Shown here: one piece after another, positions 1-64,000 of the stretch
Position numbering within the stretch: the first letter of the stretch is position 1
How the letters are laid out: the number at the start of each line of letters is the position of its first letter
Assembly: GCA_000002435.2 (NCBI GenBank)
Contig: CM018793.1
Origin: Giardia intestinalis
Taxonomy: Eukaryota
Strand: one strand, 5' to 3'
Length of the DNA: 64,000 nucleotides
Notes under the pieces: generated by a model
Databases searched by the model: none
What the model saw: only the letters and a program-made list of their open reading frames with translations
What the model was told of the DNA's origin: nothing
Made by a program: the position numbers and the translations under genes

Positions 1-46
1 ATTTTACGTCCTTTGGCAGATCAAATTAGTAAAATGCAATTTATAT

Positions 47-757
47 TCAAAGACGGTCTTGAAGCATTGAAATGAGGGGCTCTCGTAGGAGCCGCTGGGA
101 TACTGCCAACCGTAGCGCACCCTGAGTATAGAAGGGGTACTCTGGATCTGCAGTCTCTGTATTGGCAGCTTCCAATTCAGTAATTTCATCCACCAAGGCT
201 ATGCATTGACCAGCTCGACCGTTCACCAATCTGTCATAGTATGGAGGCAGGTACTGCACCTCTGCGCGAGACCTTAAATGAACGATTGTCCCTGGAGGTT
301 GTGCAGTGCGCAAGGATGACAGGGCCTTACCAATCAGCCCCTGCAGACATGACCCGCTTTTCTCATGCTGTAATTCTATATGGTTGCACAATGGAGTCTT
401 TGGATTAGGCTTTGTGCTTATGGGCAAATTCATACTAAGGCATAGCTGCTTAAGGACACCCGTAGGAACAATCCCCTTCTGCTTTATACAAACAGTATGC
501 GTATTGGATTTTTCTCGCAAAAAGTTCCAAAACGCCATATTCTGAGCTAGAAGCACCCGGTCCTGTCCAAAGACACGTTTCTTAGCGAGCAGTAAATCCT
601 CGTCAACCATCAGAGTGGGTAGAGACCCCCGTTCATCAGCGATTTTCCGGCGAAGTGCATGCGTTTGTGTTACCCACGTGCCAGCACCCAAGGAGCAGTA
701 AACGAGGGCAGCAGTTAGTAGACCGTTGGTAGCGGCCTCTATGAAGCGCCGAGGCAT
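47..757 (-). CDS. hypothetical protein (236 aa). ATG at 757 overlaps the 5' end of the divergent phosphatase gene. No confidently recognisable domain
   Basis: Intact ORF starting at ATG (+ strand 'cat' at 755-757). Weak GAG(S/T)-loop resemblance to GT28/ALG13 C-terminal region, but not convincing. Confidence 0.4.
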   Translation of the reverse strand: MPRRFIEAATNGLLTAALVYCSLGAGTWVTQTHALRRKIADERGSLPTLMVDEDLLLAKKRVFGQDRVLLAQNMAFWNFLREKSNTHTVCIKQKGIVPTGVLKQLCLSMNLPISTKPNPKTPLCNHIELQHEKSGSCLQGLIGKALSSLRTAQPPGTIVHLRSRAEVQYLPPYYDRLVNGRAGQCIALVDEITELEAANTETADPEYPFYTQGALRLAVSQRLLREPLISMLQDRL

Positions 758-1940
758 TTTTCAACTAGAAAATTCCAAGACCATGATTGTCTGCTTGTTG
801 GTCCTGCTAGCAGTCATTGGAGGGAAACAATTAGCTGCGCTGCCAGCTGATGAAGTGGTGGAACAGTTAGAATTGGCTGTAGAGCGTTTTTTGATCCAAC
901 GGAAAATCCCAGACCAGACAGAGCTGGGGTTCATACTAAATCATTTACACTATCAGACAAAAAAGGGTGGGGCTGTAGGAGTCCAGGAGCTCAATATAGA
1001 TAAAAATATCCATCAAATTGCCGTTATCGGGGACCTCCATGGAGATGCAGAATCCACTAAGTATATCTTTCAGAAGGTGCTTCTTAACAAAACATTTATG
1101 GAGTCTGGCATGGCTGTTTTTCTAGGAGACTACGTGGATCGGGGCCAGCATGGAATTAACGTTCTAACCTCCATTTTGGCAGCTAAAGTTGTTTACGGTG
1201 ATCGTGTCATAACTATTCGAGGAAATCATGAATCTGAAAACCTAAATCGCCGATATGGTTTTCTAGATGAAGTTTCCCGCGCATATGGACATGCCTTTTA
1301 CCATAAGACTATTGCTCCATTCTTCAAGCTTTTGCCCGTCGCGTATGTAGCCTCTGTGACTAGCCACACCACACTAGCAAATAGGATCCTTTTTGTACAC
1401 GGAGGACTGCCTAGAAATGCTACACTAGATACACTGATACTAAGATCCAAAGTGGATATTCCATCCAGCAACGATATCACAGATCAGAGATATACACATT
1501 CGCTAGAAAACTGTCTTCCCGAAGACGCTGTGCAAGATATTCTGTGGAGTGATCCTAGTCAGACAGTCCACGGAAAAGATACACTAAATGATTACACGAA
1601 AAACCCCAGAGGAGCAGGAATTCTGTATTCGAGTGAGTTTTATAGAAAGTTTGCCACAGAAAATAGAGTACTTGCAATGTTCAGAGGCCACCAGGTTGTC
1701 AAGAATGGGTTTAGAAGGGACTTTTTCAATCACTACACAGTTTTTAGCAGTTCAGACTACGTAGGCATGAAAAACAAAGGTGCATATGCTGTACTCGATG
1801 TTAGGTGCATGCGAACTACTATTACTTCTGAGGTTGATGTGATTGGCCTCCAAAACTACAAGGAGGTAAATCTGGCACACTGTATTCATGCTTATCCCGT
1901 CGTACAGAAGCCAGAGAACGGCACAACCAACAACAGCTAG
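741..1940 (+). CDS. PPP-family serine/threonine protein phosphatase (calcineurin-like metallophosphoesterase) with N-terminal hydrophobic/signal-like segment
   Basis: Signature motifs GDLHGD, GDYVDRG and RGNHE in correct order and spacing. The supplied ORF begins at TTG (726). First ATG is at 741 (MKRRG...). The alternative ATG at 783 precedes a hydrophobic segment, MIVCLLVLLAVIGG. Confidence 0.85.
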   Translation: MKRRGIFQLENSKTMIVCLLVLLAVIGGKQLAALPADEVVEQLELAVERFLIQRKIPDQTELGFILNHLHYQTKKGGAVGVQELNIDKNIHQIAVIGDLHGDAESTKYIFQKVLLNKTFMESGMAVFLGDYVDRGQHGINVLTSILAAKVVYGDRVITIRGNHESENLNRRYGFLDEVSRAYGHAFYHKTIAPFFKLLPVAYVASVTSHTTLANRILFVHGGLPRNATLDTLILRSKVDIPSSNDITDQRYTHSLENCLPEDAVQDILWSDPSQTVHGKDTLNDYTKNPRGAGILYSSEFYRKFATENRVLAMFRGHQVVKNGFRRDFFNHYTVFSSSDYVGMKNKGAYAVLDVRCMRTTITSEVDVIGLQNYKEVNLAHCIHAYPVVQKPENGTTNNS

Positions 1941-1950
1941 ATACGCTGGC

Positions 1951-3441
1951 CTATAGCTTGCATACCGACTTATGAAAGCCTATCTTTTCGCTGAAGTTGG
2001 CGTGAGATGGGTATCTTTTATAGAACGGATTGTGACTGACTCCCTCCGTAGATATCCGCTTCAAAACACACATACGGCGTCCGTAAAGCATAGTCATCTG
2101 CTGTGGTAGGTGATAAAGGCACAGAAAATCAGGGTGTGCGGGGATATCGTCCTCAGTAAACTCATTGACTAAGTATGGCATCCAAAAGACCAGATGGCCG
2201 TCTAATTTCAGTGTCCATGCAGCAAACTTTAGGACAGACAAGAATATGTCTGCTGTATCCTGATGTTGGGATGCAACACTAAACTTGTTATAGTTCCAGC
2301 TACGTGTGAATACAGTATCTGTGACTAAATTATCAGTGTCGTCCACTGATTCGGCCGGATGTGCAACATCAGCTGCTTTCCCTTTTCTGGATCCAGCACG
2401 GATGGAATATGGGGGGTCACATAGTATTGCATCTATACATAGGCACTGATATGCTATCCTATTAACATCATGGTGCGAAATTATCGGTTGGGGAAGGCCA
2501 TACTGAAGAAAGTTCTTACTGAAGTTCTCGTCAGTGCTTTTCCCCCGCAGCACACGAATATTTAAGTCTCCGCCAATAGTAATACATCCATACGATGCGG
2601 CGCTGACCAGAATGCTGCATGTGCCAGCAAATGGGTCGCAGACAATATCTCCTGGCTTCAATCCTGCAACCTCACACATTATGAAAGCTAGCTCATGGTC
2701 CATGGAGGTTGGTCCAAGGAAGACTCGATCGGGGAGTTGATAAGTCTTCAGCTTATACCGCATCATCGATCCCAGATATTTGGAGGTGGACACAGCCAAA
2801 ACTACAGATCCCGATTGTTGATGGGAAGTTCCTGGAAGAATGTTTGCCTTCTCCTTCTTTCCATGCATCTGTAAGCACTCGTTAATAAGCATAAATCGTA
2901 TATTGTAATTTGTCAGATCACAGGATAACGACTGGAGTGCAGGAAGACGCTGTATTATTTCTGCGTAAAGCTGAGTCTTCTGCGAATTTGCAACCTTTTC
3001 ACCAACGATATTAGAGTCAAAGCGGTACCGTATAGACTCTGAGTATAGCACTACTACGGCATCTAAGAAGTGCTTAAGAGAAGCATTTGCAGCTCTCATC
3101 GAGCTTTCGCCAAGAAGTTCGATATAAGACGAAGCAGATGCCAAGACAAACCCATATGCCTTTATGAGGGTCAAGCTAGCTAGAAACGATTCTACGACCT
3201 CAATTTGCTTTATAAAGGGCGTATTGTCTTGATAGGTAGGATCCAGAGTAAAGAGCATTATTGGGCTTATATATGGCCTACGAATAACGACAGGAAGCCC
3301 TAACAGAGCCGCCCGAGCAAGAAATGTTGGCTCGTGAAAGGCAGCTTTAATTTCACCAAAGTTGGCAACCCATAGTAGAGATCTTTCCAACGGTGCGTCT
3401 GAGGTTGAGCTAGAGATTAAAGAGGAGGACTGGGACTTCAT
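1951..3441 (-). CDS. TRM11-like tRNA (guanine-N2) methyltransferase: class I SAM MTase with N-terminal THUMP-like region
   Basis: Motif I-like DPFAGTCSILVSAA and motif IV DPPY (ILCDPPYSIRAG), typical of Trm11/N2-guanine and N6-adenine MTases. Supplied ORF start is GTG (3480); first ATG is at 3441. Confidence 0.55.
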   Translation of the reverse strand: MKSQSSSLISSSTSDAPLERSLLWVANFGEIKAAFHEPTFLARAALLGLPVVIRRPYISPIMLFTLDPTYQDNTPFIKQIEVVESFLASLTLIKAYGFVLASASSYIELLGESSMRAANASLKHFLDAVVVLYSESIRYRFDSNIVGEKVANSQKTQLYAEIIQRLPALQSLSCDLTNYNIRFMLINECLQMHGKKEKANILPGTSHQQSGSVVLAVSTSKYLGSMMRYKLKTYQLPDRVFLGPTSMDHELAFIMCEVAGLKPGDIVCDPFAGTCSILVSAASYGCITIGGDLNIRVLRGKSTDENFSKNFLQYGLPQPIISHHDVNRIAYQCLCIDAILCDPPYSIRAGSRKGKAADVAHPAESVDDTDNLVTDTVFTRSWNYNKFSVASQHQDTADIFLSVLKFAAWTLKLDGHLVFWMPYLVNEFTEDDIPAHPDFLCLYHLPQQMTMLYGRRMCVLKRISTEGVSHNPFYKRYPSHANFSEKIGFHKSVCKL

Positions 3442-3465
3442 AAGGATTAATTTTATCTGGCGGAG

Positions 3466-4827
3466 ATGCCGCGTAATCACACCCAGGCCTCAATGTGGAG
3501 GCAATCACAAGAGCAACGAATTCTTGATACTGTTAAGCAATCAATAGAAAAGAGAAAGACCGCAGATCCGCAGGCTTCTACCTACACGTTTCAGCGCTTC
3601 AAAATGTCTGACCTTGGTCCTTCCGCACTCAGTCCCAATCCCTGTCGCTTACTAATGTCAAAGTTCACCTCTTTGGGGTCTGCAGTCAGTCCTCATGAGA
3701 TGACTGGCCGGCGTCTAAAATCCACCTTAATTGAGCGGTTCAAGTCCAGGTCTCCAAACCTTTACAGCTTCAAGAAGCAGCAACGCCAAATACCCCAATC
3801 TTTGACACTAACTCCGTCCGCTCATAAATCTGAAATAGATTTAAACTCCACACTAAAGAACATAACGTTTTCCGACTTAGACCTAGCTTCTGATTTAGTT
3901 TCGCAGAAACAGACAAGTAGCGAGACAATTGAGGAACTTCCAAATATAAGACCCGCCTTTACACAGGATCAACTTAAGCGCTTCAAACTCACATCTGATG
4001 CTGCCTACACGGCCATGGCATGCAGTACTATAAAGAGTAACGTGGCCAGAGACCTAACGGATCTCTCTATTTTGGACAGCACACCTACCCTTGCAAGTGC
4101 TACTAGAGAGCGCCTACTGATGCACATGTCCAGAGAAGACATTGAGCAAGAAGCCTTACGGAGTAGATTCCTTGAAGATGCAGGACTTAAAAAAGAAAAG
4201 AAGTATCCTCCCTATGTGAGACTAGCAGATAAAAGACACTCCGACAATATAAGCGCATCAGGAGAACGAATGAGAGTTCGCCGGATCATAACTGCTGATT
4301 CTGCCTTAGCCCAGAAACATCAGACAGAGCGCGAGAAGCTACTGCTAAGCAGTAGCTGCATTGTGCGAACTGTCAATCCAGCTCCATCAGAAAATCATGT
4401 GGAAAGCAAACCACGCACTAGAACAGGCACGGTACCACCTTGTCCTAAAGGACAAGCAGCTATTAGTACACCTCCCACTCAAGCACCTGCTGTGGCGCAG
4501 ACGGTCTTGTCTGACTACATAAGTAAGCAATCTCAAACAGAACTGATTGCAACATATCAGCAAGCGAGTATCAAGTTAAGGGAAGAATTACATGAAAAGA
4601 AGCGCAGGTGCAATGATCTACAAAACAGCTTACGATACTTACAGATTCTCGCCTCTATAAAGCTCCAGCCAGATAGGGTTCCTCCGGGATTCTACTGTTA
4701 CCTCAACCTTCCGTGCTGCCATTACTCTATTTATTCAGAGCTTCACTTTTCCATTGGAGACCTTTGTGTTAAGTGTCGGCAGCGGATAGAAAACTGTATC
4801 ATGATCAAGGCCGACATAGCACAGTAA
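3466..4827 (+). CDS. hypothetical Ser/Thr-rich protein with C-terminal coiled-coil and Cys-rich tail
   Basis: 453-aa ORF from ATG at 3466. No recognisable catalytic motif. Its 3' end overlaps the convergent MTAN gene by ~85 nt. Confidence 0.5.
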   Translation: MPRNHTQASMWRQSQEQRILDTVKQSIEKRKTADPQASTYTFQRFKMSDLGPSALSPNPCRLLMSKFTSLGSAVSPHEMTGRRLKSTLIERFKSRSPNLYSFKKQQRQIPQSLTLTPSAHKSEIDLNSTLKNITFSDLDLASDLVSQKQTSSETIEELPNIRPAFTQDQLKRFKLTSDAAYTAMACSTIKSNVARDLTDLSILDSTPTLASATRERLLMHMSREDIEQEALRSRFLEDAGLKKEKKYPPYVRLADKRHSDNISASGERMRVRRIITADSALAQKHQTEREKLLLSSSCIVRTVNPAPSENHVESKPRTRTGTVPPCPKGQAAISTPPTQAPAVAQTVLSDYISKQSQTELIATYQQASIKLREELHEKKRRCNDLQNSLRYLQILASIKLQPDRVPPGFYCYLNLPCCHYSIYSELHFSIGDLCVKCRQRIENCIMIKADIAQ

Positions 4828-5627
4828 TCAAATTTACTTGCAGATGCTAAATAGCTCTTCAGAACAGCAAGCATTAAGGGCGAGCTAATGCCATTGCAAA
4901 ACTCGTCAAATTGAACGGTTGCTTCTCCAGAACCAGAGTCGCTGATTGCTCTGATAATGATATACGGCACTCTTGCCTCATAGCAAATTTGTGCCACGGC
5001 CGCACCCTCCATCTCTACACACAGTGCACTCTCAAATCGAGATCCTAGTTCCTTATTCATCTCATCGGAAGAAACAAATTGATCTCCCGACAGAACACTC
5101 CCAGTTAGCAATTTGGGGGACCTGTTTAATTGGGCAAGAATCCTTCGCCCAATAGGCTCAGAATTATCGTCTAAAACTAGAGCCATATCGTCTGCCAGCA
5201 CAGCCTGAACTGCAGCTTGGGCTCGCGTCTGCAACTGTCCATCTGCTGGGATTTCGCACTTACCCACCGAAAAGACTACGCTCCGTTCTACCCACGGTCT
5301 TCCATCAAAGTCGTGTTGAATGGCAGCAGTCGATACAACGACATCACCGATTGCAGCGCGTCCTTGAATTCCGCCAGCAACCCCTAGGAATATGACCTCA
5401 GAGCAGCCGAAGACAGAGATCATAATAGCTGCCGTAGATGCTGCGGCCACTTTCCCTATCCCGCTCTTAGAGATCACCACAGTTTGGCCGCTTATCTCTC
5501 CAGTGTAGAAAGTGCGTCCGCAGTGGTCTTCAGATTGCAGCTCCTTCTCAAAGCACTTCTTTATCATACCGAACTCACGCTCTATGGCACACATGGCCCC
5601 AATTATTCGCCTCTTCTGTGAACTCAT
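4743..5627 (-). CDS. mtnN: 5'-methylthioadenosine/S-adenosylhomocysteine nucleosidase (bacterial-type MTAN, PNP/UDP phosphorylase fold)
   Basis: Near-collinear match to E. coli Pfs hallmarks: IIGAMCAIE (GIIGAMEEE), KSGIGKVAAA, VEMEGAAVAQ (VEMEATAIA), IIIRAISD (VVVRAISD), FDEF. ATG confirmed at 5627. Confidence 0.85.
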   Translation of the reverse strand: MSSQKRRIIGAMCAIEREFGMIKKCFEKELQSEDHCGRTFYTGEISGQTVVISKSGIGKVAAASTAAIMISVFGCSEVIFLGVAGGIQGRAAIGDVVVSTAAIQHDFDGRPWVERSVVFSVGKCEIPADGQLQTRAQAAVQAVLADDMALVLDDNSEPIGRRILAQLNRSPKLLTGSVLSGDQFVSSDEMNKELGSRFESALCVEMEGAAVAQICYEARVPYIIIRAISDSGSGEATVQFDEFCNGISSPLMLAVLKSYLASASKFDYCAMSALIMIQFSIRCRHLTQRSPMEK

Positions 5628-5787
5628 TATTTATGTGTTTTTGACAGAGGCTCCGTCCTAACAAATCCCTGCCAGCTATGGTGAAATGATACCCGCGCAG
5701 CGGCCGCCCATGGGACTACAACCCCAAGGACTACAACGCTGGCAGGCAACAGGGGCCCGCACGCAAAACGCAGAGTTCACTAGCGGC

Positions 5788-8700
5788 CTACTGGAGGTCC
5801 AGGGCCGAGAGGTTGTCGTCGAGGACGACGATGCCGGCGCGGATGTCGTCCACAAGCTTCTTGTAGTACTCGACGGCCTTCCGGAGGTTGCCCGTCTCGC
5901 TGATGGCCTTGCCGCACTCGTCTGTCTTCTGCGCAAGGTCCTCGTTGGCCTTGTCGAGCGACTCCTGCAGCGAGGCGATCTCTGCCTCGAGCGCCATGGT
6001 GCGCTCGTCGTTTGCGGAGTGGAGGTTGGCGTCGCGGGCCTCCTCCAGCTCCCTGTTCAGGGCCTCGATCTGGGCGCTGACCTCCGCGTTCTTGCCCTCC
6101 TGGTCGTCGAGGAGGCCCTGGAGTTCCGTGATGGTGTTCTCGCGGTCGTCGAGCTCCTCCTGGAGCTTCCTGAGCTCCTCCTGCAGGCTCTCGACGACGG
6201 CCGGGTCGATGTCGTTCGCCGTGTTCTTGAGCACCTCGACCTCCTCCTGGAGGTCCGCGATCTGCTTCCTGCTCTCGTCCAGGGAGCACTGGAGGGTGGT
6301 GATCTTGTCGTTGTTGGCGCTGTCCAGCTTGATCATCTCGTCCTTGAGATCGCTGCACTGCTGCTTGAGGCCGTCGATCTCGTCCTGGAGCTCGTCGATG
6401 AGGGACCGCTTGGCCTCGAGCTCGTCCTTCAGCGCTGCGTTCTCGTCCTGGACCTCCCGGAGGGCCGCAGCATCCCCGACCTCCTCGCCGGACTCCGGAT
6501 AGACGGTGGTCGCGGTGGGCTGGGCCTCCAGCTGTTCGCGCAGCTCGGCGATCTCGGCGTCCTTGTCCTTGAGCCCGTCGTTGAGGACCGCGATCTCGTC
6601 ATCGAGCTCTGCGATCCTCTCCTTGAGGTCGTCGTACTCCTCGGTGTCGCGGAGCCTCTGCTTGAGCTCGTCGATGGTGGCGTCCCGCTCCGCCACAAGC
6701 TCCTTGGCTCCGCTGAGGTCCTTCTCGAGCTGCTCGACGAGCTTCTGGAGGTCGCCGTCTGCTGCCCTGGAGTCGCTGAGAGCGTGGAGCTTGTCCTGGA
6801 GGGCCTCGGCGCTCTCCCTGAGCTCGCGCACAGTGGCCTCGCTGGCCTCGAGCTTGTTTGCGAGCTCGGGGTCCGCAGTCGCAAGCTCGGCCCGGAGCCC
6901 CTCCGTCTCCATTTCCTTGGCCTCGAGCGCGGCGCGCAGCTCTGCAAGCTCCTTGCGCGCGTCCTGGAGCTGGTCCTCGAGCATCCGGACGCGCTCGGTG
7001 TCCTCGGGCACCTGGGCGGCCTCGAGCTGGACCCGGAGTCCGCCCAGCTCCTCGCGGAGGCGCGCGGCCTCGGCGTCGCTGTCGACGAGGTTCTTGTGGA
7101 CGGCGTCGATCTCGGCGAGCTTGGCGTTGAGCTGTCCGCGGAGCTCTGCAACCTCGTTCTCGAGGGAGGCAACCCGAGCCTTCGCAAGCTCCGCGCCGTC
7201 GTCATCGGTGACGGCTCTGAGGCCTGTCGTCGCGCCCGCGAGCTCGGCGTCCTTGCTGGCGAGCTGGGCGAGGAGGCTGTCGACCATCTCCTTGCTCTCG
7301 CCGAGCTTGGCCTTGTAGCCCTCGACCTCGGCGAGGAGCTCGCTAAGCCGCTCGGTGTTCTCGGCGCTGGCGCGGGCAATGGCAAGCTCCTTCTCGAGTT
7401 GCTCGATGGTCTCGTCCTTGCCTTTCGCCGCGTCGATCAGCTCGTCGACGCGGCTGCGAAGGTCGGCAACCTCCTGGCGCAGGGCCGCGACCTCGCCCTG
7501 GTCCTGCGGGGCGCCGAGGTCCTTGCGCAGGCTCTCCACCAGATCTGTCAGATCCCGGACCTGCTTCATGAGCCGCTCCTTGTCGCCCTCCAGGGAGTCG
7601 CTCCTCAGCCTGCCGTTGCGTAGGTCCTCCTTGAGCGCGTCCATCTCCGCCATGATCCGCGCGTGCTCGCCCTTGTAGTGGTCGTTCTCGCCGGTGAGGG
7701 CGTTGACGAGGGCCTGCAGCTCGTCGACCTTCTGGACCAGGCCGTCGTCGAAGTCGAGGATGCTCGAGACCTTGGCCTGCTCCTCGGGGTCGACGTCGCT
7801 GATCTCCGTCTGGGCGTCGACGTACTCCGCACCGGACTGGTCGGACGGCGCCACGCTGAGCGGCTTCTCGCGGAGCTCGCAGAGGGCGTCGTTGAGCTGC
7901 CTCACCTCGTCCTCGAGGCGGCGGAGGCTGTGCTCCTTGTCGGCGACCTCCTTGCCCTTGTCTGCAGCGAGCTGCTCGAGCTCGGCGAGCCGCGCGGTCT
8001 TCTCTTCAAGTCCCCGAATTGCGTCGTCGCGCGCGGCAACGGTGCCCCGGAGGTCTGCGATCTCATCCTCGAGGATCTTGATGCGCGCGTCGTCTTGGGG
8101 CACGGTGCTGTCAAGCTGGGCCTTGAGGTCCGCGATGAGGCTCTCCTTCGCGTCCAGGGCGCCGTTGAGCCTGTTGAGCTCGTCCTTCTGCTCGCGGTTC
8201 TGGCCGTGCATGACCTCGAGCTCCTCGTTGAGGACCTGGACCTCCTCCCTAAGCGCGTCGAGCTCCTCCTTGAGCCTGTCGAGGTCCTCGGAGGATGCGC
8301 CGGGCTCATCGGTGTAGACCGTCGAACCCACTGGCTTCTGCTCGAGCTCCCTCCGCATGTCCTCCATCTCGGCCACCGCGCAGTCGTACCTGTCCTTGAG
8401 CGAGAGGAGCTGCTCCTGCGCGTCCTCCAGCTGCTCCTGGAGCTCGACAAGCCTCTCCACGTCGCTTGCGTCTCCGCTCGCCCGGGCGTTGGCGAGCGCC
8501 TCCTTGAGGTCAGAGACCTCCTTGTTGAGGTGGGCGACCTGGCCGCGGAGTCCGCTGGCCTCGTCTGCGCCGCTCTTCCTGAGGGCCTCAAGCGCGTCAT
8601 TGAGGGCCTGGAGCTCGTCTTTGAGTCGGCCGTTCTCCTCCTCCAGCGCGGTGAGCTGTGCCGGATCGGTCTCGACTGGCTGAGCGGGCGCGCCGTCGAC

Positions 8701-10671
8701 GAGCTCCTTGAGCTCTGCGATCTGGTTATCGCGCGCCTCGATCTCATCGGTCAGCGCCCTGATCTTCTCCTCGAGGGCGCGGATGGCCGTCTCGTCTGCG
8801 GGGGCGTCGCGCGACCTACCGCTGAGCTCCTTGACCTGCTGCTGGAGCTCCTCGATGCGCGCAAGGTACTCTGCAGCGTCTGCTCCCCGCGTGGCGTCTG
8901 CCTCCAGGGCGTCCACCCTTTCCTGGAGAGCCGCGCTGTTCTTCATCTCCTCCTGGATGCGGTCGCGGAGGAGCTCGATCTCGTCGTCGCGCTCGTCGAT
9001 GTCCTGCTTCGCGTTGGCGAGCTCGAACTGGAGGTCTGCGATCTGCTCGTTGAGCTCCTTGACCCTCTCGTCGTCGCCGCCCTGCGCGTCGGCGAGGAGC
9101 CTCTCCAGCCCTGCGATCTGCGCCTCGAGCTGGGCTACGCGTTTATCGCCCTCGGCAGACGACCTCTGGGCGCTCTCTGCGCGCATGACGAGGTCCTGGA
9201 GGCGGGCGATCTCCGAGTTCTTGGCGGCGATGATGGCGTCGAAGTCCGCCGCCTCGCCTCCCCTGGCCAGGGTCTCCTCGAGGCGGCTCTGGAGGGCCTC
9301 GAGCTCCCCGTCCTTGGCGAGGAGGGCCTGGCGGAGGCTCTCGACCTCCTCCTCGAGAATCTGCGTGGCGTACGCCTCGTCCTGGCTGGCGGCTGCCTGT
9401 TCCAGCTCGGCAATGCGTGCGTCGCGCTCATCGAGCATGGACCGGAGGCCTGCGAGTTCGTCCTCGAAGGCCCTGGTCTTCTCGACGATGGGCCGGAGCC
9501 CCGAGAGGTCGGACTCGCGCGCCTCCAGCTCCTCCCGGAGGGCGCTGATCTTGTTTTCGTAGTCTGCAAGAAGGGCCGCGTCTCCCGTGGGCGACGGGAC
9601 GGCGGTCAGGCGCTCGTTGAGGGCGCGGATGTCCCTCTCCTTCTCCGCGAGCTCGGACTGGAGCGCCCTGATCTTGTCCTTGAGGCCGTCGACGTCCTCG
9701 CCAGACCCGCCGGCGCTGAGCATTCCCTCCATGTCGGAGAGACGCTCCTTGAGGTCGCTGATGATGGCGTCCTTGTCGGCCGTCTCGGACTGGAGCCTGC
9801 TGATCTCGATGCGCAGCGTGGTGATGTTCTCCTCCATGTTCTTGACCTGGCCGTGCAGGGAAACGTTCTGGCCGATGACGATCGACGACTCGTCGTGCAG
9901 CGAGGCCAGCTTCAGCTCGAGCTGCATGATCTTGGACTCGAGCTCGTGCTCGAGCTGCGTCTTGGTCTGCGTGAGGGAGTCAGCCTGTCCGCCGGGGAAG
10001 CGGTGCGCGTCGATCAGAGAGAATGACAGGGAGAGGTCGAGGGCGGGGTTTCCGACCTGGGACGAGGAGAAGTTCATGAGCGAGGGGCGGGTGAACTCCG
10101 GAATCAGGTTCGCCTCATAGGACGCGAGGCACTGGACGATGTCGGTGTGCCCGTTCTCGGCCGCGAGCACGAACGCCGTCTTGTGGTCGTACGAGACGAT
10201 CTCCTTCTCGCGGACCACGAGGAGCTTCACCACGTCCGTGTGGCCGGCCGCCGCCGCGTACATCAGGGCGGTGCGCCCGCGCGCGTCTGTCTTGGCCTTG
10301 AGGTAGGGGAGCAGGTTGCTGACCGCCGCGGTCGACCCGTGCTCGGCGGCGAGCATGAGAGGCGTCATCTGGAAGTCGCCGTAGGTGGTGTTGACCTCAT
10401 AGGCGACGAGGCGCTTGCAGACGTCGCCCTTGTTGGCCTCGGCGGCGATCATGATGGCGGTCTTCCCCTCGCCGTTGACCATGCCGTTCTCGAAGAAGCC
10501 GAGGATCTTGACAAGCTCCACGTTCCCTTCGCGCGCGGCGATCATCAGGCCCGTCTCGCCGTCGCCGTTGACGGACTTGGCGTACTCTGCTGCGTGGTTG
10601 CGGATCAGCTCGACCTGGCCGGCCTGGATGGCCTCAAACCATTCCTCCACAGAAGACACCACTGCAGGCAT
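5788..10671 (-). CDS. ankyrin-repeat (about 5 repeats, N-terminal) plus ~1300-aa coiled-coil protein, Giardia 'protein 21.1'/coiled-coil cytoskeletal family-like
   Basis: Single 1627-aa ORF with ATG at 10669-10671. N-terminal ankyrin consensus (G-TALM-AA--GH--VV-LL). The remainder is E/L/A/R/K-rich heptad sequence. GAG/CTC-rich coding creates long spurious antisense ORFs. Confidence 0.8.
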   Translation of the reverse strand: MPAVVSSVEEWFEAIQAGQVELIRNHAAEYAKSVNGDGETGLMIAAREGNVELVKILGFFENGMVNGEGKTAIMIAAEANKGDVCKRLVAYEVNTTYGDFQMTPLMLAAEHGSTAAVSNLLPYLKAKTDARGRTALMYAAAAGHTDVVKLLVVREKEIVSYDHKTAFVLAAENGHTDIVQCLASYEANLIPEFTRPSLMNFSSSQVGNPALDLSLSFSLIDAHRFPGGQADSLTQTKTQLEHELESKIMQLELKLASLHDESSIVIGQNVSLHGQVKNMEENITTLRIEISRLQSETADKDAIISDLKERLSDMEGMLSAGGSGEDVDGLKDKIRALQSELAEKERDIRALNERLTAVPSPTGDAALLADYENKISALREELEARESDLSGLRPIVEKTRAFEDELAGLRSMLDERDARIAELEQAAASQDEAYATQILEEEVESLRQALLAKDGELEALQSRLEETLARGGEAADFDAIIAAKNSEIARLQDLVMRAESAQRSSAEGDKRVAQLEAQIAGLERLLADAQGGDDERVKELNEQIADLQFELANAKQDIDERDDEIELLRDRIQEEMKNSAALQERVDALEADATRGADAAEYLARIEELQQQVKELSGRSRDAPADETAIRALEEKIRALTDEIEARDNQIAELKELVDGAPAQPVETDPAQLTALEEENGRLKDELQALNDALEALRKSGADEASGLRGQVAHLNKEVSDLKEALANARASGDASDVERLVELQEQLEDAQEQLLSLKDRYDCAVAEMEDMRRELEQKPVGSTVYTDEPGASSEDLDRLKEELDALREEVQVLNEELEVMHGQNREQKDELNRLNGALDAKESLIADLKAQLDSTVPQDDARIKILEDEIADLRGTVAARDDAIRGLEEKTARLAELEQLAADKGKEVADKEHSLRRLEDEVRQLNDALCELREKPLSVAPSDQSGAEYVDAQTEISDVDPEEQAKVSSILDFDDGLVQKVDELQALVNALTGENDHYKGEHARIMAEMDALKEDLRNGRLRSDSLEGDKERLMKQVRDLTDLVESLRKDLGAPQDQGEVAALRQEVADLRSRVDELIDAAKGKDETIEQLEKELAIARASAENTERLSELLAEVEGYKAKLGESKEMVDSLLAQLASKDAELAGATTGLRAVTDDDGAELAKARVASLENEVAELRGQLNAKLAEIDAVHKNLVDSDAEAARLREELGGLRVQLEAAQVPEDTERVRMLEDQLQDARKELAELRAALEAKEMETEGLRAELATADPELANKLEASEATVRELRESAEALQDKLHALSDSRAADGDLQKLVEQLEKDLSGAKELVAERDATIDELKQRLRDTEEYDDLKERIAELDDEIAVLNDGLKDKDAEIAELREQLEAQPTATTVYPESGEEVGDAAALREVQDENAALKDELEAKRSLIDELQDEIDGLKQQCSDLKDEMIKLDSANNDKITTLQCSLDESRKQIADLQEEVEVLKNTANDIDPAVVESLQEELRKLQEELDDRENTITELQGLLDDQEGKNAEVSAQIEALNRELEEARDANLHSANDERTMALEAEIASLQESLDKANEDLAQKTDECGKAISETGNLRKAVEYYKKLVDDIRAGIVVLDDNLSALDLQ

Positions 10672-10775
10672 GTTTTATTATCCAGATAGTGTAAAGGTCC
10701 ATTCGATTTTAAATTCACTTCCCGCCCCTCAGATGCGGCCGGCGTGCGCTGTGTGTGCGGCCGGACCCGCCTGCA

Positions 10776-12218
10776 TCACCAGGGGGCCGCGAACCTTGCG
10801 ACTTCTCCAATGGTGCTCGCGAGGACGTCTGCGGTGAGCCCGTCGAATTTCGCTGAAAGAAGGCCGGCTACTACGAGCTGCTTTTCGTCCTCATCGAGGT
10901 GTCTGTACCGCTCCAGGGTGCCCAGGTCTATGAGGGCGTCTGGATCCCGGCGAGCTCGGCCCTTCTGCTGCATGGCGCTTTCTGCTAGGCAAAGCATTGC
11001 CGAGCACTGCTCGGTGACCTTTATGATGACTCCTATTTGGCCGCCTATCGTCGCGTATAGTATGGGAGGATACGGCTCAATGAGCTGCCGACCAGACGCG
11101 TGGCTTCTGCTCGTCGCGACGGCGCTGCTCTCCCTTCGATGGCCTGGCGCGGGGCCGAAGCAGACGACCTGCTCCCCGACGTAATGGGATGCGACAGTCT
11201 TCAGCCCCTGCGAGCTGTGCAGTTTGATGATGTGTATGTACCCTGCGCGATCCCCAACCAGTATCGGTCCGTCGACGCCTATCTGATAGATGCACGCCGG
11301 GATCATCCGCTGCAAGAGCTGTGACTGGATTACCAGGCGGGGCTGCTCCAGAGTAGTGTGCGCAGTCCTTAGCCCGTCGCTCATGAGCGTCACGCCCTTG
11401 AGCATATCCAGTATAGTCACTTGGGAGTACGCCGTGCCTAGCTTCAGAAGCAGCGCAGGCCCGGTGCAGCCGTACACCTCCAGCAGTTGGTACTCCGTGC
11501 TCATAAACGGCTTTCCTATGGATTGACCAAAGTGAAGCCCGTGCGTGTCCCTCGTAATGTCCTCTTGGGCCAGGTCTTTGTCTGTTACCAAGGCAAGGAT
11601 GATTATGGCGGTTCGCAGCGAGACAGCTACGCGGTGGTTTGTGTAGGGTGCGATGTCGCACACGGTGTTGTTGCTGAACAGAAAGTTCGCAACAAGCTCT
11701 ACCGCATACTCCTCCTTCGGAGAGTACGAGATCTTCATGCTATAGACTGCTACGAATCCGTCCTCGGCGTCGGCCTGCTCGGCAGACGGAAGGTTATAAC
11801 TCACAACAATAAACGGAAGCCTGTCGCTGCGCAGCGGCATGTACTGTAATCCGCTGATGACGGCGTTGTCGGGAAGCTGCACCGTGAAGACCGGGCGCAA
11901 GTTGTACGTGAAAAATCCCAATGCAGCGTACGAGTTCTGGTGCATCAGGGCTTCTGGAATAGTGCTCGTGGGGGCGGGGTATCCGGGATTCCCCGTGGCT
12001 AGTACGTCGAAGGTCCTGGTTACGTTGCTGTAGGAGTAATGCTCTACCGGGCCCTCTTGGAGAGCGGAGGTGTCCGACTCGTCTGCTCCTTTTCTGACCT
12101 CTCCTGCCATCAGATTGACAACTGATGCTGTCTTGTTGATTCCCCCGCAAGTAGTCGACTGGTTGGTTCCTCCGCCCGAGGATAGAGGGCGTAGAGAGTG
12201 GAACCCCACGCACAGCAT
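10776..12218 (-). CDS. hypothetical protein
   Basis: Long ORF. The supplied start (12263) is TTG; first ATG is at 12218. No confident domain assignment. Confidence 0.45.
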   Translation of the reverse strand: MLCVGFHSLRPLSSGGGTNQSTTCGGINKTASVVNLMAGEVRKGADESDTSALQEGPVEHYSYSNVTRTFDVLATGNPGYPAPTSTIPEALMHQNSYAALGFFTYNLRPVFTVQLPDNAVISGLQYMPLRSDRLPFIVVSYNLPSAEQADAEDGFVAVYSMKISYSPKEEYAVELVANFLFSNNTVCDIAPYTNHRVAVSLRTAIIILALVTDKDLAQEDITRDTHGLHFGQSIGKPFMSTEYQLLEVYGCTGPALLLKLGTAYSQVTILDMLKGVTLMSDGLRTAHTTLEQPRLVIQSQLLQRMIPACIYQIGVDGPILVGDRAGYIHIIKLHSSQGLKTVASHYVGEQVVCFGPAPGHRRESSAVATSRSHASGRQLIEPYPPILYATIGGQIGVIIKVTEQCSAMLCLAESAMQQKGRARRDPDALIDLGTLERYRHLDEDEKQLVVAGLLSAKFDGLTADVLASTIGEVARFAAPW

Positions 12219-12851
12219 TCCGTGGTAGACAATATGGGCGAGCCTTCTTGGGAGTCCTGGCAACGGAGCACTTGAGCAAATGATGGTCTACGGGGATCTA
12301 TGCGCTAAAAGGAGAAATAGTTGGTCTGATCTTCCTATCGCTGCGTACAAGGAAAGCCCGCACCGTGATCTCCTCCACCAGGGGTCATCCTGTCTCATCT
12401 CCGGTGCTGTCCTTCGCCGGGCCTTCGGTGGGACACCCATGCATATCGGTCATTGCACAATATACAGTATGAATCTCTAACAATCTCTGACACATTGCAC
12501 AGCCCTACCAGCCGCCAGCTCGGCCATCCTACGGCAGAGACTCCTTAATTCGTTCTGAATTGAGAAGAGGGCCCAGGGCTACGATTAGTGTTATGCGAGC
12601 ACGAGATGCAGACCTCCTTCATCAATGCCTCTCCCTCCTGCCAGACAATGCCCTTTGTAGATACAAAATGGACGTAGATACCTGTCCAAAGATGGGGGCG
12701 TTATTCTTTACCTAAACACCACTTGTTGCTATGCCTTCGCCAGACGCACCAGCCCTAAATAGAGTCTCAGTTCTTGCTACTCAGAGCTAATGATGATTGT
12801 CCTCTGGTGCCCTCTAAAGCATTCTAGGACTCCAACATCCGCGCCTGTGAC

Positions 12852-15494
12852 CTAGATTGTTGCTGTGTTACTGACTAAATTTGTTGACAGAATCTGCGCC
12901 AGGTCGGTTCCTCTCGGGATTATCTCTATGTACTCCCTGGGGTCTGCCGAGGGGATAATCCAGTTTGTCGCGGGAATGCTAGTGAACCACTGTGAAACGT
13001 TTTCCCCCTGAAGAATTACGGATCTCCTAGGAGCTCGCTTCTGAGTCACTTCGATTCTGTTCCTGTGCAGCAGTATGCAGCTCGCAGTGTTGATGGAGTG
13101 GTGGCCTGCATGCTCCTCGACAATGGCAAGGGAGGACACGTTCGAGGCCTGGTAGTCGCATTTGCTCACGAGGATGCAATGGTGCTCGGGCAGCTTCGTT
13201 GCGCTCGTGAGGTGAGTGGACTTTGTTAGAATGGGTGACGTCCGAAGAGACAGGGTACCATACATGGGCTTTCCGGTGGCCTCCCCTGATTGGGACTGCA
13301 CCACAGACGAGGGCACTGTGTCGAAGACTAGAGATCCCCCAATGATGCTGTCCTCCTCCTGCTCTGCCGGGCTAGGGGCTTCCGGAGCAGGGGCTGCTCT
13401 CTGCTCCGACACCCGGTACCTGTAGTTGATGTTCGTGTCTATGGCCGTGTTGGATATGACAAGCCCGCAGACGGAGCTCATCTCGTAGCGGGACAAGTAG
13501 AGGGCTGATGTGTTCCTGAGCCTGTGCATCATGGCACCAATGCCGTTTTCGCTAAACACAGTGTAGACAAACCGCGCATCGTATGCGTCGTTCGCCACAA
13601 TCGCCCCCACGCAGCAGTTATTGATGAAGCACGTGTTGGCGTGGACGGAGCCATCGGAAGTGTACACCCCCACAAAGGAGTTGAACAGGTGAGTATCACT
13701 CATTGCTAGATGGGAGCCCTCCTTGACGACAATAAGGGACCCCTTCACAATCATCTCTCTATCCCTGAGAAACCTGTCTGGCGTGAGCATGAAGGGAAGG
13801 TTCTTGGCTGGCTCCTCGGCGGCCTCTAGGCTGCACAACTCCCTGGGATGTCTGCTGCCCTGTCCGCCAAAGTCCTGTGTGCGACTGATAGCGCTGTTCA
13901 TCAAGCTTCTTTGCGTGTCGAGTTCTAAGATGGGGGATAACGCCACGGTTCGAAAGCTCGTGGTCATCGCGAGGGGGTTGATTTGTGTGCAGAAGACAGA
14001 GGAGCCATGAATGTACAGCTGGGACGCCGAGGATACAAGAACGGGGCACCTTGGCCCAACATACAGGCTGCTTTCGCTCTCGGGAAGCTTGTGCGACAGA
14101 CTGAATGGAAGGCTCGCCAAACTATTCGAGTTAATCCTGGACTTAATCAGTAGCGTACTCGTAGACCTGTTGGTCACGACGAGACACGGGTTAATGGTAG
14201 CAAGATCACGCTCCAAGTGCGCCAGCGAATCCGCAGTTAGAGTCACCCCCACTCTTTCTAGAGCCTGCGAGATGGCTGCCAGCGAGAGGTTGTTGGGAGA
14301 CGAAGACCTCAGCAGCTTCTGGAGCCGGGGGACAGACGACGCCATGGAGCGGTCCCTTGACGCTATGGGACACCCGGGTAGCCCCGTGTACCGGTCTGTG
14401 AAGGACTCTGAAGAGTAGGCGGGCGTGGACTCGATCGTGCAGTTGATGATGTTCGCGTTGCTTCCGATGACGTACACTCTCCCTATTATGTGAAGGTTGA
14501 AGATCGTGCTATTGTCTGTGAGTATGACGGTGCCGTACACAACAGAGCGACGCTTCCTGTTAGCGGTAAGGGACTGGGTGACGCGGGACTCAAACCTGCA
14601 CTGCGCCTTCTGCACTGCGACGTCTGTCCCGCCCCTGCTGGAAGCCCCGCCCAGGGTTGTTCTGGGGGGAAGTACCAATGCGGCAGGCAAGACGTACAGG
14701 CCAGTCTTGAGAATGTGGATTTTGAATAGGTCTGCGTGGCCTACGTATATGTTCTTTGCTAGGGCGACGGAGTCTAGAATGCCCTTGATGTTGTGGTGAG
14801 ACTTGAACAGCGGTAAAGACGCCGAGAGCGTATCCATGACATTCTGGCGGACGAGCGAGATAAGAGAGCCAGTGGGAGCATGGGCAGCTGGTGCGGAGCG
14901 ATCAGTGGAGGAGCTGGCAAGCTGGTGCATGTGTCTGGCGGCGAGATCCTCCATGGACGCGAGAAGCTCAGCCGCAGTCGACATGAAGACCAGGTTTCCA
15001 GCCCTCTGGGCAATGAAGTCGACCGTTGCCTGATTGCTTGCTATGCATCCCTGGTAGACGGAGGCTAGGCGGGCCTTCATGTTCCGCACCCACAGCTCGG
15101 ACGCCAGGAAGTTCTCCTCGGTGATCTTTTCGAGCTTGCTGATCTGGACTTCGAGCGCCTGTTCTATCGTCGTGGCCACTCTGCCAAACCTGTCAAGCTC
15201 GTTGCGATCGATCTTCTCCTCGATGCTCGTCTTCTTGCTCTCTGCAAGGTACAGGCTAGCCTCCGCCTTGGTCCTGGCCTGCTCCATTGAGACGTACGCC
15301 TTTAAGATGAGGCTCTTGTGGGTCGCGCTATGCTTGTCGTCTGCGAAGTGCTCTGTCAGAATGCACGACTGACATTTTAATTCCTGGCGTTTGTGTGCGT
15401 GGGTTTCCAATTCAAGTTTACACAGCGGACACAGGATCTTATGGGCTCCTGGGCGAACAAGGTTGGCGCATGCGACACAGCATAGAGACGCCAT
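12852..15494 (-). CDS. hypothetical 880-aa protein with N-terminal Cys-rich zinc-finger-like module (CxxC...CxxC...H.H...CxxC) followed by coiled-coil
   Basis: ATG confirmed at 15494 with an A/T-rich sequence just upstream. N-terminus is MASLCCVACANLVRPGAHKILCPLCKLELETHAHKRQELKCQSC. Confidence 0.55.
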   Translation of the reverse strand: MASLCCVACANLVRPGAHKILCPLCKLELETHAHKRQELKCQSCILTEHFADDKHSATHKSLILKAYVSMEQARTKAEASLYLAESKKTSIEEKIDRNELDRFGRVATTIEQALEVQISKLEKITEENFLASELWVRNMKARLASVYQGCIASNQATVDFIAQRAGNLVFMSTAAELLASMEDLAARHMHQLASSSTDRSAPAAHAPTGSLISLVRQNVMDTLSASLPLFKSHHNIKGILDSVALAKNIYVGHADLFKIHILKTGLYVLPAALVLPPRTTLGGASSRGGTDVAVQKAQCRFESRVTQSLTANRKRRSVVYGTVILTDNSTIFNLHIIGRVYVIGSNANIINCTIESTPAYSSESFTDRYTGLPGCPIASRDRSMASSVPRLQKLLRSSSPNNLSLAAISQALERVGVTLTADSLAHLERDLATINPCLVVTNRSTSTLLIKSRINSNSLASLPFSLSHKLPESESSLYVGPRCPVLVSSASQLYIHGSSVFCTQINPLAMTTSFRTVALSPILELDTQRSLMNSAISRTQDFGGQGSRHPRELCSLEAAEEPAKNLPFMLTPDRFLRDREMIVKGSLIVVKEGSHLAMSDTHLFNSFVGVYTSDGSVHANTCFINNCCVGAIVANDAYDARFVYTVFSENGIGAMMHRLRNTSALYLSRYEMSSVCGLVISNTAIDTNINYRYRVSEQRAAPAPEAPSPAEQEEDSIIGGSLVFDTVPSSVVQSQSGEATGKPMYGTLSLRTSPILTKSTHLTSATKLPEHHCILVSKCDYQASNVSSLAIVEEHAGHHSINTASCILLHRNRIEVTQKRAPRRSVILQGENVSQWFTSIPATNWIIPSADPREYIEIIPRGTDLAQILSTNLVSNTATI

Positions 15495-15527
15495 TTGTTT
15501 TTTGACGAGCGGCCGACACGGGTCCCG

Positions 15528-15872
15528 CTAGCGGTTCCTTCTGTCTTGCTCCTGGGTGGATGCGGCCAGGATTCTTCCTATCTCTTCTGCAAACGAGCCT
15601 CGGGGCTCACAAACAATTCTCCCGAGCTCTTGTCCATCGCGCAGAAAGACCCAAGTGGGGACCGCTGTGACCCCATACCTTACGGCATAACCCTCTCTGT
15701 CCCGCAGGTTGTGCATCTGGACGCGCACCTCGGCGATCCGTGGCTGATGTGCTGCAGCGGCCGCCGAGAACTCCTGCTGCCTCTGGGCCACGAGGAGCCT
15801 CTGTGTGCGCTCGTCTGGCATGAACGCAAGCACGTCCAGCCGCCGCGCCCCCGAACCGCAAGGCCTCTCCAT
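15528..15872 (-). CDS. thioredoxin-fold paralog lacking the CxxC active site (possible redox-inactive Trx-like protein or pseudogene)
   Basis: C-terminal YGVTAVPTWVFLRDGQELGRIV parallels YGVKKVPSWVVLRGGKEIGRIV of the upstream gene. Where the upstream gene has WCKDC, this copy has MPDERTQ. ATG at 15870-15872; alternative ATG at 15821. Confidence 0.45.
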   Translation of the reverse strand: MERPCGSGARRLDVLAFMPDERTQRLLVAQRQQEFSAAAAAHQPRIAEVRVQMHNLRDREGYAVRYGVTAVPTWVFLRDGQELGRIVCEPRGSFAEEIGRILAASTQEQDRRNR

Positions 15873-15913
15873 GAGCGTACAAGCGCCAAAAGAATTCACT
15901 CCTGGTGGAAGGC

Positions 15914-16285
15914 CTAGAGCATGGCGGCCACGTCCTCGTCGAAGGAGGCCGTGAAGTTCTCGACGATCCGGCCGATCTCCTTCCCCCCGCGGAGGACGAC
16001 CCAGGACGGGACCTTCTTGACGCCGTACTTCTCGCAAAGGCCGGCGCTGTCCGTGCGGGTCTCCTTGTCGACGGTGGCGACGGTGACCTTGATCTTGTCG
16101 TTCGTCACGCACGTCATGATCCTGTTGAAGACGGGGATGCTGTACTGGCAGTCCTTGCACCATGGCCCGTGGAACGCGATGAGCTCCAGCTCCCCGGCCT
16201 CGTTGATCTTCTTCAGCGCAGAGGCGGTCGGCTCATACCAGTCGTTTGTCTCGTACTCGGGCGCGGAAATGGGGCTGAAGGGCAT
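15914..16285 (-). CDS. thioredoxin-like protein (WCxxC active site)
   Basis: FHGPWCKDC active-site motif plus the Trx-fold cis-Pro region (KVPSW). ATG at 16283-16285. AGTGAAT (AGTRAAY-like) lies in the 41-bp gap downstream. Confidence 0.8.
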   Translation of the reverse strand: MPFSPISAPEYETNDWYEPTASALKKINEAGELELIAFHGPWCKDCQYSIPVFNRIMTCVTNDKIKVTVATVDKETRTDSAGLCEKYGVKKVPSWVVLRGGKEIGRIVENFTASFDEDVAAML

Positions 16286-16890
16286 CTGTCGCCGCAGCAG
16301 ATTTTCCCCGACGATTTTACTTTAAAATGGTACGGACTGCCTCTCTGTTGGCCGCTGGCCTCCCAGTTGCAGACTGAGAGCCAACACCGCGACCGGTATG
16401 CCTGACCTACTACCTAGTCAGTAGATACCCCTGTTCGGCAAGCAGAAGCTGTGGGGTTAGCCCTGGACAGGTCAGACTCGTTCTGTCCGTAAAGGCCCTC
16501 CGTGGCCGGCTCGTCACTTGTGGCGCCATGACTCAGACTCTGCACACGCTTATCGCACAGGGCATCCAACCCGTGCCTTCTGGGCGAGTAGTTAATGTCA
16601 AAGGCGATTATCGTGTCTTAGTGTGCCAGCGCATGACCGAGACTACCTTACAAAGTACAGTAGCGTACTGCCTAACGCTAGAAGCATGGGGCGACTTGTC
16701 CGAGAGCAGCCCATCCGTTATAGGGCCGCCCCTGTAATGGGTTCGCACAGGCCTCGGTCACCGACCACCCGAGATGTGATCTGCTCCTTGATGATTGTGT
16801 CATGTGCGAGCCTCTTTTGTATAATCCGAACACTACTTCCACTGATAACACGATCTGAGATTAAAAATTAATACTTTTAGACAGCTGTTG

Positions 16891-18927
16891 ATGCATGCGT
16901 TGGTGGTGCTCGTCGCTCTGGCCACCGCGCCGTCGCGTGGAGGGAAGATGAGCTGCCCCAAAAACCACTACCTGACCGGGAGCATGTGCGTTGAGTGCGC
17001 CACGGCGATAAAGTGGTGTCTGGAGTGCACCGGGGCAGGCGCGTGCACGAGGTGCGCTTCCGGGGCGTATCTCGAGGGAGGGTACTGCAAGCCGTGCGAC
17101 CCTACCTGTGAGCGCTGCACAGGCCCGGGGAAGTGCACGGCGTGCAGCGAGGCCCACTGCAGGGCACAGGACGGGACGTGCAAGAAGCCCAAGGACTTAT
17201 ATACAGGATGTAGCAAGTGCGTCCATGACACAGGAAAGTGCATGACCTGCGCAGAGGGGTACTTCCACTCGGGCGCGGGATCAACCCCCTGCACAAAGTG
17301 TGCCGATAACTGTCTATCCTGCAAGAGCCCCACTGAGTGCACGAGGGCTGCCTCAGGGTACTATGTTAACCCCTCGACGAAGAGTCCAGCTGCCTGTACC
17401 AGTGCTAACTGTGACACTTGCGCAGATGGCGGAGCATGCACTGTCTGCAAGCCAGGTTATAGGCTTTCTACGTCATCAACAACGACATCATCGGCAACAT
17501 GTGTAAGTTGTACTGGCAATTGCAGCACGTGCGATTCCAACAAATGCACCTTCTGCATGCCCGGCTATGCCCTCACTTCTGACAGTACCTGCCAGGCGTG
17601 TCAGCAAGGCTGCGCTATCTGCGCCGATGATGAGCACCAGTTTCCTGGCAAATGTCTCTCCACTGGCTGCGCACAAGGCTACTATTACCATTCGTACGCA
17701 AAGGTGTGTGCCAAGTGTCCAACCAATTGTGCCGACTGCTACTACGACGAGGTGCACAGCATTCCTGTTTGTACCCGGTGTACGGACTCGTCCCAACTCA
17801 CGGTAGGACCAAAGATATATGGCATTTGGTGCTCTGATCTACCGACCAAAAGTTGTAAGAGTAACGAGTTTTTAGAAAACGGCTTTTGCGTCCCCTGCTA
17901 CGGGGCCATTATGAACTGTATAGGATGCAGCGACCGCTTCCGCTGCACTGAATGCTTGCCTGGCTACTACTTGTACGACAACCTCTGTGTCCGGTGCGAC
18001 GACAACTGCCTTGCTTGTGAGAACACTGCGACAAACTGCACCAATTGCGATGATGGCTTTGTCCTGCAGAATGGCACATGCGTTAAAGTGGGCTTGGTGA
18101 TAGAGAACTGTCTCCACGCGGATAATACCACAGATCCAACCAAAGGCTGCAGCACGTGTCGGGGCGGCTTTTACGTAGCTGACGGTGCGTGCAAGAAGTG
18201 TGTGGATAACTGTCAGTTATGCAAGGGACCGGAGGTTTCGAACTGCATACTAGGATTCAATGGCTATCGGTATGATAGCTACAAGAATACGTTGGAAAAG
18301 TGTGAGGATCCCAACTGTGAGCTGTGCGCAGAAACAGCAAAGTATTGCGGCACTTGCAAACTAGGATTTTACATATCACCTGACGATCAGAAGTGTGCGA
18401 AAGGACAAGTAGAGAATTGCAAGGTCTATACATATGACGGCTCTGCATGCAGCGAGTGCCTAGCCGGCTATGGCATTTCAGTTGATGGAGATCGGTGCTC
18501 CCCGTGCTTGGAAGGCTGCAAGGGAGAGTGCACAGACACTACTTGTGAGTCTGGCGTGTGTGTGCAGGGATACTATTTCGCTGAAGGGGATACGTGTCTA
18601 ACGTGTCCGAGCGAATGTGCGTCCTGTATGGCAAACAGCAAGAAGCTGGTCTCTTGCGATCGGTGCACGTCTGGCCAGGTTTTCGCCATTAGCTCAGTCA
18701 TGGGTCTCTACTGCGGTAAGCTGGACTCTAACTTCTCCAGCAGGGGCGCAGGACTCATCTCTACGATTGTTATCTTGGGCCTCATCATCGTCGGTTTCAT
18801 CGTGGCTACTCCGTTCCTCGTCAAGCTTGCGAAGAAGCGGGGGGTCCGAGTTAGCAAATTACGCAGCATAAATTCCGGGTCAGAGAGCCACAACGAGTTC
18901 CTTCTAGAGGAGCCGGATCTTCTGTGA
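16891..18927 (+). CDS. high-cysteine membrane protein (HCMP): signal peptide, dozens of CxxC/CxC motifs, single C-terminal TM, short cytoplasmic tail that is not CRGKA
   Basis: ~12% Cys with a regular CxxC periodicity. TM segment ISTIVILGLIIVGFIVATPFLV, and the tail ends ...EEPDLL. Supplied start 16888 is TTG; ATG is at 16891 after an A/T-rich initiator region. Confidence 0.85.
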   Translation: MHALVVLVALATAPSRGGKMSCPKNHYLTGSMCVECATAIKWCLECTGAGACTRCASGAYLEGGYCKPCDPTCERCTGPGKCTACSEAHCRAQDGTCKKPKDLYTGCSKCVHDTGKCMTCAEGYFHSGAGSTPCTKCADNCLSCKSPTECTRAASGYYVNPSTKSPAACTSANCDTCADGGACTVCKPGYRLSTSSTTTSSATCVSCTGNCSTCDSNKCTFCMPGYALTSDSTCQACQQGCAICADDEHQFPGKCLSTGCAQGYYYHSYAKVCAKCPTNCADCYYDEVHSIPVCTRCTDSSQLTVGPKIYGIWCSDLPTKSCKSNEFLENGFCVPCYGAIMNCIGCSDRFRCTECLPGYYLYDNLCVRCDDNCLACENTATNCTNCDDGFVLQNGTCVKVGLVIENCLHADNTTDPTKGCSTCRGGFYVADGACKKCVDNCQLCKGPEVSNCILGFNGYRYDSYKNTLEKCEDPNCELCAETAKYCGTCKLGFYISPDDQKCAKGQVENCKVYTYDGSACSECLAGYGISVDGDRCSPCLEGCKGECTDTTCESGVCVQGYYFAEGDTCLTCPSECASCMANSKKLVSCDRCTSGQVFAISSVMGLYCGKLDSNFSSRGAGLISTIVILGLIIVGFIVATPFLVKLAKKRGVRVSKLRSINSGSESHNEFLLEEPDLL

Positions 18928-21900
18928 CGGCGCGGATCAATGTCTTCTCCTGTCTGCCTTGCTTGTATGCGTACCCAGTTTCTATCGTGCTGGGGCAATA
19001 CAGCCCTTCTCCTAGTAAACAAGGCAGAAGTATGTATGCTGGTGTCACCACGGTCGTTGACTACCTAGGGGCCGGCGACAGCTGCGAGAGCAATGGGCAC
19101 AGGAGTAGCGCATTCCGGGGCGTGATTTATCTGTCTTGCCATCTGCCGTGGTACTGTACATGACTCCGAGGATGATACAGTGTTGATCGCTGAGGTGGTT
19201 TCCAGCAAATACGTCCTTAGTTAACTTCCTCGTATCGGGCGGCGCTTCGCATGCCTGGTTCCGACGTCCGGCGCCACCCAGCTCCGGGAGCAGGAGAAGG
19301 CGGGGAAGGAGGTCGGTAGCCCGACCCTCTCACCTGCAGCAGCCTCCGGATCCGCATGCCGATAGAAACGACTCGAAGCGGGATCCGGCAGACACTTGGC
19401 GGGATGATGGTACTGCAGGCGAAGAGGGCCCTCGCGCTCGCCGCCCCAGTCGATCTCCCTACTAAAGAGCAAGCGTGTGGCGGACTTCTAAGACGGTTGC
19501 CGCTATCACTGAACCCTCTCCCCAGCTGGGCTAGTCGTCAAATGGGAAGTGGCTCATGAACGCATTATCTCGCCTTTTGAGGCCCGCCTTGCCTCTATTG
19601 TATTGTCCATGGCGCCAGGAGTTATGGAAGACACGCCTGCACCTCCTGACTGAAGAGCTTTGCCGCGGGCAAGGCACCGAACGCCGCGTCCTGGGAAGCC
19701 TCCCGCCTCAGGCTCATTCAACTGGAGTCTCATACGCCAAATAAGGCATTTCATTTCCCTTTCCACACCTCCATAGCTTACAGGCTGTGTTACATCATGC
19801 TGCACCAGATGACGCCTACGCCAACATCCCCAGGACGCTGAGAGAGATCAGAAGGCCTTCCAAGTCCTCTGGAGGCGTTTAGATGCAACTCCTAGCTCTT
19901 GCTCTTGGGAGACCTCGATAGGGATCAGCAATCGACACGTAGACTGCGAGCTATGTAATCAAGACCTGGAACAGATGGCCTTCGTTATCGACAAGACAAG
20001 AACAGGTGATGGAGCTCCGTTCTCCCCGGATCCTGTGCTCCAGAGGAGGCAGGGCTTCCAGTCACTGACTGCCCCGATAGGAGTCATGCGTCTGCTGATG
20101 CTTTGTGAGGACCGCATGGACTCCGACTCGTACCTATACACTGTGGATGCTGCTGGTCTCTCGAGGGAGATGCTCCGACACCATAGCAAGAACAGGAGCC
20201 TTAGGTGCACATGTGAGAGCTTGACACGGGACATAGAGCTAATTCAGGCCTCATTTAAGAACCTGGGGGCGTTTCACACGCTGGAGGATACCAGGATTGG
20301 GGGAGTCCCCATCATCTGTTGCCCCAAATGCTTCAGCACCAGAATGGCGAGTAGGAGACATCTGGCTAAAACGAAACACTCTGTGCTGATGTGGCACCAG
20401 ATGGTAGTCACTCGAGCATATGCTCGTTCTGCACTGAACCCACCGAGGTCAGAGAGCCGTCCAGGTGCACTGCAACACAAACATCGAGTGTAGAGCGTAA
20501 CTGCGTGAAGGGATGGGAATGAAGAGGAGAGGGACATCCTTTTCAGCACCCACCCCATAGCCATGCTCAGGGATGATAAAGACCCTTCTTATAGAACCCC
20601 AGTCAAAAGAGGCGAGAGCACCTCGTGAAGCAAATGAGGTGTGCTTTGTCAGACTGGTGGGTCGTTGATATATGAGCAACAGCCACCAGAAGGCCTCTAA
20701 CAGGGATCAGATTGTCAAGTGCGTCGAAGACGCCTTGATGAAGAACAACTGCCCTCGGGTCACGGGCTTCTCTCCTACAAGAACATTCACAACCTGGACT
20801 CTCTAGAGGGGATAAAGGTAACACGTGAGCTGCACTCTAATACCCCAAAGTGTTACCGTGGCTGGACGACAGGAGATTGTGCTGGTCACGTGGTGAGAAT
20901 CTTCATGCGAACTTCCAGCCAGATCAGACAATAGTGAGAAATAGCTAGTTTTCTCGTAGCGTGCCTCCTCTCTGAACAGGACTGGAGGTGCCTGGGATGC
21001 TCTTCTAGAGTCTCGGTATCGAAGGGTCCATGCCAAGTAGCAGACCCTGTACTGCATGGCATGAGAGCTTTTAGGACGTGTAAATACCCGTGTGGCCGTA
21101 GCGACGCGTTTCCATCCGCAGGTACCAGGGCACGTCGGTGGACAGCGTACACAGTGACTCAGGCACTCTACGTGTGGTCATGTCCTACAGTTCCTGTAGT
21201 GGGCTATGGACAGCCTGATAACCAGTGTTCTATAGCAGCGCGACGTGGGATGGTGCGCCCAGCAGCACACCACATCTATGGTCTCAACGAGGCTTTACAG
21301 GGTGCAGTAGGGCATCCGAGCCAACTGAGCATTGGACTGGGCCCTGGGTGGGAGGTAAGGGCTCCTGTGCACGACTGGGTTGCTCCCAGATAGAATAGGG
21401 TATACAGTGAGCTAGATGAATGCGATGCTGTAAGGTATCCACAGCCGCATAGATTCATCCGGTGGTGCCGCACTGGATGTTGGGAGGCACACTGCCGACA
21501 GGTCAGGGAAGCTTAAAGAGTGATAGTGCCATTTTGCTATTATTATGTAGTACTTCGGGGCATGTAGCTAGGGAGGTATCCCCTGATGGTTGGGAAAAGG
21601 GCAGAGCTAAGTGAATAATGACCATGCCCATCATGAACAGCTCTAGATGCTACCCGATCACTTTCTAGAAGTGCATATGTCTCGGATAGGTGGGAGCTAC
21701 ATTCAGGGCCATGTGCGGATAGAAGGCAGCCCAGCGACTGACGCTTTGTACAACCTCCTCATCCGCTGCCTGAGCAGCCAGAAGCCAGCTTCGATATGCA
21801 GACGGAAGCTGCGAAGAGTAAACTCATCGTGGGGTCGATTGTCTGACACTAAAAAATCCGGAACGATGACGGCAGCCATTGTCTCCCTAAGATGATGTAT

Positions 21901-24900
21901 TATGCGCGGTATCAGCTTTGGCCCTCTAGATGGGTAGTTTGGGGCATTCTGCACTAGCCTTGACTTCTGAGACGCTAAGACCTGTGAATAGCACAGAACG
22001 AGGCATGGTATGTATAGACGGTGCGTTGTCTTCATGAATGTGCACTACAGCCTCCAAATGCACGCAGCTAGACCAGAATGGACGGATCAGCTAGCTTACA
22101 CAGGCGACCTGCCCACCACCATGTTTGCTGCGATGAGGGGCTGCATCTACCCAACAGACTGAGCAGAGATTACAGCAGCTTCTCTACTGATGCATGCATG
22201 GCCATGCGCCGCCCTAGTAGGTGGTGTAGATACTATAGTATCTACCCTGCCTGTTGTTAATAAAGAATATCAGTTAGTCGCACTGGACACTCTTCTAGGA
22301 AGGCATACAGTCTCTATGGTTGCAATTTCACCAGTTGTAATGACAACTGAACACTAGGAAAGGTGCCATAGAACGATCTGCTGCCTTTCAAGGTGAGACA
22401 TAAATCCACACATAAGCCAAAAGCAGAACTCTATACATCGATTGTTATGATCTTAGTGCGATGACCGGTTTGAGCTATGATACACTCCTCACTTATCTAT
22501 GTACTCGTTTGGATCCTCGCTGCTAGTGTTGGACAGGACTGCGAGGGGGCCTGTCTCTGGTTGCGTTGACCTTATGGTATCTAGTCCTTGGTGACACACC
22601 TCAGCGGATGAGGATGTTATTCGGGTACTCAAAAGACTATCCGTGCATAACGGTTTCTGGAGAGCCGGTCCGCATGGAGAATATAGGGTGACCAGCGAAT
22701 CAGTGAAGTAAGACTGGCGTCAGAGAGGCCAGCTACTAGCCCGGATTGCAGCAGAGACGCCTGTAGCGCCTCTCTGGTCTCCGAGTGGTAAAGATCGCGG
22801 GGTCTACAGATAAGTTGAAAGCTGCTTTTTGATTTTATATATTCCTAACAGCGTAATATTTATCAGCGGCCTGCCTCGTCTGAAGTTGAAGAAGTTTACC
22901 TTCTCTCCGCATATTGGCGAGGATCTATTGTAGAGGCATGCTGTGCAGGCTGGTACCAGTCGGCGTGGTTGCTGTCCACAGATTTCTCACCTGCGTCTTC
23001 TCATGGCAGATGATCGCTAGCAGCGCTCTCAGCTCACGTGGCTAAGTCTACGGTGCATCTCCACTTCGGCCAAGGATTGTATACGTATTATATAGTCTGG
23101 ATTGCTCATCAGCCAGGATAGTGTGGTCCACTCCTGTTCTCTGCTTGCCTATCTCGTGCAACCATTTATTAATGACCTTTCCAGATCAATGGGTACTTCC
23201 ATCAGTTCTGTAAAGGCATACGTCACGCAGACGGCCACTACAAGCCAGACTCCTGTCTACCAAGGAAAAGGGTCAATAGATTTATCATCTGGGCATCCGT
23301 TATGTCCCTTATACAGATCTGGCAGGTCTTGGGCTCCTCAGCGTTTCTTCGTAAGTCTCTGGCTGAAGCCCGTATGCATATCGTTACTGACAAGCGCCTT
23401 AGCTTCATCTGACCACTTAGGGCATTAGATCCTTTGCCCTGCACAGTGGGTATGCTCAGCGTGGGAGGTACACAACCAGCATCAGCTTTCTCGGCTCATT
23501 GTCTGAGTAATACTGTCATTGCTTCTCAATTTAACTAGCAACTCAACTAATGGTCTCAAAAGCAGATAACAACTCACCAGCAGGTAGTCAGCAGTGACCG
23601 TGACGCGTACTTTCGCTAAGGCGCAGACTTCTAAGCAGGAGCATGAGGTAGGCCTCTGCCATTCTGTGGTCCTGTTAATTCCTCGGATAGTAAAGATTGG
23701 AACAGCTCAGGCTAGCATTGGATGCATCCGGGTCTCTATCTATCTCCGTCGTCTGGAGTGTGTTTGACTTCATAAACTGAAAGGAGCTGTACCGTGCTCG
23801 TGCCTGCAAGCCTCAGCTAGGCAGAGCTATATCTCAGTTGTTGCGTGGGGGTAGCCACACGCCCCGCAGAGCCTGCAAGGAACATTGTGGCCCAATAGAG
23901 CCTTTTACCTATCGAATGCAAGCTGTGACCTCATAGGCGCAGGCTTTCTTATAGTAACCAGTCAGCTACAGAGTTCGTCCACTCGTATAAACCCAACGGA
24001 TGGAGGGCGATATCAGTCTCGTCGATCGTCTACAACGCACAGCAGTCGAGTCCTACAGGTGGACAGAGGTCATCCAGCCCGCATCAATAAACATCGATAG
24101 GAAGCCTTCACAACAATGAATGAGTGAGTACAGTAGCCATTTTTCTATTGAAGATTCTCCAACCACTGAGGTCCAGGACAGCCTCCTACAGGATTCTTGG
24201 CAGGATCGTATCCGATGCATGTTTGTGGCACTCCCGCTCAAGGTGTGTGTTGCTAGACTTTCACTTCCTACACTGGCCTGTGAACATTGAGCTCTGGGCT
24301 CTAGCGGGGCCATGCTGGAGATCACAAGGATATGGTGTCTTCGGAGACTATTCGGCTTCCGTAGCCACACAATAAGGATCTACTTCTCGCAGTAGCATCA
24401 CAGAGAGGTGTATAGAACCATACCACGCCCTCTACCAGGTGACATGATGCATGAATCAAGAGGTAGGACGCTTGCACCGATCGGCATATCTACCATGATC
24501 AGACACAGATTGGCCCGAAAGTAGCAGCTAAATGTTGTTCGACTCCCTTATCAGTGGATGGGCACCCAACTACCCTGGTACCCACACGAGGCCACGCTGA
24601 GTATGGGCCTGGTCACTGGCTATCAAACCAGCACAGTCCCTCTGGATCTCGTCTCTCATGAAGACAGCCTAACACAGAGAGCTCTGTGTCACTCACATCA
24701 ACAGACCAAGGTACCGCAGGCCTGGGTGCTTCTGGTACGATAGAGCGGTAGCATCAGAGTAATTCAAGGGGTGATGGGAGTCCTCTCCATCAGCTCAGGA
24801 GACAGCACGGTCTGGGCAGTGCTTCCCCTTGACTAGACACGGGAGGGCTGACCCGTCTCTGAGTTCTACTTGCCACTCTGTCATGCAATGAAGAACCCTA

Positions 24901-25350
24901 ATGGTACTTAGTACAGGGGGCCAGTAGTAACGCCATGCATCCACCAGATCAGAGTGCCCCATGAGCCTGTCTCTGTTGATCCACACCTTCTACGAACTTT
25001 AGTGACTGATGCAATCTTCTCTCGAGATCCTCCGAGGATTTGTCTCTGAGTGTAACTCCCCCACGACAGCTAAGGGTCACGGGCATAACCGAAGGACGAG
25101 AGCGATCCAGGGGGAGAGCACCGGCGCATGGGGTCCGCAGGGGCCGGTTCCCAGGGATGCAAGGACGGCAGATCGCTTGCTGTCTAAGCAGTAATTAGAT
25201 CCATGTTTTGTCATGACGGCAAGGTTGGCACCGGATCAAGTTCTTTGGATCTTTAACACAATATCTGACAAATGCATTGTTCTATTGGCTGAACATAGGA
25301 TTGCTGACAAAATTTTGTTTCCGCATTGGCATAACCCGAACAGAACTTCA

Positions 25351-27234
25351 ATGTTGTTGGTAGTATTCTATCTTGTGTTGAGTGCTCTCGCGGCAGCATG
25401 CAAGCAAGCACAAAATTGTGTAGAGGATAAGTGCGAAATGATCGGAGACACCGAAATTTGCACTCAGTGCACAGCAGGAAAAGTCCCAATTGATGGAGTA
25501 TGTACAGCAGTTGGTAGTGCCGCTGGTAAATGTACAAAGGCTGAAGGACAAGCAGTAGATGACACTGATAAAACATGTGGAAAATGCGTAGACGCATACT
25601 TCATGTACAAAGGCGGATGTTATCTGGCCGGTGCAGCTGGACCGGGTACTGGTACTAAAATGTGCAAGCAGGCTGCTGGTGGCAAGTGTACGCAAGCTGC
25701 TGATGCGAAGAACTACTTCATTCCACCAGCAAATACAGACGATACTCATGATTCTGTCGTTTGGTGCGGTGATGAAATAGGCGTAACACTTAGTAGTACT
25801 CAGTATAAGGGTGTTGCTAAGTGCCTAGTATGTGATGCTCCCGGTGGCGCTGGTGCTGCAACGTGCACAACCTGTGAAGACGGGTACTTTGGTGCTACTT
25901 GTGAAAAATGCCATGAAAGTTGTAGGACATGTGAAGCTGCAGAAGAGAATAAGTGCAAGTCGTGTACAGATGGCTACTTCCTTGGAGCAACCAATGGAGC
26001 CGCAGGTAAGTGCCTTAAATGTAACTCTAAAACAGAGGAAGGCTGGCACGGAGTTGACAACTGTGCTAAGTGCACGTCATCTAATACGCAAAACACTCCT
26101 GCGACATGCACTGAATGCGTTGCAAATTTCTATCTAAAACCAGCTGCGGATGCGACTCCTTCTAGTTGCGTCACAGAAACGGGGTGCGGTGACGGATACT
26201 TCCCAACTATTGTTGATGAGGTCAAGAAATGTATCGCTTGCAGTGCAGCTACAAATGGTGGCATAGATGACTGCAAAAAGTGTTCTCTCAAAACAACGTC
26301 TGCGAAGGCAGGAGTAGAGATCGTATGCACTGAATGTAATACTAAATGGCTCAGTCCTCTAAGAGACGCATGTTTGGATAGCTGTCCTCCTGGAACACAT
26401 GCTGATTCTGGCAATATTTGTCCTTTATGTCATAGTACATGTGCAGAATGTGATGGTAATGCAGGAGCCAACTTTTGTACAGTTTGTTATCCAGGGTTTG
26501 TATTAAAGCGCGGTGAAACTGGCAACATGGGCATGTGCGTTCCCGAGTGCACTGGAGAGTACGCAGAGAACTGCGAAGCTGACCAATGCACGGCCGTTAT
26601 AGGTAGCTCCAAGTATTGCAGCAGGTGTAAGGTTGGATTTGCCCCAGTGGATGGCGTCTGTGTATCGACGGCTTCAAGAGCAGTAACTGGATGCACAGCA
26701 GGAAACGATGGGACATGTACGGCCTGCACAGGTACATATTTCTTACAATCTGGTGGGTGCTATCAGTCAACAACGTATCCTGGTAATACCCTCTGCTCTA
26801 TCGCTGCTAGTGGAAAGTGCACAACATGCGCCAATGGGCAAACAGCAGATAGCAATTTGGGTTCTTGCCCAGCATGTCCAGCTGGCTGCTCAAAGTGCGC
26901 AACTAGTGGTAGTCCCAAAGCATGCTCAGAGTGTTTCCCTGGATACTATAAATCTGGGGATAGCTGCGCAAGATGCGATACTAATAACAGCCAAATTACC
27001 GGTGTCGCTAATTGCGTAAGCTGTGCTCCTCCATCTAATGGTCAAGGATCTGTCATCTGCTACATAACGCGACAAGAGACCGACGATGGCACTGGCGACA
27101 ACACAGGTGGAAGCACGAACAAGAGCGGCCTCTCCACGGGTGCCATCGCGGGGATCTCCGTGGCTGTGATTGTTGTTGTAGGTGGCCTCGTCGGCTTCCT
27201 CTGCTGGTGGTTTATCTGCCGTGGAAAGGCGTAG
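25351..27234 (+). CDS. variant-specific surface protein (VSP), copy 1
   Basis: N-terminal MLLVVFYLVLSALAAA signal, numerous CxxC motifs, GGCY motifs, C-terminal TM and invariant CRGKA-stop. The in-frame upstream ATG at 25213 is probably not used. Confidence 0.9.
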   Translation: MLLVVFYLVLSALAAACKQAQNCVEDKCEMIGDTEICTQCTAGKVPIDGVCTAVGSAAGKCTKAEGQAVDDTDKTCGKCVDAYFMYKGGCYLAGAAGPGTGTKMCKQAAGGKCTQAADAKNYFIPPANTDDTHDSVVWCGDEIGVTLSSTQYKGVAKCLVCDAPGGAGAATCTTCEDGYFGATCEKCHESCRTCEAAEENKCKSCTDGYFLGATNGAAGKCLKCNSKTEEGWHGVDNCAKCTSSNTQNTPATCTECVANFYLKPAADATPSSCVTETGCGDGYFPTIVDEVKKCIACSAATNGGIDDCKKCSLKTTSAKAGVEIVCTECNTKWLSPLRDACLDSCPPGTHADSGNICPLCHSTCAECDGNAGANFCTVCYPGFVLKRGETGNMGMCVPECTGEYAENCEADQCTAVIGSSKYCSRCKVGFAPVDGVCVSTASRAVTGCTAGNDGTCTACTGTYFLQSGGCYQSTTYPGNTLCSIAASGKCTTCANGQTADSNLGSCPACPAGCSKCATSGSPKACSECFPGYYKSGDSCARCDTNNSQITGVANCVSCAPPSNGQGSVICYITRQETDDGTGDNTGGSTNKSGLSTGAIAGISVAVIVVVGGLVGFLCWWFICRGKA

Positions 27235-27242
27235 ACTTAGGT

Positions 27243-27249
27243 AGTAAAC
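27243..27249 (+). terminator. Giardia-type polyadenylation signal AGTAAAC (AGTRAAY) 9 nt after the VSP stop codon
   Basis: tag(27232-27234) ...gt AGTAAAC a. The AGTRAAY consensus is established for Giardia 3' end formation. Confidence 0.6.
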
Positions 27250-27694
27250 ACGTCACTGTATATGGCTTATTACGCTATTCTGCCGGGGCTATCTGAGGAT
27301 CGCCCAGAGATCGTGTGAGTGAGTCCGCTCCTTTCTGACTAGTCCGGAGACGAGGGTTGGTCATGAATAACATGACGGAGAGTCCTCTCCAGTGATATAT
27401 CCAGAGCCTGGTGCGCTCCTCTGCCATTTCGCGGGGGTGTACTCAATCCGAGTGTGTGCGTCACTCACCCTGGGATTCAGCTTACCTATCCATTTGCATC
27501 GTCCACCAGTGGCGCCTCTCGTTGGTCTTCCTTCGTGGTGGGTGAAGCTCCGGTCGCCGTCCTTTTTTAGATGCCCCGTCTGTCAGGGGCTGCCACCGGG
27601 CTCTCCGCTGGCTGGGCCCTCGGTGTCCGGGCAGCTGTGGCTCGAGTCAGCGCTCCCACAGTCCAGTCACCTGTGTCTCAGTGGGCCGGCTGGT

Positions 27695-27715
27695 GGGTGG
27701 GGCGGGGGTATGGGG
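27695..27715 (+). other. canonical G-quadruplex motif G3-T-G4-C-G5-TAT-G4 at the inner end of the left arm
   Basis: Sequence gggtggggcgggggtatgggg read directly. Lies ~5 bp from the arm/spacer junction. Confidence 0.6.
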
Positions 27716-27718
27716 CGG

Positions 27719-29419
27719 TGAGGCTGGAGGGGACTGGTGGGACCAGGTGGTGGGTGTTCGTATGCGCCCCTGACCTTTTAGTGGACTGGGGTGATCCCCG
27801 CTCTGTTTGCCAAGGTGGTTGTGTCTGATCTTCAACCATCGTTGCACTCCCGAGACAGAGGCACCGACGATCGTGTCGTGTCCCCCTGAGTGAGCGCCTC
27901 CCTTGGCCCCTGCATGCCTCGGGCAGTACTGCTCTGTCTGGCTGGTGCATGAGGGCTGAGGCAGACCATCGCAGCCTCTCCTGTTGCTCGCTGATGCTCT
28001 GTGACGGGTCTGCTGGGCCCCTGGCATGCCCTGTCCGGTGCCTCGACGATAGTTCACCTCGGGCCAGCAGGGGTGTGGATGACCTTGTGAATGGGATGGG
28101 GTTCTCTCATGCCTCTAGTGTGATGACTCAAAAGACTAACACGGTGGGGCATCGGTGACTGCACTGTCCCCGTGGTCAGCTGTGCTGCTCCTGGTGGGTC
28201 CTTGTTGTGGAGCGCTGTGTATCATCCATAGGCAGAGGTGAGCCTCCTTGGTCTCAGGATGCTCTACCATCAGAGAGGAGCACGCTGGGGGTCACCCAAC
28301 ATCACCTGCTGTGCCCTCGGGAGTTCCCGGTGTGGTCTACTAACCTTAACACCTCTCGTGGCTCTGATGACCCCTCGGGGAGAGCCGGGGTGTCCTATGC
28401 CAGGGAGGCGTGCACCTTCCTGCATGAGCTGGGCCATCCACTGCACTGCCCCCAAGGAGGTCTGCTATGAGAGGCAGTGGGATGATTGACAGCCCCTCAG
28501 AGTGGGTGGAGGGCGCTCGTGGTCGTCTCTGTGACCGGGCATCACTCTGATAGTCGGCTCTGTGCCTGCGTGGTGCTCAGAGGTCACCTGTCTGCCTCAT
28601 TGCCTGCTGGACAGCCGGCCTCTTGTGTCATCCGAAGGCCTCCTCACTCCTCTGGCTGCTGCCCCCTCGGGTCATCGATGGAGACCAGCGGAGTCTTCGG
28701 TGGGTCTGGTGCCTGTCTGGGTGTCATGGGGGCTGGCAGCTATCAGGGCTCTGCCACTGCTCACCTGCCTGGAGTGTGCCTCCCTTGGGTCTGCTGTGCT
28801 GTAGTGTTTGAGTCCTCTGGTTTCCTATCAGGCCCTGGTTGTGAGGGTGACCCCACCTGGCCCTCTGATGTCCCTGTGGATGAGCATAGCAGCTGTCTGG
28901 CTGGGGATCTCTGGTGCCCGTGGCTGTTGCTGCCTCTCGGGTGCTCGGGTGGTTGCCTGGCACTCTCGTATGGGACACAGTCAGCGTGTCCCGAGCAGAC
29001 CCTAGTCCTCTCTGGGTCATGCACAGTCTGTCCGTGTGTGGATGGTCCTCCTGCACTCAGGTCCATCTGTGCATACTATCACTCAGCCTCGAGAGCAGGC
29101 CAGTGCCAGTTACTAGGGCTGCTGTCAGAGGGAGTCGTCTGCCACTACCATCGCTCGAGCAGCCCTGCAGATCAGGCTGGTTGCTGTGCACCCTCATGGC
29201 AGGGCTGCCTGACTCCCTTGGTCATCCTCTCTGTCCCGGTGTGCACGGCTCCTGAGGGTTGCCTGGGTGGAGGCACTCACAGACCACGAGCACACAGAGG
29301 GATGAGTCACAGGTAGACAGCCCCCAGTCACCACAGCTGCGATCACCCCAGTTCACCGGACCCAGGGGCACATACGAGCACCACCAACCTCAGCCCCCAC
29401 CAGAGCCCCTCCAGTCCCA
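27719..29419. other. unique ~1.7-kb GC-rich spacer between inverted arms. Low-complexity, no credible gene
   Basis: Not self-complementary around centre 28569. Overlapping Cys/Gly/Pro/Ser-rich pseudo-ORFs on both strands. Confidence 0.6.
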
Positions 29420-29422
29420 CCG

Positions 29423-29443
29423 CCCCATACCCCCGCCCCACCC
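29423..29443 (-). other. mirror G-quadruplex motif (C-rich on + strand) at the inner end of the right arm
   Basis: Sequence ccccatacccccgccccaccc on the + strand. Confidence 0.6.
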
Positions 29444-29888
29444 ACCAGCCGGCCCACTGAGACACAGGTGACTGGACTGTGGGAGCGCTGACTCGAGCCA
29501 CAGCTGCCCGGACACCGAGGGCCCAGCCAGCGGAGAGCCCGGTGGCAGCCCCTGACAGACGGGGCATCTAAAAAAGGACGGCGACCGGAGCTTCACCCAC
29601 CACGAAGGAAGACCAACGAGAGGCGCCACTGGTGGACGATGCAAATGGATAGGTAAGCTGAATCCCAGGGTGAGTGACGCACACACTCGGATTGAGTACA
29701 CCCCCGCGAAATGGCAGAGGAGCGCACCAGGCTCTGGATATATCACTGGAGAGGACTCTCCGTCATGTTATTCATGACCAACCCTCGTCTCCGGACTAGT
29801 CAGAAAGGAGCGGACTCACTCACACGATCTCTGGGCGATCCTCAGATAGCCCCGGCAGAATAGCGTAATAAGCCATATACAGTGACGT

Positions 29889-29895
29889 GTTTACT
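29889..29895 (-). terminator. poly(A) signal AGTAAAC for VSP copy 2
   Basis: Mirror of 27243-27249. Confidence 0.6.
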
Positions 29896-29903
29896 ACCTA
29901 AGT

Positions 29904-31787
29904 CTACGCCTTTCCACGGCAGATAAACCACCAGCAGAGGAAGCCGACGAGGCCACCTACAACAACAATCACAGCCACGGAGATCCCCGCGATGGCACCC
30001 GTGGAGAGGCCGCTCTTGTTCGTGCTTCCACCTGTGTTGTCGCCAGTGCCATCGTCGGTCTCTTGTCGCGTTATGTAGCAGATGACAGATCCTTGACCAT
30101 TAGATGGAGGAGCACAGCTTACGCAATTAGCGACACCGGTAATTTGGCTGTTATTAGTATCGCATCTTGCGCAGCTATCCCCAGATTTATAGTATCCAGG
30201 GAAACACTCTGAGCATGCTTTGGGACTACCACTAGTTGCGCACTTTGAGCAGCCAGCTGGACATGCTGGGCAAGAACCCAAATTGCTATCTGCTGTTTGC
30301 CCATTGGCGCATGTTGTGCACTTTCCACTAGCAGCGATAGAGCAGAGGGTATTACCAGGATACGTTGTTGACTGATAGCACCCACCAGATTGTAAGAAAT
30401 ATGTACCTGTGCAGGCCGTACATGTCCCATCGTTTCCTGCTGTGCATCCAGTTACTGCTCTTGAAGCCGTCGATACACAGACGCCATCCACTGGGGCAAA
30501 TCCAACCTTACACCTGCTGCAATACTTGGAGCTACCTATAACGGCCGTGCATTGGTCAGCTTCGCAGTTCTCTGCGTACTCTCCAGTGCACTCGGGAACG
30601 CACATGCCCATGTTGCCAGTTTCACCGCGCTTTAATACAAACCCTGGATAACAAACTGTACAAAAGTTGGCTCCTGCATTACCATCACATTCTGCACATG
30701 TACTATGACATAAAGGACAAATATTGCCAGAATCAGCATGTGTTCCAGGAGGACAGCTATCCAAACATGCGTCTCTTAGAGGACTGAGCCATTTAGTATT
30801 ACATTCAGTGCATACGATCTCTACTCCTGCCTTCGCAGACGTTGTTTTGAGAGAACACTTTTTGCAGTCATCTATGCCACCATTTGTAGCTGCACTGCAA
30901 GCGATACATTTCTTGACCTCATCAACAATAGTTGGGAAGTATCCGTCACCGCACCCCGTTTCTGTGACGCAACTAGAAGGAGTCGCATCCGCAGCTGGTT
31001 TTAGATAGAAATTTGCAACGCATTCAGTGCATGTCGCAGGAGTGTTTTGCGTATTAGATGACGTGCACTTAGCACAGTTGTCAACTCCGTGCCAGCCTTC
31101 CTCTGTTTTAGAGTTACATTTAAGGCACTTACCTGCGGCTCCATTGGTTGCTCCAAGGAAGTAGCCATCTGTACACGACTTGCACTTATTCTCTTCTGCA
31201 GCTTCACATGTCCTACAACTTTCATGGCATTTTTCACAAGTAGCACCAAAGTACCCGTCTTCACAGGTTGTGCACGTTGCAGCACCAGCGCCACCGGGAG
31301 CATCACATACTAGGCACTTAGCAACACCCTTATACTGAGTACTACTAAGTGTTACGCCTATTTCATCACCGCACCAAACGACAGAATCATGAGTATCGTC
31401 TGTATTTGCTGGTGGAATGAAGTAGTTCTTCGCATCAGCAGCTTGCGTACACTTGCCACCAGCAGCCTGCTTGCACATTTTAGTACCAGTACCCGGTCCA
31501 GCTGCACCGGCCAGATAACATCCGCCTTTGTACATGAAGTATGCGTCTACGCATTTTCCACATGTTTTATCAGTGTCATCTACTGCTTGTCCTTCAGCCT
31601 TTGTACATTTACCAGCGGCACTACCAACTGCTGTACATACTCCATCAATTGGGACTTTTCCTGCTGTGCACTGAGTGCAAATTTCGGTGTCTCCGATCAT
31701 TTCGCACTTATCCTCTACACAATTTTGTGCTTGCTTGCATGCTGCCGCGAGAGCACTCAACACAAGATAGAATACTACCAACAACAT
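29904..31787 (-). CDS. variant-specific surface protein (VSP), copy 2, identical to copy 1 and convergent with it
   Basis: Identical 673/627-aa translation. The two stop codons are 2.67 kb apart, tail-to-tail. Confidence 0.9.
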   Translation of the reverse strand: MLLVVFYLVLSALAAACKQAQNCVEDKCEMIGDTEICTQCTAGKVPIDGVCTAVGSAAGKCTKAEGQAVDDTDKTCGKCVDAYFMYKGGCYLAGAAGPGTGTKMCKQAAGGKCTQAADAKNYFIPPANTDDTHDSVVWCGDEIGVTLSSTQYKGVAKCLVCDAPGGAGAATCTTCEDGYFGATCEKCHESCRTCEAAEENKCKSCTDGYFLGATNGAAGKCLKCNSKTEEGWHGVDNCAKCTSSNTQNTPATCTECVANFYLKPAADATPSSCVTETGCGDGYFPTIVDEVKKCIACSAATNGGIDDCKKCSLKTTSAKAGVEIVCTECNTKWLSPLRDACLDSCPPGTHADSGNICPLCHSTCAECDGNAGANFCTVCYPGFVLKRGETGNMGMCVPECTGEYAENCEADQCTAVIGSSKYCSRCKVGFAPVDGVCVSTASRAVTGCTAGNDGTCTACTGTYFLQSGGCYQSTTYPGNTLCSIAASGKCTTCANGQTADSNLGSCPACPAGCSKCATSGSPKACSECFPGYYKSGDSCARCDTNNSQITGVANCVSCAPPSNGQGSVICYITRQETDDGTGDNTGGSTNKSGLSTGAIAGISVAVIVVVGGLVGFLCWWFICRGKA

Positions 31788-34700
31788 TGAAGTTCTGTTC
31801 GGGTTATGCCAATGCGGAAACAAAATTTTGTCAGCAATCCTATGTTCAGCCAATAGAACAATGCATTTGTCAGATATTGTGTTAAAGATCCAAAGAACTT
31901 GATCCGGTGCCAACCTTGCCGTCATGACAAAACATGGATCTAATTACTGCTTAGACAGCAAGCGATCTGCCGTCCTTGCATCCCTGGGAACCGGCCCCTG
32001 CGGACCCCATGCGCCGGTGCTCTCCCCCTGGATCGCTCTCGTCCTTCGGTTATGCCCGTGACCCTTAGCTGTCGTGGGGGAGTTACACTCAGAGACAAAT
32101 CCTCGGAGGATCTCGAGAGAAGATTGCATCAGTCACTAAAGTTCGTAGAAGGTGTGGATCAACAGAGACAGGCTCATGGGGCACTCTGATCTGGTGGATG
32201 CATGGCGTTACTACTGGCCCCCTGTACTAAGTACCATTAGGGTTCTTCATTGCATGACAGAGTGGCAAGTAGAACTCAGAGACGGGTCAGCCCTCCCGTG
32301 TCTAGTCAAGGGGAAGCACTGCCCAGACCGTGCTGTCTCCTGAGCTGATGGAGAGGACTCCCATCACCCCTTGAATTACTCTGATGCTACCGCTCTATCG
32401 TACCAGAAGCACCCAGGCCTGCGGTACCTTGGTCTGTTGATGTGAGTGACACAGAGCTCTCTGTGTTAGGCTGTCTTCATGAGAGACGAGATCCAGAGGG
32501 ACTGTGCTGGTTTGATAGCCAGTGACCAGGCCCATACTCAGCGTGGCCTCGTGTGGGTACCAGGGTAGTTGGGTGCCCATCCACTGATAAGGGAGTCGAA
32601 CAACATTTAGCTGCTACTTTCGGGCCAATCTGTGTCTGATCATGGTAGATATGCCGATCGGTGCAAGCGTCCTACCTCTTGATTCATGCATCATGTCACC
32701 TGGTAGAGGGCGTGGTATGGTTCTATACACCTCTCTGTGATGCTACTGCGAGAAGTAGATCCTTATTGTGTGGCTACGGAAGCCGAATAGTCTCCGAAGA
32801 CACCATATCCTTGTGATCTCCAGCATGGCCCCGCTAGAGCCCAGAGCTCAATGTTCACAGGCCAGTGTAGGAAGTGAAAGTCTAGCAACACACACCTTGA
32901 GCGGGAGTGCCACAAACATGCATCGGATACGATCCTGCCAAGAATCCTGTAGGAGGCTGTCCTGGACCTCAGTGGTTGGAGAATCTTCAATAGAAAAATG
33001 GCTACTGTACTCACTCATTCATTGTTGTGAAGGCTTCCTATCGATGTTTATTGATGCGGGCTGGATGACCTCTGTCCACCTGTAGGACTCGACTGCTGTG
33101 CGTTGTAGACGATCGACGAGACTGATATCGCCCTCCATCCGTTGGGTTTATACGAGTGGACGAACTCTGTAGCTGACTGGTTACTATAAGAAAGCCTGCG
33201 CCTATGAGGTCACAGCTTGCATTCGATAGGTAAAAGGCTCTATTGGGCCACAATGTTCCTTGCAGGCTCTGCGGGGCGTGTGGCTACCCCCACGCAACAA
33301 CTGAGATATAGCTCTGCCTAGCTGAGGCTTGCAGGCACGAGCACGGTACAGCTCCTTTCAGTTTATGAAGTCAAACACACTCCAGACGACGGAGATAGAT
33401 AGAGACCCGGATGCATCCAATGCTAGCCTGAGCTGTTCCAATCTTTACTATCCGAGGAATTAACAGGACCACAGAATGGCAGAGGCCTACCTCATGCTCC
33501 TGCTTAGAAGTCTGCGCCTTAGCGAAAGTACGCGTCACGGTCACTGCTGACTACCTGCTGGTGAGTTGTTATCTGCTTTTGAGACCATTAGTTGAGTTGC
33601 TAGTTAAATTGAGAAGCAATGACAGTATTACTCAGACAATGAGCCGAGAAAGCTGATGCTGGTTGTGTACCTCCCACGCTGAGCATACCCACTGTGCAGG
33701 GCAAAGGATCTAATGCCCTAAGTGGTCAGATGAAGCTAAGGCGCTTGTCAGTAACGATATGCATACGGGCTTCAGCCAGAGACTTACGAAGAAACGCTGA
33801 GGAGCCCAAGACCTGCCAGATCTGTATAAGGGACATAACGGATGCCCAGATGATAAATCTATTGACCCTTTTCCTTGGTAGACAGGAGTCTGGCTTGTAG
33901 TGGCCGTCTGCGTGACGTATGCCTTTACAGAACTGATGGAAGTACCCATTGATCTGGAAAGGTCATTAATAAATGGTTGCACGAGATAGGCAAGCAGAGA
34001 ACAGGAGTGGACCACACTATCCTGGCTGATGAGCAATCCAGACTATATAATACGTATACAATCCTTGGCCGAAGTGGAGATGCACCGTAGACTTAGCCAC
34101 GTGAGCTGAGAGCGCTGCTAGCGATCATCTGCCATGAGAAGACGCAGGTGAGAAATCTGTGGACAGCAACCACGCCGACTGGTACCAGCCTGCACAGCAT
34201 GCCTCTACAATAGATCCTCGCCAATATGCGGAGAGAAGGTAAACTTCTTCAACTTCAGACGAGGCAGGCCGCTGATAAATATTACGCTGTTAGGAATATA
34301 TAAAATCAAAAAGCAGCTTTCAACTTATCTGTAGACCCCGCGATCTTTACCACTCGGAGACCAGAGAGGCGCTACAGGCGTCTCTGCTGCAATCCGGGCT
34401 AGTAGCTGGCCTCTCTGACGCCAGTCTTACTTCACTGATTCGCTGGTCACCCTATATTCTCCATGCGGACCGGCTCTCCAGAAACCGTTATGCACGGATA
34501 GTCTTTTGAGTACCCGAATAACATCCTCATCCGCTGAGGTGTGTCACCAAGGACTAGATACCATAAGGTCAACGCAACCAGAGACAGGCCCCCTCGCAGT
34601 CCTGTCCAACACTAGCAGCGAGGATCCAAACGAGTACATAGATAAGTGAGGAGTGTATCATAGCTCAAACCGGTCATCGCACTAAGATCATAACAATCGA

Positions 34701-37700
34701 TGTATAGAGTTCTGCTTTTGGCTTATGTGTGGATTTATGTCTCACCTTGAAAGGCAGCAGATCGTTCTATGGCACCTTTCCTAGTGTTCAGTTGTCATTA
34801 CAACTGGTGAAATTGCAACCATAGAGACTGTATGCCTTCCTAGAAGAGTGTCCAGTGCGACTAACTGATATTCTTTATTAACAACAGGCAGGGTAGATAC
34901 TATAGTATCTACACCACCTACTAGGGCGGCGCATGGCCATGCATGCATCAGTAGAGAAGCTGCTGTAATCTCTGCTCAGTCTGTTGGGTAGATGCAGCCC
35001 CTCATCGCAGCAAACATGGTGGTGGGCAGGTCGCCTGTGTAAGCTAGCTGATCCGTCCATTCTGGTCTAGCTGCGTGCATTTGGAGGCTGTAGTGCACAT
35101 TCATGAAGACAACGCACCGTCTATACATACCATGCCTCGTTCTGTGCTATTCACAGGTCTTAGCGTCTCAGAAGTCAAGGCTAGTGCAGAATGCCCCAAA
35201 CTACCCATCTAGAGGGCCAAAGCTGATACCGCGCATAATACATCATCTTAGGGAGACAATGGCTGCCGTCATTGTTCCGGATTTTTTAGTGTCAGACAAT
35301 CGACCCCACGATGAGTTTACTCTTCGCAGCTTCCGTCTGCATATCGAAGCTGGCTTCTGGCTGCTCAGGCAGCGGATGAGGAGGTTGTACAAAGCGTCAG
35401 TCGCTGGGCTGCCTTCTATCCGCACATGGCCCTGAATGTAGCTCCCACCTATCCGAGACATATGCACTTCTAGAAAGTGATCGGGTAGCATCTAGAGCTG
35501 TTCATGATGGGCATGGTCATTATTCACTTAGCTCTGCCCTTTTCCCAACCATCAGGGGATACCTCCCTAGCTACATGCCCCGAAGTACTACATAATAATA
35601 GCAAAATGGCACTATCACTCTTTAAGCTTCCCTGACCTGTCGGCAGTGTGCCTCCCAACATCCAGTGCGGCACCACCGGATGAATCTATGCGGCTGTGGA
35701 TACCTTACAGCATCGCATTCATCTAGCTCACTGTATACCCTATTCTATCTGGGAGCAACCCAGTCGTGCACAGGAGCCCTTACCTCCCACCCAGGGCCCA
35801 GTCCAATGCTCAGTTGGCTCGGATGCCCTACTGCACCCTGTAAAGCCTCGTTGAGACCATAGATGTGGTGTGCTGCTGGGCGCACCATCCCACGTCGCGC
35901 TGCTATAGAACACTGGTTATCAGGCTGTCCATAGCCCACTACAGGAACTGTAGGACATGACCACACGTAGAGTGCCTGAGTCACTGTGTACGCTGTCCAC
36001 CGACGTGCCCTGGTACCTGCGGATGGAAACGCGTCGCTACGGCCACACGGGTATTTACACGTCCTAAAAGCTCTCATGCCATGCAGTACAGGGTCTGCTA
36101 CTTGGCATGGACCCTTCGATACCGAGACTCTAGAAGAGCATCCCAGGCACCTCCAGTCCTGTTCAGAGAGGAGGCACGCTACGAGAAAACTAGCTATTTC
36201 TCACTATTGTCTGATCTGGCTGGAAGTTCGCATGAAGATTCTCACCACGTGACCAGCACAATCTCCTGTCGTCCAGCCACGGTAACACTTTGGGGTATTA
36301 GAGTGCAGCTCACGTGTTACCTTTATCCCCTCTAGAGAGTCCAGGTTGTGAATGTTCTTGTAGGAGAGAAGCCCGTGACCCGAGGGCAGTTGTTCTTCAT
36401 CAAGGCGTCTTCGACGCACTTGACAATCTGATCCCTGTTAGAGGCCTTCTGGTGGCTGTTGCTCATATATCAACGACCCACCAGTCTGACAAAGCACACC
36501 TCATTTGCTTCACGAGGTGCTCTCGCCTCTTTTGACTGGGGTTCTATAAGAAGGGTCTTTATCATCCCTGAGCATGGCTATGGGGTGGGTGCTGAAAAGG
36601 ATGTCCCTCTCCTCTTCATTCCCATCCCTTCACGCAGTTACGCTCTACACTCGATGTTTGTGTTGCAGTGCACCTGGACGGCTCTCTGACCTCGGTGGGT
36701 TCAGTGCAGAACGAGCATATGCTCGAGTGACTACCATCTGGTGCCACATCAGCACAGAGTGTTTCGTTTTAGCCAGATGTCTCCTACTCGCCATTCTGGT
36801 GCTGAAGCATTTGGGGCAACAGATGATGGGGACTCCCCCAATCCTGGTATCCTCCAGCGTGTGAAACGCCCCCAGGTTCTTAAATGAGGCCTGAATTAGC
36901 TCTATGTCCCGTGTCAAGCTCTCACATGTGCACCTAAGGCTCCTGTTCTTGCTATGGTGTCGGAGCATCTCCCTCGAGAGACCAGCAGCATCCACAGTGT
37001 ATAGGTACGAGTCGGAGTCCATGCGGTCCTCACAAAGCATCAGCAGACGCATGACTCCTATCGGGGCAGTCAGTGACTGGAAGCCCTGCCTCCTCTGGAG
37101 CACAGGATCCGGGGAGAACGGAGCTCCATCACCTGTTCTTGTCTTGTCGATAACGAAGGCCATCTGTTCCAGGTCTTGATTACATAGCTCGCAGTCTACG
37201 TGTCGATTGCTGATCCCTATCGAGGTCTCCCAAGAGCAAGAGCTAGGAGTTGCATCTAAACGCCTCCAGAGGACTTGGAAGGCCTTCTGATCTCTCTCAG
37301 CGTCCTGGGGATGTTGGCGTAGGCGTCATCTGGTGCAGCATGATGTAACACAGCCTGTAAGCTATGGAGGTGTGGAAAGGGAAATGAAATGCCTTATTTG
37401 GCGTATGAGACTCCAGTTGAATGAGCCTGAGGCGGGAGGCTTCCCAGGACGCGGCGTTCGGTGCCTTGCCCGCGGCAAAGCTCTTCAGTCAGGAGGTGCA
37501 GGCGTGTCTTCCATAACTCCTGGCGCCATGGACAATACAATAGAGGCAAGGCGGGCCTCAAAAGGCGAGATAATGCGTTCATGAGCCACTTCCCATTTGA
37601 CGACTAGCCCAGCTGGGGAGAGGGTTCAGTGATAGCGGCAACCGTCTTAGAAGTCCGCCACACGCTTGCTCTTTAGTAGGGAGATCGACTGGGGCGGCGA

Positions 37701-37837
37701 GCGCGAGGGCCCTCTTCGCCTGCAGTACCATCATCCCGCCAAGTGTCTGCCGGATCCCGCTTCGAGTCGTTTCTATCGGCATGCGGATCCGGAGGCTGCT
37801 GCAGGTGAGAGGGTCGGGTATCAGGTCGCCGCGGAAA

Positions 37838-39817
37838 ATGGAAAGTGAATGTAAAAAATTACACATGGAGCCTCAAAGATTGTCCTTAGAGACATGGATT
37901 TTTCAGTTAGAGCAAGGGTATGATGAAGATCTTGCTAGTGTAGCACCAGAATATGTCAAGGCCAAAGGAGCTTCCGGGGAATCTAGCTTTTTACTCGCCT
38001 CTAACATGCGCGCATTTCGAGCTTTGAAATGCCTTCTTACTGCTCCACAGACTGCTCTATCACAAGATGAGCTAGAAACTATTCTCCGTACTACTATTTT
38101 CGAGGTGAATAATCGACTTGCCTTCAATTGTCTTCGTATTGTACTTGAGATAATAACTAACCAGGCTGAAGAACATGGAATCACTCTTCACTCGCATACT
38201 AGCGTACTGCAGGCACTCAAGATGGCAGAGACGCATGGGAACTATCGGGCGATGTTCTACCTTGCTTCCATTTTGGATGATGCACCTGCACTACTTCGAT
38301 ATTCCTATCTGTTCACAAAAGACCCACTGAGCTTACCAGTTCTTAAAAACTATGACTCAAAAGCCCAGTCTGTAGAGAAGGCTGAGGATCATCTCAACAA
38401 TTCTAAGTATCTCGCTAACGTACTTGAAAAGCTAGAACAGCCCGAGGATACTTCTACTGCCTATCAGCTTTCTCTTATTAATAGTGTATTATCGTTTTTG
38501 CAATCTATAATTGCGTGTCAGCAACCTTCTACCATATTCCCCAGAGTTGAAGAAGCCATTCATCAGCTACTGCAACGTGATTTGCCCGACACCCTAGGAA
38601 GAACCATCTTCTCTATAGTCTTATATTGCATACAAAGCCTGCATAAACGAGATAATATAGATAATAGTCAAATCACCACTACTAGCAACATCATGGATCC
38701 CCATATTTCCGTTGATACATTGCTTCAGTCTGACTCATTAAAAGATCAGCCATTCTCATGCACTGAGTCCTTCATCAATAAGAGAAGAGATGACAAGGGC
38801 ATCTTGTCTTACATAAAGACCCTTAACACTAAAATCTATACACATGAAGCAGAAATTCTACAATTACGGAAACAACTGGAGACGGTTAGATATAGACACC
38901 GGGAAGAGGCCGAGATCAATGGAAAGTTAAATACAGCCCTTTCTGAACAGTTAAAAGAGGAGATAGACAGGGCCATGATGCTGGAAAAGCAATCGTTGGA
39001 GAAAGATAAGGTGATTTTATCTATGCGTGAACTCTTAAAAGGCTGGATGAGGAACTTAAATACAGTACAGAGTAATGCAGATAGTAAAGCTAGTTGTGAA
39101 CTACTTCAAGATGGCAAGAATCTGTTGGGATACAATAGTGATGAGTTATTCGGCACCGGTACTAGTTTGAAGGAAAGTGCTGTGTTAGCAGAGAAGTACA
39201 TTGACTCTATGACGAGTAATCTTGCAGGTATTAACGATTCGCTGAAGAAACTTGACAATGAGAAGCAGTCCCTCTCTATGATGCAGAAGCACGTTCTTGG
39301 TCTGGAATATGAACAGGAGCAAATACTGAACAATAGAGATGACCTTAATACAGAGCTACTTGAAGCGGAGCTACGACACTATAGAAGGCTCTATTTCAGT
39401 CTAAAGGCACACTATGAAGCGATGGTAAACCTTTTACCAGGGGACGCAGCTGAATTGGCGAGCGATGTCCTAAATAACTTAATATTAGAAGGTAATGAAA
39501 GACATCTGGAATATTCTAGAGGTAGCAAAGACACTAGTGTTGAGCCGAGCGATGAACTAGGAGCATCTGGTCAATTATTTATGGATTGCAACTCTGCATG
39601 GAACGAACAAAACTCCACGTGGCGTAGATACATGAGTGATGGCGAATACCAACGCTATGTTGAACGTGCCGTGACTCCAACGGGCCTGTCCACAATCTTC
39701 CGGCATCAGACTGCGCCCGGCCCAGATTCTAAATCTGCCCAAATCCGGCCTTGGAGTGCAGTACTGCGTGGAGAGAACAAGGAAAGGAATAAAAGCGCTT
39801 CCAAAAGCTTCCACTGA
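37838..39817 (+). CDS. hypothetical coiled-coil protein (~660 aa)
   Basis: Long ORF. The first ATG lying outside the duplicated arm is MESECKK at 37838; the supplied ORF start at 37781 is inside the repeat. No domain recognised. Confidence 0.55.
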   Translation: MESECKKLHMEPQRLSLETWIFQLEQGYDEDLASVAPEYVKAKGASGESSFLLASNMRAFRALKCLLTAPQTALSQDELETILRTTIFEVNNRLAFNCLRIVLEIITNQAEEHGITLHSHTSVLQALKMAETHGNYRAMFYLASILDDAPALLRYSYLFTKDPLSLPVLKNYDSKAQSVEKAEDHLNNSKYLANVLEKLEQPEDTSTAYQLSLINSVLSFLQSIIACQQPSTIFPRVEEAIHQLLQRDLPDTLGRTIFSIVLYCIQSLHKRDNIDNSQITTTSNIMDPHISVDTLLQSDSLKDQPFSCTESFINKRRDDKGILSYIKTLNTKIYTHEAEILQLRKQLETVRYRHREEAEINGKLNTALSEQLKEEIDRAMMLEKQSLEKDKVILSMRELLKGWMRNLNTVQSNADSKASCELLQDGKNLLGYNSDELFGTGTSLKESAVLAEKYIDSMTSNLAGINDSLKKLDNEKQSLSMMQKHVLGLEYEQEQILNNRDDLNTELLEAELRHYRRLYFSLKAHYEAMVNLLPGDAAELASDVLNNLILEGNERHLEYSRGSKDTSVEPSDELGASGQLFMDCNSAWNEQNSTWRRYMSDGEYQRYVERAVTPTGLSTIFRHQTAPGPDSKSAQIRPWSAVLRGENKERNKSASKSFH

Positions 39818-39853
39818 TTGAGTGGTACGTCTTCGAGTAGATTTTTTAAAGCC

Positions 39854-40909
39854 ATGAACTGTGAGGGCTGTGGTACTGGGACACCGATGATTAGGCACTC
39901 CATGACCCTTAAGCGCCTCTGCAGGAAGTGCTTTCTCCGTGCAATCGAAGATGAAGTTCAGCGAACGGTGGAGATGCACAGCCTGGTCCGTCCGGGCGAG
40001 AGCATCGCTCTTGGAGTGAGCGGAGGAAAAGACTCGAGTGTTATGCTTCATATTCTACACACCCTGCGGCTTCGTTGTCAGGATGTCTACGATGGTGTTC
40101 GCTTTGTTATGGTTGCAGTCAACGAAGGAATCCAAGGCTATCGCGGCGAGTCGCTAGCGTGTCTTCAGCGCCTCCATAAAAAGTATCCGTATGAGCTGGA
40201 GATAGTGGGCTTTGAAGAGCGATACGGACGTACGCTAGACCAACTTGTCAACACTGTGAACGGAAATTCATGCACTGATACATTTGCCCCACTTAAGGCC
40301 GATCTGGAGGACGTTAACGACACGGGCCGGCCACAGCCAACGGCGAAGACAGCAACTGCCTGCTCGTTCTGTGGTATCCTCCGACGAAATTCTCTTTCTT
40401 ACGGGAGTCTCCAGACACAATGTACAAAGGTGGCTACCGGGCACAATGCTGACGACAATGCCGAGACCGTTCTACTGAACTTAATCAGAGGTGACGCTGC
40501 AAAGCTAGTAAGGTGCAGCGAGCCATTATCTGACTTGAATCAAGGGGTGGCACGCATAAAGCCCCTCTGCAATATAGCACAGCGAGACATTGTCATATAC
40601 GCCCACCTACAACGCCTGGACTACTTTAGTGTGGAGTGTCCTTATGCAACAACGGCACTACGCGGTAAGCCAAGAAGCTTCCTAACCAACCTTTGTACCA
40701 GACCAGCGTACAGCGACGCGGCTCTTCGTATAATTCGGTCAACTCGGAAGCTGCGCCTTAAGACCACACATGAGACCCAGAAGCTCACTAGTCTTCATCT
40801 GTGCCCCTCGTGTCAGAGTCCTGTCTCCACAACTCGCTGCCAGTGCTGTGACATACGCACGGCAAAGACTGGGGACGACCTTAAGCGAGCCGCCAAGTGC
40901 AGGCCATAA
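39854..40909 (+). CDS. CTU1: cytoplasmic tRNA 2-thiolation protein 1 (CTU1/NCS6, PP-loop ATPase)
   Basis: N-terminal CxxC zinc finger (MNCEGCG...CRKC), PP-loop SGGKDS, GHNADD and C-terminal CxxC pairs. Supplied start 39818 is TTG, directly abutting the upstream stop; first ATG is at 39854. Confidence 0.8.
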   Translation: MNCEGCGTGTPMIRHSMTLKRLCRKCFLRAIEDEVQRTVEMHSLVRPGESIALGVSGGKDSSVMLHILHTLRLRCQDVYDGVRFVMVAVNEGIQGYRGESLACLQRLHKKYPYELEIVGFEERYGRTLDQLVNTVNGNSCTDTFAPLKADLEDVNDTGRPQPTAKTATACSFCGILRRNSLSYGSLQTQCTKVATGHNADDNAETVLLNLIRGDAAKLVRCSEPLSDLNQGVARIKPLCNIAQRDIVIYAHLQRLDYFSVECPYATTALRGKPRSFLTNLCTRPAYSDAALRIIRSTRKLRLKTTHETQKLTSLHLCPSCQSPVSTTRCQCCDIRTAKTGDDLKRAAKCRP

Positions 40910-41061
40910 TCTAATCAGGGCGTCTAATTTACATTCGATTCACAATTGTTAACAGCTTACTCAAATGTTTACTATGGTTAGTATGATTAATATACTTAGT
41001 CTACGATCTTATGAATCAAGTAAACGCCGTCTTGTAAAACGTACACCTGCAATAAAATAAA

Positions 41062-42645
41062 ATGATCAATTTAAAGGACAAAGCAGAGCAACTGATAAAC
41101 GACTGGCTGGACCTGGACTTCTGGCCGGCCACTAGGGCCAAAGCACTGGAGATGCTCGCTAATGAGTCGTATGCCCAAATACAAAAAGACTTCGATCCAC
41201 GAAACAGGCTTGAGATACAATCTCATGGCCTTCAGGGGGATTATGGGCCCGGCTTCAATAAGCTTAACGAGCTTGTGATTGCTCAGACGGCGCAGTCAAT
41301 CTATTACTATTGTCTAAGAGTTATTGGAGAAACAGAACTCAAAATACACGGTATTGGAATAGGTTATGATTGGTCTCCACATGCCAAGGACTTTGCCAAG
41401 GTAAGCGCTGCGGTGTTCTTACTGTACGGGGTGCGGGTCTATATGGTCAGCGAGCCGGTATCCGCGTCATATGCTGAACACCTGAACAAGCATTACATGT
41501 GTGGGTGCGGATTTATGGCCACGGAAACACACATCTCGCGCACAGAGTGCCGGTATATTATCTACGGAATTGGCTATGGCTCTGCTCTTTCTGCGCCGCA
41601 CAGCACAAATGTGAGCGAAATGATTTCAGCAAGCAATAGCCACATTTTTGTCCCTCATCCGGGGCTCAAGTCACTTGACAAAGTTCTGGAAAAGGGGATC
41701 GAAACACGCCTTCTTGTAATGGTTGACCAGGAGCATGAGGTGTCAAAGGTCTATCATAAAAAGCTCAGGCTTCTGAAATATTTCGATCGAGAATATCGCG
41801 AAAAGACTAAGCGGAGCTTCCGGATAGGGTGTTTCCTAATAGGATTGTACGATATCTGCAAGGTGACCAATATTCTTCAGAATCTATTTCAGTTTTCGAC
41901 GGATGCAATACAGTCTCGTTTCGTCTTTCTTGAGAGTGTTCAATCTAATGCTGTGCCCCCAGAACAGTGCATTGCTACCGCTTGCAAACAAGCTAATATA
42001 ATCAATTCCCGTGCAGAAGCCGACCGGGTACCTCCAATTAAGATTATCATATCTATAGATATTAACGCAGAGGCGATTTGTTTAGCAGAACTGATTGATT
42101 CCCCTTCATCCTCTGCACATTGCCAACCACAGTGGCACATCTATCGCAAGGAAGATATCAACACCTTTGCCATGAATTGGTGTGTAGAAAACCTCAATGG
42201 AAATCCCACGGTTCTGGCACGTCTGAAGAAGCACAGACTTACCTATGGATGCAGCACATATCCACCTAGTCACTCTATACAGACTGACAGTCCGAAACTC
42301 ATAGCAGCTCAATGCAGTGGTGCAGCTTGCAAGAGTGACTCTAGCAATAGCAGACACCCATGGGGCCTTTCCAGAGAAGAAGAGGAGGAGACTGAATGCG
42401 GCGCGGTGTGTGGGCGGTACCAAGGATTCCAGAACACAGCTGAGGAAATTATCACAGCAAGAGACGGAGCAATAACATTCGGCGTTCTCGCAGAGCTACT
42501 AATAGATCTGTATGAATTTTCTGGAACTGGAATTAACATTAGGAGGCCAGCTAACGAGCAACGCAGCTCCAATACGTTTGGTGGATATCTTAGCAGCTTT
42601 ACCCAGGGTATCACGCCACAAGCATGCCAAGTTGAAAGCGTTTAG
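41062..42645 (+). CDS. divergent phosphoglucomutase/phosphopentomutase (PGM2)-family homolog with substituted catalytic loop (candidate pseudoenzyme)
   Basis: N-terminal collinearity with the PGM2 family: VIGYDWS...FAKVSAAVFLLYGVRVYMVSEPVSASYAEH. The catalytic GxMxTASHNP loop reads GFMATETHIS. No DGDGDR metal loop was seen. Confidence 0.45.
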   Translation: MINLKDKAEQLINDWLDLDFWPATRAKALEMLANESYAQIQKDFDPRNRLEIQSHGLQGDYGPGFNKLNELVIAQTAQSIYYYCLRVIGETELKIHGIGIGYDWSPHAKDFAKVSAAVFLLYGVRVYMVSEPVSASYAEHLNKHYMCGCGFMATETHISRTECRYIIYGIGYGSALSAPHSTNVSEMISASNSHIFVPHPGLKSLDKVLEKGIETRLLVMVDQEHEVSKVYHKKLRLLKYFDREYREKTKRSFRIGCFLIGLYDICKVTNILQNLFQFSTDAIQSRFVFLESVQSNAVPPEQCIATACKQANIINSRAEADRVPPIKIIISIDINAEAICLAELIDSPSSSAHCQPQWHIYRKEDINTFAMNWCVENLNGNPTVLARLKKHRLTYGCSTYPPSHSIQTDSPKLIAAQCSGAACKSDSSNSRHPWGLSREEEEETECGAVCGRYQGFQNTAEEIITARDGAITFGVLAELLIDLYEFSGTGINIRRPANEQRSSNTFGGYLSSFTQGITPQACQVESV

Positions 42646-42900
42646 ATAAGGACCTAAATCTCCAATGATTCCTTTTGAAAAGGAAAACAACCCCTGTCAG
42701 TTAAGTTTGGCAGACTAATATGCTGTAATGAGAGGAAGTATGCTACTTACTGTGGTCCAGCATGACTCTCACAGGGTGATGCAGGGACAATTCTTTTGTG
42801 GCGTTCAGCCCGTTCTTGAAAACAGCTTACAGCCAATTTTCTTTAACAAGCAAAGTTTAGAATAATTTATTGAATAAAAGATATGTTGCAGAGTGCTTAC

Positions 42901-44922
42901 CTAATCATGAGGAACTTTAGAGAGTCGCTGTTGGCGGAGAAACTGGAGTTGGGCACGCTTGGCTTCACGGCTACTTTGGTGACCGTTGCTACAAGGTCCG
43001 ATTGCAGATGCCAGGAGAAGCTCTCGCTTGTGTCTCTCGAGAAGTGCTGAAGACTCGTCGTGATACATGGACATGGCAGCCTTGATGTCCTGCTCTGTAT
43101 CCGTAAAGATCTCTATTCCCAATTGCATCTCGGCAGTGAATTCGTTGGCTATGGTCAAGATCGCGTCCTTATCTTGAAGAAGTTGCTGCCTGAGAACAGT
43201 GAACTTCAATGCATGCTTCTTCTTAAACTCCACCAGCTCTGTCGCATGGCGAGCCTTGATTGCGGTTAGGTCCTTTCGAGGGGTCGCTGTTCTGTCCTGT
43301 GTGCACAAACTTGGAGGAAGAGCCGTTGCCAGCTCAGGAGGAAGAATGTCATGTACATGGAGCTTACTGTGTGTAGTCCCTGTATTGATAGTAAACGAAT
43401 GGTTGTCTTTCTCAAGCGGGTAGACATGGTCATTCTTGAGAGTTTTGACATCCGGATCTATGCTACTTATGCTTATGTCATTAAGGTTCGTGATCGTTTT
43501 CTTCTGCGTCAGATCTTCACTGTCGAGGGAGTTTGCATGAATCTGTGGGGTTTTAGAATGATGAAATCGTTCAGGAAGTTCCATGCGTGGAGTTCTTGGC
43601 GTCAGACAAGTAACTTTTGGGTTTTTGGGGCTTCGATCGACAAACAGCAAAAAGATCGAGGATCTTCTGTCAGTCTGTCGCGCACCGCGCTGCACATTAT
43701 CTTCATCTAAAAGTGCTAACTGAGACATCTGGCTCATGGCTTCCACAGAGCAAAAGCTAAGTCCGCCAGCAACCTCGTCTACGGATTGCTCAGTTGCAGT
43801 ACAAGAGCTGGCAGATGCAGCGCTTGCAGCGAGAAGACGTGTGCTAGAAATGAGGCATCCAACCTCGTCTCTGAATGCATAAACATCGTCCTGATTAGGA
43901 ATCGAAAACCGCAGTGTCACATTTTGGTCCAGATTACTTTGCTGGGCTTCACGAAGCTTAACATGAAAGGGGGAATTGATGGAGAGAGAGGACATGCTAA
44001 TTCCAATTATAAGTAGACACTTGCGGTAGCTGAGTTGCATCTTACTGAGAATATCATAAGGAAGACGTATTAGCCCTATGTTCGGAAGCATAGTACAGAG
44101 AGACATACGCCCACAAAATATTATGCCTTCGCCTAACGAAATTGACAGGTTCGTATTATCATAGCTTATTGTGCCACCAGAATAGAGAAGATAGCGCACC
44201 TTAAAGACATCCCCAGAGCCTATAGTCCCAAACTCATCATTCATAGCACAGATGAGAGTGTTTATGGTGCGTAGAAAGTTCATTTTTGTCAAGGAATTGA
44301 AGTGCATCTGTATAGCCGGCGAGAAGGCGATAGCACTAACGTCAGGTATGCGATTCCTTATTCGAAGAAGAATCTCAACCAAAAGAATTTGAGTAGAATA
44401 GTCTGCACATGCTCGTAGCTCTTGCCGAATCATGTCTGCCAACTCTCGTAGCACTTCCGTAGAGAACTGGACACCATGCTTTAATATCTGGGCGATGAGA
44501 AAAGCGTATCCTGCTTTAATGTAGTCCTTAGACGCCTGTGCCACAAATGACCCTAGCGCAGGAAGAAGTTGGGAGACTACCTTTTTAAGCTGTGGTGAAC
44601 AAGATACCATTGCTTCCATGACCTTAAAGATGGGAGGCACGCTATAGACAGCATTGGCCTCGCTTAGATTTAATGCAGAGCTGCAAAAGGAAATGAACTG
44701 ATCATTCTCAACGAACTCTCCTGCAAATGCTGGATTCAGCCCGAGAGTGGTTAGATACTCGGTCACCCCAGGATATGTTTCAGGGTCTGAAAGCATCTTC
44801 CTGGCTCTGCCATATGCCATCAGGCTTTTGGATGCCGAAAGAACATGTGGGGTGTCAACAAGAATCTTTTCAACCTCATTAAAATTACCAGCTTCAAGCT
44901 CCTTGATAAAGCGCAATGACAT
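42901..44922 (-). CDS. hypothetical 673-aa protein, C-terminal coiled-coil
   Basis: Intact long ORF, no recognised domain. Confidence 0.55.
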   Translation of the reverse strand: MSLRFIKELEAGNFNEVEKILVDTPHVLSASKSLMAYGRARKMLSDPETYPGVTEYLTTLGLNPAFAGEFVENDQFISFCSSALNLSEANAVYSVPPIFKVMEAMVSCSPQLKKVVSQLLPALGSFVAQASKDYIKAGYAFLIAQILKHGVQFSTEVLRELADMIRQELRACADYSTQILLVEILLRIRNRIPDVSAIAFSPAIQMHFNSLTKMNFLRTINTLICAMNDEFGTIGSGDVFKVRYLLYSGGTISYDNTNLSISLGEGIIFCGRMSLCTMLPNIGLIRLPYDILSKMQLSYRKCLLIIGISMSSLSINSPFHVKLREAQQSNLDQNVTLRFSIPNQDDVYAFRDEVGCLISSTRLLAASAASASSCTATEQSVDEVAGGLSFCSVEAMSQMSQLALLDEDNVQRGARQTDRRSSIFLLFVDRSPKNPKVTCLTPRTPRMELPERFHHSKTPQIHANSLDSEDLTQKKTITNLNDISISSIDPDVKTLKNDHVYPLEKDNHSFTINTGTTHSKLHVHDILPPELATALPPSLCTQDRTATPRKDLTAIKARHATELVEFKKKHALKFTVLRQQLLQDKDAILTIANEFTAEMQLGIEIFTDTEQDIKAAMSMYHDESSALLERHKRELLLASAIGPCSNGHQSSREAKRAQLQFLRQQRLSKVPHD

Positions 44923-45000
44923 TCCCTGCGGATATTTTATTATTAATGGAGCAGGGATTGACGCCGGGAGTCACCACAGGGAATCCAGAATTTAAAGTTC

Positions 45001-46533
45001 TCAAGGCGGTTCAGATGGAAAGTAGTCGGCAAGAAGCTGGTTTGCCATCTCTGAGAGCTCGATGTTTGGAGAACATGTCAAATCATGTATGATAGTTAAT
45101 GTATCTAGGCCTATGAAATGCTCAGTTATCAATCCATCGCTTTCTTCAATGAGACAGCGGATTAGGTGAAGGCCGGCTAAAAGTGTTCTATCCTGAGATG
45201 TGCGCAACGACATCCGCAACCCGTGGTCGAGAGCACGTATTTCGTCAACATCGTAATCTAGTGACACCAGCGGTGACTGTGAGAGTCTTCCCCATATAAG
45301 AATAGAACTGTGGACAATCTTTGTAGAGCTAGTGCACAACCCTTGCATGATCACTTTTCGCAAATTATGCCCCATAAGGACTGATAACATAAGATCTACC
45401 AATGACAAAGATTGAAGAATATTGTAGATTATCTCGCGAACCTTTAGGTTAGAAACAAGCACACTATTGAACAAAAACGGCACGAACCGTGAGTTAGCAT
45501 GATGAATGGCCAAGGCCGTCTGCTCATCGTATGTAAGGTTACGAAGGAAGTATAACCCCGGTCTACAGCTTGCTAAGGGAAGCTTGTACAAATAATTAAT
45601 GACATGATTAGCAACTCCTTGCTCAAGAAGGTGTGTGCGGATAGATGCAACGGTTGGTAGATTGTACGAGGATGTGATAAAGTGATAGATCCAGCAGCAA
45701 TCATCAAAAATAACGGACACAGTTGTCGAGTACATCACGTCAATAACGGCAGGGATGATTGGAAGAAGGAGCTGGTGGCACTCGTCCGTTTCAATATGCT
45801 GTGCTAAGTTACCCACAGCATAAATCACGTGGTGTTTAATCCGCATGGGGAAGGCGGGCTTGATCAAAATTCCGTGAAATGTAGCAATAAAGCCGGTTTC
45901 TATGGCAGTGAAAAACAACGCTTCGTCCTTAACATCAAAAAGGAACTGCAAACAGAGAAGAATTGCACCCAGCAAATCTTCATCTAATACTTCATCAGAA
46001 GCCACTTGATCCAGGAGTAGCTTCAGCACAGGGAGAATATTGCAATTAAAAAGAGTAGAAAGAGAGCTGCCATTAGCTGCCAAACAGTTGATACATTGGA
46101 GGCAGTGGAGTCTTATGGTTCGATCTGGAGAAGCTAGTTGGCGGATAACCCCATTGATTAGTGTGGGAAAGTGTAGAAGAAGAGACACGGCTGTTTCATT
46201 GCCGAGCTCTATAACAAGTTCAGCAAGAGAGTTGACAAGAGGCTCGTAGACATCAGTGCCGTGGCGAGAAGGATCGAAGACAGGAGAGGCCATTATTGGA
46301 TTGCACATAGACAATAGGGTAGCTTCATCGAGTTGCGTTAACTGAGTATTGGAAGAAGTAGACGCTCCCTTGGGATGCTTAGAAAAACCATCGCCAGTAG
46401 AGTCAGGGAGGCCTGAAAAAGGCTGTGCTTGAGTTTCCTTCCGCAGATCTCTACGGTGAAAAAGGTCTCGAGAATCTGCAAGGTATATCCGCCGCATAAA
46501 ACCAGTTCTACTTCCGTTTTTTAGTGTAATCAA
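45001..46533 (-). CDS. armadillo/HEAT-type helical repeat protein (weak importin-alpha-like ARM signatures)
   Basis: Repeated about 40-aa helical units with ARM-like cores (AVGNLAQ, CLQCINCLAANG). Low sequence identity. Confidence 0.45.
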   Translation of the reverse strand: MITLKNGSRTGFMRRIYLADSRDLFHRRDLRKETQAQPFSGLPDSTGDGFSKHPKGASTSSNTQLTQLDEATLLSMCNPIMASPVFDPSRHGTDVYEPLVNSLAELVIELGNETAVSLLLHFPTLINGVIRQLASPDRTIRLHCLQCINCLAANGSSLSTLFNCNILPVLKLLLDQVASDEVLDEDLLGAILLCLQFLFDVKDEALFFTAIETGFIATFHGILIKPAFPMRIKHHVIYAVGNLAQHIETDECHQLLLPIIPAVIDVMYSTTVSVIFDDCCWIYHFITSSYNLPTVASIRTHLLEQGVANHVINYLYKLPLASCRPGLYFLRNLTYDEQTALAIHHANSRFVPFLFNSVLVSNLKVREIIYNILQSLSLVDLMLSVLMGHNLRKVIMQGLCTSSTKIVHSSILIWGRLSQSPLVSLDYDVDEIRALDHGLRMSLRTSQDRTLLAGLHLIRCLIEESDGLITEHFIGLDTLTIIHDLTCSPNIELSEMANQLLADYFPSEPP

Positions 46534-46813
46534 TTTTGCTATTATAACAATCCAAACAATGATAGCTATCTCCTGAAAGCAAGGAGCAAAGCATGCACAC
46601 TCTTCGAGAACAAACAGCGCAAATTTCTGAACAACTAGTGCAATGAATCATACTGCAAGACGGGCAAGCCTTTTTAGATTGAGCAGATTCACCACAGACT
46701 CGGCAGCGCCAAACAAATAGCGCCTCGTCAGTACGCATTAGTGAGTCGTCAAATTCACTGGAGTTACGGCACATTTCTGCGATAAGACCGTCTGCTCCAG
46801 ACCTGCGCCTCAT
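46508..46813 (-). CDS. small Cys-rich zinc-finger-like ORF (about 8 CxxC pairs), overlapping the ARM-repeat gene start by 26 nt
   Basis: CRVCGESAQSKKACPSCSMIHCTSCSEICAVCSRRVCMLC...HCLDCY. Could be a separate gene or an N-terminal module separated by a frameshift. Confidence 0.35.
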   Translation of the reverse strand: MRRRSGADGLIAEMCRNSSEFDDSLMRTDEALFVWRCRVCGESAQSKKACPSCSMIHCTSCSEICAVCSRRVCMLCSLLSGDSYHCLDCYNSKIDYTKKRK

Positions 46814-46874
46814 TTCAATCTCACTATTTCGTTTTTTGAAGAGGCAAAAACTACAGTGAAATTTTGAAGCTTCG

Positions 46875-48794
46875 ATGACTTCTCCATTAACAACTGAGGA
46901 GCTCCAGGCATCCCAGCTACAGGGCAGTCAGAGTGTGTCCAACCGTATCCGTGTTATAGCAAGAGTTCGACCCTTTCTCCCTGGAGAAGTAGTACCAAAC
47001 CCGGCATGCATCACGGCATCAAACAACGTAATTACGGCCCGTGATCCCACCAACTCAATGGTAGTCACATCTCATCCATTTGATATTGCGCTGGGGCCGT
47101 CTTCCACCCAAGATAACGCTTATGAAACCATATCTAATGACATCTATCGCGTGATGTGTGGCGTTCCTATGCTTCTTTTGGCATATGGAGTCACATCTGC
47201 AGGAAAGACATACACTCTTTTTGGAGAAGGAAAGGACACGGGCCTCTATGGGCGGGCAGTCAACGATTTGTATCGGCTCATTGACATCTCAGCCATTGCT
47301 AAGTCTGCACTGGTGAGCATTTCAGTGGTACAAATATATATGAATAACGTCATGGATCTGCTGAATAAAGGAGAGCCTCTCAAACTCCACGGCGCAGGGA
47401 CGGATCCTCTTCCCGGAAGAAAATGGATAGATGTCGATTCTGCAGCCAGCTGCTTGTCTCTGACTCGACGTGCCTTACAAAACAGGGAGATGTCATCTAC
47501 AGCACTGAACACAATGTCTTCGAGATCACACTGTATCGTTTTCCTTCGAATTTTAGATACTGCCACGGGCCAGGCATCAGGGCTGACAGTCGTCGACTTA
47601 GCTGGTAGTGAACCACACATGCCCGGGGCATCTAAACAGGTTCAGCAGGAATCCAGCTTCATCCGTACGTCGTTGCTAATGCTCGATCGGGCTATGAAGG
47701 ACCTGAAGAGCCTCAACTGCACACGGACGACCTCTGTGAGTTTCCGCTCTTCTCCTCTCACTATGGCTCTGCGTCCATATCTGCAGCCTGCAAGCGATTT
47801 CTCCCTTCCGTGCAACGCAGTTATCTTTCTCAATCTTCACGGAAAGGTAGATGGGTTTTTCAGTAACAAAGAGACACTCCAACTCGGTCTCGTCGCCAAG
47901 TCGGTTAAGAATTATTCTAAAACAGCTTCTCGCCTCGGCGTGCTTAGCACAACGGCGGCGTCCATGGCTGGGTCCATGGGCAAGTCCCTTTCGCGTTCTT
48001 CTCGCGCTCGCCCCACCGATATTGCTATAGAGGATGGGGGCAGTCTTCCTAGTCCAGAAATTACTGGCACTATTTATGCTACAGCAGATACAAACATTAC
48101 GCTATCTCAATGCAGTAGTGCACAGGACATTACTCGCTTCCCTAATTGTCCTACTTCTCTTGTGATTCAAGGAGACAGCATACTTATACCAATCACGTAC
48201 TGGAACAGCATTCTAACAGAGTTTGAAAACCTGGCGACTGCATTGGCCAATGCAAGCGGGGATATTCAGGAGGAGCTTCAAAATGCCCGCCAAGAGGCAG
48301 TCGCCGAAATGGCACAGCTCATGGAACTCAACATTGCGAAGGAACGTGAAACTCTGTTAACCGATATCGTTGAAAGGGACGCAACTATTAACAGCCTTCA
48401 GCAAGAACTTGTCATAGTGATGGCAAACAATGATACACTATCAAAGCAGCTATATGTCACTAAGACAAAGCTTAACAGTTTTCAGGCGACAGTTGATTCA
48501 CAGCAGAGCAGTCAACGCGGCACATCGAAATTTGGCGATCCTGTATTCAGCACATCTATCGATAATAATCTATTAGATCAACTAAGATCGTACAGGGAGG
48601 AGAACTATCAACTTAAGCAGCGCCTATCAGAACTAGAGAGCCAGTACAGACGCTCCGTCTCTCAGTTGGACTACATCAAAGCAGAGCTGCAGCGTGCATC
48701 CACCGATAGCACGAGGCTGTCCATACCCTCTAACTTAATGGGGCTTCCAGACACAATGACCAGTACTCCTCGAGATCTCTCTAAGAGCGAGTAA
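46875..48794 (+). CDS. kinesin-like protein (N-terminal motor, C-terminal coiled-coil)
   Basis: P-loop GVTSAGKTYT, switch I SSRSH, switch II DLAGSE. Confidence 0.9.
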   Translation: MTSPLTTEELQASQLQGSQSVSNRIRVIARVRPFLPGEVVPNPACITASNNVITARDPTNSMVVTSHPFDIALGPSSTQDNAYETISNDIYRVMCGVPMLLLAYGVTSAGKTYTLFGEGKDTGLYGRAVNDLYRLIDISAIAKSALVSISVVQIYMNNVMDLLNKGEPLKLHGAGTDPLPGRKWIDVDSAASCLSLTRRALQNREMSSTALNTMSSRSHCIVFLRILDTATGQASGLTVVDLAGSEPHMPGASKQVQQESSFIRTSLLMLDRAMKDLKSLNCTRTTSVSFRSSPLTMALRPYLQPASDFSLPCNAVIFLNLHGKVDGFFSNKETLQLGLVAKSVKNYSKTASRLGVLSTTAASMAGSMGKSLSRSSRARPTDIAIEDGGSLPSPEITGTIYATADTNITLSQCSSAQDITRFPNCPTSLVIQGDSILIPITYWNSILTEFENLATALANASGDIQEELQNARQEAVAEMAQLMELNIAKERETLLTDIVERDATINSLQQELVIVMANNDTLSKQLYVTKTKLNSFQATVDSQQSSQRGTSKFGDPVFSTSIDNNLLDQLRSYREENYQLKQRLSELESQYRRSVSQLDYIKAELQRASTDSTRLSIPSNLMGLPDTMTSTPRDLSKSE

Positions 48795-49169
48795 TCAAAT
48801 TTATGCAGGGCAATCTCTATTACAAAGGTATCTTTAGAGAGTACTACTTTTGTAAGAAGCATATAGAACACCTTTTATTTACTTATATTTACTTATTACG
48901 CACTAAGGATAGAATCTTGGCAATCCAGTCTTACCTTTTGCCCAAAGATAAAAGCATTTGTTAGGATAACTTTAACAATCAAGATATTATATAAAATGTT
49001 ATCATAGACCTATCAAGCGCATTATAGCTCTATTCTTCTTTGAATCTCATCTCTTGAAAAATAATTGGTTGTGAAGTTCCCTATAAAACTAACAGCAGAT
49101 ATTTTCTGCTTGTGTTGTATCCCCCAAAGGGTATGCTTGAACGCATGTAAATCTGAAACTCGTAGACAG

Positions 49170-52100
49170 CTACTTATGGTATATTTCGATCCGTGACTGT
49201 CTTGTAAGGCTTTTGGTTACTCCAGATGTTACTTTTGAGTTGAGAAGGTGCTGCTGGTAGATAGCCGCTTGTTGCAGCTGCTGTGACTTTCTTTTTTCCC
49301 GTTCAAGCTCAAACCGTAAGAATTGCTCAGTCGTGAGGTTTGACGGTTGTTCTGAGGTACTATTAATCGAGCTGATGTTGAGACATGGACTCTCATGCAA
49401 ATTGGACAGAGCAAGGTCGTCTCTGGCCTTCTTTTTCGACACGCTTGAATGGGCCGTTTGAGACGGGGGTACCCTCGTACTCAGCGTAGATGTTCTAGTT
49501 GCAAAGGTGGTGCTGCTGGGGCGCTGTGTACTTGTCCGTGCAAGGCTGCTTAGGCTGTTCAATTTAGATTGTACCAATATTGAGCCACTTCTTGTTCGCT
49601 GAGTCTGGGCAATAGAGTATGTATTTAGATTATCCATAACACACATAGCCGGTAGGTCGCCTGTCCGTCCACTAGGAGATCCGAGAGACGTGATAAACTT
49701 TTCAGGCTTGGGAGCCGTTTTTGGACGGATTTTCTTAACCGTTCCCGAAGAGGACAGTGCATATTCGTACGGTTTTGCTGTATAATTTGAATAAGGCCGT
49801 ACCATATTCAATCCTACTGAGCCTGGGGGCTTTGATGGAGTGACCATAGAAGGGGTGGTAACAATGGGGGTTCCTCCCCGAGGAGGAGACACGGGCCCTG
49901 CAGCCTCGCTTGCGATCCGCTCGCGCTCATGCTCTCGATCCTCGTACTCGCTACGCAAAAACGTTACATAGTCTAGTGGAACAGGAACAGGCATGAGCTC
50001 CAGAGGTAGGACTATTGCTGCATGCTGAGACGGTTGCCGTGGAGCCTGTTGAACATAGCCAGGAAGATGCGCAGCTGTTCCACCATAAGCATAGCCTCCA
50101 ACGGACTCACTTAAGCCCATTGCCTGTTCATCAGAGGTGAGCTCATGGGATGTTTCTAAAATGCTCTTAGTCTGCTGTCCATCCACGGTCTGGAGGACAC
50201 TACTGACCGCCCTTGTCTGCCCATCAGACTTATAAAGATATTGAACTCCGCTGTTCTTGTACTCACTATTCTCTACGTTCTCGGTAAGATCACTAATGGT
50301 TGTCGTGTATGCCGAACCACTGCGAGCTTTGGGTGCAGGTCCAGTCATCGGACGGCTGTGGGGCCTACTACATGGTTGTAAGCCGCCAATAATAATAGCT
50401 GCATGCTTACCCTCACAGCATTCATGTATTACATTCGAAGACTTTCCATACTCCCTTTGAAACCACATGCAGATCTGCAGGAGCTTGTCAAAGCGCTCCA
50501 TGAGCTTCTCCCGCTCTACAAAGCTACTCTCTTCGACCTCTTTCAATCTCATTTGAAGAATATTAAGCTCGTATTGAAAATGCTTGGTTAGTTCTTCACG
50601 TTGATTTATCATCATACAGTCCAGTTCTACAGCAAAGGTACTCTTTTCTGACTCAAGCGCACACCTAATTTTAGATTCCAGTTCGGCCTGGTCTCTGCTT
50701 TCTTCAGCGTACTCTTGTGCGATACGTGGCAAAGAATTTATGAGCTCTGTGTTCTTAGTATACAATTCCTTTGTGTCTGCAAGAAGACGCTTTATCTCTT
50801 GATCGTGTTGCTTCTGCATCTTTTCCACAGTGGCGTCAAATCTCTGGGTCGTTGCACTGAGCTCCCTCGTCAGGGACAAGATCTGCTGCTTCTGATCGCT
50901 TATTTGCTTGAGAAGGGCTTCTTTTGTCTGTCTACTCTGAGCCTGAACCTCCAGGAGATCGTTTGATCGTTGATCCAGCTTTGCTTGAACCTGATTAAGT
51001 GAGTTCTGTAGGGCTTTGTTAGCCTTTGCTGGATCAGTATGAGAGGCGGAGCGGCGCCTCTTGGGACTACTAATTATGTGATCCGATGTTTCTAATTGTC
51101 GTGCAGAGGCAACACGACTTCCAGTATTACCACTGGTAGGCCGTGCACCCATTATGATATTTCCGTCTTCATCAATGATTTCTCCATTGGGACCAATGGT
51201 GTATTCACCTGTCTCTTTGAGCACTTCAACCATCTCATTAATACGGCCCTGCAATGCCTTGCGTAATTCTTCCTCTTTTGATAACTGCGTGCGGACATCT
51301 ATCAGTTCAGACGTGAGCCGCCTTACCTTAGACTCCAGATCTGCTGAAGACAAATCAATTATTGAAACACGGGGCTGGTTAATGATATTTCTACATCTAT
51401 GTGCAAACTGTATTGTCGATAGAGTTTCATCATAATTGGATTTCAATGGGTACACTGTGCATATCATGGTAGTGTGGCAGGAGCCTCCTAAAGCGTGCTG
51501 GAGTATCCGGGTCAGTTTAGAATCTCTGTAGGGAATGTGTGGTAAGTTCTTTGCCAGTGCCTGGACAACGTTCCCAAGGGCAGAGAGGCTTCTATTGATG
51601 CTAGCAGCCTCTAACTTTCTTGTTCCATCAGACGCTGATTTGGACAACCTCTCAGAACCCGCGAGATCTGCAAAGGTCAAGACAGAAGACCGGGTTGTCC
51701 CATTTACCCGATCATTTTGAACAACTGCAACAGAGAAAATAGCATGGGATCGTGACGAGCGTTCATTTGCTGCCGTTGCAAACGTTACTCTTCGATTGAT
51801 ACCTTTTTTAAGCAGTGCAAGCATAGCATCTGCTGAAGAAACTGGATGAGCAGAAAGCCCCTCCGCATACACAGCGCCGGTTGTTGTCTCACGAAGCTGT
51901 AGGATCTTGGAATCCTGCTGCTTTGCAGGTGTTGCATTGCTAACGATAGAAGGCTCCGCACCAGCACTGGAGGCATCCGGCTCCACAAGTTGTCTGGTAC
52001 TGCCGAATGAGCCCATTGTGCTACTTTGTACAGGTGGTTTATCATCTAGTAAGTCATACGTGTTATCCAGATAGAGCTCGAGGAACGATACAACAAACTG

Positions 52101-52496
52101 AATCTCAGCGCTCCCTTCCCTTGCTTGGCGCTGCTGGAAAAGATACCTGATGGTCCTCGTTACCATACCTTCATTATTTTTTTCTCCAAAGGTGGTGAAC
52201 GATTTCCCTGATCCGGTAGCACCGTAGCAACAAATAGTTCCGTTATAGCCATCTAAAACTTTATCGGCGATGGGGAGCGCTATGTTTTCAAATATGAACA
52301 CCTGAGAAGTTGTGCCCGGCCACATGCCATCTAGCTGATACTCCTTTTCTGCAGCAGTTCCGTCCACCGCAAAATCTCTGGCTTCTGCTATGCTGAGGGT
52401 GGTTCCTCCAGCGGTAGTAGACACGCTCATCTTTATCTGCTCTGCATCATCAGGGACTGGTCTGCACCGCAGGTGAACCTCCACTTTGGTTGACAT
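49170..52496 (-). CDS. kinesin-like protein (1108 aa, N-terminal motor, long tail)
   Basis: GATGSGKSFT, SSRSHAIF, DLAGSERL. Convergent with the previous kinesin across a 375-bp A/T-rich gap. Confidence 0.9.
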   Translation of the reverse strand: MSTKVEVHLRCRPVPDDAEQIKMSVSTTAGGTTLSIAEARDFAVDGTAAEKEYQLDGMWPGTTSQVFIFENIALPIADKVLDGYNGTICCYGATGSGKSFTTFGEKNNEGMVTRTIRYLFQQRQAREGSAEIQFVVSFLELYLDNTYDLLDDKPPVQSSTMGSFGSTRQLVEPDASSAGAEPSIVSNATPAKQQDSKILQLRETTTGAVYAEGLSAHPVSSADAMLALLKKGINRRVTFATAANERSSRSHAIFSVAVVQNDRVNGTTRSSVLTFADLAGSERLSKSASDGTRKLEAASINRSLSALGNVVQALAKNLPHIPYRDSKLTRILQHALGGSCHTTMICTVYPLKSNYDETLSTIQFAHRCRNIINQPRVSIIDLSSADLESKVRRLTSELIDVRTQLSKEEELRKALQGRINEMVEVLKETGEYTIGPNGEIIDEDGNIIMGARPTSGNTGSRVASARQLETSDHIISSPKRRRSASHTDPAKANKALQNSLNQVQAKLDQRSNDLLEVQAQSRQTKEALLKQISDQKQQILSLTRELSATTQRFDATVEKMQKQHDQEIKRLLADTKELYTKNTELINSLPRIAQEYAEESRDQAELESKIRCALESEKSTFAVELDCMMINQREELTKHFQYELNILQMRLKEVEESSFVEREKLMERFDKLLQICMWFQREYGKSSNVIHECCEGKHAAIIIGGLQPCSRPHSRPMTGPAPKARSGSAYTTTISDLTENVENSEYKNSGVQYLYKSDGQTRAVSSVLQTVDGQQTKSILETSHELTSDEQAMGLSESVGGYAYGGTAAHLPGYVQQAPRQPSQHAAIVLPLELMPVPVPLDYVTFLRSEYEDREHERERIASEAAGPVSPPRGGTPIVTTPSMVTPSKPPGSVGLNMVRPYSNYTAKPYEYALSSSGTVKKIRPKTAPKPEKFITSLGSPSGRTGDLPAMCVMDNLNTYSIAQTQRTRSGSILVQSKLNSLSSLARTSTQRPSSTTFATRTSTLSTRVPPSQTAHSSVSKKKARDDLALSNLHESPCLNISSINSTSEQPSNLTTEQFLRFELEREKRKSQQLQQAAIYQQHLLNSKVTSGVTKSLTRQSRIEIYHK

Positions 52497-52556
52497 TCAA
52501 CTGAAAAATTGCAAATCCTGGGAGTTTTTTTGATGCCAACCTCTGTAAGCCCTACC

Positions 52557-53867
52557 CTACTCTGGCGTGCATTCTTCAAGCAGCTCCATTGCACAGCTCA
52601 GGTTTTTGATATCTTCAGAGAGTAGCTTAATTTGTGATTCTAAATCATCAGATCCACCTTTCTCGCCAAGGACATGGTTTTTGTCAAGTGACGTATATGT
52701 TGTTAATAAGCTTTCTATTGTGCTCTCTGACACTGTATGAGCCTTGTCATTCCGCGTTTTCTCTGATTTATTGTTATTTGCTTGGTGACTATCCATCATC
52801 CGCAAATGTTCTTGAGGAGGGAGATTTGGTTCGGTAGATTTTATTACTGTAGCTGGATTGGAACCCTGGATCTGCGGATGTTGAGGTGGAAGGTTAATAT
52901 CCATTGAATGAGCATAATCCGTTAGATGGCTTGCTTCTCGAGAGGTACTACATGGACTATGGAGAGATTCTGGTTCAGTTACTGCTTGTTTTCTCAACGA
53001 GCATTGTGTTTCAGAGGTGAACGGAGGTATGGGAGGAGTCAACGCTGAATCCAAGCGTATAGCCTCACAAATGGAGATGGGTTGCGGAGATGATATTTTT
53101 TCATATCTATCCACTGTCATTCTTGCTTCCTGCAGGTAGTTTTCGAGGTCTTTTCCATCAATCCCAACCAATTCCAAAACTCTTCGCATTGTTCTCACCT
53201 CCTGCTTATATCGTAATATAACGTCCTCCATTCGTTTCTGAACAGCCATAAATTGGCTTTCGAATTCATCGTGAGACTTTATTGCCTTATTGGCCAATCT
53301 CCAGATTGCAGCCTTGCATAGGTCCAGGTCTGTAGAATCCGATGGTACCCTGCAAGCGGATGTATTAATAGTACCGGCATTGACAATCTTAAATGAGTCG
53401 GGTGACAAACACGACGAGATACTCTCGCTGTCTTCGTTGTTGTGGATTGCATTTATCTGTTGACCTGAGGCCGCGTGACTGGCAGAACAATCGTCCTTAG
53501 CTGGTTTCTTCCCATGTTTAAGAACCAATGCTAGCATGTCATCGTCTCCACAATCCACTGCAGCGTCAAGGGGACTGAGATGCCCGGGGATAGCTCCCAT
53601 GTCATATTCATGGGGAAGAAGGGCCTCCACTGCCTCTTGAAAGTGCTCGATGATTGCTATAATAAGCGCACTCTGACCACGTGAGTTTACGCATCTGCTC
53701 TCGTGATCCATAAGATTTTTTACCATCTCGATGTTCCTCTGTCGCACAGCACACATTAAAGCTGTCTCTCCACACTCGTTAATACTGCATGACAAGTTCT
53801 CTATATGTGTAGCCACATACTCTAAATTTCCGGCTCTAACAGCCTGAAACCATTCTGCGGACGTCAT
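52557..53867 (-). CDS. ankyrin-repeat protein (protein 21.1-like)
   Basis: N-terminus MTSAEWFQAVRAGNLEYV...GETALMCAVRQRNIEMVKNL matches the N-terminal architecture of the gene at 5788-10671. Confidence 0.7.
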   Translation of the reverse strand: MTSAEWFQAVRAGNLEYVATHIENLSCSINECGETALMCAVRQRNIEMVKNLMDHESRCVNSRGQSALIIAIIEHFQEAVEALLPHEYDMGAIPGHLSPLDAAVDCGDDDMLALVLKHGKKPAKDDCSASHAASGQQINAIHNNEDSESISSCLSPDSFKIVNAGTINTSACRVPSDSTDLDLCKAAIWRLANKAIKSHDEFESQFMAVQKRMEDVILRYKQEVRTMRRVLELVGIDGKDLENYLQEARMTVDRYEKISSPQPISICEAIRLDSALTPPIPPFTSETQCSLRKQAVTEPESLHSPCSTSREASHLTDYAHSMDINLPPQHPQIQGSNPATVIKSTEPNLPPQEHLRMMDSHQANNNKSEKTRNDKAHTVSESTIESLLTTYTSLDKNHVLGEKGGSDDLESQIKLLSEDIKNLSCAMELLEECTPE

Positions 53868-53950
53868 TTATTTTTGGTTCGGCTTTGTTCTAGATTTGGT
53901 TAATAAGATTTAGTTAGTAAGGGATTGCAAGAGACCTAAAGAAGCCGAAT

Positions 53951-54745
53951 TCACTGCTTAATGGGAAATTCCTTTGAGATCAGGTAGCTGATAGCGGCAT
54001 ATGCGGCCCAGACACCGAACATTGTGGTTATGATGGAAAACGATGGCAGGCTTAGTTTATACCCTTCACTATCCTTTGGGTGTTCGACGGGTGTCTCCGT
54101 CGTGTATACACACACAACACTACCAGACCTAATGTTCATATCAAACAACTTGTTCCGCACTTTCCTGGCAAGTGGACACACAGTCGTATTCCAAACTAAA
54201 TCGAGTCTTATTTGGCCGGGATCTCTTTTCCTTGCAGCGCCCATTGAGGACACGATGGGAACGTTGTTTGTGAGACAATAGGCTATGATCTCACACTTTT
54301 GTATGAACAAGTCTATGGCGTCTATAACAATGTCGGGCTTATGCTGGGCAGCATACACCTTCATCTCCTCTCCGCCAATCTTTTCACGGTAGACGGTGAC
54401 ATTGCAATATGGGTTGATGCGCTCTATCCGTTCCTTCATAATGTCCACCTTGTACTCACCAATGGTCTGTGTTGTAGCTACTATTTGGCGATTAATGTTA
54501 GATACCTCAACAACATCCTTATCGACAAGTATAATAGTCCCTACTCCACACCTGGCAAGCATTTCCGCTGCGAACCCTCCAACAGCACCTACACCCACAA
54601 CCATGACAACAGCCTTCTGGAGTGCGTTGAATGCATCTTTCCCTTTGCAGAGGATAAATCTCTGGAAAATATCCTCTGGAGCGTAAGCAGTTACTGGGGC
54701 GTCTCTTTTGACAGCGGGCTCCGGCGCATCGGTAGTTGGATTCAT
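53951..54745 (-). CDS. ThiF/MoeB-superfamily E1-like enzyme, best resembling TcdA/CsdL tRNA threonylcarbamoyladenosine dehydratase (ct6A synthase)
   Basis: Rossmann VGVGAVGG, SNINRQ, IDAID...IAYC, CVYTTE and a C-terminal hydrophobic helix, collinear with E. coli TcdA. Confidence 0.7.
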   Translation of the reverse strand: MNPTTDAPEPAVKRDAPVTAYAPEDIFQRFILCKGKDAFNALQKAVVMVVGVGAVGGFAAEMLARCGVGTIILVDKDVVEVSNINRQIVATTQTIGEYKVDIMKERIERINPYCNVTVYREKIGGEEMKVYAAQHKPDIVIDAIDLFIQKCEIIAYCLTNNVPIVSSMGAARKRDPGQIRLDLVWNTTVCPLARKVRNKLFDMNIRSGSVVCVYTTETPVEHPKDSEGYKLSLPSFSIITTMFGVWAAYAAISYLISKEFPIKQ

Positions 54746-54775
54746 TTTTCTTTACGAGAAAAGATCCCGCATCAT

Positions 54776-55528
54776 TCACTTCACTTGCCTGGCATAAGTG
54801 TTGATCTCATCCGCGGCTAGCAGGCGGAACTGCCCCCCTGTCTCATCCCCAATGATTCCTATTTCTACTGTCTTGCCGTCGATGTCGCCATCCACGTACT
54901 CATGAAGACAGGTCAAGCCAATGAGAATGCCGTCGCTGATACTGACAGACTCGTTGTACCGCTTTTCCAAGAAATCTCGGGCCTGGCTCGACTGGTTTCC
55001 GTTAGCGCACGCCTTCCACGTATAGTAGCTTCCCGAGCTGTCTACTTGGTAAAGAATGTATGGATTAATACGGCTGCCATTTGCTTCCGTCTCGTGCTCA
55101 GTGGCCATAGATTTGCCTGCGAGCAAGACAGAACAGCCAAAGGGGCGCACACCGCCCCGCTGCGTGTACTCTTGCATTGTAGATGCTATGTCACGAGCTA
55201 ACATATTAACGGGCATGGACTCCTGAAACTCGTTCCAGTATTGCTCATAAGACTTTCTACCAAGATTAAGTAGATTGCGAAAATCGGCTGAGAAGCCACT
55301 GTATGTGATACCAAGGCTGGGAGACACATTATCTACCAAACTGATAGTAGGGTAATCAACCAGAGGGTTCTCTGCTGCCTTATGACACATCAACACAACC
55401 CCATTGGCGCACTTAATCCCTATTGAGAGCCTTCCTCCATCAACAGCCGCCAATGCATAGGTTATTTGACGTAAGTGGCCCGACGGAGAAAAGGTGGTCA
55501 GGGAAAAGCTGTAAGCAAGCTCGTTCAT
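54776..55528 (-). CDS. PSMA2: 20S proteasome subunit alpha type-2
   Basis: YSFSLTTFSPSGHLRQITYALAAV, MQEYTQRGGVRPFGCSVLL and FLEKRYNE are collinear with human PSMA2/yeast Pre8. Confidence 0.9.
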   Translation of the reverse strand: MNELAYSFSLTTFSPSGHLRQITYALAAVDGGRLSIGIKCANGVVLMCHKAAENPLVDYPTISLVDNVSPSLGITYSGFSADFRNLLNLGRKSYEQYWNEFQESMPVNMLARDIASTMQEYTQRGGVRPFGCSVLLAGKSMATEHETEANGSRINPYILYQVDSSGSYYTWKACANGNQSSQARDFLEKRYNESVSISDGILIGLTCLHEYVDGDIDGKTVEIGIIGDETGGQFRLLAADEINTYARQVK

Positions 55529-55619
55529 TTATTTTTGAAAAGGCAGAGCAAATTTATCTACTCCCAGAGAACATAGAGCGGCCTCTACACATCCGTTTCC
55601 GAGCTCATGACTGTAGCAT

Positions 55620-58600
55620 GTGTTTCTAAACAGAAAAAAGCTAATACATGTGTTAGCAAAGAAGGTATCGTTCATTCACAGAAACTGGGCTCAACTGGAA
55701 ACCGCACTTGATCCTAATGCCAGAAAAAACATCCCCATGCTCCACCTAGATATACGAGAGCTCATTGTTCCTCAGCGAATGCCTGGGACTCATGTAACGT
55801 TGACGTTAACGTTCAGGAATAGGCTTCGCAATACAGTAGACTGCGAATTCGTTCATCCAGGGTCACTGCGCCGCAGACAGACGAATGGATCTGTTTGTAT
55901 CATCTATCCGTCAGAGGTGATCACTCCAATACCCTGGATGTCGCACTTAAGTCATGAGCTCACTGTGACAGCAGAGATATTCAATGACGACGCCATGCTC
56001 TATGAAACGACTGTAAGAGTAGCACCTCTGAAGGTGAAGCACATCCTATCCGGAAAACGAATGTTTCTGGAGCTTCCAATGGACAAGGTATCCTGTGCTG
56101 CCGTCTGCATCTGTAAGGACATGACAGAAAGGTCATCCAAAGTATTTCTACAAAAGATGCCATTGAATCATATTATTCCGTTGTTTCCAGAGCCCATCAT
56201 TGACTGCTATCTGATTGTAGATGCGGGATACATCATTAGGCGCTCCATATATGATCGATACACTAGGACTACACCTGAGAAAATACCCATAAGTTTGGCC
56301 TCGAAACTGAGGAGAGTATCTATTGTTCTTCGAGGCCTTGTGGGAGACGTTGTTTGGGAGTCAATGGTGTACAACGGAGAAGTAGACCCCAAAACAGGTG
56401 AAATAATAATGTATGAGCTCATTAACGGATTGGATGCGGTTGCAATTAACGTTCTATCCGCCTTATATAAGTCTATTTTCACCAAGAGCAAAGGCAGAGC
56501 CAAAATTAAGATTGGTCAGTCAAGTGAAAGTAGAGGAGATCATTCATCCGCCAAGAAAACAAGGCGTCAACAAGAAAAAGATTATAAGCTTCTGCTTAAT
56601 GCTTGTGTGATGGAAGGCATTGTTGCTGCTCCTAGTTGTGGCGCAGGTCTTTCACGCACTCGTGGCCCATCACTGATTGAAGTACTCGCATCCATTAAAG
56701 GCCTGTCGCACAACAATCTTAATCCGATGGATCTACTGGCAAGCTATTCGACTTGCGATTGCAGCCAGTCCACTTTGACTTTTGATAGACTAAAGAGCTT
56801 GATGTCAGAGAACCCAAACATGTGGGTAATAGCCAAACGAATCCGCAATTGGATCTCTGTCGTTGACCATAAGCATATCTTAGCTGGTCTGGTCCGAAAT
56901 TACATCAGCCCCACGCACCTCACTGTTCCCGAGCGCATTGGCAAGAGTCAGCTCCACGATATCCTGCGCGATTGTGACGATGATAATGTGTGTTACGTTC
57001 TTAGCATTGTTTGCAGGGATGCCATGACTCTTCCAAGAGTTACAATAGGAGAAAATACCTATTTTGCTCCCACATCAAGCGAGCAAGTGTCCCCTTACAA
57101 ATGGCTGCAGACAGGTGATGACAGCATAAATGGTCTGCACAGATTTTGTCTCCACTATGATATTCCTCAAAAGTCTGTGTGCAACTTTCTGTGGGAGCGA
57201 CTATGCATTGCAGATCCTTCGAGTAATATGACGGACCCCACGGCTGAGATGGTGATGAATAAGTTATCTTTATTGTTAACTGCAGCACTCAACACAGGAA
57301 CCGTCGAAAAGTGGCGCAATGGGAGAGGTAAGACATATTCTCTTCGGTCTTTATTCATCGATCTAATCATTTATATTGTTACTACTGTAGAAATGCAGCC
57401 GTTACATGTGCTATACCAAGACGATGCAAATGGACCGGAGGTTGAAGTTAGCCAGTCGTACGAGTCAGAAGAAAGCATTCTGTGCGTGGATCCTCTGGAA
57501 GAAGTCCAGCAAATAGAGCATTTGGCCTCAGAAGAATACAGTTGCCCGAAAGCGTTGCTGTTTTCGAGGCATGTTCAGCAACATGTCAATGAGGTGATCA
57601 GCAGCCAATCTAGCTCCTTAAGCAAACCGTCTGCATCACAATCACTGTGTGTCCAGGGAGAGACACGCATGCTGCACTCACTAAGTTCAGAGGTGTCTCT
57701 CTCTATTGCCGACTTGGCCACAGAACCTAAAAATGAAGATCATCAGGCTGCTGACCCCGTCGATCAAATTCACCTGCCAGCAATTCCTCGACCCAATAAC
57801 GGAGTACGAAGGCAGATTCATACACCACAAGATAAAGCAAGATTGGCAAGTAGCACTTCACTAATCAGCCAGGCTGCATCCTCTGCCTTCAGCGATGTGT
57901 CCTGTCAAGAAGATGATGTTATCTTATCAACTATAGACTATACTGATCGCTCAAAGGGTTCAGTGGGAAGAACTGGGACAAAAACTGTGATTGGCCCTGT
58001 TCTAGGGTCATCCTACTCTTCACTCATCAATGTCTCTCGATTGAATACTCCAATTTGCGACCTTTCTTTCTCTTCTTCTCCTTCTAACGCACTACCACCG
58101 TTATATTCGAATATCTTTACGGATATGATTAAGCTCATAACGCAGGAAAAAGCTTGCACTACGGGACAAAGGATGCTTGATCAATGGACAGAGGACCTTA
58201 TAGAAGCGGTCGTTGCACCAACCACCCAATTTGCCAACCCCACGTGGGGACATAAACAGATGCATGCTATGCAGGACCTTTGTGTAGCCGCAGCACACCT
58301 TAAGCACATCATACTCACGCTCAGTTCATGCATTGAAAACGTGGACAAGGAGCAGGTGAGGTTCTTAATTATGAGTATCTTGTCTGATAGAGATCTAGAG
58401 CATCTATTGCTTTCTCTTAATGAACCCCTCCTCTCCTTCCATAGTAAGCTTACTAGCAGCACCAAGGAGACACAGACCATAAGCAGTTTCGCATCAAACC
58501 TTCCTCACAACTTGCCCCGCGAAAGCTCTCCCTTTGATTTTTCAGCTCTACAAGAAAAGATGTCTTTGAATGACAGGGTTATAGACTCTATACTGGAGAA

Positions 58601-58901
58601 AGCGACGGCCTATGCCTCCTCCCTATCTCCTAATAGACACACCATCAACACAGCATCAATTCCAAGCGTGCAACGTAGCACTGACACATTTATATCTGGC
58701 AATATCGGATTCGCAAGGTCCAGCAGCAAGGACACTAACTATCTTTTTGAGTCCAACTACGAGAGTAGGGCTGGAACGCCCGACATATGCCAGATGCTGG
58801 AGTCGATAGAAGGTGGTGACTGTGATCAACAACTAATTGAACCAGCCACTTGGGACTACGGAGTTTGCCCATATGAATGCCAACGTCTCATACTAACATA
58901 A
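55620..58901 (+). CDS. hypothetical 1093-aa protein
   Basis: Intact long ORF, no recognised domain. Confidence 0.55.
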   Translation: MFLNRKKLIHVLAKKVSFIHRNWAQLETALDPNARKNIPMLHLDIRELIVPQRMPGTHVTLTLTFRNRLRNTVDCEFVHPGSLRRRQTNGSVCIIYPSEVITPIPWMSHLSHELTVTAEIFNDDAMLYETTVRVAPLKVKHILSGKRMFLELPMDKVSCAAVCICKDMTERSSKVFLQKMPLNHIIPLFPEPIIDCYLIVDAGYIIRRSIYDRYTRTTPEKIPISLASKLRRVSIVLRGLVGDVVWESMVYNGEVDPKTGEIIMYELINGLDAVAINVLSALYKSIFTKSKGRAKIKIGQSSESRGDHSSAKKTRRQQEKDYKLLLNACVMEGIVAAPSCGAGLSRTRGPSLIEVLASIKGLSHNNLNPMDLLASYSTCDCSQSTLTFDRLKSLMSENPNMWVIAKRIRNWISVVDHKHILAGLVRNYISPTHLTVPERIGKSQLHDILRDCDDDNVCYVLSIVCRDAMTLPRVTIGENTYFAPTSSEQVSPYKWLQTGDDSINGLHRFCLHYDIPQKSVCNFLWERLCIADPSSNMTDPTAEMVMNKLSLLLTAALNTGTVEKWRNGRGKTYSLRSLFIDLIIYIVTTVEMQPLHVLYQDDANGPEVEVSQSYESEESILCVDPLEEVQQIEHLASEEYSCPKALLFSRHVQQHVNEVISSQSSSLSKPSASQSLCVQGETRMLHSLSSEVSLSIADLATEPKNEDHQAADPVDQIHLPAIPRPNNGVRRQIHTPQDKARLASSTSLISQAASSAFSDVSCQEDDVILSTIDYTDRSKGSVGRTGTKTVIGPVLGSSYSSLINVSRLNTPICDLSFSSSPSNALPPLYSNIFTDMIKLITQEKACTTGQRMLDQWTEDLIEAVVAPTTQFANPTWGHKQMHAMQDLCVAAAHLKHIILTLSSCIENVDKEQVRFLIMSILSDRDLEHLLLSLNEPLLSFHSKLTSSTKETQTISSFASNLPHNLPRESSPFDFSALQEKMSLNDRVIDSILEKATAYASSLSPNRHTINTASIPSVQRSTDTFISGNIGFARSSSKDTNYLFESNYESRAGTPDICQMLESIEGGDCDQQLIEPATWDYGVCPYECQRLILT

Positions 58902-58946
58902 CCAAGCAAACCCAAGTAAATTGGGCAAATCAGATTAATTTTATTT

Positions 58947-59681
58947 TTGTCTTTCGGTTTCAAACGAAGAGAACAGGGAATGGAGCAAGTTGTTCTTTTT
59001 GATTCGCCGTCCATTAAGATACTGAATCCAGAGACACCCTTCCTAGAGCCTCTTTCATTAGAAATTAAGCTTCATCTTCTCGAGAAACTTTCAAGTCCTT
59101 TAGTTTGGTCCGTAGAATATGTTGACGGAGTTTCGCCGGAACAGTCGCTTATTCAGGTCCCAATAGGCCCACCTACTGCACAGAAATTGAAGTTTGTCCT
59201 CACTGTGCCACCTCCTACCCCCTCTGCCATCTCCGTCTCCGGCCTCCTCACCTCTGCAGTGTATCGTATTACCATACAATATAAAGAGGCCTATGTCTGG
59301 AGTACTGCCTTATATTTGTCGTGTACCGATACTTCTGGAAAACACAGACCACCAGTTGACGAGGAACTTTCAGGAGACTCTATCCATACAACCGAACCGG
59401 ATACGGATCATTCACAAGATGATGAGGTTGCGAGCCATCTGCTTGAAGATGAGTCTGAGGACAGCGAAGATCAGACTAATGGTAGCTCTGAAACTGTTGA
59501 CGACAGTTCCTCGCAAGGCTCTCGTCCTGATGCAGAGCCCGAAATGAAGAAGGTTCCTCCACAACCATTGCAAATGGGATCTGAAGATATGTTTTCCACA
59601 TTTGTCAAGACAGTTACCCTTCTATCGCGTGAAACGAAACAAGGCATTTACACTTTAGAGCCTAACGAGACCTTCTCTTAG
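58947..59681 (+). CDS. ASF1: ASF1-like histone chaperone with acidic C-terminal tail (divergent)
   Basis: Collinear pattern with the ASF1 core: ILNPETPF..EI...LE.L...L.W...YV....S...Q.L..V.IGP......KFV....P.P..I. Acidic D/E-rich tail. Confidence 0.55.
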   Translation: MSFGFKRREQGMEQVVLFDSPSIKILNPETPFLEPLSLEIKLHLLEKLSSPLVWSVEYVDGVSPEQSLIQVPIGPPTAQKLKFVLTVPPPTPSAISVSGLLTSAVYRITIQYKEAYVWSTALYLSCTDTSGKHRPPVDEELSGDSIHTTEPDTDHSQDDEVASHLLEDESEDSEDQTNGSSETVDDSSSQGSRPDAEPEMKKVPPQPLQMGSEDMFSTFVKTVTLLSRETKQGIYTLEPNETFS

Positions 59682-59692
59682 CTTCTAAGTCT

Positions 59693-61333
59693 TTAATTAA
59701 CCATTTCAGTGCAAGTTTTGGCCAGTATTTCCTTTACGTCGCACCCTTTAGTACCAAAATCGCGTTCTAGACGATCCTTGAACCTGCTGCAAAAGCCCTT
59801 GTAATCTTTGTCGTCGTCTTTCTGGGTGTTAATGGCACATTCTTTATCGTAGTCCCTGGCCTTTTCATAGTCAGATAGCAAGTGGGAGGTCTGCTTGGCG
59901 AGGTCCCACGAAAAATCAGGGTTTGTTTTGTCAAATGTGGTTGGGACAGTCATGTGATATGCATCTGTAGCTTGCCACACTACAGAGTTGCATTTGAAGC
60001 CACTGCCGAATGCTATTTGCCACACCTTGTGGCCGGGCTTAACTCCACTTTGGCATTCGTGATAGGCAAGCTCATACCAAACAGAACTACTGGATGTGTT
60101 ACCATACCGGTAAAGAGTGGCTCTTGAGGCAGCCATCTGTTGCTCACTGAGGTGCAGCAGTCGTTCCATTTCATCCAGTACTGCACGACCACCTGTGTGA
60201 AAGCACAGGTGGTTAAATATTTTACCCACATTAGGCATAAAGGGAGCAGCATCTTTTCTGCTTGTCTTCCGAACGTTACTGAGCATTTGATGCCACAAGA
60301 ACCGGCATATTTCCGTTACTGGCATGAATTTCTTAAAGACTATCTTCATATTGTCATGCAGCGCCTTTCCTGCACACCGCGGAACGCTTTTATTGATGAT
60401 GACCCCAATATTGCCCTTTTGGTCAGCCGTTTGGTATACACATCTGTAACTGTCGTCGCTCCCCCCGTGGTGAGTCCTCACGAGTCCCAGAAGCTTGTAC
60501 TTTGCATATATGGTTTTTGGGTCCCTTGCGTCGCTTCTAGATCCCTTTATCCTATATGATGGATTGTTGGAGAATAAAACAGCAGAGCAGCCCATCCGAA
60601 ATAGCACGTTCTGCATCAGCATGCTGCGCTCTTCTCCGCGATAAAAATTCTGTGTCATGTTCTCTGTTGATACTAGCAGTATAAGTCCTGGAGAATCATG
60701 CATTATGGCTCTGATAAGATCGACTCCAATAATAGAAGCAGAGCACCCCATGCCACCCAAAGAAAAGCTTCTTACATTCTTGTTCAGCCCGTACTTGTTG
60801 ACGATCATAGCGGAGAAGCTGGGTGTAGGACAAAAGAGGCTACAGTTAGTTACTACCCCCGAAATGGCCTTAGGGTCTATCCCTGTTTTCTCCAGGAGGG
60901 CGTCAATTGCGCCGAATATGACCAGCTCGGCCTCTTCTCTTGCAGTCTTAATAGTACAGTTGAAATCTCTCAGGGATCTTGGAATATGTGTAGACGGGCC
61001 TAAGCCTGTCCCCTCACATATCCGACGCATGAACTTCATGGACTCAGCTGGGTAATGAAAGCTTTCAAGCGCCAAGTTCAGTAGCTGCTCATTTGTCGTC
61101 TTGTAGATCTCCTCGTCGGGCTGAAATACTGCGAAATCTAGCAGATAAAGTGCCCTGGCATCCGCTGCGGCTGCGCGCATGTAAGCCACTGTTATCAGCA
61201 GCACTGTAGTTACACATAGGCAGCACAACACCAGGGGGCTGCTTTGGAGCTCAGGGATGACCCTGTAGTTTATACCATCAGCAGCCCAGTCCCATGCATA
61301 CTCAGCTGCATGAAGCCATGACCAGCCAGCCAT
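59693..61333 (-). CDS. FAE1/KCS-type 3-ketoacyl-CoA synthase (type III PKS-like condensing enzyme) with about 100-aa C-terminal extension
   Basis: Collinear with plant KCS: YLLDF, SLGGMGCSAS (active Cys), LCFHTGGRAVLDE (His), YGNTSSSSVWYELAY (Asn), WQIAFGSGFKCNS. Confidence 0.85.
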   Translation of the reverse strand: MAGWSWLHAAEYAWDWAADGINYRVIPELQSSPLVLCCLCVTTVLLITVAYMRAAAADARALYLLDFAVFQPDEEIYKTTNEQLLNLALESFHYPAESMKFMRRICEGTGLGPSTHIPRSLRDFNCTIKTAREEAELVIFGAIDALLEKTGIDPKAISGVVTNCSLFCPTPSFSAMIVNKYGLNKNVRSFSLGGMGCSASIIGVDLIRAIMHDSPGLILLVSTENMTQNFYRGEERSMLMQNVLFRMGCSAVLFSNNPSYRIKGSRSDARDPKTIYAKYKLLGLVRTHHGGSDDSYRCVYQTADQKGNIGVIINKSVPRCAGKALHDNMKIVFKKFMPVTEICRFLWHQMLSNVRKTSRKDAAPFMPNVGKIFNHLCFHTGGRAVLDEMERLLHLSEQQMAASRATLYRYGNTSSSSVWYELAYHECQSGVKPGHKVWQIAFGSGFKCNSVVWQATDAYHMTVPTTFDKTNPDFSWDLAKQTSHLLSDYEKARDYDKECAINTQKDDDKDYKGFCSRFKDRLERDFGTKGCDVKEILAKTCTEMVN

Positions 61334-61441
61334 TTTTAACGGTCATGTGTACCATCCTCTGTAGACCAAGTATACTGTACGGTAGCATGTAAACCATCAC
61401 AACCAAATCCAAGCAAATTTAAAGAAAAGAAAAGACACATT

Positions 61442-62830
61442 TTGCACAGAATGAATATACTGAAGGATCCGACTCTCTTGGAGGCCACATGGGCTAACAT
61501 TTCTGCTAACAACGGAGAGTCTAAGCAGCAAACGACCTTGTTTTCGCCCGTTTCAACGGAGTCAGAACATGAACCTTTGGCTGAAGTGCGCGCGTCTCAA
61601 GCAGAATTCTTTCGTTTTGTTGTCTTAAAGGTTAAGGAGTCTTCACAGGTACTTGGGTTCTCGCGTATTCCCGTTGTGGTTGAGGTTTCCCAGGTCATTC
61701 CTGACCCGCGGTTGCTTCCCTATGGATCGGCGGACATGGCGCGCTTTCTCAACCACTTGGGGTCAGATATCATTAAGACAGGAGTTGCAGATCATCTTTC
61801 TTTCCCGAGTCTCTTCAGTGGCCTTGTATTCCTCGTGAATAGTCAGTTTTGCGACATGCCCAGGCTTCAATCGCGGTTTGCAGAGTTGAGCCCCACTCTA
61901 CGGCAAGTTGGGCTGGATGATCGTGTACTGGGGTCCTTTGCTGCGTTGTCTCACGGGTTTTTGGGGCGAAATCTCAACAGAGTCGTAGAGATAGCCAAAC
62001 GAGGACTGCACGACGCAGACAGACCCCTTGCCTGGTCCATTCTGCTTGGGACAGTAAATGCCGCAGGGGACACAATTGAGCCTCTTCAAGGAGTCCCACT
62101 CACGCTTCCTCCTGCTGCAGACGTCGGAGAGGGGATGATCCTCTATACTGACCTCTTACTCCAAGCGGATGTGTTGACCACATGTACAGATGAGCACCAC
62201 TTTCTTTTCAACGACAGCGTGCTCCGCCTCCTCAGCTGTTTCATTAACACTCCCCTTCAGTGGCACGGTGCCCGCAAGTATCTCGGACCAACCTTAAAGT
62301 CCACGAGTGGTGACATCATTCCAGCCAGTGGCATCTTCCCCTTTCGAGGAATGTCCAGCTACGTTGCACCGCTCCTCTTCCTGTACAAGGAGGAGTCCGT
62401 CCTCCCGCACCTTCAGATACTATACACACGATACTATTGTCGGCTACACACCATAGAGGGACTTGCACCCCTTATGGGGTTGGCTGAACTCCTTATCGCC
62501 GAAGGCTGCCCCGACCTAGTAGTAAAATTCAGGATGCTTCAAGCGCAGAGTCCAGACATCAGCCTCTGCAGCATCATTGTGCCGTGGCTCATGACTGGAT
62601 TTGCAGGATATCTTATGCCACGAGAATACTTTCAATTGTGGGATCGAATATTGGGATACAACGCTTTGGAGCTTCTTTCGGTTTTCGCAGCAGCCATACT
62701 CATCCTCAAATCTCCCACTTTGGTTGGCCTTTCAGACCCACATGACGTAAAGTACTATTTAAGCGATCTGAGTGGCATCCAGACAGTCTCTCTCCTACAA
62801 TTGGCGCTATTCTCCGTTGACAAAAAATAG
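61442..62830 (+). CDS. possible TBC (Rab-GAP)-like domain protein lacking obvious Arg/Gln fingers
   Basis: C-terminal PWLMTGFAGYLMPREYFQLWDRILGYNALELLSVFAAAIL resembles TBC helices. IxxDxxR and YxQ motifs not found. Confidence 0.35.
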   Translation: MHRMNILKDPTLLEATWANISANNGESKQQTTLFSPVSTESEHEPLAEVRASQAEFFRFVVLKVKESSQVLGFSRIPVVVEVSQVIPDPRLLPYGSADMARFLNHLGSDIIKTGVADHLSFPSLFSGLVFLVNSQFCDMPRLQSRFAELSPTLRQVGLDDRVLGSFAALSHGFLGRNLNRVVEIAKRGLHDADRPLAWSILLGTVNAAGDTIEPLQGVPLTLPPAADVGEGMILYTDLLLQADVLTTCTDEHHFLFNDSVLRLLSCFINTPLQWHGARKYLGPTLKSTSGDIIPASGIFPFRGMSSYVAPLLFLYKEESVLPHLQILYTRYYCRLHTIEGLAPLMGLAELLIAEGCPDLVVKFRMLQAQSPDISLCSIIVPWLMTGFAGYLMPREYFQLWDRILGYNALELLSVFAAAILILKSPTLVGLSDPHDVKYYLSDLSGIQTVSLLQLALFSVDKK

Positions 62831-62831
62831 C

Positions 62832-63665
62832 ATGTCCATCGTCGACTGCGCATCGCACCTGCGAGACATCTTCAACAACACTGTGCCAGCATTTGAAACA
62901 GATCCTGATACTATCAAGTACCTAGCGCCACTACTTAAAGAGTATAAAAGCATCGTGCAAGCAATTGATGAGATGAAACAGATCCTGACTTGCAGAATTT
63001 GCGCAGCTGAAGCCGAACAGCAAATTCTGAAGGCAGAACTAGAGCAAATAGACCCATCCTATCATGAAAGATTTTCTCCCAAGGTTCTTCAGGCTGCGCG
63101 ATCTCTATCAACAATTGTCTCAAAGCTTGCCACCACAGCGTCTTCAAATAGCATATCACCTAGTAGGCCTTATGGGAGTGAGATTGTAAGCCAGCTTACT
63201 GTCCTAGAACTAGAGCTGTTGTTCTTCGAAGCCCAGCTGACAGAAATAGATGGGAAGCAGGAGCAAATGAGGAAAGTCTTGCAGAGTTTACACCAACAGC
63301 GCAAGAAGCTTAATGAGTTTAATAACGGAACACACTTGGAAAACATACTTCTTCATGAGCAGAAACAGATTGGCACGTTGGCAGAGATAGAGCAAACAAC
63401 TGCCAATCTGGAACAGTCCATGGCTGTATTGGAGGCCAGGCTGCAGTCCTTTGGAGCTAATATGGATCATTTTAACATAGAGGCTCTTGCAAAGGGCACA
63501 CAGGAGCTCGCCGCGACACAACAAAGGATTACGGAGATGCTTGCAACCCCCGAATATGATGCGATTGCAGGCATCCCACAAGTGAGTCCTAAGGAGCTGG
63601 ACGCGGAGATAGAGCGCATAAGGGGAGAGCTTAACGAACTTATTGAGCAACTTGAAGAGGTGTAG
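62832..63665 (+). CDS. hypothetical coiled-coil protein
   Basis: Supplied start 62772 is GTG. First ATG is at 62832, immediately after the upstream stop. Heptad-rich Q/E/L sequence. Confidence 0.5.
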   Translation: MSIVDCASHLRDIFNNTVPAFETDPDTIKYLAPLLKEYKSIVQAIDEMKQILTCRICAAEAEQQILKAELEQIDPSYHERFSPKVLQAARSLSTIVSKLATTASSNSISPSRPYGSEIVSQLTVLELELLFFEAQLTEIDGKQEQMRKVLQSLHQQRKKLNEFNNGTHLENILLHEQKQIGTLAEIEQTTANLEQSMAVLEARLQSFGANMDHFNIEALAKGTQELAATQQRITEMLATPEYDAIAGIPQVSPKELDAEIERIRGELNELIEQLEEV

Positions 63666-63733
63666 GAGTATAGGGGTTGAGGTGGAGTTTAGTAGGCTAG
63701 AAGAAGCTTCCAAAACGATCTCGTTCCATTGCT

Positions 63734-64000
63734 TCACGAAAACCTGGTGTTGCAGAAATTATTACGATGCTTCCTGGCGGCAGATCGACTGAGGACTCGG
63801 CGCCCAGCAAGCCAGATATGGCGTGTGTTAAGCTTGTATAGTTTCTTGCACTGCTCTATTGTGTGCAGCACGGGTTGGACTCTGCCACCGGATGACAGCA
63901 GAATTGGTTTGTTTCTTATGCATCTGTTCAAGTGAAAGGCGTGGTATACATTCCCAGAAACGTCGTCCTCCAATACCAGCTCCACGGTTAGCCCACTGTC
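63734..64000 (-). CDS. partial ORF (C-terminal portion; 5' end beyond window)
   Basis: Open frame continues to the window edge (the supplied ORF start at 63985 is GTG with sense codons upstream). Function not determinable. Confidence 0.3.
   Translation of the reverse strand, partial: DSGLTVELVLEDDVSGNVYHAFHLNRCIRNKPILLSSGGRVQPVLHTIEQCKKLYKLNTRHIWLAGRRVLSRSAARKHRNNFCNTRFS

Follow-up and report, generated by a model that had tools for sequence, protein, structure and literature searches.

Analysis of the inverted pair of identical VSP genes on chromosome 5 of Giardia WB revealed that perfect identity between the two arms of the palindrome stops at 27720/29418, 5 bp inward of a predicted G-quadruplex (G4) motif. 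To judge from the alignment of the two halves, this position is the edge of a homogenised zone and not the original duplication breakpoint, the palindrome itself appears to predate its perfect arms and to extend slightly beyond them, and the near-perfect identity of the arms probably reflects later homogenisation. We propose that copying from arm to arm keeps the arms identical and that the G4-prone tract marks where this copying starts or stops, a reading that falls just short of probable.

Structure of the locus and its arms

The locus, which lies within the 64-kb stretch of DNA analysed here (the window), is the tail-to-tail pair GL50803_00137714/0011470 (vsp53) and has already been catalogued. 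Table 2 of Xu 2020 (PMC7000408) lists the vsp53 pair on chromosome 5 with a length of 627 aa, the orientation -> <- and a distance of 2669 bp, and Table 5 of Adam 2010 (PMC2996952) gives vsp53 a "3' divergence" of 486 nt and 2670 bp between ORFs. The protein encoded by copy 1 matches Pfam PF03302 (E=3.7e-85) and is 100% identical to a WB protein annotated as "VSP with INR" (P0001, KAE8305191/2) on the 4.02-Mb WB contig. Two identical, convergent VSP ORFs with CRGKA tails are present (Table 1), separated by 2669 bp of non-coding DNA, within the 2-4 kb that characterizes the pair type. The flanks diverge abruptly 486 nt past the stop, inside the range of 139-729 bp from the coding region that also defines the type and in agreement with the divergence value published for vsp53 in 2010. 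With convergent, identical 627-aa VSPs and this abrupt divergence, the locus is a member of the identical inverted WB VSP pairs.

Table 1. Features of the inverted VSP pair and of the DNA between its two genes (positions in the window)
Feature	Position	Strand	Remarks
VSP copy 1, gene of GL50803_00137714/0011470 = vsp53 / VSP-S1	25351..27234	+	translation of 627 aa, CRGKA tail
VSP copy 2	29904..31787	-	mirror of copy 1; identical, convergent (tail-to-tail)
Left 3' flank within arm	27235..27720	+	486 nt; starts with the VSP polyadenylation signal ACTTAGGTAGTAAAC
Right 3' flank within arm	29418..29903	-	mirror of 27235-27720
Left arm, probable homogenised zone	19320..27720	+	8401 nt; reverse complement of 29418-37818
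Right arm, probable homogenised zone	29418..37818	-	
Left degenerate palindromic zone	27721..27845	+	apparently old and unhomogenised; aligns to the reverse complement of 29290-29417
Right degenerate palindromic zone	29290..29417	-	
Asymmetric single-copy core of the inter-ORF module	27846..29289	.	~1.44 kb, ~60% GC, T>>A on the + strand
Four-tract G4 motif	27695..27715	+	GGGTGGGGCGGGGGTATGGGG; loops of 1, 1 and 3 nt; 461 nt past the stop of VSP copy 1
Mirror G4 motif	29423..29443	-	exact reverse complement; its G-rich strand is the sense strand of VSP copy 2
Entire G-rich tract (G4Hunter >=1.5)	27680..27753	+	spans the identity edge 27720/27721
Mirror G-rich tract	29383..29458	-	spans the edge 29417/29418

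The two arms match at 8400 of 8401 positions, with the sole mismatch at 21865, and the first mismatches past the arm end fall at 27721 and 27723; the boundary of 27732/29406 given by the repeat finder arises because these two mismatches were tolerated. The outer edge of the arms is abrupt and lacks a degenerate extension. At the inner edge, identity falls in one step and not gradually, from 8400/8401 to 73% per 30 columns, and inverted similarity then persists for ~125 bp at ~73-78%, to about 27845/29290. Alignment of these degenerate zones gave 91 identical positions in 117 ungapped columns with 6 indels, and a local score of 42 compared to 15.2 +/- 2.7 in shuffles (z=10) and a maximum of 16 in controls; identity per 30 columns was 73, 73, 73, 57 and 53%.

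Since significant inverted similarity continues beyond the edge, the edge appears to sit within an older palindrome, and the step in identity without a gradient suggests either a discrete, stable edge or a hybrid junction. Homogenisation is recognized by identity above that expected from age, as is found for arms matching at 8400 of 8401 positions next to a zone at 73-78%. The initial annotation had placed the motifs at both inner breakpoints of the duplication, with arm identity ending just beyond them. This is correct for perfect identity, whereas palindromic similarity runs past that point, and the motif is indeed found at both edges, but its two copies amount to one observation.

The single-copy spacer measures 1673 bp between the perfect arms and ~1444 bp between the degenerate zones. 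In the core (27846-29289), no inverted similarity between the halves, no tandem or notable internal repeats and no VSP or protein-family signal were found, and a search of 27000-30100 against Rfam gave no match. The six concatenated inter-ORF ORFs (27392-29746, 812 aa) had no paralogue among annotated hypothetical proteins at E<=0.001. The inter-ORF spacer is labelled a "VSP like region" in a 2022 preprint (bioRxiv 10.1101/2022.03.07.483299). A reading of this spacer as a VSP pseudogene was not supported: neither tblastn with 126 VSP-family proteins nor a home-built VSP HMM run on the six-frame translation gave values better than E ~0.006-0.2.

The G-rich tract at the identity edge

The four-tract motif first noted on the + strand, GGGTGGGGCGGGGGTATGGGG, was confirmed, as was its C-rich mirror, which proved to be an exact reverse complement. 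The motif has runs of G3, G4, G5 and G4 separated by the loops T, C and TAT, and its G-rich strand is the sense strand of VSP copy 1. Using a canonical definition of four or more runs of at least three G with loops of 1-7, the 64-kb window contains two independent G4 motifs, each of which occurs twice because both lie inside the arms. The junction tract (27680-27753) has a G4Hunter score of 2.56, the highest in the 64 kb; the next region reaches 1.72, and no tract other than the two at the junctions is above 1.75. When the GC-rich half of the inter-ORF DNA was shuffled by dinucleotides, about 1% of the shuffles scored at least 2.56, compared to 0 of 100 for the unique part of the window. The GC content between the ORFs is 60-69%, and about 20% of local shuffles produced a canonical G4 motif of some kind. 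The folding energy was -29 kcal/mol with G-quadruplexes and -8 kcal/mol without, values that are indicative only, the G4 terms being parameterised for RNA. By its canonical form and its G4Hunter score, the motif is predicted to be a very strong G4-forming candidate.

The edge falls inside the ~75-nt G-rich tract and not at its end, with 66% G on the outside of the edge and 55% on the inside, and this G-richness (55-57% G) has been kept in both diverged copies despite about 27% divergence. In both arms, the identical zone includes the whole motif and ends 3' of it, as read on the G-rich strand. Because the motif is part of the duplicated arm, its mirror copy is not independent evidence, and the association of tract and edge is a single post hoc coincidence at one locus.

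Related loci and rival accounts of the edge

Published data place the locus within a family. About 20 WB VSP pairs, each with identical copies, have been reported, and all identical WB VSP pairs are inverted (PMC2996952, PMC7000408). Seven of nine tail-to-tail pairs diverge 486-559 nt past the stop, the others doing so at 318 and 354 nt (PMC2996952, Table 5). Adam et al. 2010 (PMC2996952) called the identical inverted pairs "an interesting, but cryptic observation" and described antigenic switching in Giardia as epigenetic, not recombinational. In the S4 table of the 2022 preprint (bioRxiv 10.1101/2022.03.07.483299), intergenic regions group into a few clusters by similarity; the vsp53 pair belongs to cluster *5, and its intergenic region is described as "very similar" to that of about seven further duplicated VSP pairs, located on several chromosomes. 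The available text of Adam 2010, Xu 2020 and Rodriguez-Walker 2022, together with the records returned by a Giardia-G-quadruplex literature search, contains no mention of a G4 motif at the divergence point. Nor does that text, where it deals with inverted VSP pairs, mention a degenerate continuation of the palindrome or offer an explanation for the abrupt divergence of the flanks.

Comparison with other lineages revealed parts of the structure elsewhere. The orthologous locus of assemblage E (P15) carries a single VSP between 3-kb inverted repeats, without the intergenic module found here. In these repeats, segments of about 70% identity alternate with segments of 91-100%, a mosaic that shows episodic homogenisation at the locus. 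Comparison with orthologous loci had been proposed in the initial annotation; in P15 the inner ends of the inverted repeats are found elsewhere, in VSP upstream DNA and 27 bp past the stop, near other G-rich tracts but not this motif. The inner G-rich tract of P15 was rejected as a homologue of the WB junction tract, being homologous instead to WB VSP upstream DNA. The outer part of the right arm (36015-37291) shows synteny to DNA that is single-copy on the right flank of the P15 orthologue, and the WB left arm carries a duplicate of this DNA as its mirror. The genes of the P15 left flank were not found in the 64-kb window, and synteny with P15 is broken on that side.

On ENA Giardia contigs (L007/L008) that end before the junction, a related VSP is followed by a flank with 75-80% identity to the 3' flank of the WB pair; the VSP next to this conserved flank in that other lineage is 62% identical. 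The WB VSP and its flank show 71-80% identity with relatives from other lineages. Neither the P15 head-to-head pair L002 nor the single-VSP loci L009 and L010 proved to be inverted identical pairs, and they were set aside; L002 and L009 share with the WB locus only the ~20-nt polyadenylation signal, and L010 gave no match. A VSP-alignment scan of JGI metagenome contigs returned four loci only, with matches to the transmembrane tail and no usable Giardia locus among them.

The occurrence of the flank and of inverted repeats in other lineages, and of similar intergenic regions elsewhere, suggests that the structure is old and a member of a family. For the same reasons, the suggestion that the arm-spacer junction is a footprint of how the palindrome arose could not be sustained: what survives of it is a rare, strong motif at the edge of identity, but this edge does not appear to be the founding breakpoint.

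One alternative is that the tract reached the edge by coincidence or hitch-hiking, as part of a GC-rich dispersed intergenic region, with the edge set by homology run-out or inherited from a founder and the G4 having no causal part. We regard this as possible but somewhat unlikely. The GC content and the frequency of canonical motifs in local shuffles fit such an account, and an intergenic region reported to be common to about eight pairs could mean that the arrangement was inherited and not remade at each. The about 125 bp of degraded homology inside the edge also approximates the zone in which conversion should fail for want of flanking homology. However, the strength of the motif, reached in about 1% of shuffles, combined with a distance of at most 5 bp from the edge, corresponds to a joint chance on the order of 1e-3 or less, reckoned post hoc; an edge effect predicts a gradient of divergence, whereas a step was observed; and G-richness has been preserved in both diverged copies.

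Improbable on present data is the origin favoured by the initial annotation, in which one G4-triggered fork stall or break, followed by a fold-back template switch, created the palindrome and left 27720/29418 as its founding footprint. Several features that suit this model stand: the edge falls 3' of the motif on the G strand, the spacer (1.44-1.67 kb) is in the range of fold-back loops, human cases with inverted homology at the spacer ends are known (PMC3907307), G4-initiated fold-back has been documented in yeast (PMC4256205), the arms are near-identical, and their outer edge is abrupt, with synteny to P15 broken on the left. What is not supported is a one-off origin of the vsp53 palindrome, given a similar intergenic region reported between about eight VSP pairs, identical copies reported in all of about 20 WB pairs, a flank conserved at 75-80% beside a 62%-identical VSP in another lineage, and inverted repeats already present around the orthologous VSP in assemblage E. 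A separate recent one-off event for each pair would be unparsimonious.

It is quite improbable that the G-rich tract acts primarily as a transcription element, that is, as a site of pausing, termination or R-loop formation on the non-template strand downstream of each VSP that limits read-through into the antisense of the partner copy, with its position at the edge being secondary. Sense-strand G-richness is found downstream of both genes and survives about 27% divergence in both copies, and convergent identical genes, if read through, would be expected to yield antisense RNA or dsRNA. In contrast, the tract is 461 nt past the stop whereas the polyadenylation signal follows the stop immediately, the two-sided sense polarity is automatic from symmetry, and the region has no RNA-family match.

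Chimeric long reads are known to produce near-perfect inverted repeats like these of 8.4 kb. An assembly artefact, in which long-read assembly or polishing made the arms identical or created the palindrome, is nevertheless scarcely credible, even if duplicated VSPs were once doubted on these grounds according to the 2022 preprint, because two independent assemblies agree on the distances (in the Sanger-based 2010 assembly the flanks diverge after 486 nt and the ORFs lie 2670 bp apart; the PacBio and optical-map assembly, PMC7000408, gives 2669 bp), and the arms differ by one base around an asymmetric centre.

Proposed copying between the arms and its likeness to known systems

In the reading that we prefer, copying between the arms, with the G4-prone tract at its start or stop, a ~2.67-kb dispersed intergenic region (486-nt flank, ~125-nt degenerate zone and ~1.44-kb core) would separate the two VSP copies, and the arms would be held at about 99.99% identity by gene conversion, or by break-induced or template-switch synthesis with the partner arm as template. 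Most likely, the G4-prone tract sets the point at which this copying starts or stops. A break at the 3' side of the G strand, or a 3' end that has stalled at this point, would pair with the inverted partner by means of the old inverted homology of the degenerate zone. Synthesis would then run outward, first across the G4 motif and on through the flank and the VSP to the DNA beyond. We infer both the causal role of the G4 and the outward direction.

The position of the motif, wholly within the identical zone and with the edge on its 3' side, fits copying from the edge outward, whereas a barrier met from the arm side would have left the motif outside this zone. Likewise, the duplicated P15-type right flank, the abrupt outer edge and the missing P15 left-flank genes fit long-tract outward copying. 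A polymerase copying the G strand would stall at its 3' side, so the position of the edge fits a stalled 3' end. Counting against this, the template in the partner arm is also a G-rich strand, and a template switch would therefore not obviously bypass the obstacle. Pairing by way of a zone only 73-78% identical would be inefficient. The description of Giardia switching as epigenetic also tells against the model, as do the GC-rich local DNA and the different location of the inner repeat ends in P15.

The G4 at the divergence point offers a concrete hypothesis for the upkeep of about 20 antigen-gene palindromes, which make up roughly 30% of the WB VSP repertoire. The broader proposition, that copying between the arms of Giardia's inverted VSP pairs starts repeatedly, in cis, at G4-prone tracts located at the inner ends of the pairs, is doubtful. 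If true, it would explain both the identity within every inverted VSP pair and the abrupt divergence of tail-to-tail pairs about 0.5 kb past the stop, and it would provide a eukaryotic counterpart of the pilE G4 that serves concerted evolution, not diversification, bringing Giardia into the G4-recombination theme of the Neisseria, Borrelia and Plasmodium antigen families. Should other pairs lack the coincidence, it would be a minor curiosity at a known locus.

The ampliconic palindromes of the human Y chromosome reportedly maintain their identity through arm-to-arm gene conversion. The WB locus resembles them in having kilobase arms of >99.9% identity, a unique spacer and a structure that appears older than the divergence of its arms suggests. 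The arms of the human Y palindromes are, however, tens to hundreds of kb long, whereas those of WB measure 8.4 kb and carry surface-antigen genes in a tetraploid protist. We know of no G4 implicated at the edges of the human Y palindromes.

Fold-back inverted duplications offer a second comparison. In human cases the loop ranges from 766 to 70,466 bp and homology-mediated fold-back junctions yield hybrid repeats (Hermetz et al. 2014, PMC3907307); in yeast, transcribed G4 DNA yields fold-back inverted duplications (Yadav et al. 2014, PMC4256205). Like these, the WB locus has inverted arms around a kilobase-sized single-copy spacer whose ends carry inverted homology, giving a hybrid junction at which a G4-forming sequence is found. 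The fold-back cases are recent one-offs with terminal deletions or secondary rearrangements, whereas the WB structure is interstitial, has an intergenic region reported to be common to about eight loci, and appears old and stably inherited.

Finally, G4-associated recombination is known in the antigen families of Neisseria pilE (PMC13463697, PMC3547852), Borrelia vls (PMC3585125) and Plasmodium var (PMC5093961). By analogy, the likeness would consist in a G4-forming motif beside a variant surface-antigen gene, at a place where conversion-like copying starts or stops; in WB, each VSP copy has such a motif in cis, 461 nt past its stop and at the edge of the putatively copied tract. Recombination at pilE, vls and var diversifies the expressed antigen, whereas the copying proposed for Giardia would erase differences between the two copies.

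A VSP pair in one inverted repeat

Both VSP copies sit in a single inverted repeat, the arms of which (19320-27720 and the reverse complement of 29418-37818) showed one mismatch, at 21865, when compared base by base. This position (21865/35273) is the sole difference between the 8.4-kb arms, and it shows that they are two distinct sequences, not one consensus copied twice. The paired VSP matched Pfam PF03302 (E=3.7e-85) and was 100% identical to the "VSP with INR" entries KAE8305191 and KAE8305192, located on a 4.02-Mb contig from the WB isolate.

The locus, vsp53, is already known. Adam et al. 2010 (PMC2996952, Table 5) list it as a tail-to-tail pair with 3' divergence 486 nt past the stop and 2670 bp between the ORFs, and Xu et al. 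2020 (PMC7000408, Table 2) list 137714/11470 on chromosome 5 as convergent (-> <-), with 627 aa and 2669 bp; the window agrees with the published values (27720-27234 = 486; inter-ORF 2669 bp). In the table of Adam et al., where tail-to-tail pairs have ORFs separated by 2.4-3.2 kb, seven of nine such pairs diverge 486-559 nt past the stop, and divergence sets in at 318 and 354 nt in the remaining pairs (PMC2996952). A 2022 preprint (10.1101/2022.03.07.483299) counted 20 identical VSP pairs, and its S4 table assigns the vsp53 pair and about seven others, including vsp1267, to a cluster of "very similar" intergenic regions (*5) and four more pairs to cluster *3.

The outer arm edge is abrupt, unlike the inner edge, and its junction (19320/37818) has neither microhomology nor a degenerate extension. 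It lies 38 bp inside a 678-aa ORF (37781-39817; 19320/37781-37818), a 38-bp 5' fragment of which is held by the left arm. A 679-aa cysteine-rich ORF (16888-18927) is found just beyond the left arm. It matches the VSP Pfam family weakly (E=2.7e-15), probably encodes a protein of the high-cysteine membrane type, and does not resemble the paired VSP at the DNA level.

Coordinates of the VSP pair, the core and the conserved 3' flank in related contigs
Feature	Coordinates	Strand	Remarks
VSP copy 1, 627 aa, CRGKA end	25351-27234	+	translated ORF
VSP copy 2	29904-31787	-	mirror of copy 1, convergent
Core, ~1.44 kb, sole truly asymmetric part	27846-29289		no inverted similarity
Conserved 3' flank, L007 (ERZ28528424)	2584-2955		
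Conserved 3' flank, L008 (ERZ19219916)	2362-2552		

The G-rich tract and the inner edge of the arms

The initial annotation placed a G4 motif within about 5 bp of both inner breakpoints, and both position and spacing proved correct: the + strand carries GGGTGGGGCGGGGGTATGGGG at 27695-27715 and the reverse complement of this motif at 29423-29443, and perfect arm identity stops 5 bp inward of the motif, with the next mismatches at 27721 and 27723. Because the motif sits within the duplicated arm, the mirror copy is automatic, and its presence at both breakpoints amounts to a single observation. A canonical pattern scan of the 64 kb found two independent G4 motifs, both within the arms and each therefore in two copies. 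The other motif (GGGCCCTGGGTGGGAGGTAAGGG, 21339-21361/35777-35799) has a G4Hunter score below 1.5 and is not close to any boundary.

The G-rich tract at the junction (27680-27753) scored 2.56 with G4Hunter, compared with 1.72 for the next best region of the 64 kb, and quadruplex folding is predicted for it. Among dinucleotide-preserving shuffles, which give post hoc estimates for a single locus, a score of at least 2.56 arose in about 1% for the GC-rich half of inter-ORF DNA and in 0 of 100 for the unique part of the window; any canonical G4 motif arose in about 20% of local shuffles. Pattern scan, G4Hunter and shuffles all show the motif to be uncommon, so G4 motifs are not equally frequent in the surrounding DNA, the first outcome that would have counted against the initial annotation. 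Coincidence within a GC-rich module, combined with an edge effect of conversion, is a possible though doubtful explanation of this placement.

The edge (27720/29418) falls within the ~75-nt G-rich tract, not at the end of the tract. A 17-nt direct repeat in the tract (27683-27699/27740-27756; 82% identical, 57 bp apart) has its two copies on opposite sides of the edge, and may be what is left of an ancient tandem duplication of the tract.

The palindrome does not stop at this edge. Inverted similarity past 27720 runs to about 27845/29290 (91 of 117 ungapped columns identical, 6 indels). This degenerate zone has a local score of 42, where shuffles gave 15.2 +/- 2.7 and no other part of the spacer exceeded 16, and blastn independently carried the inverted match to 27805/29332. 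Identity per 30 alignment columns past the edge was 73, 73, 73, 57 and 53%; the change at the edge is a step from ~100%, with no gradient, and the diverged copies are both 55-57% G. The core has ~60% GC and far more T than A on the + strand, and searches for protein, VSP and RNA-family signals in it found none. Its AT skew on that strand is strongly negative throughout (down to about -0.5), and this one-sided composition gives rise to a stop-poor 276-aa ORF (28486-29316), for which no homologues were found.

The locus in other Giardia lineages

The closest assemblage E homologue, in isolate P15 (65% aa identity, ACVC01000129), is a lone VSP (10001-11911) between 3-kb inverted repeats (6833-9860/11938-14934) that consist of the upstream DNA of the same gene. 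The right repeat begins 27 bp past the VSP stop. Repeat identity is a mosaic with sharp steps, from ~70% (outer 750 bp) to 91-100% (2.4 kb) and then 63%. This geometry could permit inversion of the gene, or could have been left by a central deletion in a tail-to-tail palindrome. The right flank is collinear with the WB right arm (36015-37291), whose window lacks the genes of the P15 left flank (pseudouridine synthase, inositol-1-phosphate synthase). Synteny is thus interrupted at the left edge of the WB palindrome.

No counterpart of the core or of the WB 3' flank, the 486 nt between VSP stop and edge, was found at the P15 locus. The initial annotation held that different breakpoints in other isolates, unrelated to the motif, would count against it, and P15 bears this out in part: the inner ends of its repeats lie elsewhere, near non-homologous G-rich tracts (within 20-290 bp; G4Hunter 1.92 and 1.68). 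These tracts were rejected as homologues of the junction tract, being homologous instead to the WB VSP upstream region.

Two ENA metagenome contigs from another Giardia lineage (L007 and L008) encode a VSP with 62% identity, and their non-coding 3' flank is 75-80% identical to WB 27235-27607, a degree of conservation similar to that of the coding sequence. This comparison covers the flank only, as L007, the longer contig, ends 88 bp short of the G4 position. The k-mer coverage of L007 was 31.6 versus 22.5 for a 67-kb single-copy contig from the same sample. Judged from these alignments, the inverted repeats at the locus and the VSP-flank association are older than the split of the compared lineages, because P15 has inverted repeats and L007 and L008 have the conserved flank.

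Proposed copying between the arms

The three-zone anatomy of near-perfect arms, a drop to ~73% and loss of similarity is expected if copying from the partner arm begins or ends at a fixed point within an older inverted repeat. The motif had been read as a footprint of how the palindrome originated, a reading that is supported only in part: the motif is real and stands at the edge, but that edge lies inside an older palindrome. In both arms the G4 motif is wholly within the identical zone, with the edge lying 3' of it on the G-rich strand. It is at this side of the motif that stalling would be expected of a polymerase that copies the G strand, and long-tract copying would proceed outward from the edge; a barrier hit from the arm side would put the motif outside the identical zone. 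Part of the WB left arm duplicates sequence that P15 has only once, in its right flank, and the arm ends abruptly, which fits outward long-tract copying. That the G4 tract determines the edge is likely but unproven.

We favour recurrent or ongoing arm-to-arm copying, which would keep the arms identical, over a single founding accident, because the ~20 pairs are all identical and the intergenic region is reported to be common to several loci; a one-off origin of the palindrome at vsp53 is accordingly improbable. It is quite unlikely that the G-rich tract acts as a transcriptional pause or terminator. An assembly artefact is very unlikely, since two independent assemblies agree on the distances (PMC2996952, PMC7000408).

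A full-text literature search for Giardia and G-quadruplex returned work on telomere G4 only, with none tying G4 to VSP pairs. The G4 at the divergence point appears undescribed and provides a testable lead. In yeast, a transcribed G4 sequence initiates fold-back copying (PMC4256205). Human homology-mediated fold-back junctions have the same structure as the vsp53 palindrome (PMC3907307): their spacers measure 766-70,466 bp and are bounded by Alu or L1 pairs (82-95% identity), which yield a hybrid repeat (PMC3907307).

Follow-up and report, generated by a model that had tools for sequence, protein, structure and literature searches.

Gene and start context

The window (the whole 64,000-nucleotide stretch of Giardia intestinalis contig CM018793.1 that was analysed) carries on its plus strand an open reading frame that is complete from ATG to stop, and an A/T-rich element adjoins its start codon:

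41051..41061, plus strand: A/T-rich element AATAAAATAAA, adjoining the ATG of the A8BC13 gene
41062..42645, plus strand: A8BC13 gene, 527 aa plus stop

By exact-sequence look-up, the 527-aa product is XP_001708115.1 / KAE8305195.1 / UniProt A8BC13 of G. intestinalis WB, which bears the database name "Phosphomannomutase-2"; across assemblages A, B and E, the names used by NCBI and UniProt are "Phosphomannomutase-2" or "Phosphoglucomutase / Phosphomannomutase". The element upstream of the ATG reads AAAATAA[ATC] in 5/5 lineages. As an A-rich initiator is usual in Giardia genes, as stated for G. muris (PMC7641422), AATAAAATAAA, which resembles a Giardia initiator/promoter, is a candidate for such an element. 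The next gene downstream is located on the minus strand, 255 nt past the stop, and no AGTRAA polyadenylation signal was found within 70 nt after the stop in any lineage, which is uninformative either way.

Family membership and paralogy

An earlier sequence-only reading of this locus had assigned the product to the phosphoglucomutase (PGM) family, and this assignment was upheld by a Pfam match over threshold, by profile search, by BLASTP and by hhalign. Pfam PF02878 (PGM_PMM_I) matched aa 55-157 with 27.8 bits (gathering threshold 22.5). It was the sole Pfam match at E <= 10; of the three models that the reading had proposed as a check, PF02878 thus supported it and PF02879 and PF02880 gave no match. 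BLASTP against the canonical PGM2-type phosphoglucomutase of WB (P0290, i.e., GL50803_17254; 655 aa) showed 35% identity over 498 aa (314 bits, E = 1e-102), as compared to 298 bits for the G. muris PGM and just 119 bits for the Hexamita PGM. Comparison by hhalign to 35 canonical PGM2 sequences gave a probability of 100% (E = 6e-51, 350 columns). According to both BLASTP and hhalign, A8BC13 is collinear with canonical PGM2 through domain II and up to the last helix of domain III; the core of domain III is scrambled and modelled with low confidence. The collinearity of the N-terminal part with PGM2, also claimed previously, was confirmed for the block GIGIGYDWSPHAKDFAKVSAAVFLLYGVRVYMVSEPVSASYAEH, except that the quoted "VIGYDWS" is really "GIGYDWS", a trivial slip.

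An exhaustive profile search retrieved 792 relatives at E <= 1e-3, nearly all of them PGM2-type proteins of approx. 600 aa. The best matches were PGM2-type enzymes of Giardia, G. muris and other Fornicata, followed by metazoan PGM2/PGM2L1. Searches of PDB sequences with phmmer (using the protein) and hmmsearch (using a profile of six orthologues) returned noise only (E > 0.1), and the family was detectable only by Pfam, by large profiles or through the Giardia paralogue. A8BC13 showed no similarity to any other enzyme family and no NCBIfam match. PMM2/Sec53, which belongs to the HAD superfamily and has another fold, shares just the name "Phosphomannomutase-2" with A8BC13; no match to a HAD-type PMM family was found (neither in Pfam at E <= 10 nor in NCBIfam). 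In a neighbor-joining tree, the A8BC13 clade grouped with the Giardia-lineage canonical PGMs with 100% bootstrap, as a long-branched sister to all of them, a placement that may represent long-branch attraction and was not used for dating. Overall, the family assignment is far beyond chance, and A8BC13 is, by descent, a paralogue of GL50803_17254 within the PGM2 / phosphopentomutase subfamily.

GL50803_17254 (XP_001708370 / E2RU18) is the closest relative of A8BC13 by sequence, with collinearity beginning at residue 1 and ending at canonical residue 494. Both proteins carry the lineage-specific segments YYYCLR, NK.Y.C.CG, PIK.I...D, NWC.EN..NNP and ELLIDLYE and have the same domain I-II fold. 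On the other hand, the canonical enzyme evolves approx. 2.7 times slower (89% identity between WB and assemblage B, as compared to 70% for A8BC13), and it contains FGTAGLR, TASHNP, DNGYK, PNPEE, DPDADR, LTGFKW, YEESIGY, RPSGTEPK and a 160-aa domain IV, none of which is present in A8BC13. GL50803_17254 is abundant in proteomes; the "Phosphomannomutase" entries of one secretome study were GL50803_17254 only and did not include A8BC13, which says little either way.

Active-site motifs

The sequence-only reading had proposed a candidate pseudoenzyme, as GLQG stands in place of GLRG, GFMATETHIS replaces the phosphoserine loop and a DGDGDR metal loop could not be found. We compared 87 canonical PGM2 sequences with six pseudo-PGM sequences (i.e., A8BC13 and five orthologues). 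Among 124 positions with at least 90% conservation in canonical PGM2, 30 survive in all six pseudo-PGM sequences, and all catalytic and ligand positions of alpha-D-phosphohexomutase are changed or missing in 6/6. The remnants of the active-site loops in A8BC13 are located as follows:

41227..41238, plus strand: loop 0 remnant GLQG (aa 56-59), by column alignment with canonical GLRG
41509..41538, plus strand: loop 1 remnant GFMATETHIS (aa 150-159), aligned to canonical GVMVTASHNP
41545..41559, plus strand: ECRYI (aa 162-166), aligned to canonical DNGYK
42058..42075, plus strand: loop 2 metal-loop remnant DINAEA (aa 333-338), aligned to canonical DPDADR
42397..42432, plus strand: loop 3 sugar-loop remnant CGAVCGRYQGFQ (aa 446-457), where canonical enzymes have ..EE.IG..

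The loop-0 Arg, which is present in 87/87 canonical PGM2 sequences, is Gln (Gln58 in A8BC13) in 6/6 pseudo-PGM sequences, and the FGTA that precedes canonical GLRG is IQSH in A8BC13. At loop 1, TETH of A8BC13 falls column-for-column on canonical TASH, with Ala replaced by Glu155, the catalytic Ser by Thr156, Asn by Ile158 and Pro by Ser159. The catalytic Ser (87/87 canonical PGM2 sequences) is Thr in all six pseudo-PGM sequences; the Asn is Ile or Thr, and the Pro is Ser in four sequences and is kept in two. T154-E155-T156 are invariant in the clade, and His157 is retained in 5/6 sequences. In place of the invariant Lys of DNGYK, all six sequences have Ile or Val (position 166). The metal loop reads D-I-N-A-E-A in 6/6 sequences, i.e., the first D is kept, the other two are N and E, and R is A, with D333, N335, A336, E337 and A338 invariant in the clade. 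In the aligned columns of the canonical EExIG sugar loop, A8BC13 has YQxFQ, with CGAVC just before it; here C446, G447, A448, C450, Y453, Q454 and G455 are invariant and form a conserved island within a variable linker. The canonical PNPEE motif is also gone from A8BC13.

The motif changes described previously were all found, GLQG at aa 56-59 and GFMATETHIS at aa 150-159, and a pattern search for D-x-D-x-D, SHNP, GExSG and SGTEP found none of these in A8BC13 or in the five orthologues. The proposed comparison with the canonical Giardia PGM likewise places Thr156 on the catalytic Ser and DINAEA on DPDADR. Two broken motifs had been seen, and in fact all are broken; the loss of the sugar loop had been missed, as had the large-scale degeneration of domain III and the deletion of domain IV described below.

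One alternative explanation for these data, which we consider unlikely, is that A8BC13 is an active PGM/PMM with a non-canonical active site, possibly the enzyme Gl-PGM2. Thr156 would act as phospho-acceptor, with His157 retained, D333/N335/E337 would be Mg2+ ligands, and the protein would supply mannose-1-phosphate in a parasite without a HAD-type PMM. This is consistent with the database name "Phosphomannomutase-2", with purifying selection on the loops (see below) and with the nature of the changes at the phospho-acceptor and metal sites, which are chemically conservative and invariant (Ser to Thr; His kept; D-x-D-x-D to D-x-N-x-E), a pattern that speaks against a pseudoenzyme and is also compatible with a site that still binds phosphoryl groups or metal. 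It is more difficult to reconcile with the absence of the loop-0 Arg, the DNGYK Lys, the metal-loop Arg, PNPEE, LTGFKW and EExIG, each of which is found in 87/87 canonical enzymes or nearly so.

Domain architecture and predicted fold

The protein can be divided into the following regions:

41062..41586, plus strand: domain I-like region (aa 1-175), from Pfam PF02878, hhalign, dN/dS and the model
41587..42096, plus strand: domain II-like region (aa 176-345), aligns collinearly with its canonical counterpart, no PF02879 match
42097..42255, plus strand: first part of the domain III remnant (aa 346-398), confidently modelled as two helices
42256..42453, plus strand: degenerate domain III core (aa 399-464), S/E-rich with lineage-specific indels
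42454..42525, plus strand: last homologous element (aa 465-488), made up of the ARDG turn and the helix GVLAELLIDLYEF
42526..42645, plus strand: non-homologous variable C-terminal tail (aa 489-527) and stop codon

An AF2 model of A8BC13, built from a 93-sequence alignment, reached a pLDDT of 77.5 and a pTM of 0.80, with residues 1-398 confident and residues 399-464 and 498-527 at about 30; from the six orthologues alone, AF2 gave a pLDDT of 32. All 43 Foldseek matches of the model at E < 1e-3 were phosphohexomutases, although, as the alignment consisted mostly of canonical PGM2 sequences, these matches do not count as evidence separate from the sequence homology. The domain I-like region is the best conserved (58% invariant across five lineages), with a pLDDT of about 90-98 except for 69-75 at aa 150-179. 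The domain II-like region is 45% invariant, with a pLDDT of about 82-98 and one dip to 67 (aa 290-299).

Beyond these two domains, the canonical GN motif is KE in the start of the domain III remnant, and STVSSK and LTGFKW are erased from the domain III core. This core has a pLDDT of about 30, is 12% invariant and shows dN/dS of 0.3-0.8, and most of domain III forms a variable linker that is probably disordered. Homology resumes in the last homologous element, where block pLDDT is 91 (aa 470-479) and 79 (aa 480-489), and the last 15 aa of this element are 80% identical to the canonical Giardia PGM GVLTELLIDLYEH. The C-terminal tail then stands in place of domain IV (approx. 160 aa, with the RxSGTEPK phosphate loop), which is absent, its columns being gaps in the alignment with the 87 canonical sequences. 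When canonical residues 480-655 were used as a tblastn query, only the first 15 aa (the shared helix) matched, and a search of all frames of the window and of four orthologous loci gave no match past canonical residue 494; a domain IV hidden in another frame or downstream was thus ruled out. A8BC13 does not have the four-domain heart-shaped fold: the domain I-II module is confident in AF2, domain III is largely degenerate and domain IV is deleted. Domain IV binds the distal phosphate in alpha-D-phosphohexomutases, and its deletion is a further argument against an active enzyme. The active site of these enzymes is formed by four loops from four domains (PMC7761743).

Distribution and selection

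Orthologues of A8BC13 were detected solely in the G. duodenalis complex, where five lineages carry the gene in conserved synteny. Searches covering G. muris, Hexamita, Spironucleus and other Fornicata gave the canonical enzyme but no orthologue; conservation in other diplomonads, which had been suggested as a check, was therefore negative. For G. muris, A8BC13 was absent from the CTU1 neighbourhood and from all G. muris entries of the protein collections. Two candidates were rejected, i.e., a syntenic G. muris orthologue at the CTU1 locus, where the neighbourhood is rearranged, with NifU downstream, and P0026 as a positional orthologue, as its neighbourhood differs and it falls in the canonical clade. 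Character states shared with the A8BC13 clade favored the G. duodenalis canonical enzyme over that of G. muris by 16 to 6. The duplication probably took place within the G. duodenalis branch, once it had separated from G. muris.

Comparison of the A8BC13 gene between WB and P15 gave dN of 0.059, dS of 0.594 and dN/dS of 0.10 overall and 0.04 in domain I; over pairs with estimable dS, domain I dN/dS was 0.04-0.16. The ERR3333383/ERR3333381 pair showed dS of 1.0 and dN/dS of 0.21; these two pairs are the only usable ones, as dS is saturated in deeper pairs (> 1 or undefined) and dN/dS is unreliable there. Moreover, five lineages with near-saturated synonymous sites (dS 0.6 to > 2) all have an uninterrupted reading frame of 504-527 aa. 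The gene is thus under purifying selection. The remodelled loops are 54-62% invariant; the corresponding values are 40% over the protein as a whole and 12% in the linker around them.

These data bear on the possibility that the gene is a decaying pseudogene or an annotation artefact without function. Loss of the catalytic motifs, deletion of a domain and a partly variable, probably disordered protein are what such decay might leave; nonetheless, with a frame intact at 504-527 aa in five lineages, dN/dS of about 0.1 overall and 0.04 in domain I, and conserved synteny and A/T-rich start context, this explanation is effectively refuted, and we regard it as hardly credible. Purifying selection despite the loss of motifs is what marks a pseudoenzyme as opposed to a pseudogene.

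The conservation of the loops also raises the possibility, which appears very unlikely to us, that A8BC13 is neo-functionalised, the remodelled cleft being a new small-molecule, metal-binding or catalytic site composed of T154-E155-T156-H157, D333/N335/E337 and C446/C450/Y453/Q454. The protein could then be, e.g., a metabolite sensor or catalyze a different phosphoryl-transfer or hydrolytic reaction. The rewritten loops match the domain I core in conservation, loop 3 (CGAVC..YQG) is a conserved island in a linker that is just 12% invariant, and polar, acidic and thiol side chains are retained at the three points of loop convergence known from the canonical fold; however, with loop 3 at a pLDDT of about 30, its nearness to loops 1 and 2 is not established. 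There is also no likeness to other enzyme families, and the CxC before loop 1 is no novelty, as it is inherited from the canonical Giardia PGM (KCACG).

A probable lineage-specific pseudoenzyme

Based on the motif comparison, A8BC13 is probably a lineage-specific pseudoenzyme, i.e., a non-mutase that would work by binding, in a regulatory, scaffolding or adaptor role. The earlier proposal of a PGM-family protein that has lost its mutase chemistry is supported and strengthened, as every active-site element is changed or deleted in 6/6 sequences, which suggests that mutase activity is absent. From purifying selection and the conserved rewritten loops we infer that the protein would not interconvert sugar phosphates and would have a binding role instead. 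It arose by duplication of the canonical PGM2-type phosphoglucomutase GL50803_17254. The copy has lost the Arg of loop 0, the phosphoserine (now Thr) together with the flanking Asn-Pro, the Lys of DNGYK, and, at the metal site, two Asp out of three and the Arg that follows them. Also lost are the Glu-Glu-Ser loop that binds the sugar, the larger part of the domain III core and the entire domain IV, including the RxSGTEPK loop for phosphate binding. What is left is a domain I-II module that is well folded, followed by a short helical stretch of domain III and a flexible tail, and binding would probably occur via the remodelled former active-site cleft and the conserved surface of domain I. As a guess, the putative partner could well be the canonical PGM or some other protein of sugar metabolism.

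Mitra et al. 2010 reportedly described an active, "deeply divergent" Giardia enzyme, Gl-PGM2, with both PGM and PMM activities, and Giardia is said there to be without a HAD-type PMM and yet to need mannose-1-phosphate for GPI anchors. The A8BC13 gene might be Gl-PGM2, and this is the main caveat to the pseudoenzyme reading; text searches of the literature returned nothing identifying the gene behind Gl-PGM2. Giardia has no obvious PMM gene and has, in addition to a canonical PGM, a divergent PGM that converts mannose phosphates (PMC3465800). As the canonical PGM is GL50803_17254 (PMC3483818) and the A8BC13 gene is the sole other PGM2-type gene in WB, these reports are in line with an active A8BC13. 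Conversely, a long-branched sister of the Giardia PGM fits a "divergent paralogue" more than a "deeply divergent" enzyme, and there are other candidates for Gl-PGM2, i.e., phosphoacetylglucosamine mutase, which is promiscuous in T. brucei (PMC3465800), and a laterally acquired beta-phosphoglucomutase (PMC7641422). If A8BC13 is Gl-PGM2, it would be a remarkable minimal mutase. More broadly, it is rather improbable that the rewritten cleft is a working site, whether as the PMM source of Giardia or as a sensing or catalytic site, restricted to the G. duodenalis complex, that regulates glycogen or cyst-wall sugars; were A8BC13 the Giardia PMM, the canonical loops and domain IV would not be indispensable in the superfamily.

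With A8BC13 probably not a PMM, the candidates for this activity narrow to GL50803_17254, the phosphoacetylglucosamine mutase GL50803_16069 or beta-phosphoglucomutase. The label "Phosphomannomutase-2" is probably misleading, as neither a PMM nor a PGM role can be assumed on sequence, and metabolic reconstructions that count A8BC13 as an enzyme would err.

Non-metabolic roles have been proposed for parafusin and other protist PGM-like proteins, and several were suggested from their sequences to be enzymatically inactive (PMC2140215). A8BC13 is likened to parafusin-type proteins by description; none of them is among its close matches, which are Giardia PGM2-type. The accepted precedent for an inactive PGM is PGM5/aciculin, a vertebrate PGM1 paralogue that is a structural muscle protein (PMC7761743). 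Like PGM5, A8BC13 is a paralogue of an active alpha-D-phosphohexomutase and would have been retained for a non-metabolic role. PGM5, on the other hand, retains all four domains together with the phosphoserine, the metal site and the ability to bind substrate, and subtle loop differences are held responsible for its lack of activity (PMC7761743), whereas A8BC13 belongs to the PGM2 branch and not to PGM1, has every loop rewritten and is without domain IV. The two are not orthologous, and A8BC13 is an independent and far more radical case: a copy of a housekeeping enzyme has lost all four active-site loops and a whole domain under strong constraint, as compared to the almost intact site of PGM5. 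With a distribution that covers the G. duodenalis complex but not G. muris, it would also be a young, datable case of a pseudoenzyme. Its restriction to the Giardia complex that is pathogenic in mammals could make A8BC13 useful as a lineage marker, or hint at parasite-specific regulation.

Gene and annotation

The ATG-to-stop ORF at 41062..42645 (+) runs without interruption for 527 aa and, by exact-sequence look-up, is XP_001708115.1 (KAE8305195.1; UniProt A8BC13) of Giardia intestinalis WB C6, assemblage A. The gene has thus been annotated before, as an enzyme, under the database name "Phosphomannomutase-2". A8BC13 is unrelated to the HAD-type PMM2 that this name evokes; its sole Pfam match is PF02878 (PGM_PMM_I; a single, modest hit at aa 55-157, 27.8 bits against a threshold of 22.5), with no HAD-type PMM match. 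Our reading of A8BC13 corrects an annotation propagated in databases. The sequence-only reading had quoted the protein correctly but for one letter, and the GLQG and GFMATETHIS motifs it reported are present at aa 56-59 and 150-159, respectively. The phosphoglucomutase (PGM) fold that it proposed was recovered by Pfam only for domain I, while domains II-IV were without a match. NCBIfam gave no match, and searches of PDB chains with the single protein or a six-orthologue profile returned noise only.

Descent from the PGM2-type enzyme

When 1.84 billion representatives were searched exhaustively with HMMER, a profile of the PGM-like protein and its five orthologues from the G. duodenalis complex (the pseudo clade), retrieved 792 proteins at E <= 1e-3; those scanned were four-domain PGM2-type alpha-D-phosphohexomutases, and the top match outside the pseudo clade was P0026 (255 bits). 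A second search, via P0026, led to the canonical enzymes of the Giardia lineage, i.e., a G. muris "Phosphoglucomutase" (P0177) and a G. duodenalis cluster (P0178), whose WB member is the 655-aa P0290 (XP_001708370/E2RU18/AAK69602). As a proteomics supplement lists GL50803_17254 as "Phosphomannomutase-2, length=655", P0290 was equated with GL50803_17254, which is taken as Giardia's PGM in metabolic papers (PMC3483818; PMC5450421).

Compared with this canonical Giardia PGM, the protein placed in the family by the sequence-only reading proved to be a paralogue (BLASTP: 35% identity over 498 aa, 314 bits, E 1e-102). BLASTP scores were 298 bits for the G. muris PGM, about 210-223 for the P0026 group, 119 for Hexamita and 66-120 for other eukaryotes. 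Alignment of the orthologue profile with 35 canonical PGM2 sequences (hhalign) gave a probability of 100% (E 6e-51, 350 columns), and an NJ tree joined the pseudo clade and the Giardia-lineage canonical PGMs with 100% bootstrap, Hexamita and other Fornicata falling outside. The searches, BLASTP, hhalign and the tree thus identify the protein as a paralogue, within the Giardia lineage, of the canonical PGM2-type enzyme; judged from these comparisons, it is by descent a PGM2-branch member of the alpha-D-phosphohexomutase superfamily.

Catalytic motifs

The six pseudo sequences were aligned with 87 canonical PGM2-type proteins, and columns >=90% conserved among the latter were listed. Only 30 of these 124 columns were common to all six pseudo sequences, and every functionally named canonical element was altered.

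Canonical elements and their state in the pseudo clade
FGTAGLRG: IQSHGLQG (Arg in 87/87 canonical, Gln in 6/6 pseudo sequences)
D-x-R: D-x-S
TASHNP: TETHIS (Ser in 87/87 canonical, Thr in 6/6 pseudo sequences; Asn replaced by Ile/Thr; His retained in 5/6)
DNGYK: ECRYI (Lys replaced by Ile/Val)
GVG: LYD
PNPEE: ATACK
DPDADR: DINAEA
GN: KE
VSS: IQT
LTGFKW: erased
EExIG: YQxFQ
RxSGTEPKxKxY: wholly gapped

A pattern search found no DxDxD, SHNP, GExSG or SGTEP in the PGM-like protein or its five orthologues. The Asp-rich metal loop, previously reported missing, is indeed absent (DxDxD in 0 of 6 sequences; DINAEA in the aligned columns). The rewritten catalytic loop is likewise borne out, yet it is one symptom of the loss of the whole active site; the protein failed all tests that were run for the defining features of an active alpha-D-phosphohexomutase.

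Domain architecture

In tblastn searches with the canonical enzyme, homology covered canonical residues 1-494 (window 41071-42525), and residues 495-655 were unmatched in all frames, both of the window and of four orthologous loci. As nothing was found past residue 494 and the next gene (minus strand) starts 255 nt from the stop, these alignments indicate that domain IV has been deleted rather than hidden.

AlphaFold2 gave no usable model with the six-orthologue alignment (pLDDT 32); with a 93-sequence alignment it gave a model (pLDDT 77.5, pTM 0.80) in which residues 1-398 were confident (mostly 80-98), residues 399-464 and 498-527 were at about 30, and residues 469-486 formed a lone confident helix. 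All 43 Foldseek matches at E <1e-3 were phosphohexomutases. As the larger alignment is dominated by canonical enzymes, the model is compatible with the proposed PGM fold and is not independent evidence for it. It pictures an intact domain I-II module with a helical stub of domain III, in which a variable S/E-rich linker would occupy the former place of the domain III sheet and be followed by one conserved helix and a short unrelated tail. The last 15 aa of this helix, GVLAELLIDLYEF (aa 465-488; window 42454-42525), are 80% identical to the canonical GVLTELLIDLYEH; the helix may have been kept for packing or for an interaction. The domain III sequence flanking it is unrecognisable.

Conservation and selection

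The orthologues have intact frames (504-527 aa) and are 88% (assemblage E, P15), 70% (assemblage B), 59% (Logan assembly ERR3333383) and 54% (ERR3333381/SRR17450160) identical to the PGM-like protein, the last two being further lineages. The gene has the same neighbourhood in all lineages:

39818-40909, +, upstream neighbour, PP-loop cytoplasmic tRNA 2-thiolation gene (CTU1/NCS6-type)
downstream, opposite strand, a 673-684-aa gene and a 498-aa gene, then a kinesin gene (+)

The CTU1/NCS6-type gene opens in the ORF listing at a TTG that directly abuts a 678-aa ORF ending at 39817; its true start is thus probably an internal ATG. An A/T-rich element adjoining the PGM-like ATG is kept in 5/5 lineages, and a CAAGTAAA motif at about 41017-41024, ~40 nt upstream of this ATG, is conserved in all lineages.

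Between WB and P15, dN was 0.059 and dS 0.594 (Nei-Gojobori), with dN/dS of 0.10 overall and 0.04 in domain I. For the linker (aa 401-445) dN/dS was 0.3-0.8; in deeper pairs synonymous sites were saturated. Across five lineages, 58% of domain I, 45% of domain II, 12% of the linker and 8% of the tail were invariant, as were 60%, 62% and 54% of rewritten loops 1, 2 and 3; loop 3 (CGAVC..YQG) is an island of conservation inside the linker. The protein evolves ~2.7 times faster than the canonical enzyme (WB vs B: 70% vs 89% identity) and is plainly constrained. Intact frames, kept synteny and low dN/dS exclude a decaying pseudogene, and we regard a dead gene as extremely improbable. That the conserved rewritten cleft houses a new ligand-binding, metal-binding or catalytic site is a long shot.

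Function

Domain IV of phosphohexomutases closes over the substrate (PMC7761743). Phosphoryl transfer in two steps, with a bisphosphate intermediate that has to reorient, is very unlikely in a protein that has lost the Arg residues of loop 0 and the metal loop, the phosphoserine, the DNGYK Lys, the sugar-binding loop and all of domain IV. The proposed loss of mutase chemistry in a PGM-family protein is supported, and would span the whole active site and domain IV. Taken together, and on sequence grounds, the catalytic losses and purifying selection best support a pseudoenzyme that probably acts by binding, its functional part being the conserved domain I-II module and remodelled cleft, which would form the binding surface.

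An active PGM/PMM is the main rival, and a less likely reading. The phospho-acceptor and the metal loop show conservative, invariant changes (Ser to Thr; D-x-D-x-D to D-x-N-x-E), His is kept, and a "divergent" Giardia PGM converting mannose phosphates is on record (PMC3465800); however, the sheer extent of the losses argues against it, and the activity has other candidates: the phosphoacetylglucosamine mutase, whose trypanosome counterpart is promiscuous (PMC3465800), and a beta-phosphoglucomutase acquired by lateral transfer (PMC7641422). The latter is carried by G. intestinalis WB, GS and P15 and not by G. muris (PMC7641422, Table 4), and bears on which gene gives the second PGM/PMM activity reported biochemically. 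With this "divergent" active PGM the pseudoenzyme reading would be in conflict, the one such case. The gene behind that activity is not named in the accessible literature texts, which do not include Mitra et al. 2010, reportedly its primary source. The PGM-like protein bears on the source of Giardia's PMM activity.

Among inactive members of the family, PGM5/aciculin is the recognised precedent (PMC7761743). PGM5 belongs to the PGM1 branch and keeps four domains, phosphoserine, metal site and substrate binding (PMC7761743), whereas the Giardia protein, in the PGM2 branch, is degenerate and truncated; by sequence it represents an independent and far more degenerate case. No paper in the searchable literature calls A8BC13 a pseudoenzyme. 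What is new would be a PGM2-derived pseudoenzyme that has no domain IV and is confined to the G. duodenalis complex; it would be a young case of an enzyme turning into a pseudoenzyme.

A "phosphoglucomutase 2" of Trichuris trichiura (P0027; CDW56233.1, 1214 aa) consists of two PGM2 units fused in tandem. The first is canonical (TASHNP, DPDADR, SGTEPK); the second, with TGSHDS, DPEADH and QGGTEKR, may be a further PGM2 copy that is degenerating independently.

Distribution and age

Conservation in other diplomonads, raised by the sequence-only reading, was not found: two database searches gave no orthologue outside the complex, and G. muris yielded the canonical PGM only. Six-frame scans with the pseudo-clade profile covered 21 kb around P0308, the upstream neighbour's orthologue in G. 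muris, and 15 kb around P0309, a close relative; nothing scored (positive control, 255 bits). The G. muris neighbourhood is rearranged, so this negative covers a single locus, where it is no proof of absence, together with the annotated proteome, which has no such protein.

At sites invariant in the pseudo clade where the canonical enzymes differ, 16 match G. duodenalis and 6 match G. muris (6 and 2 when only states that no outgroup shares are counted); these shared states weakly favour duplication after the G. muris split. In the NJ tree the pseudo clade is sister to all canonical Giardia PGMs, which may be a long-branch effect.

Gene-dense contigs L006 (Logan SRR31929897), P0175/P0176 and L008 (Logan SRR30592944), from Giardia-like organisms, look like unsampled Giardia-related lineages and would be useful for dating the duplication. 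Their canonical PGMs share 53-61% identity with the G. muris and G. duodenalis enzymes; the L008 CTU1 orthologue is 52% identical to that of the window, as is G. muris CTU1 (52%), and gene order flanking CTU1 in L008 is that of G. muris.

Other features of the window

An inverted duplication of 3639 bp (99.67% identity) carries an identical ORF in both arms, which are separated by a spacer of about 1.6 kb with higher GC (0.61). The region at 5788-10671, which lies in a high-GC block at about 6-12 kb, has GC of 0.60-0.67 and a strong AT skew (-0.38).

about 24138-27772, +, inverted duplication, first arm
25213..27234, +, 673-aa ORF
about 29363-33000, -, inverted duplication, second arm
29904..31925, -, 673-aa ORF
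5788-10671, -, 1627-aa ORF, ankyrin-like repeats first, then E/A/L-rich (coiled-coil-like)

The many long overlapping ORFs opposite the 1627-aa ORF are probably composition artefacts.
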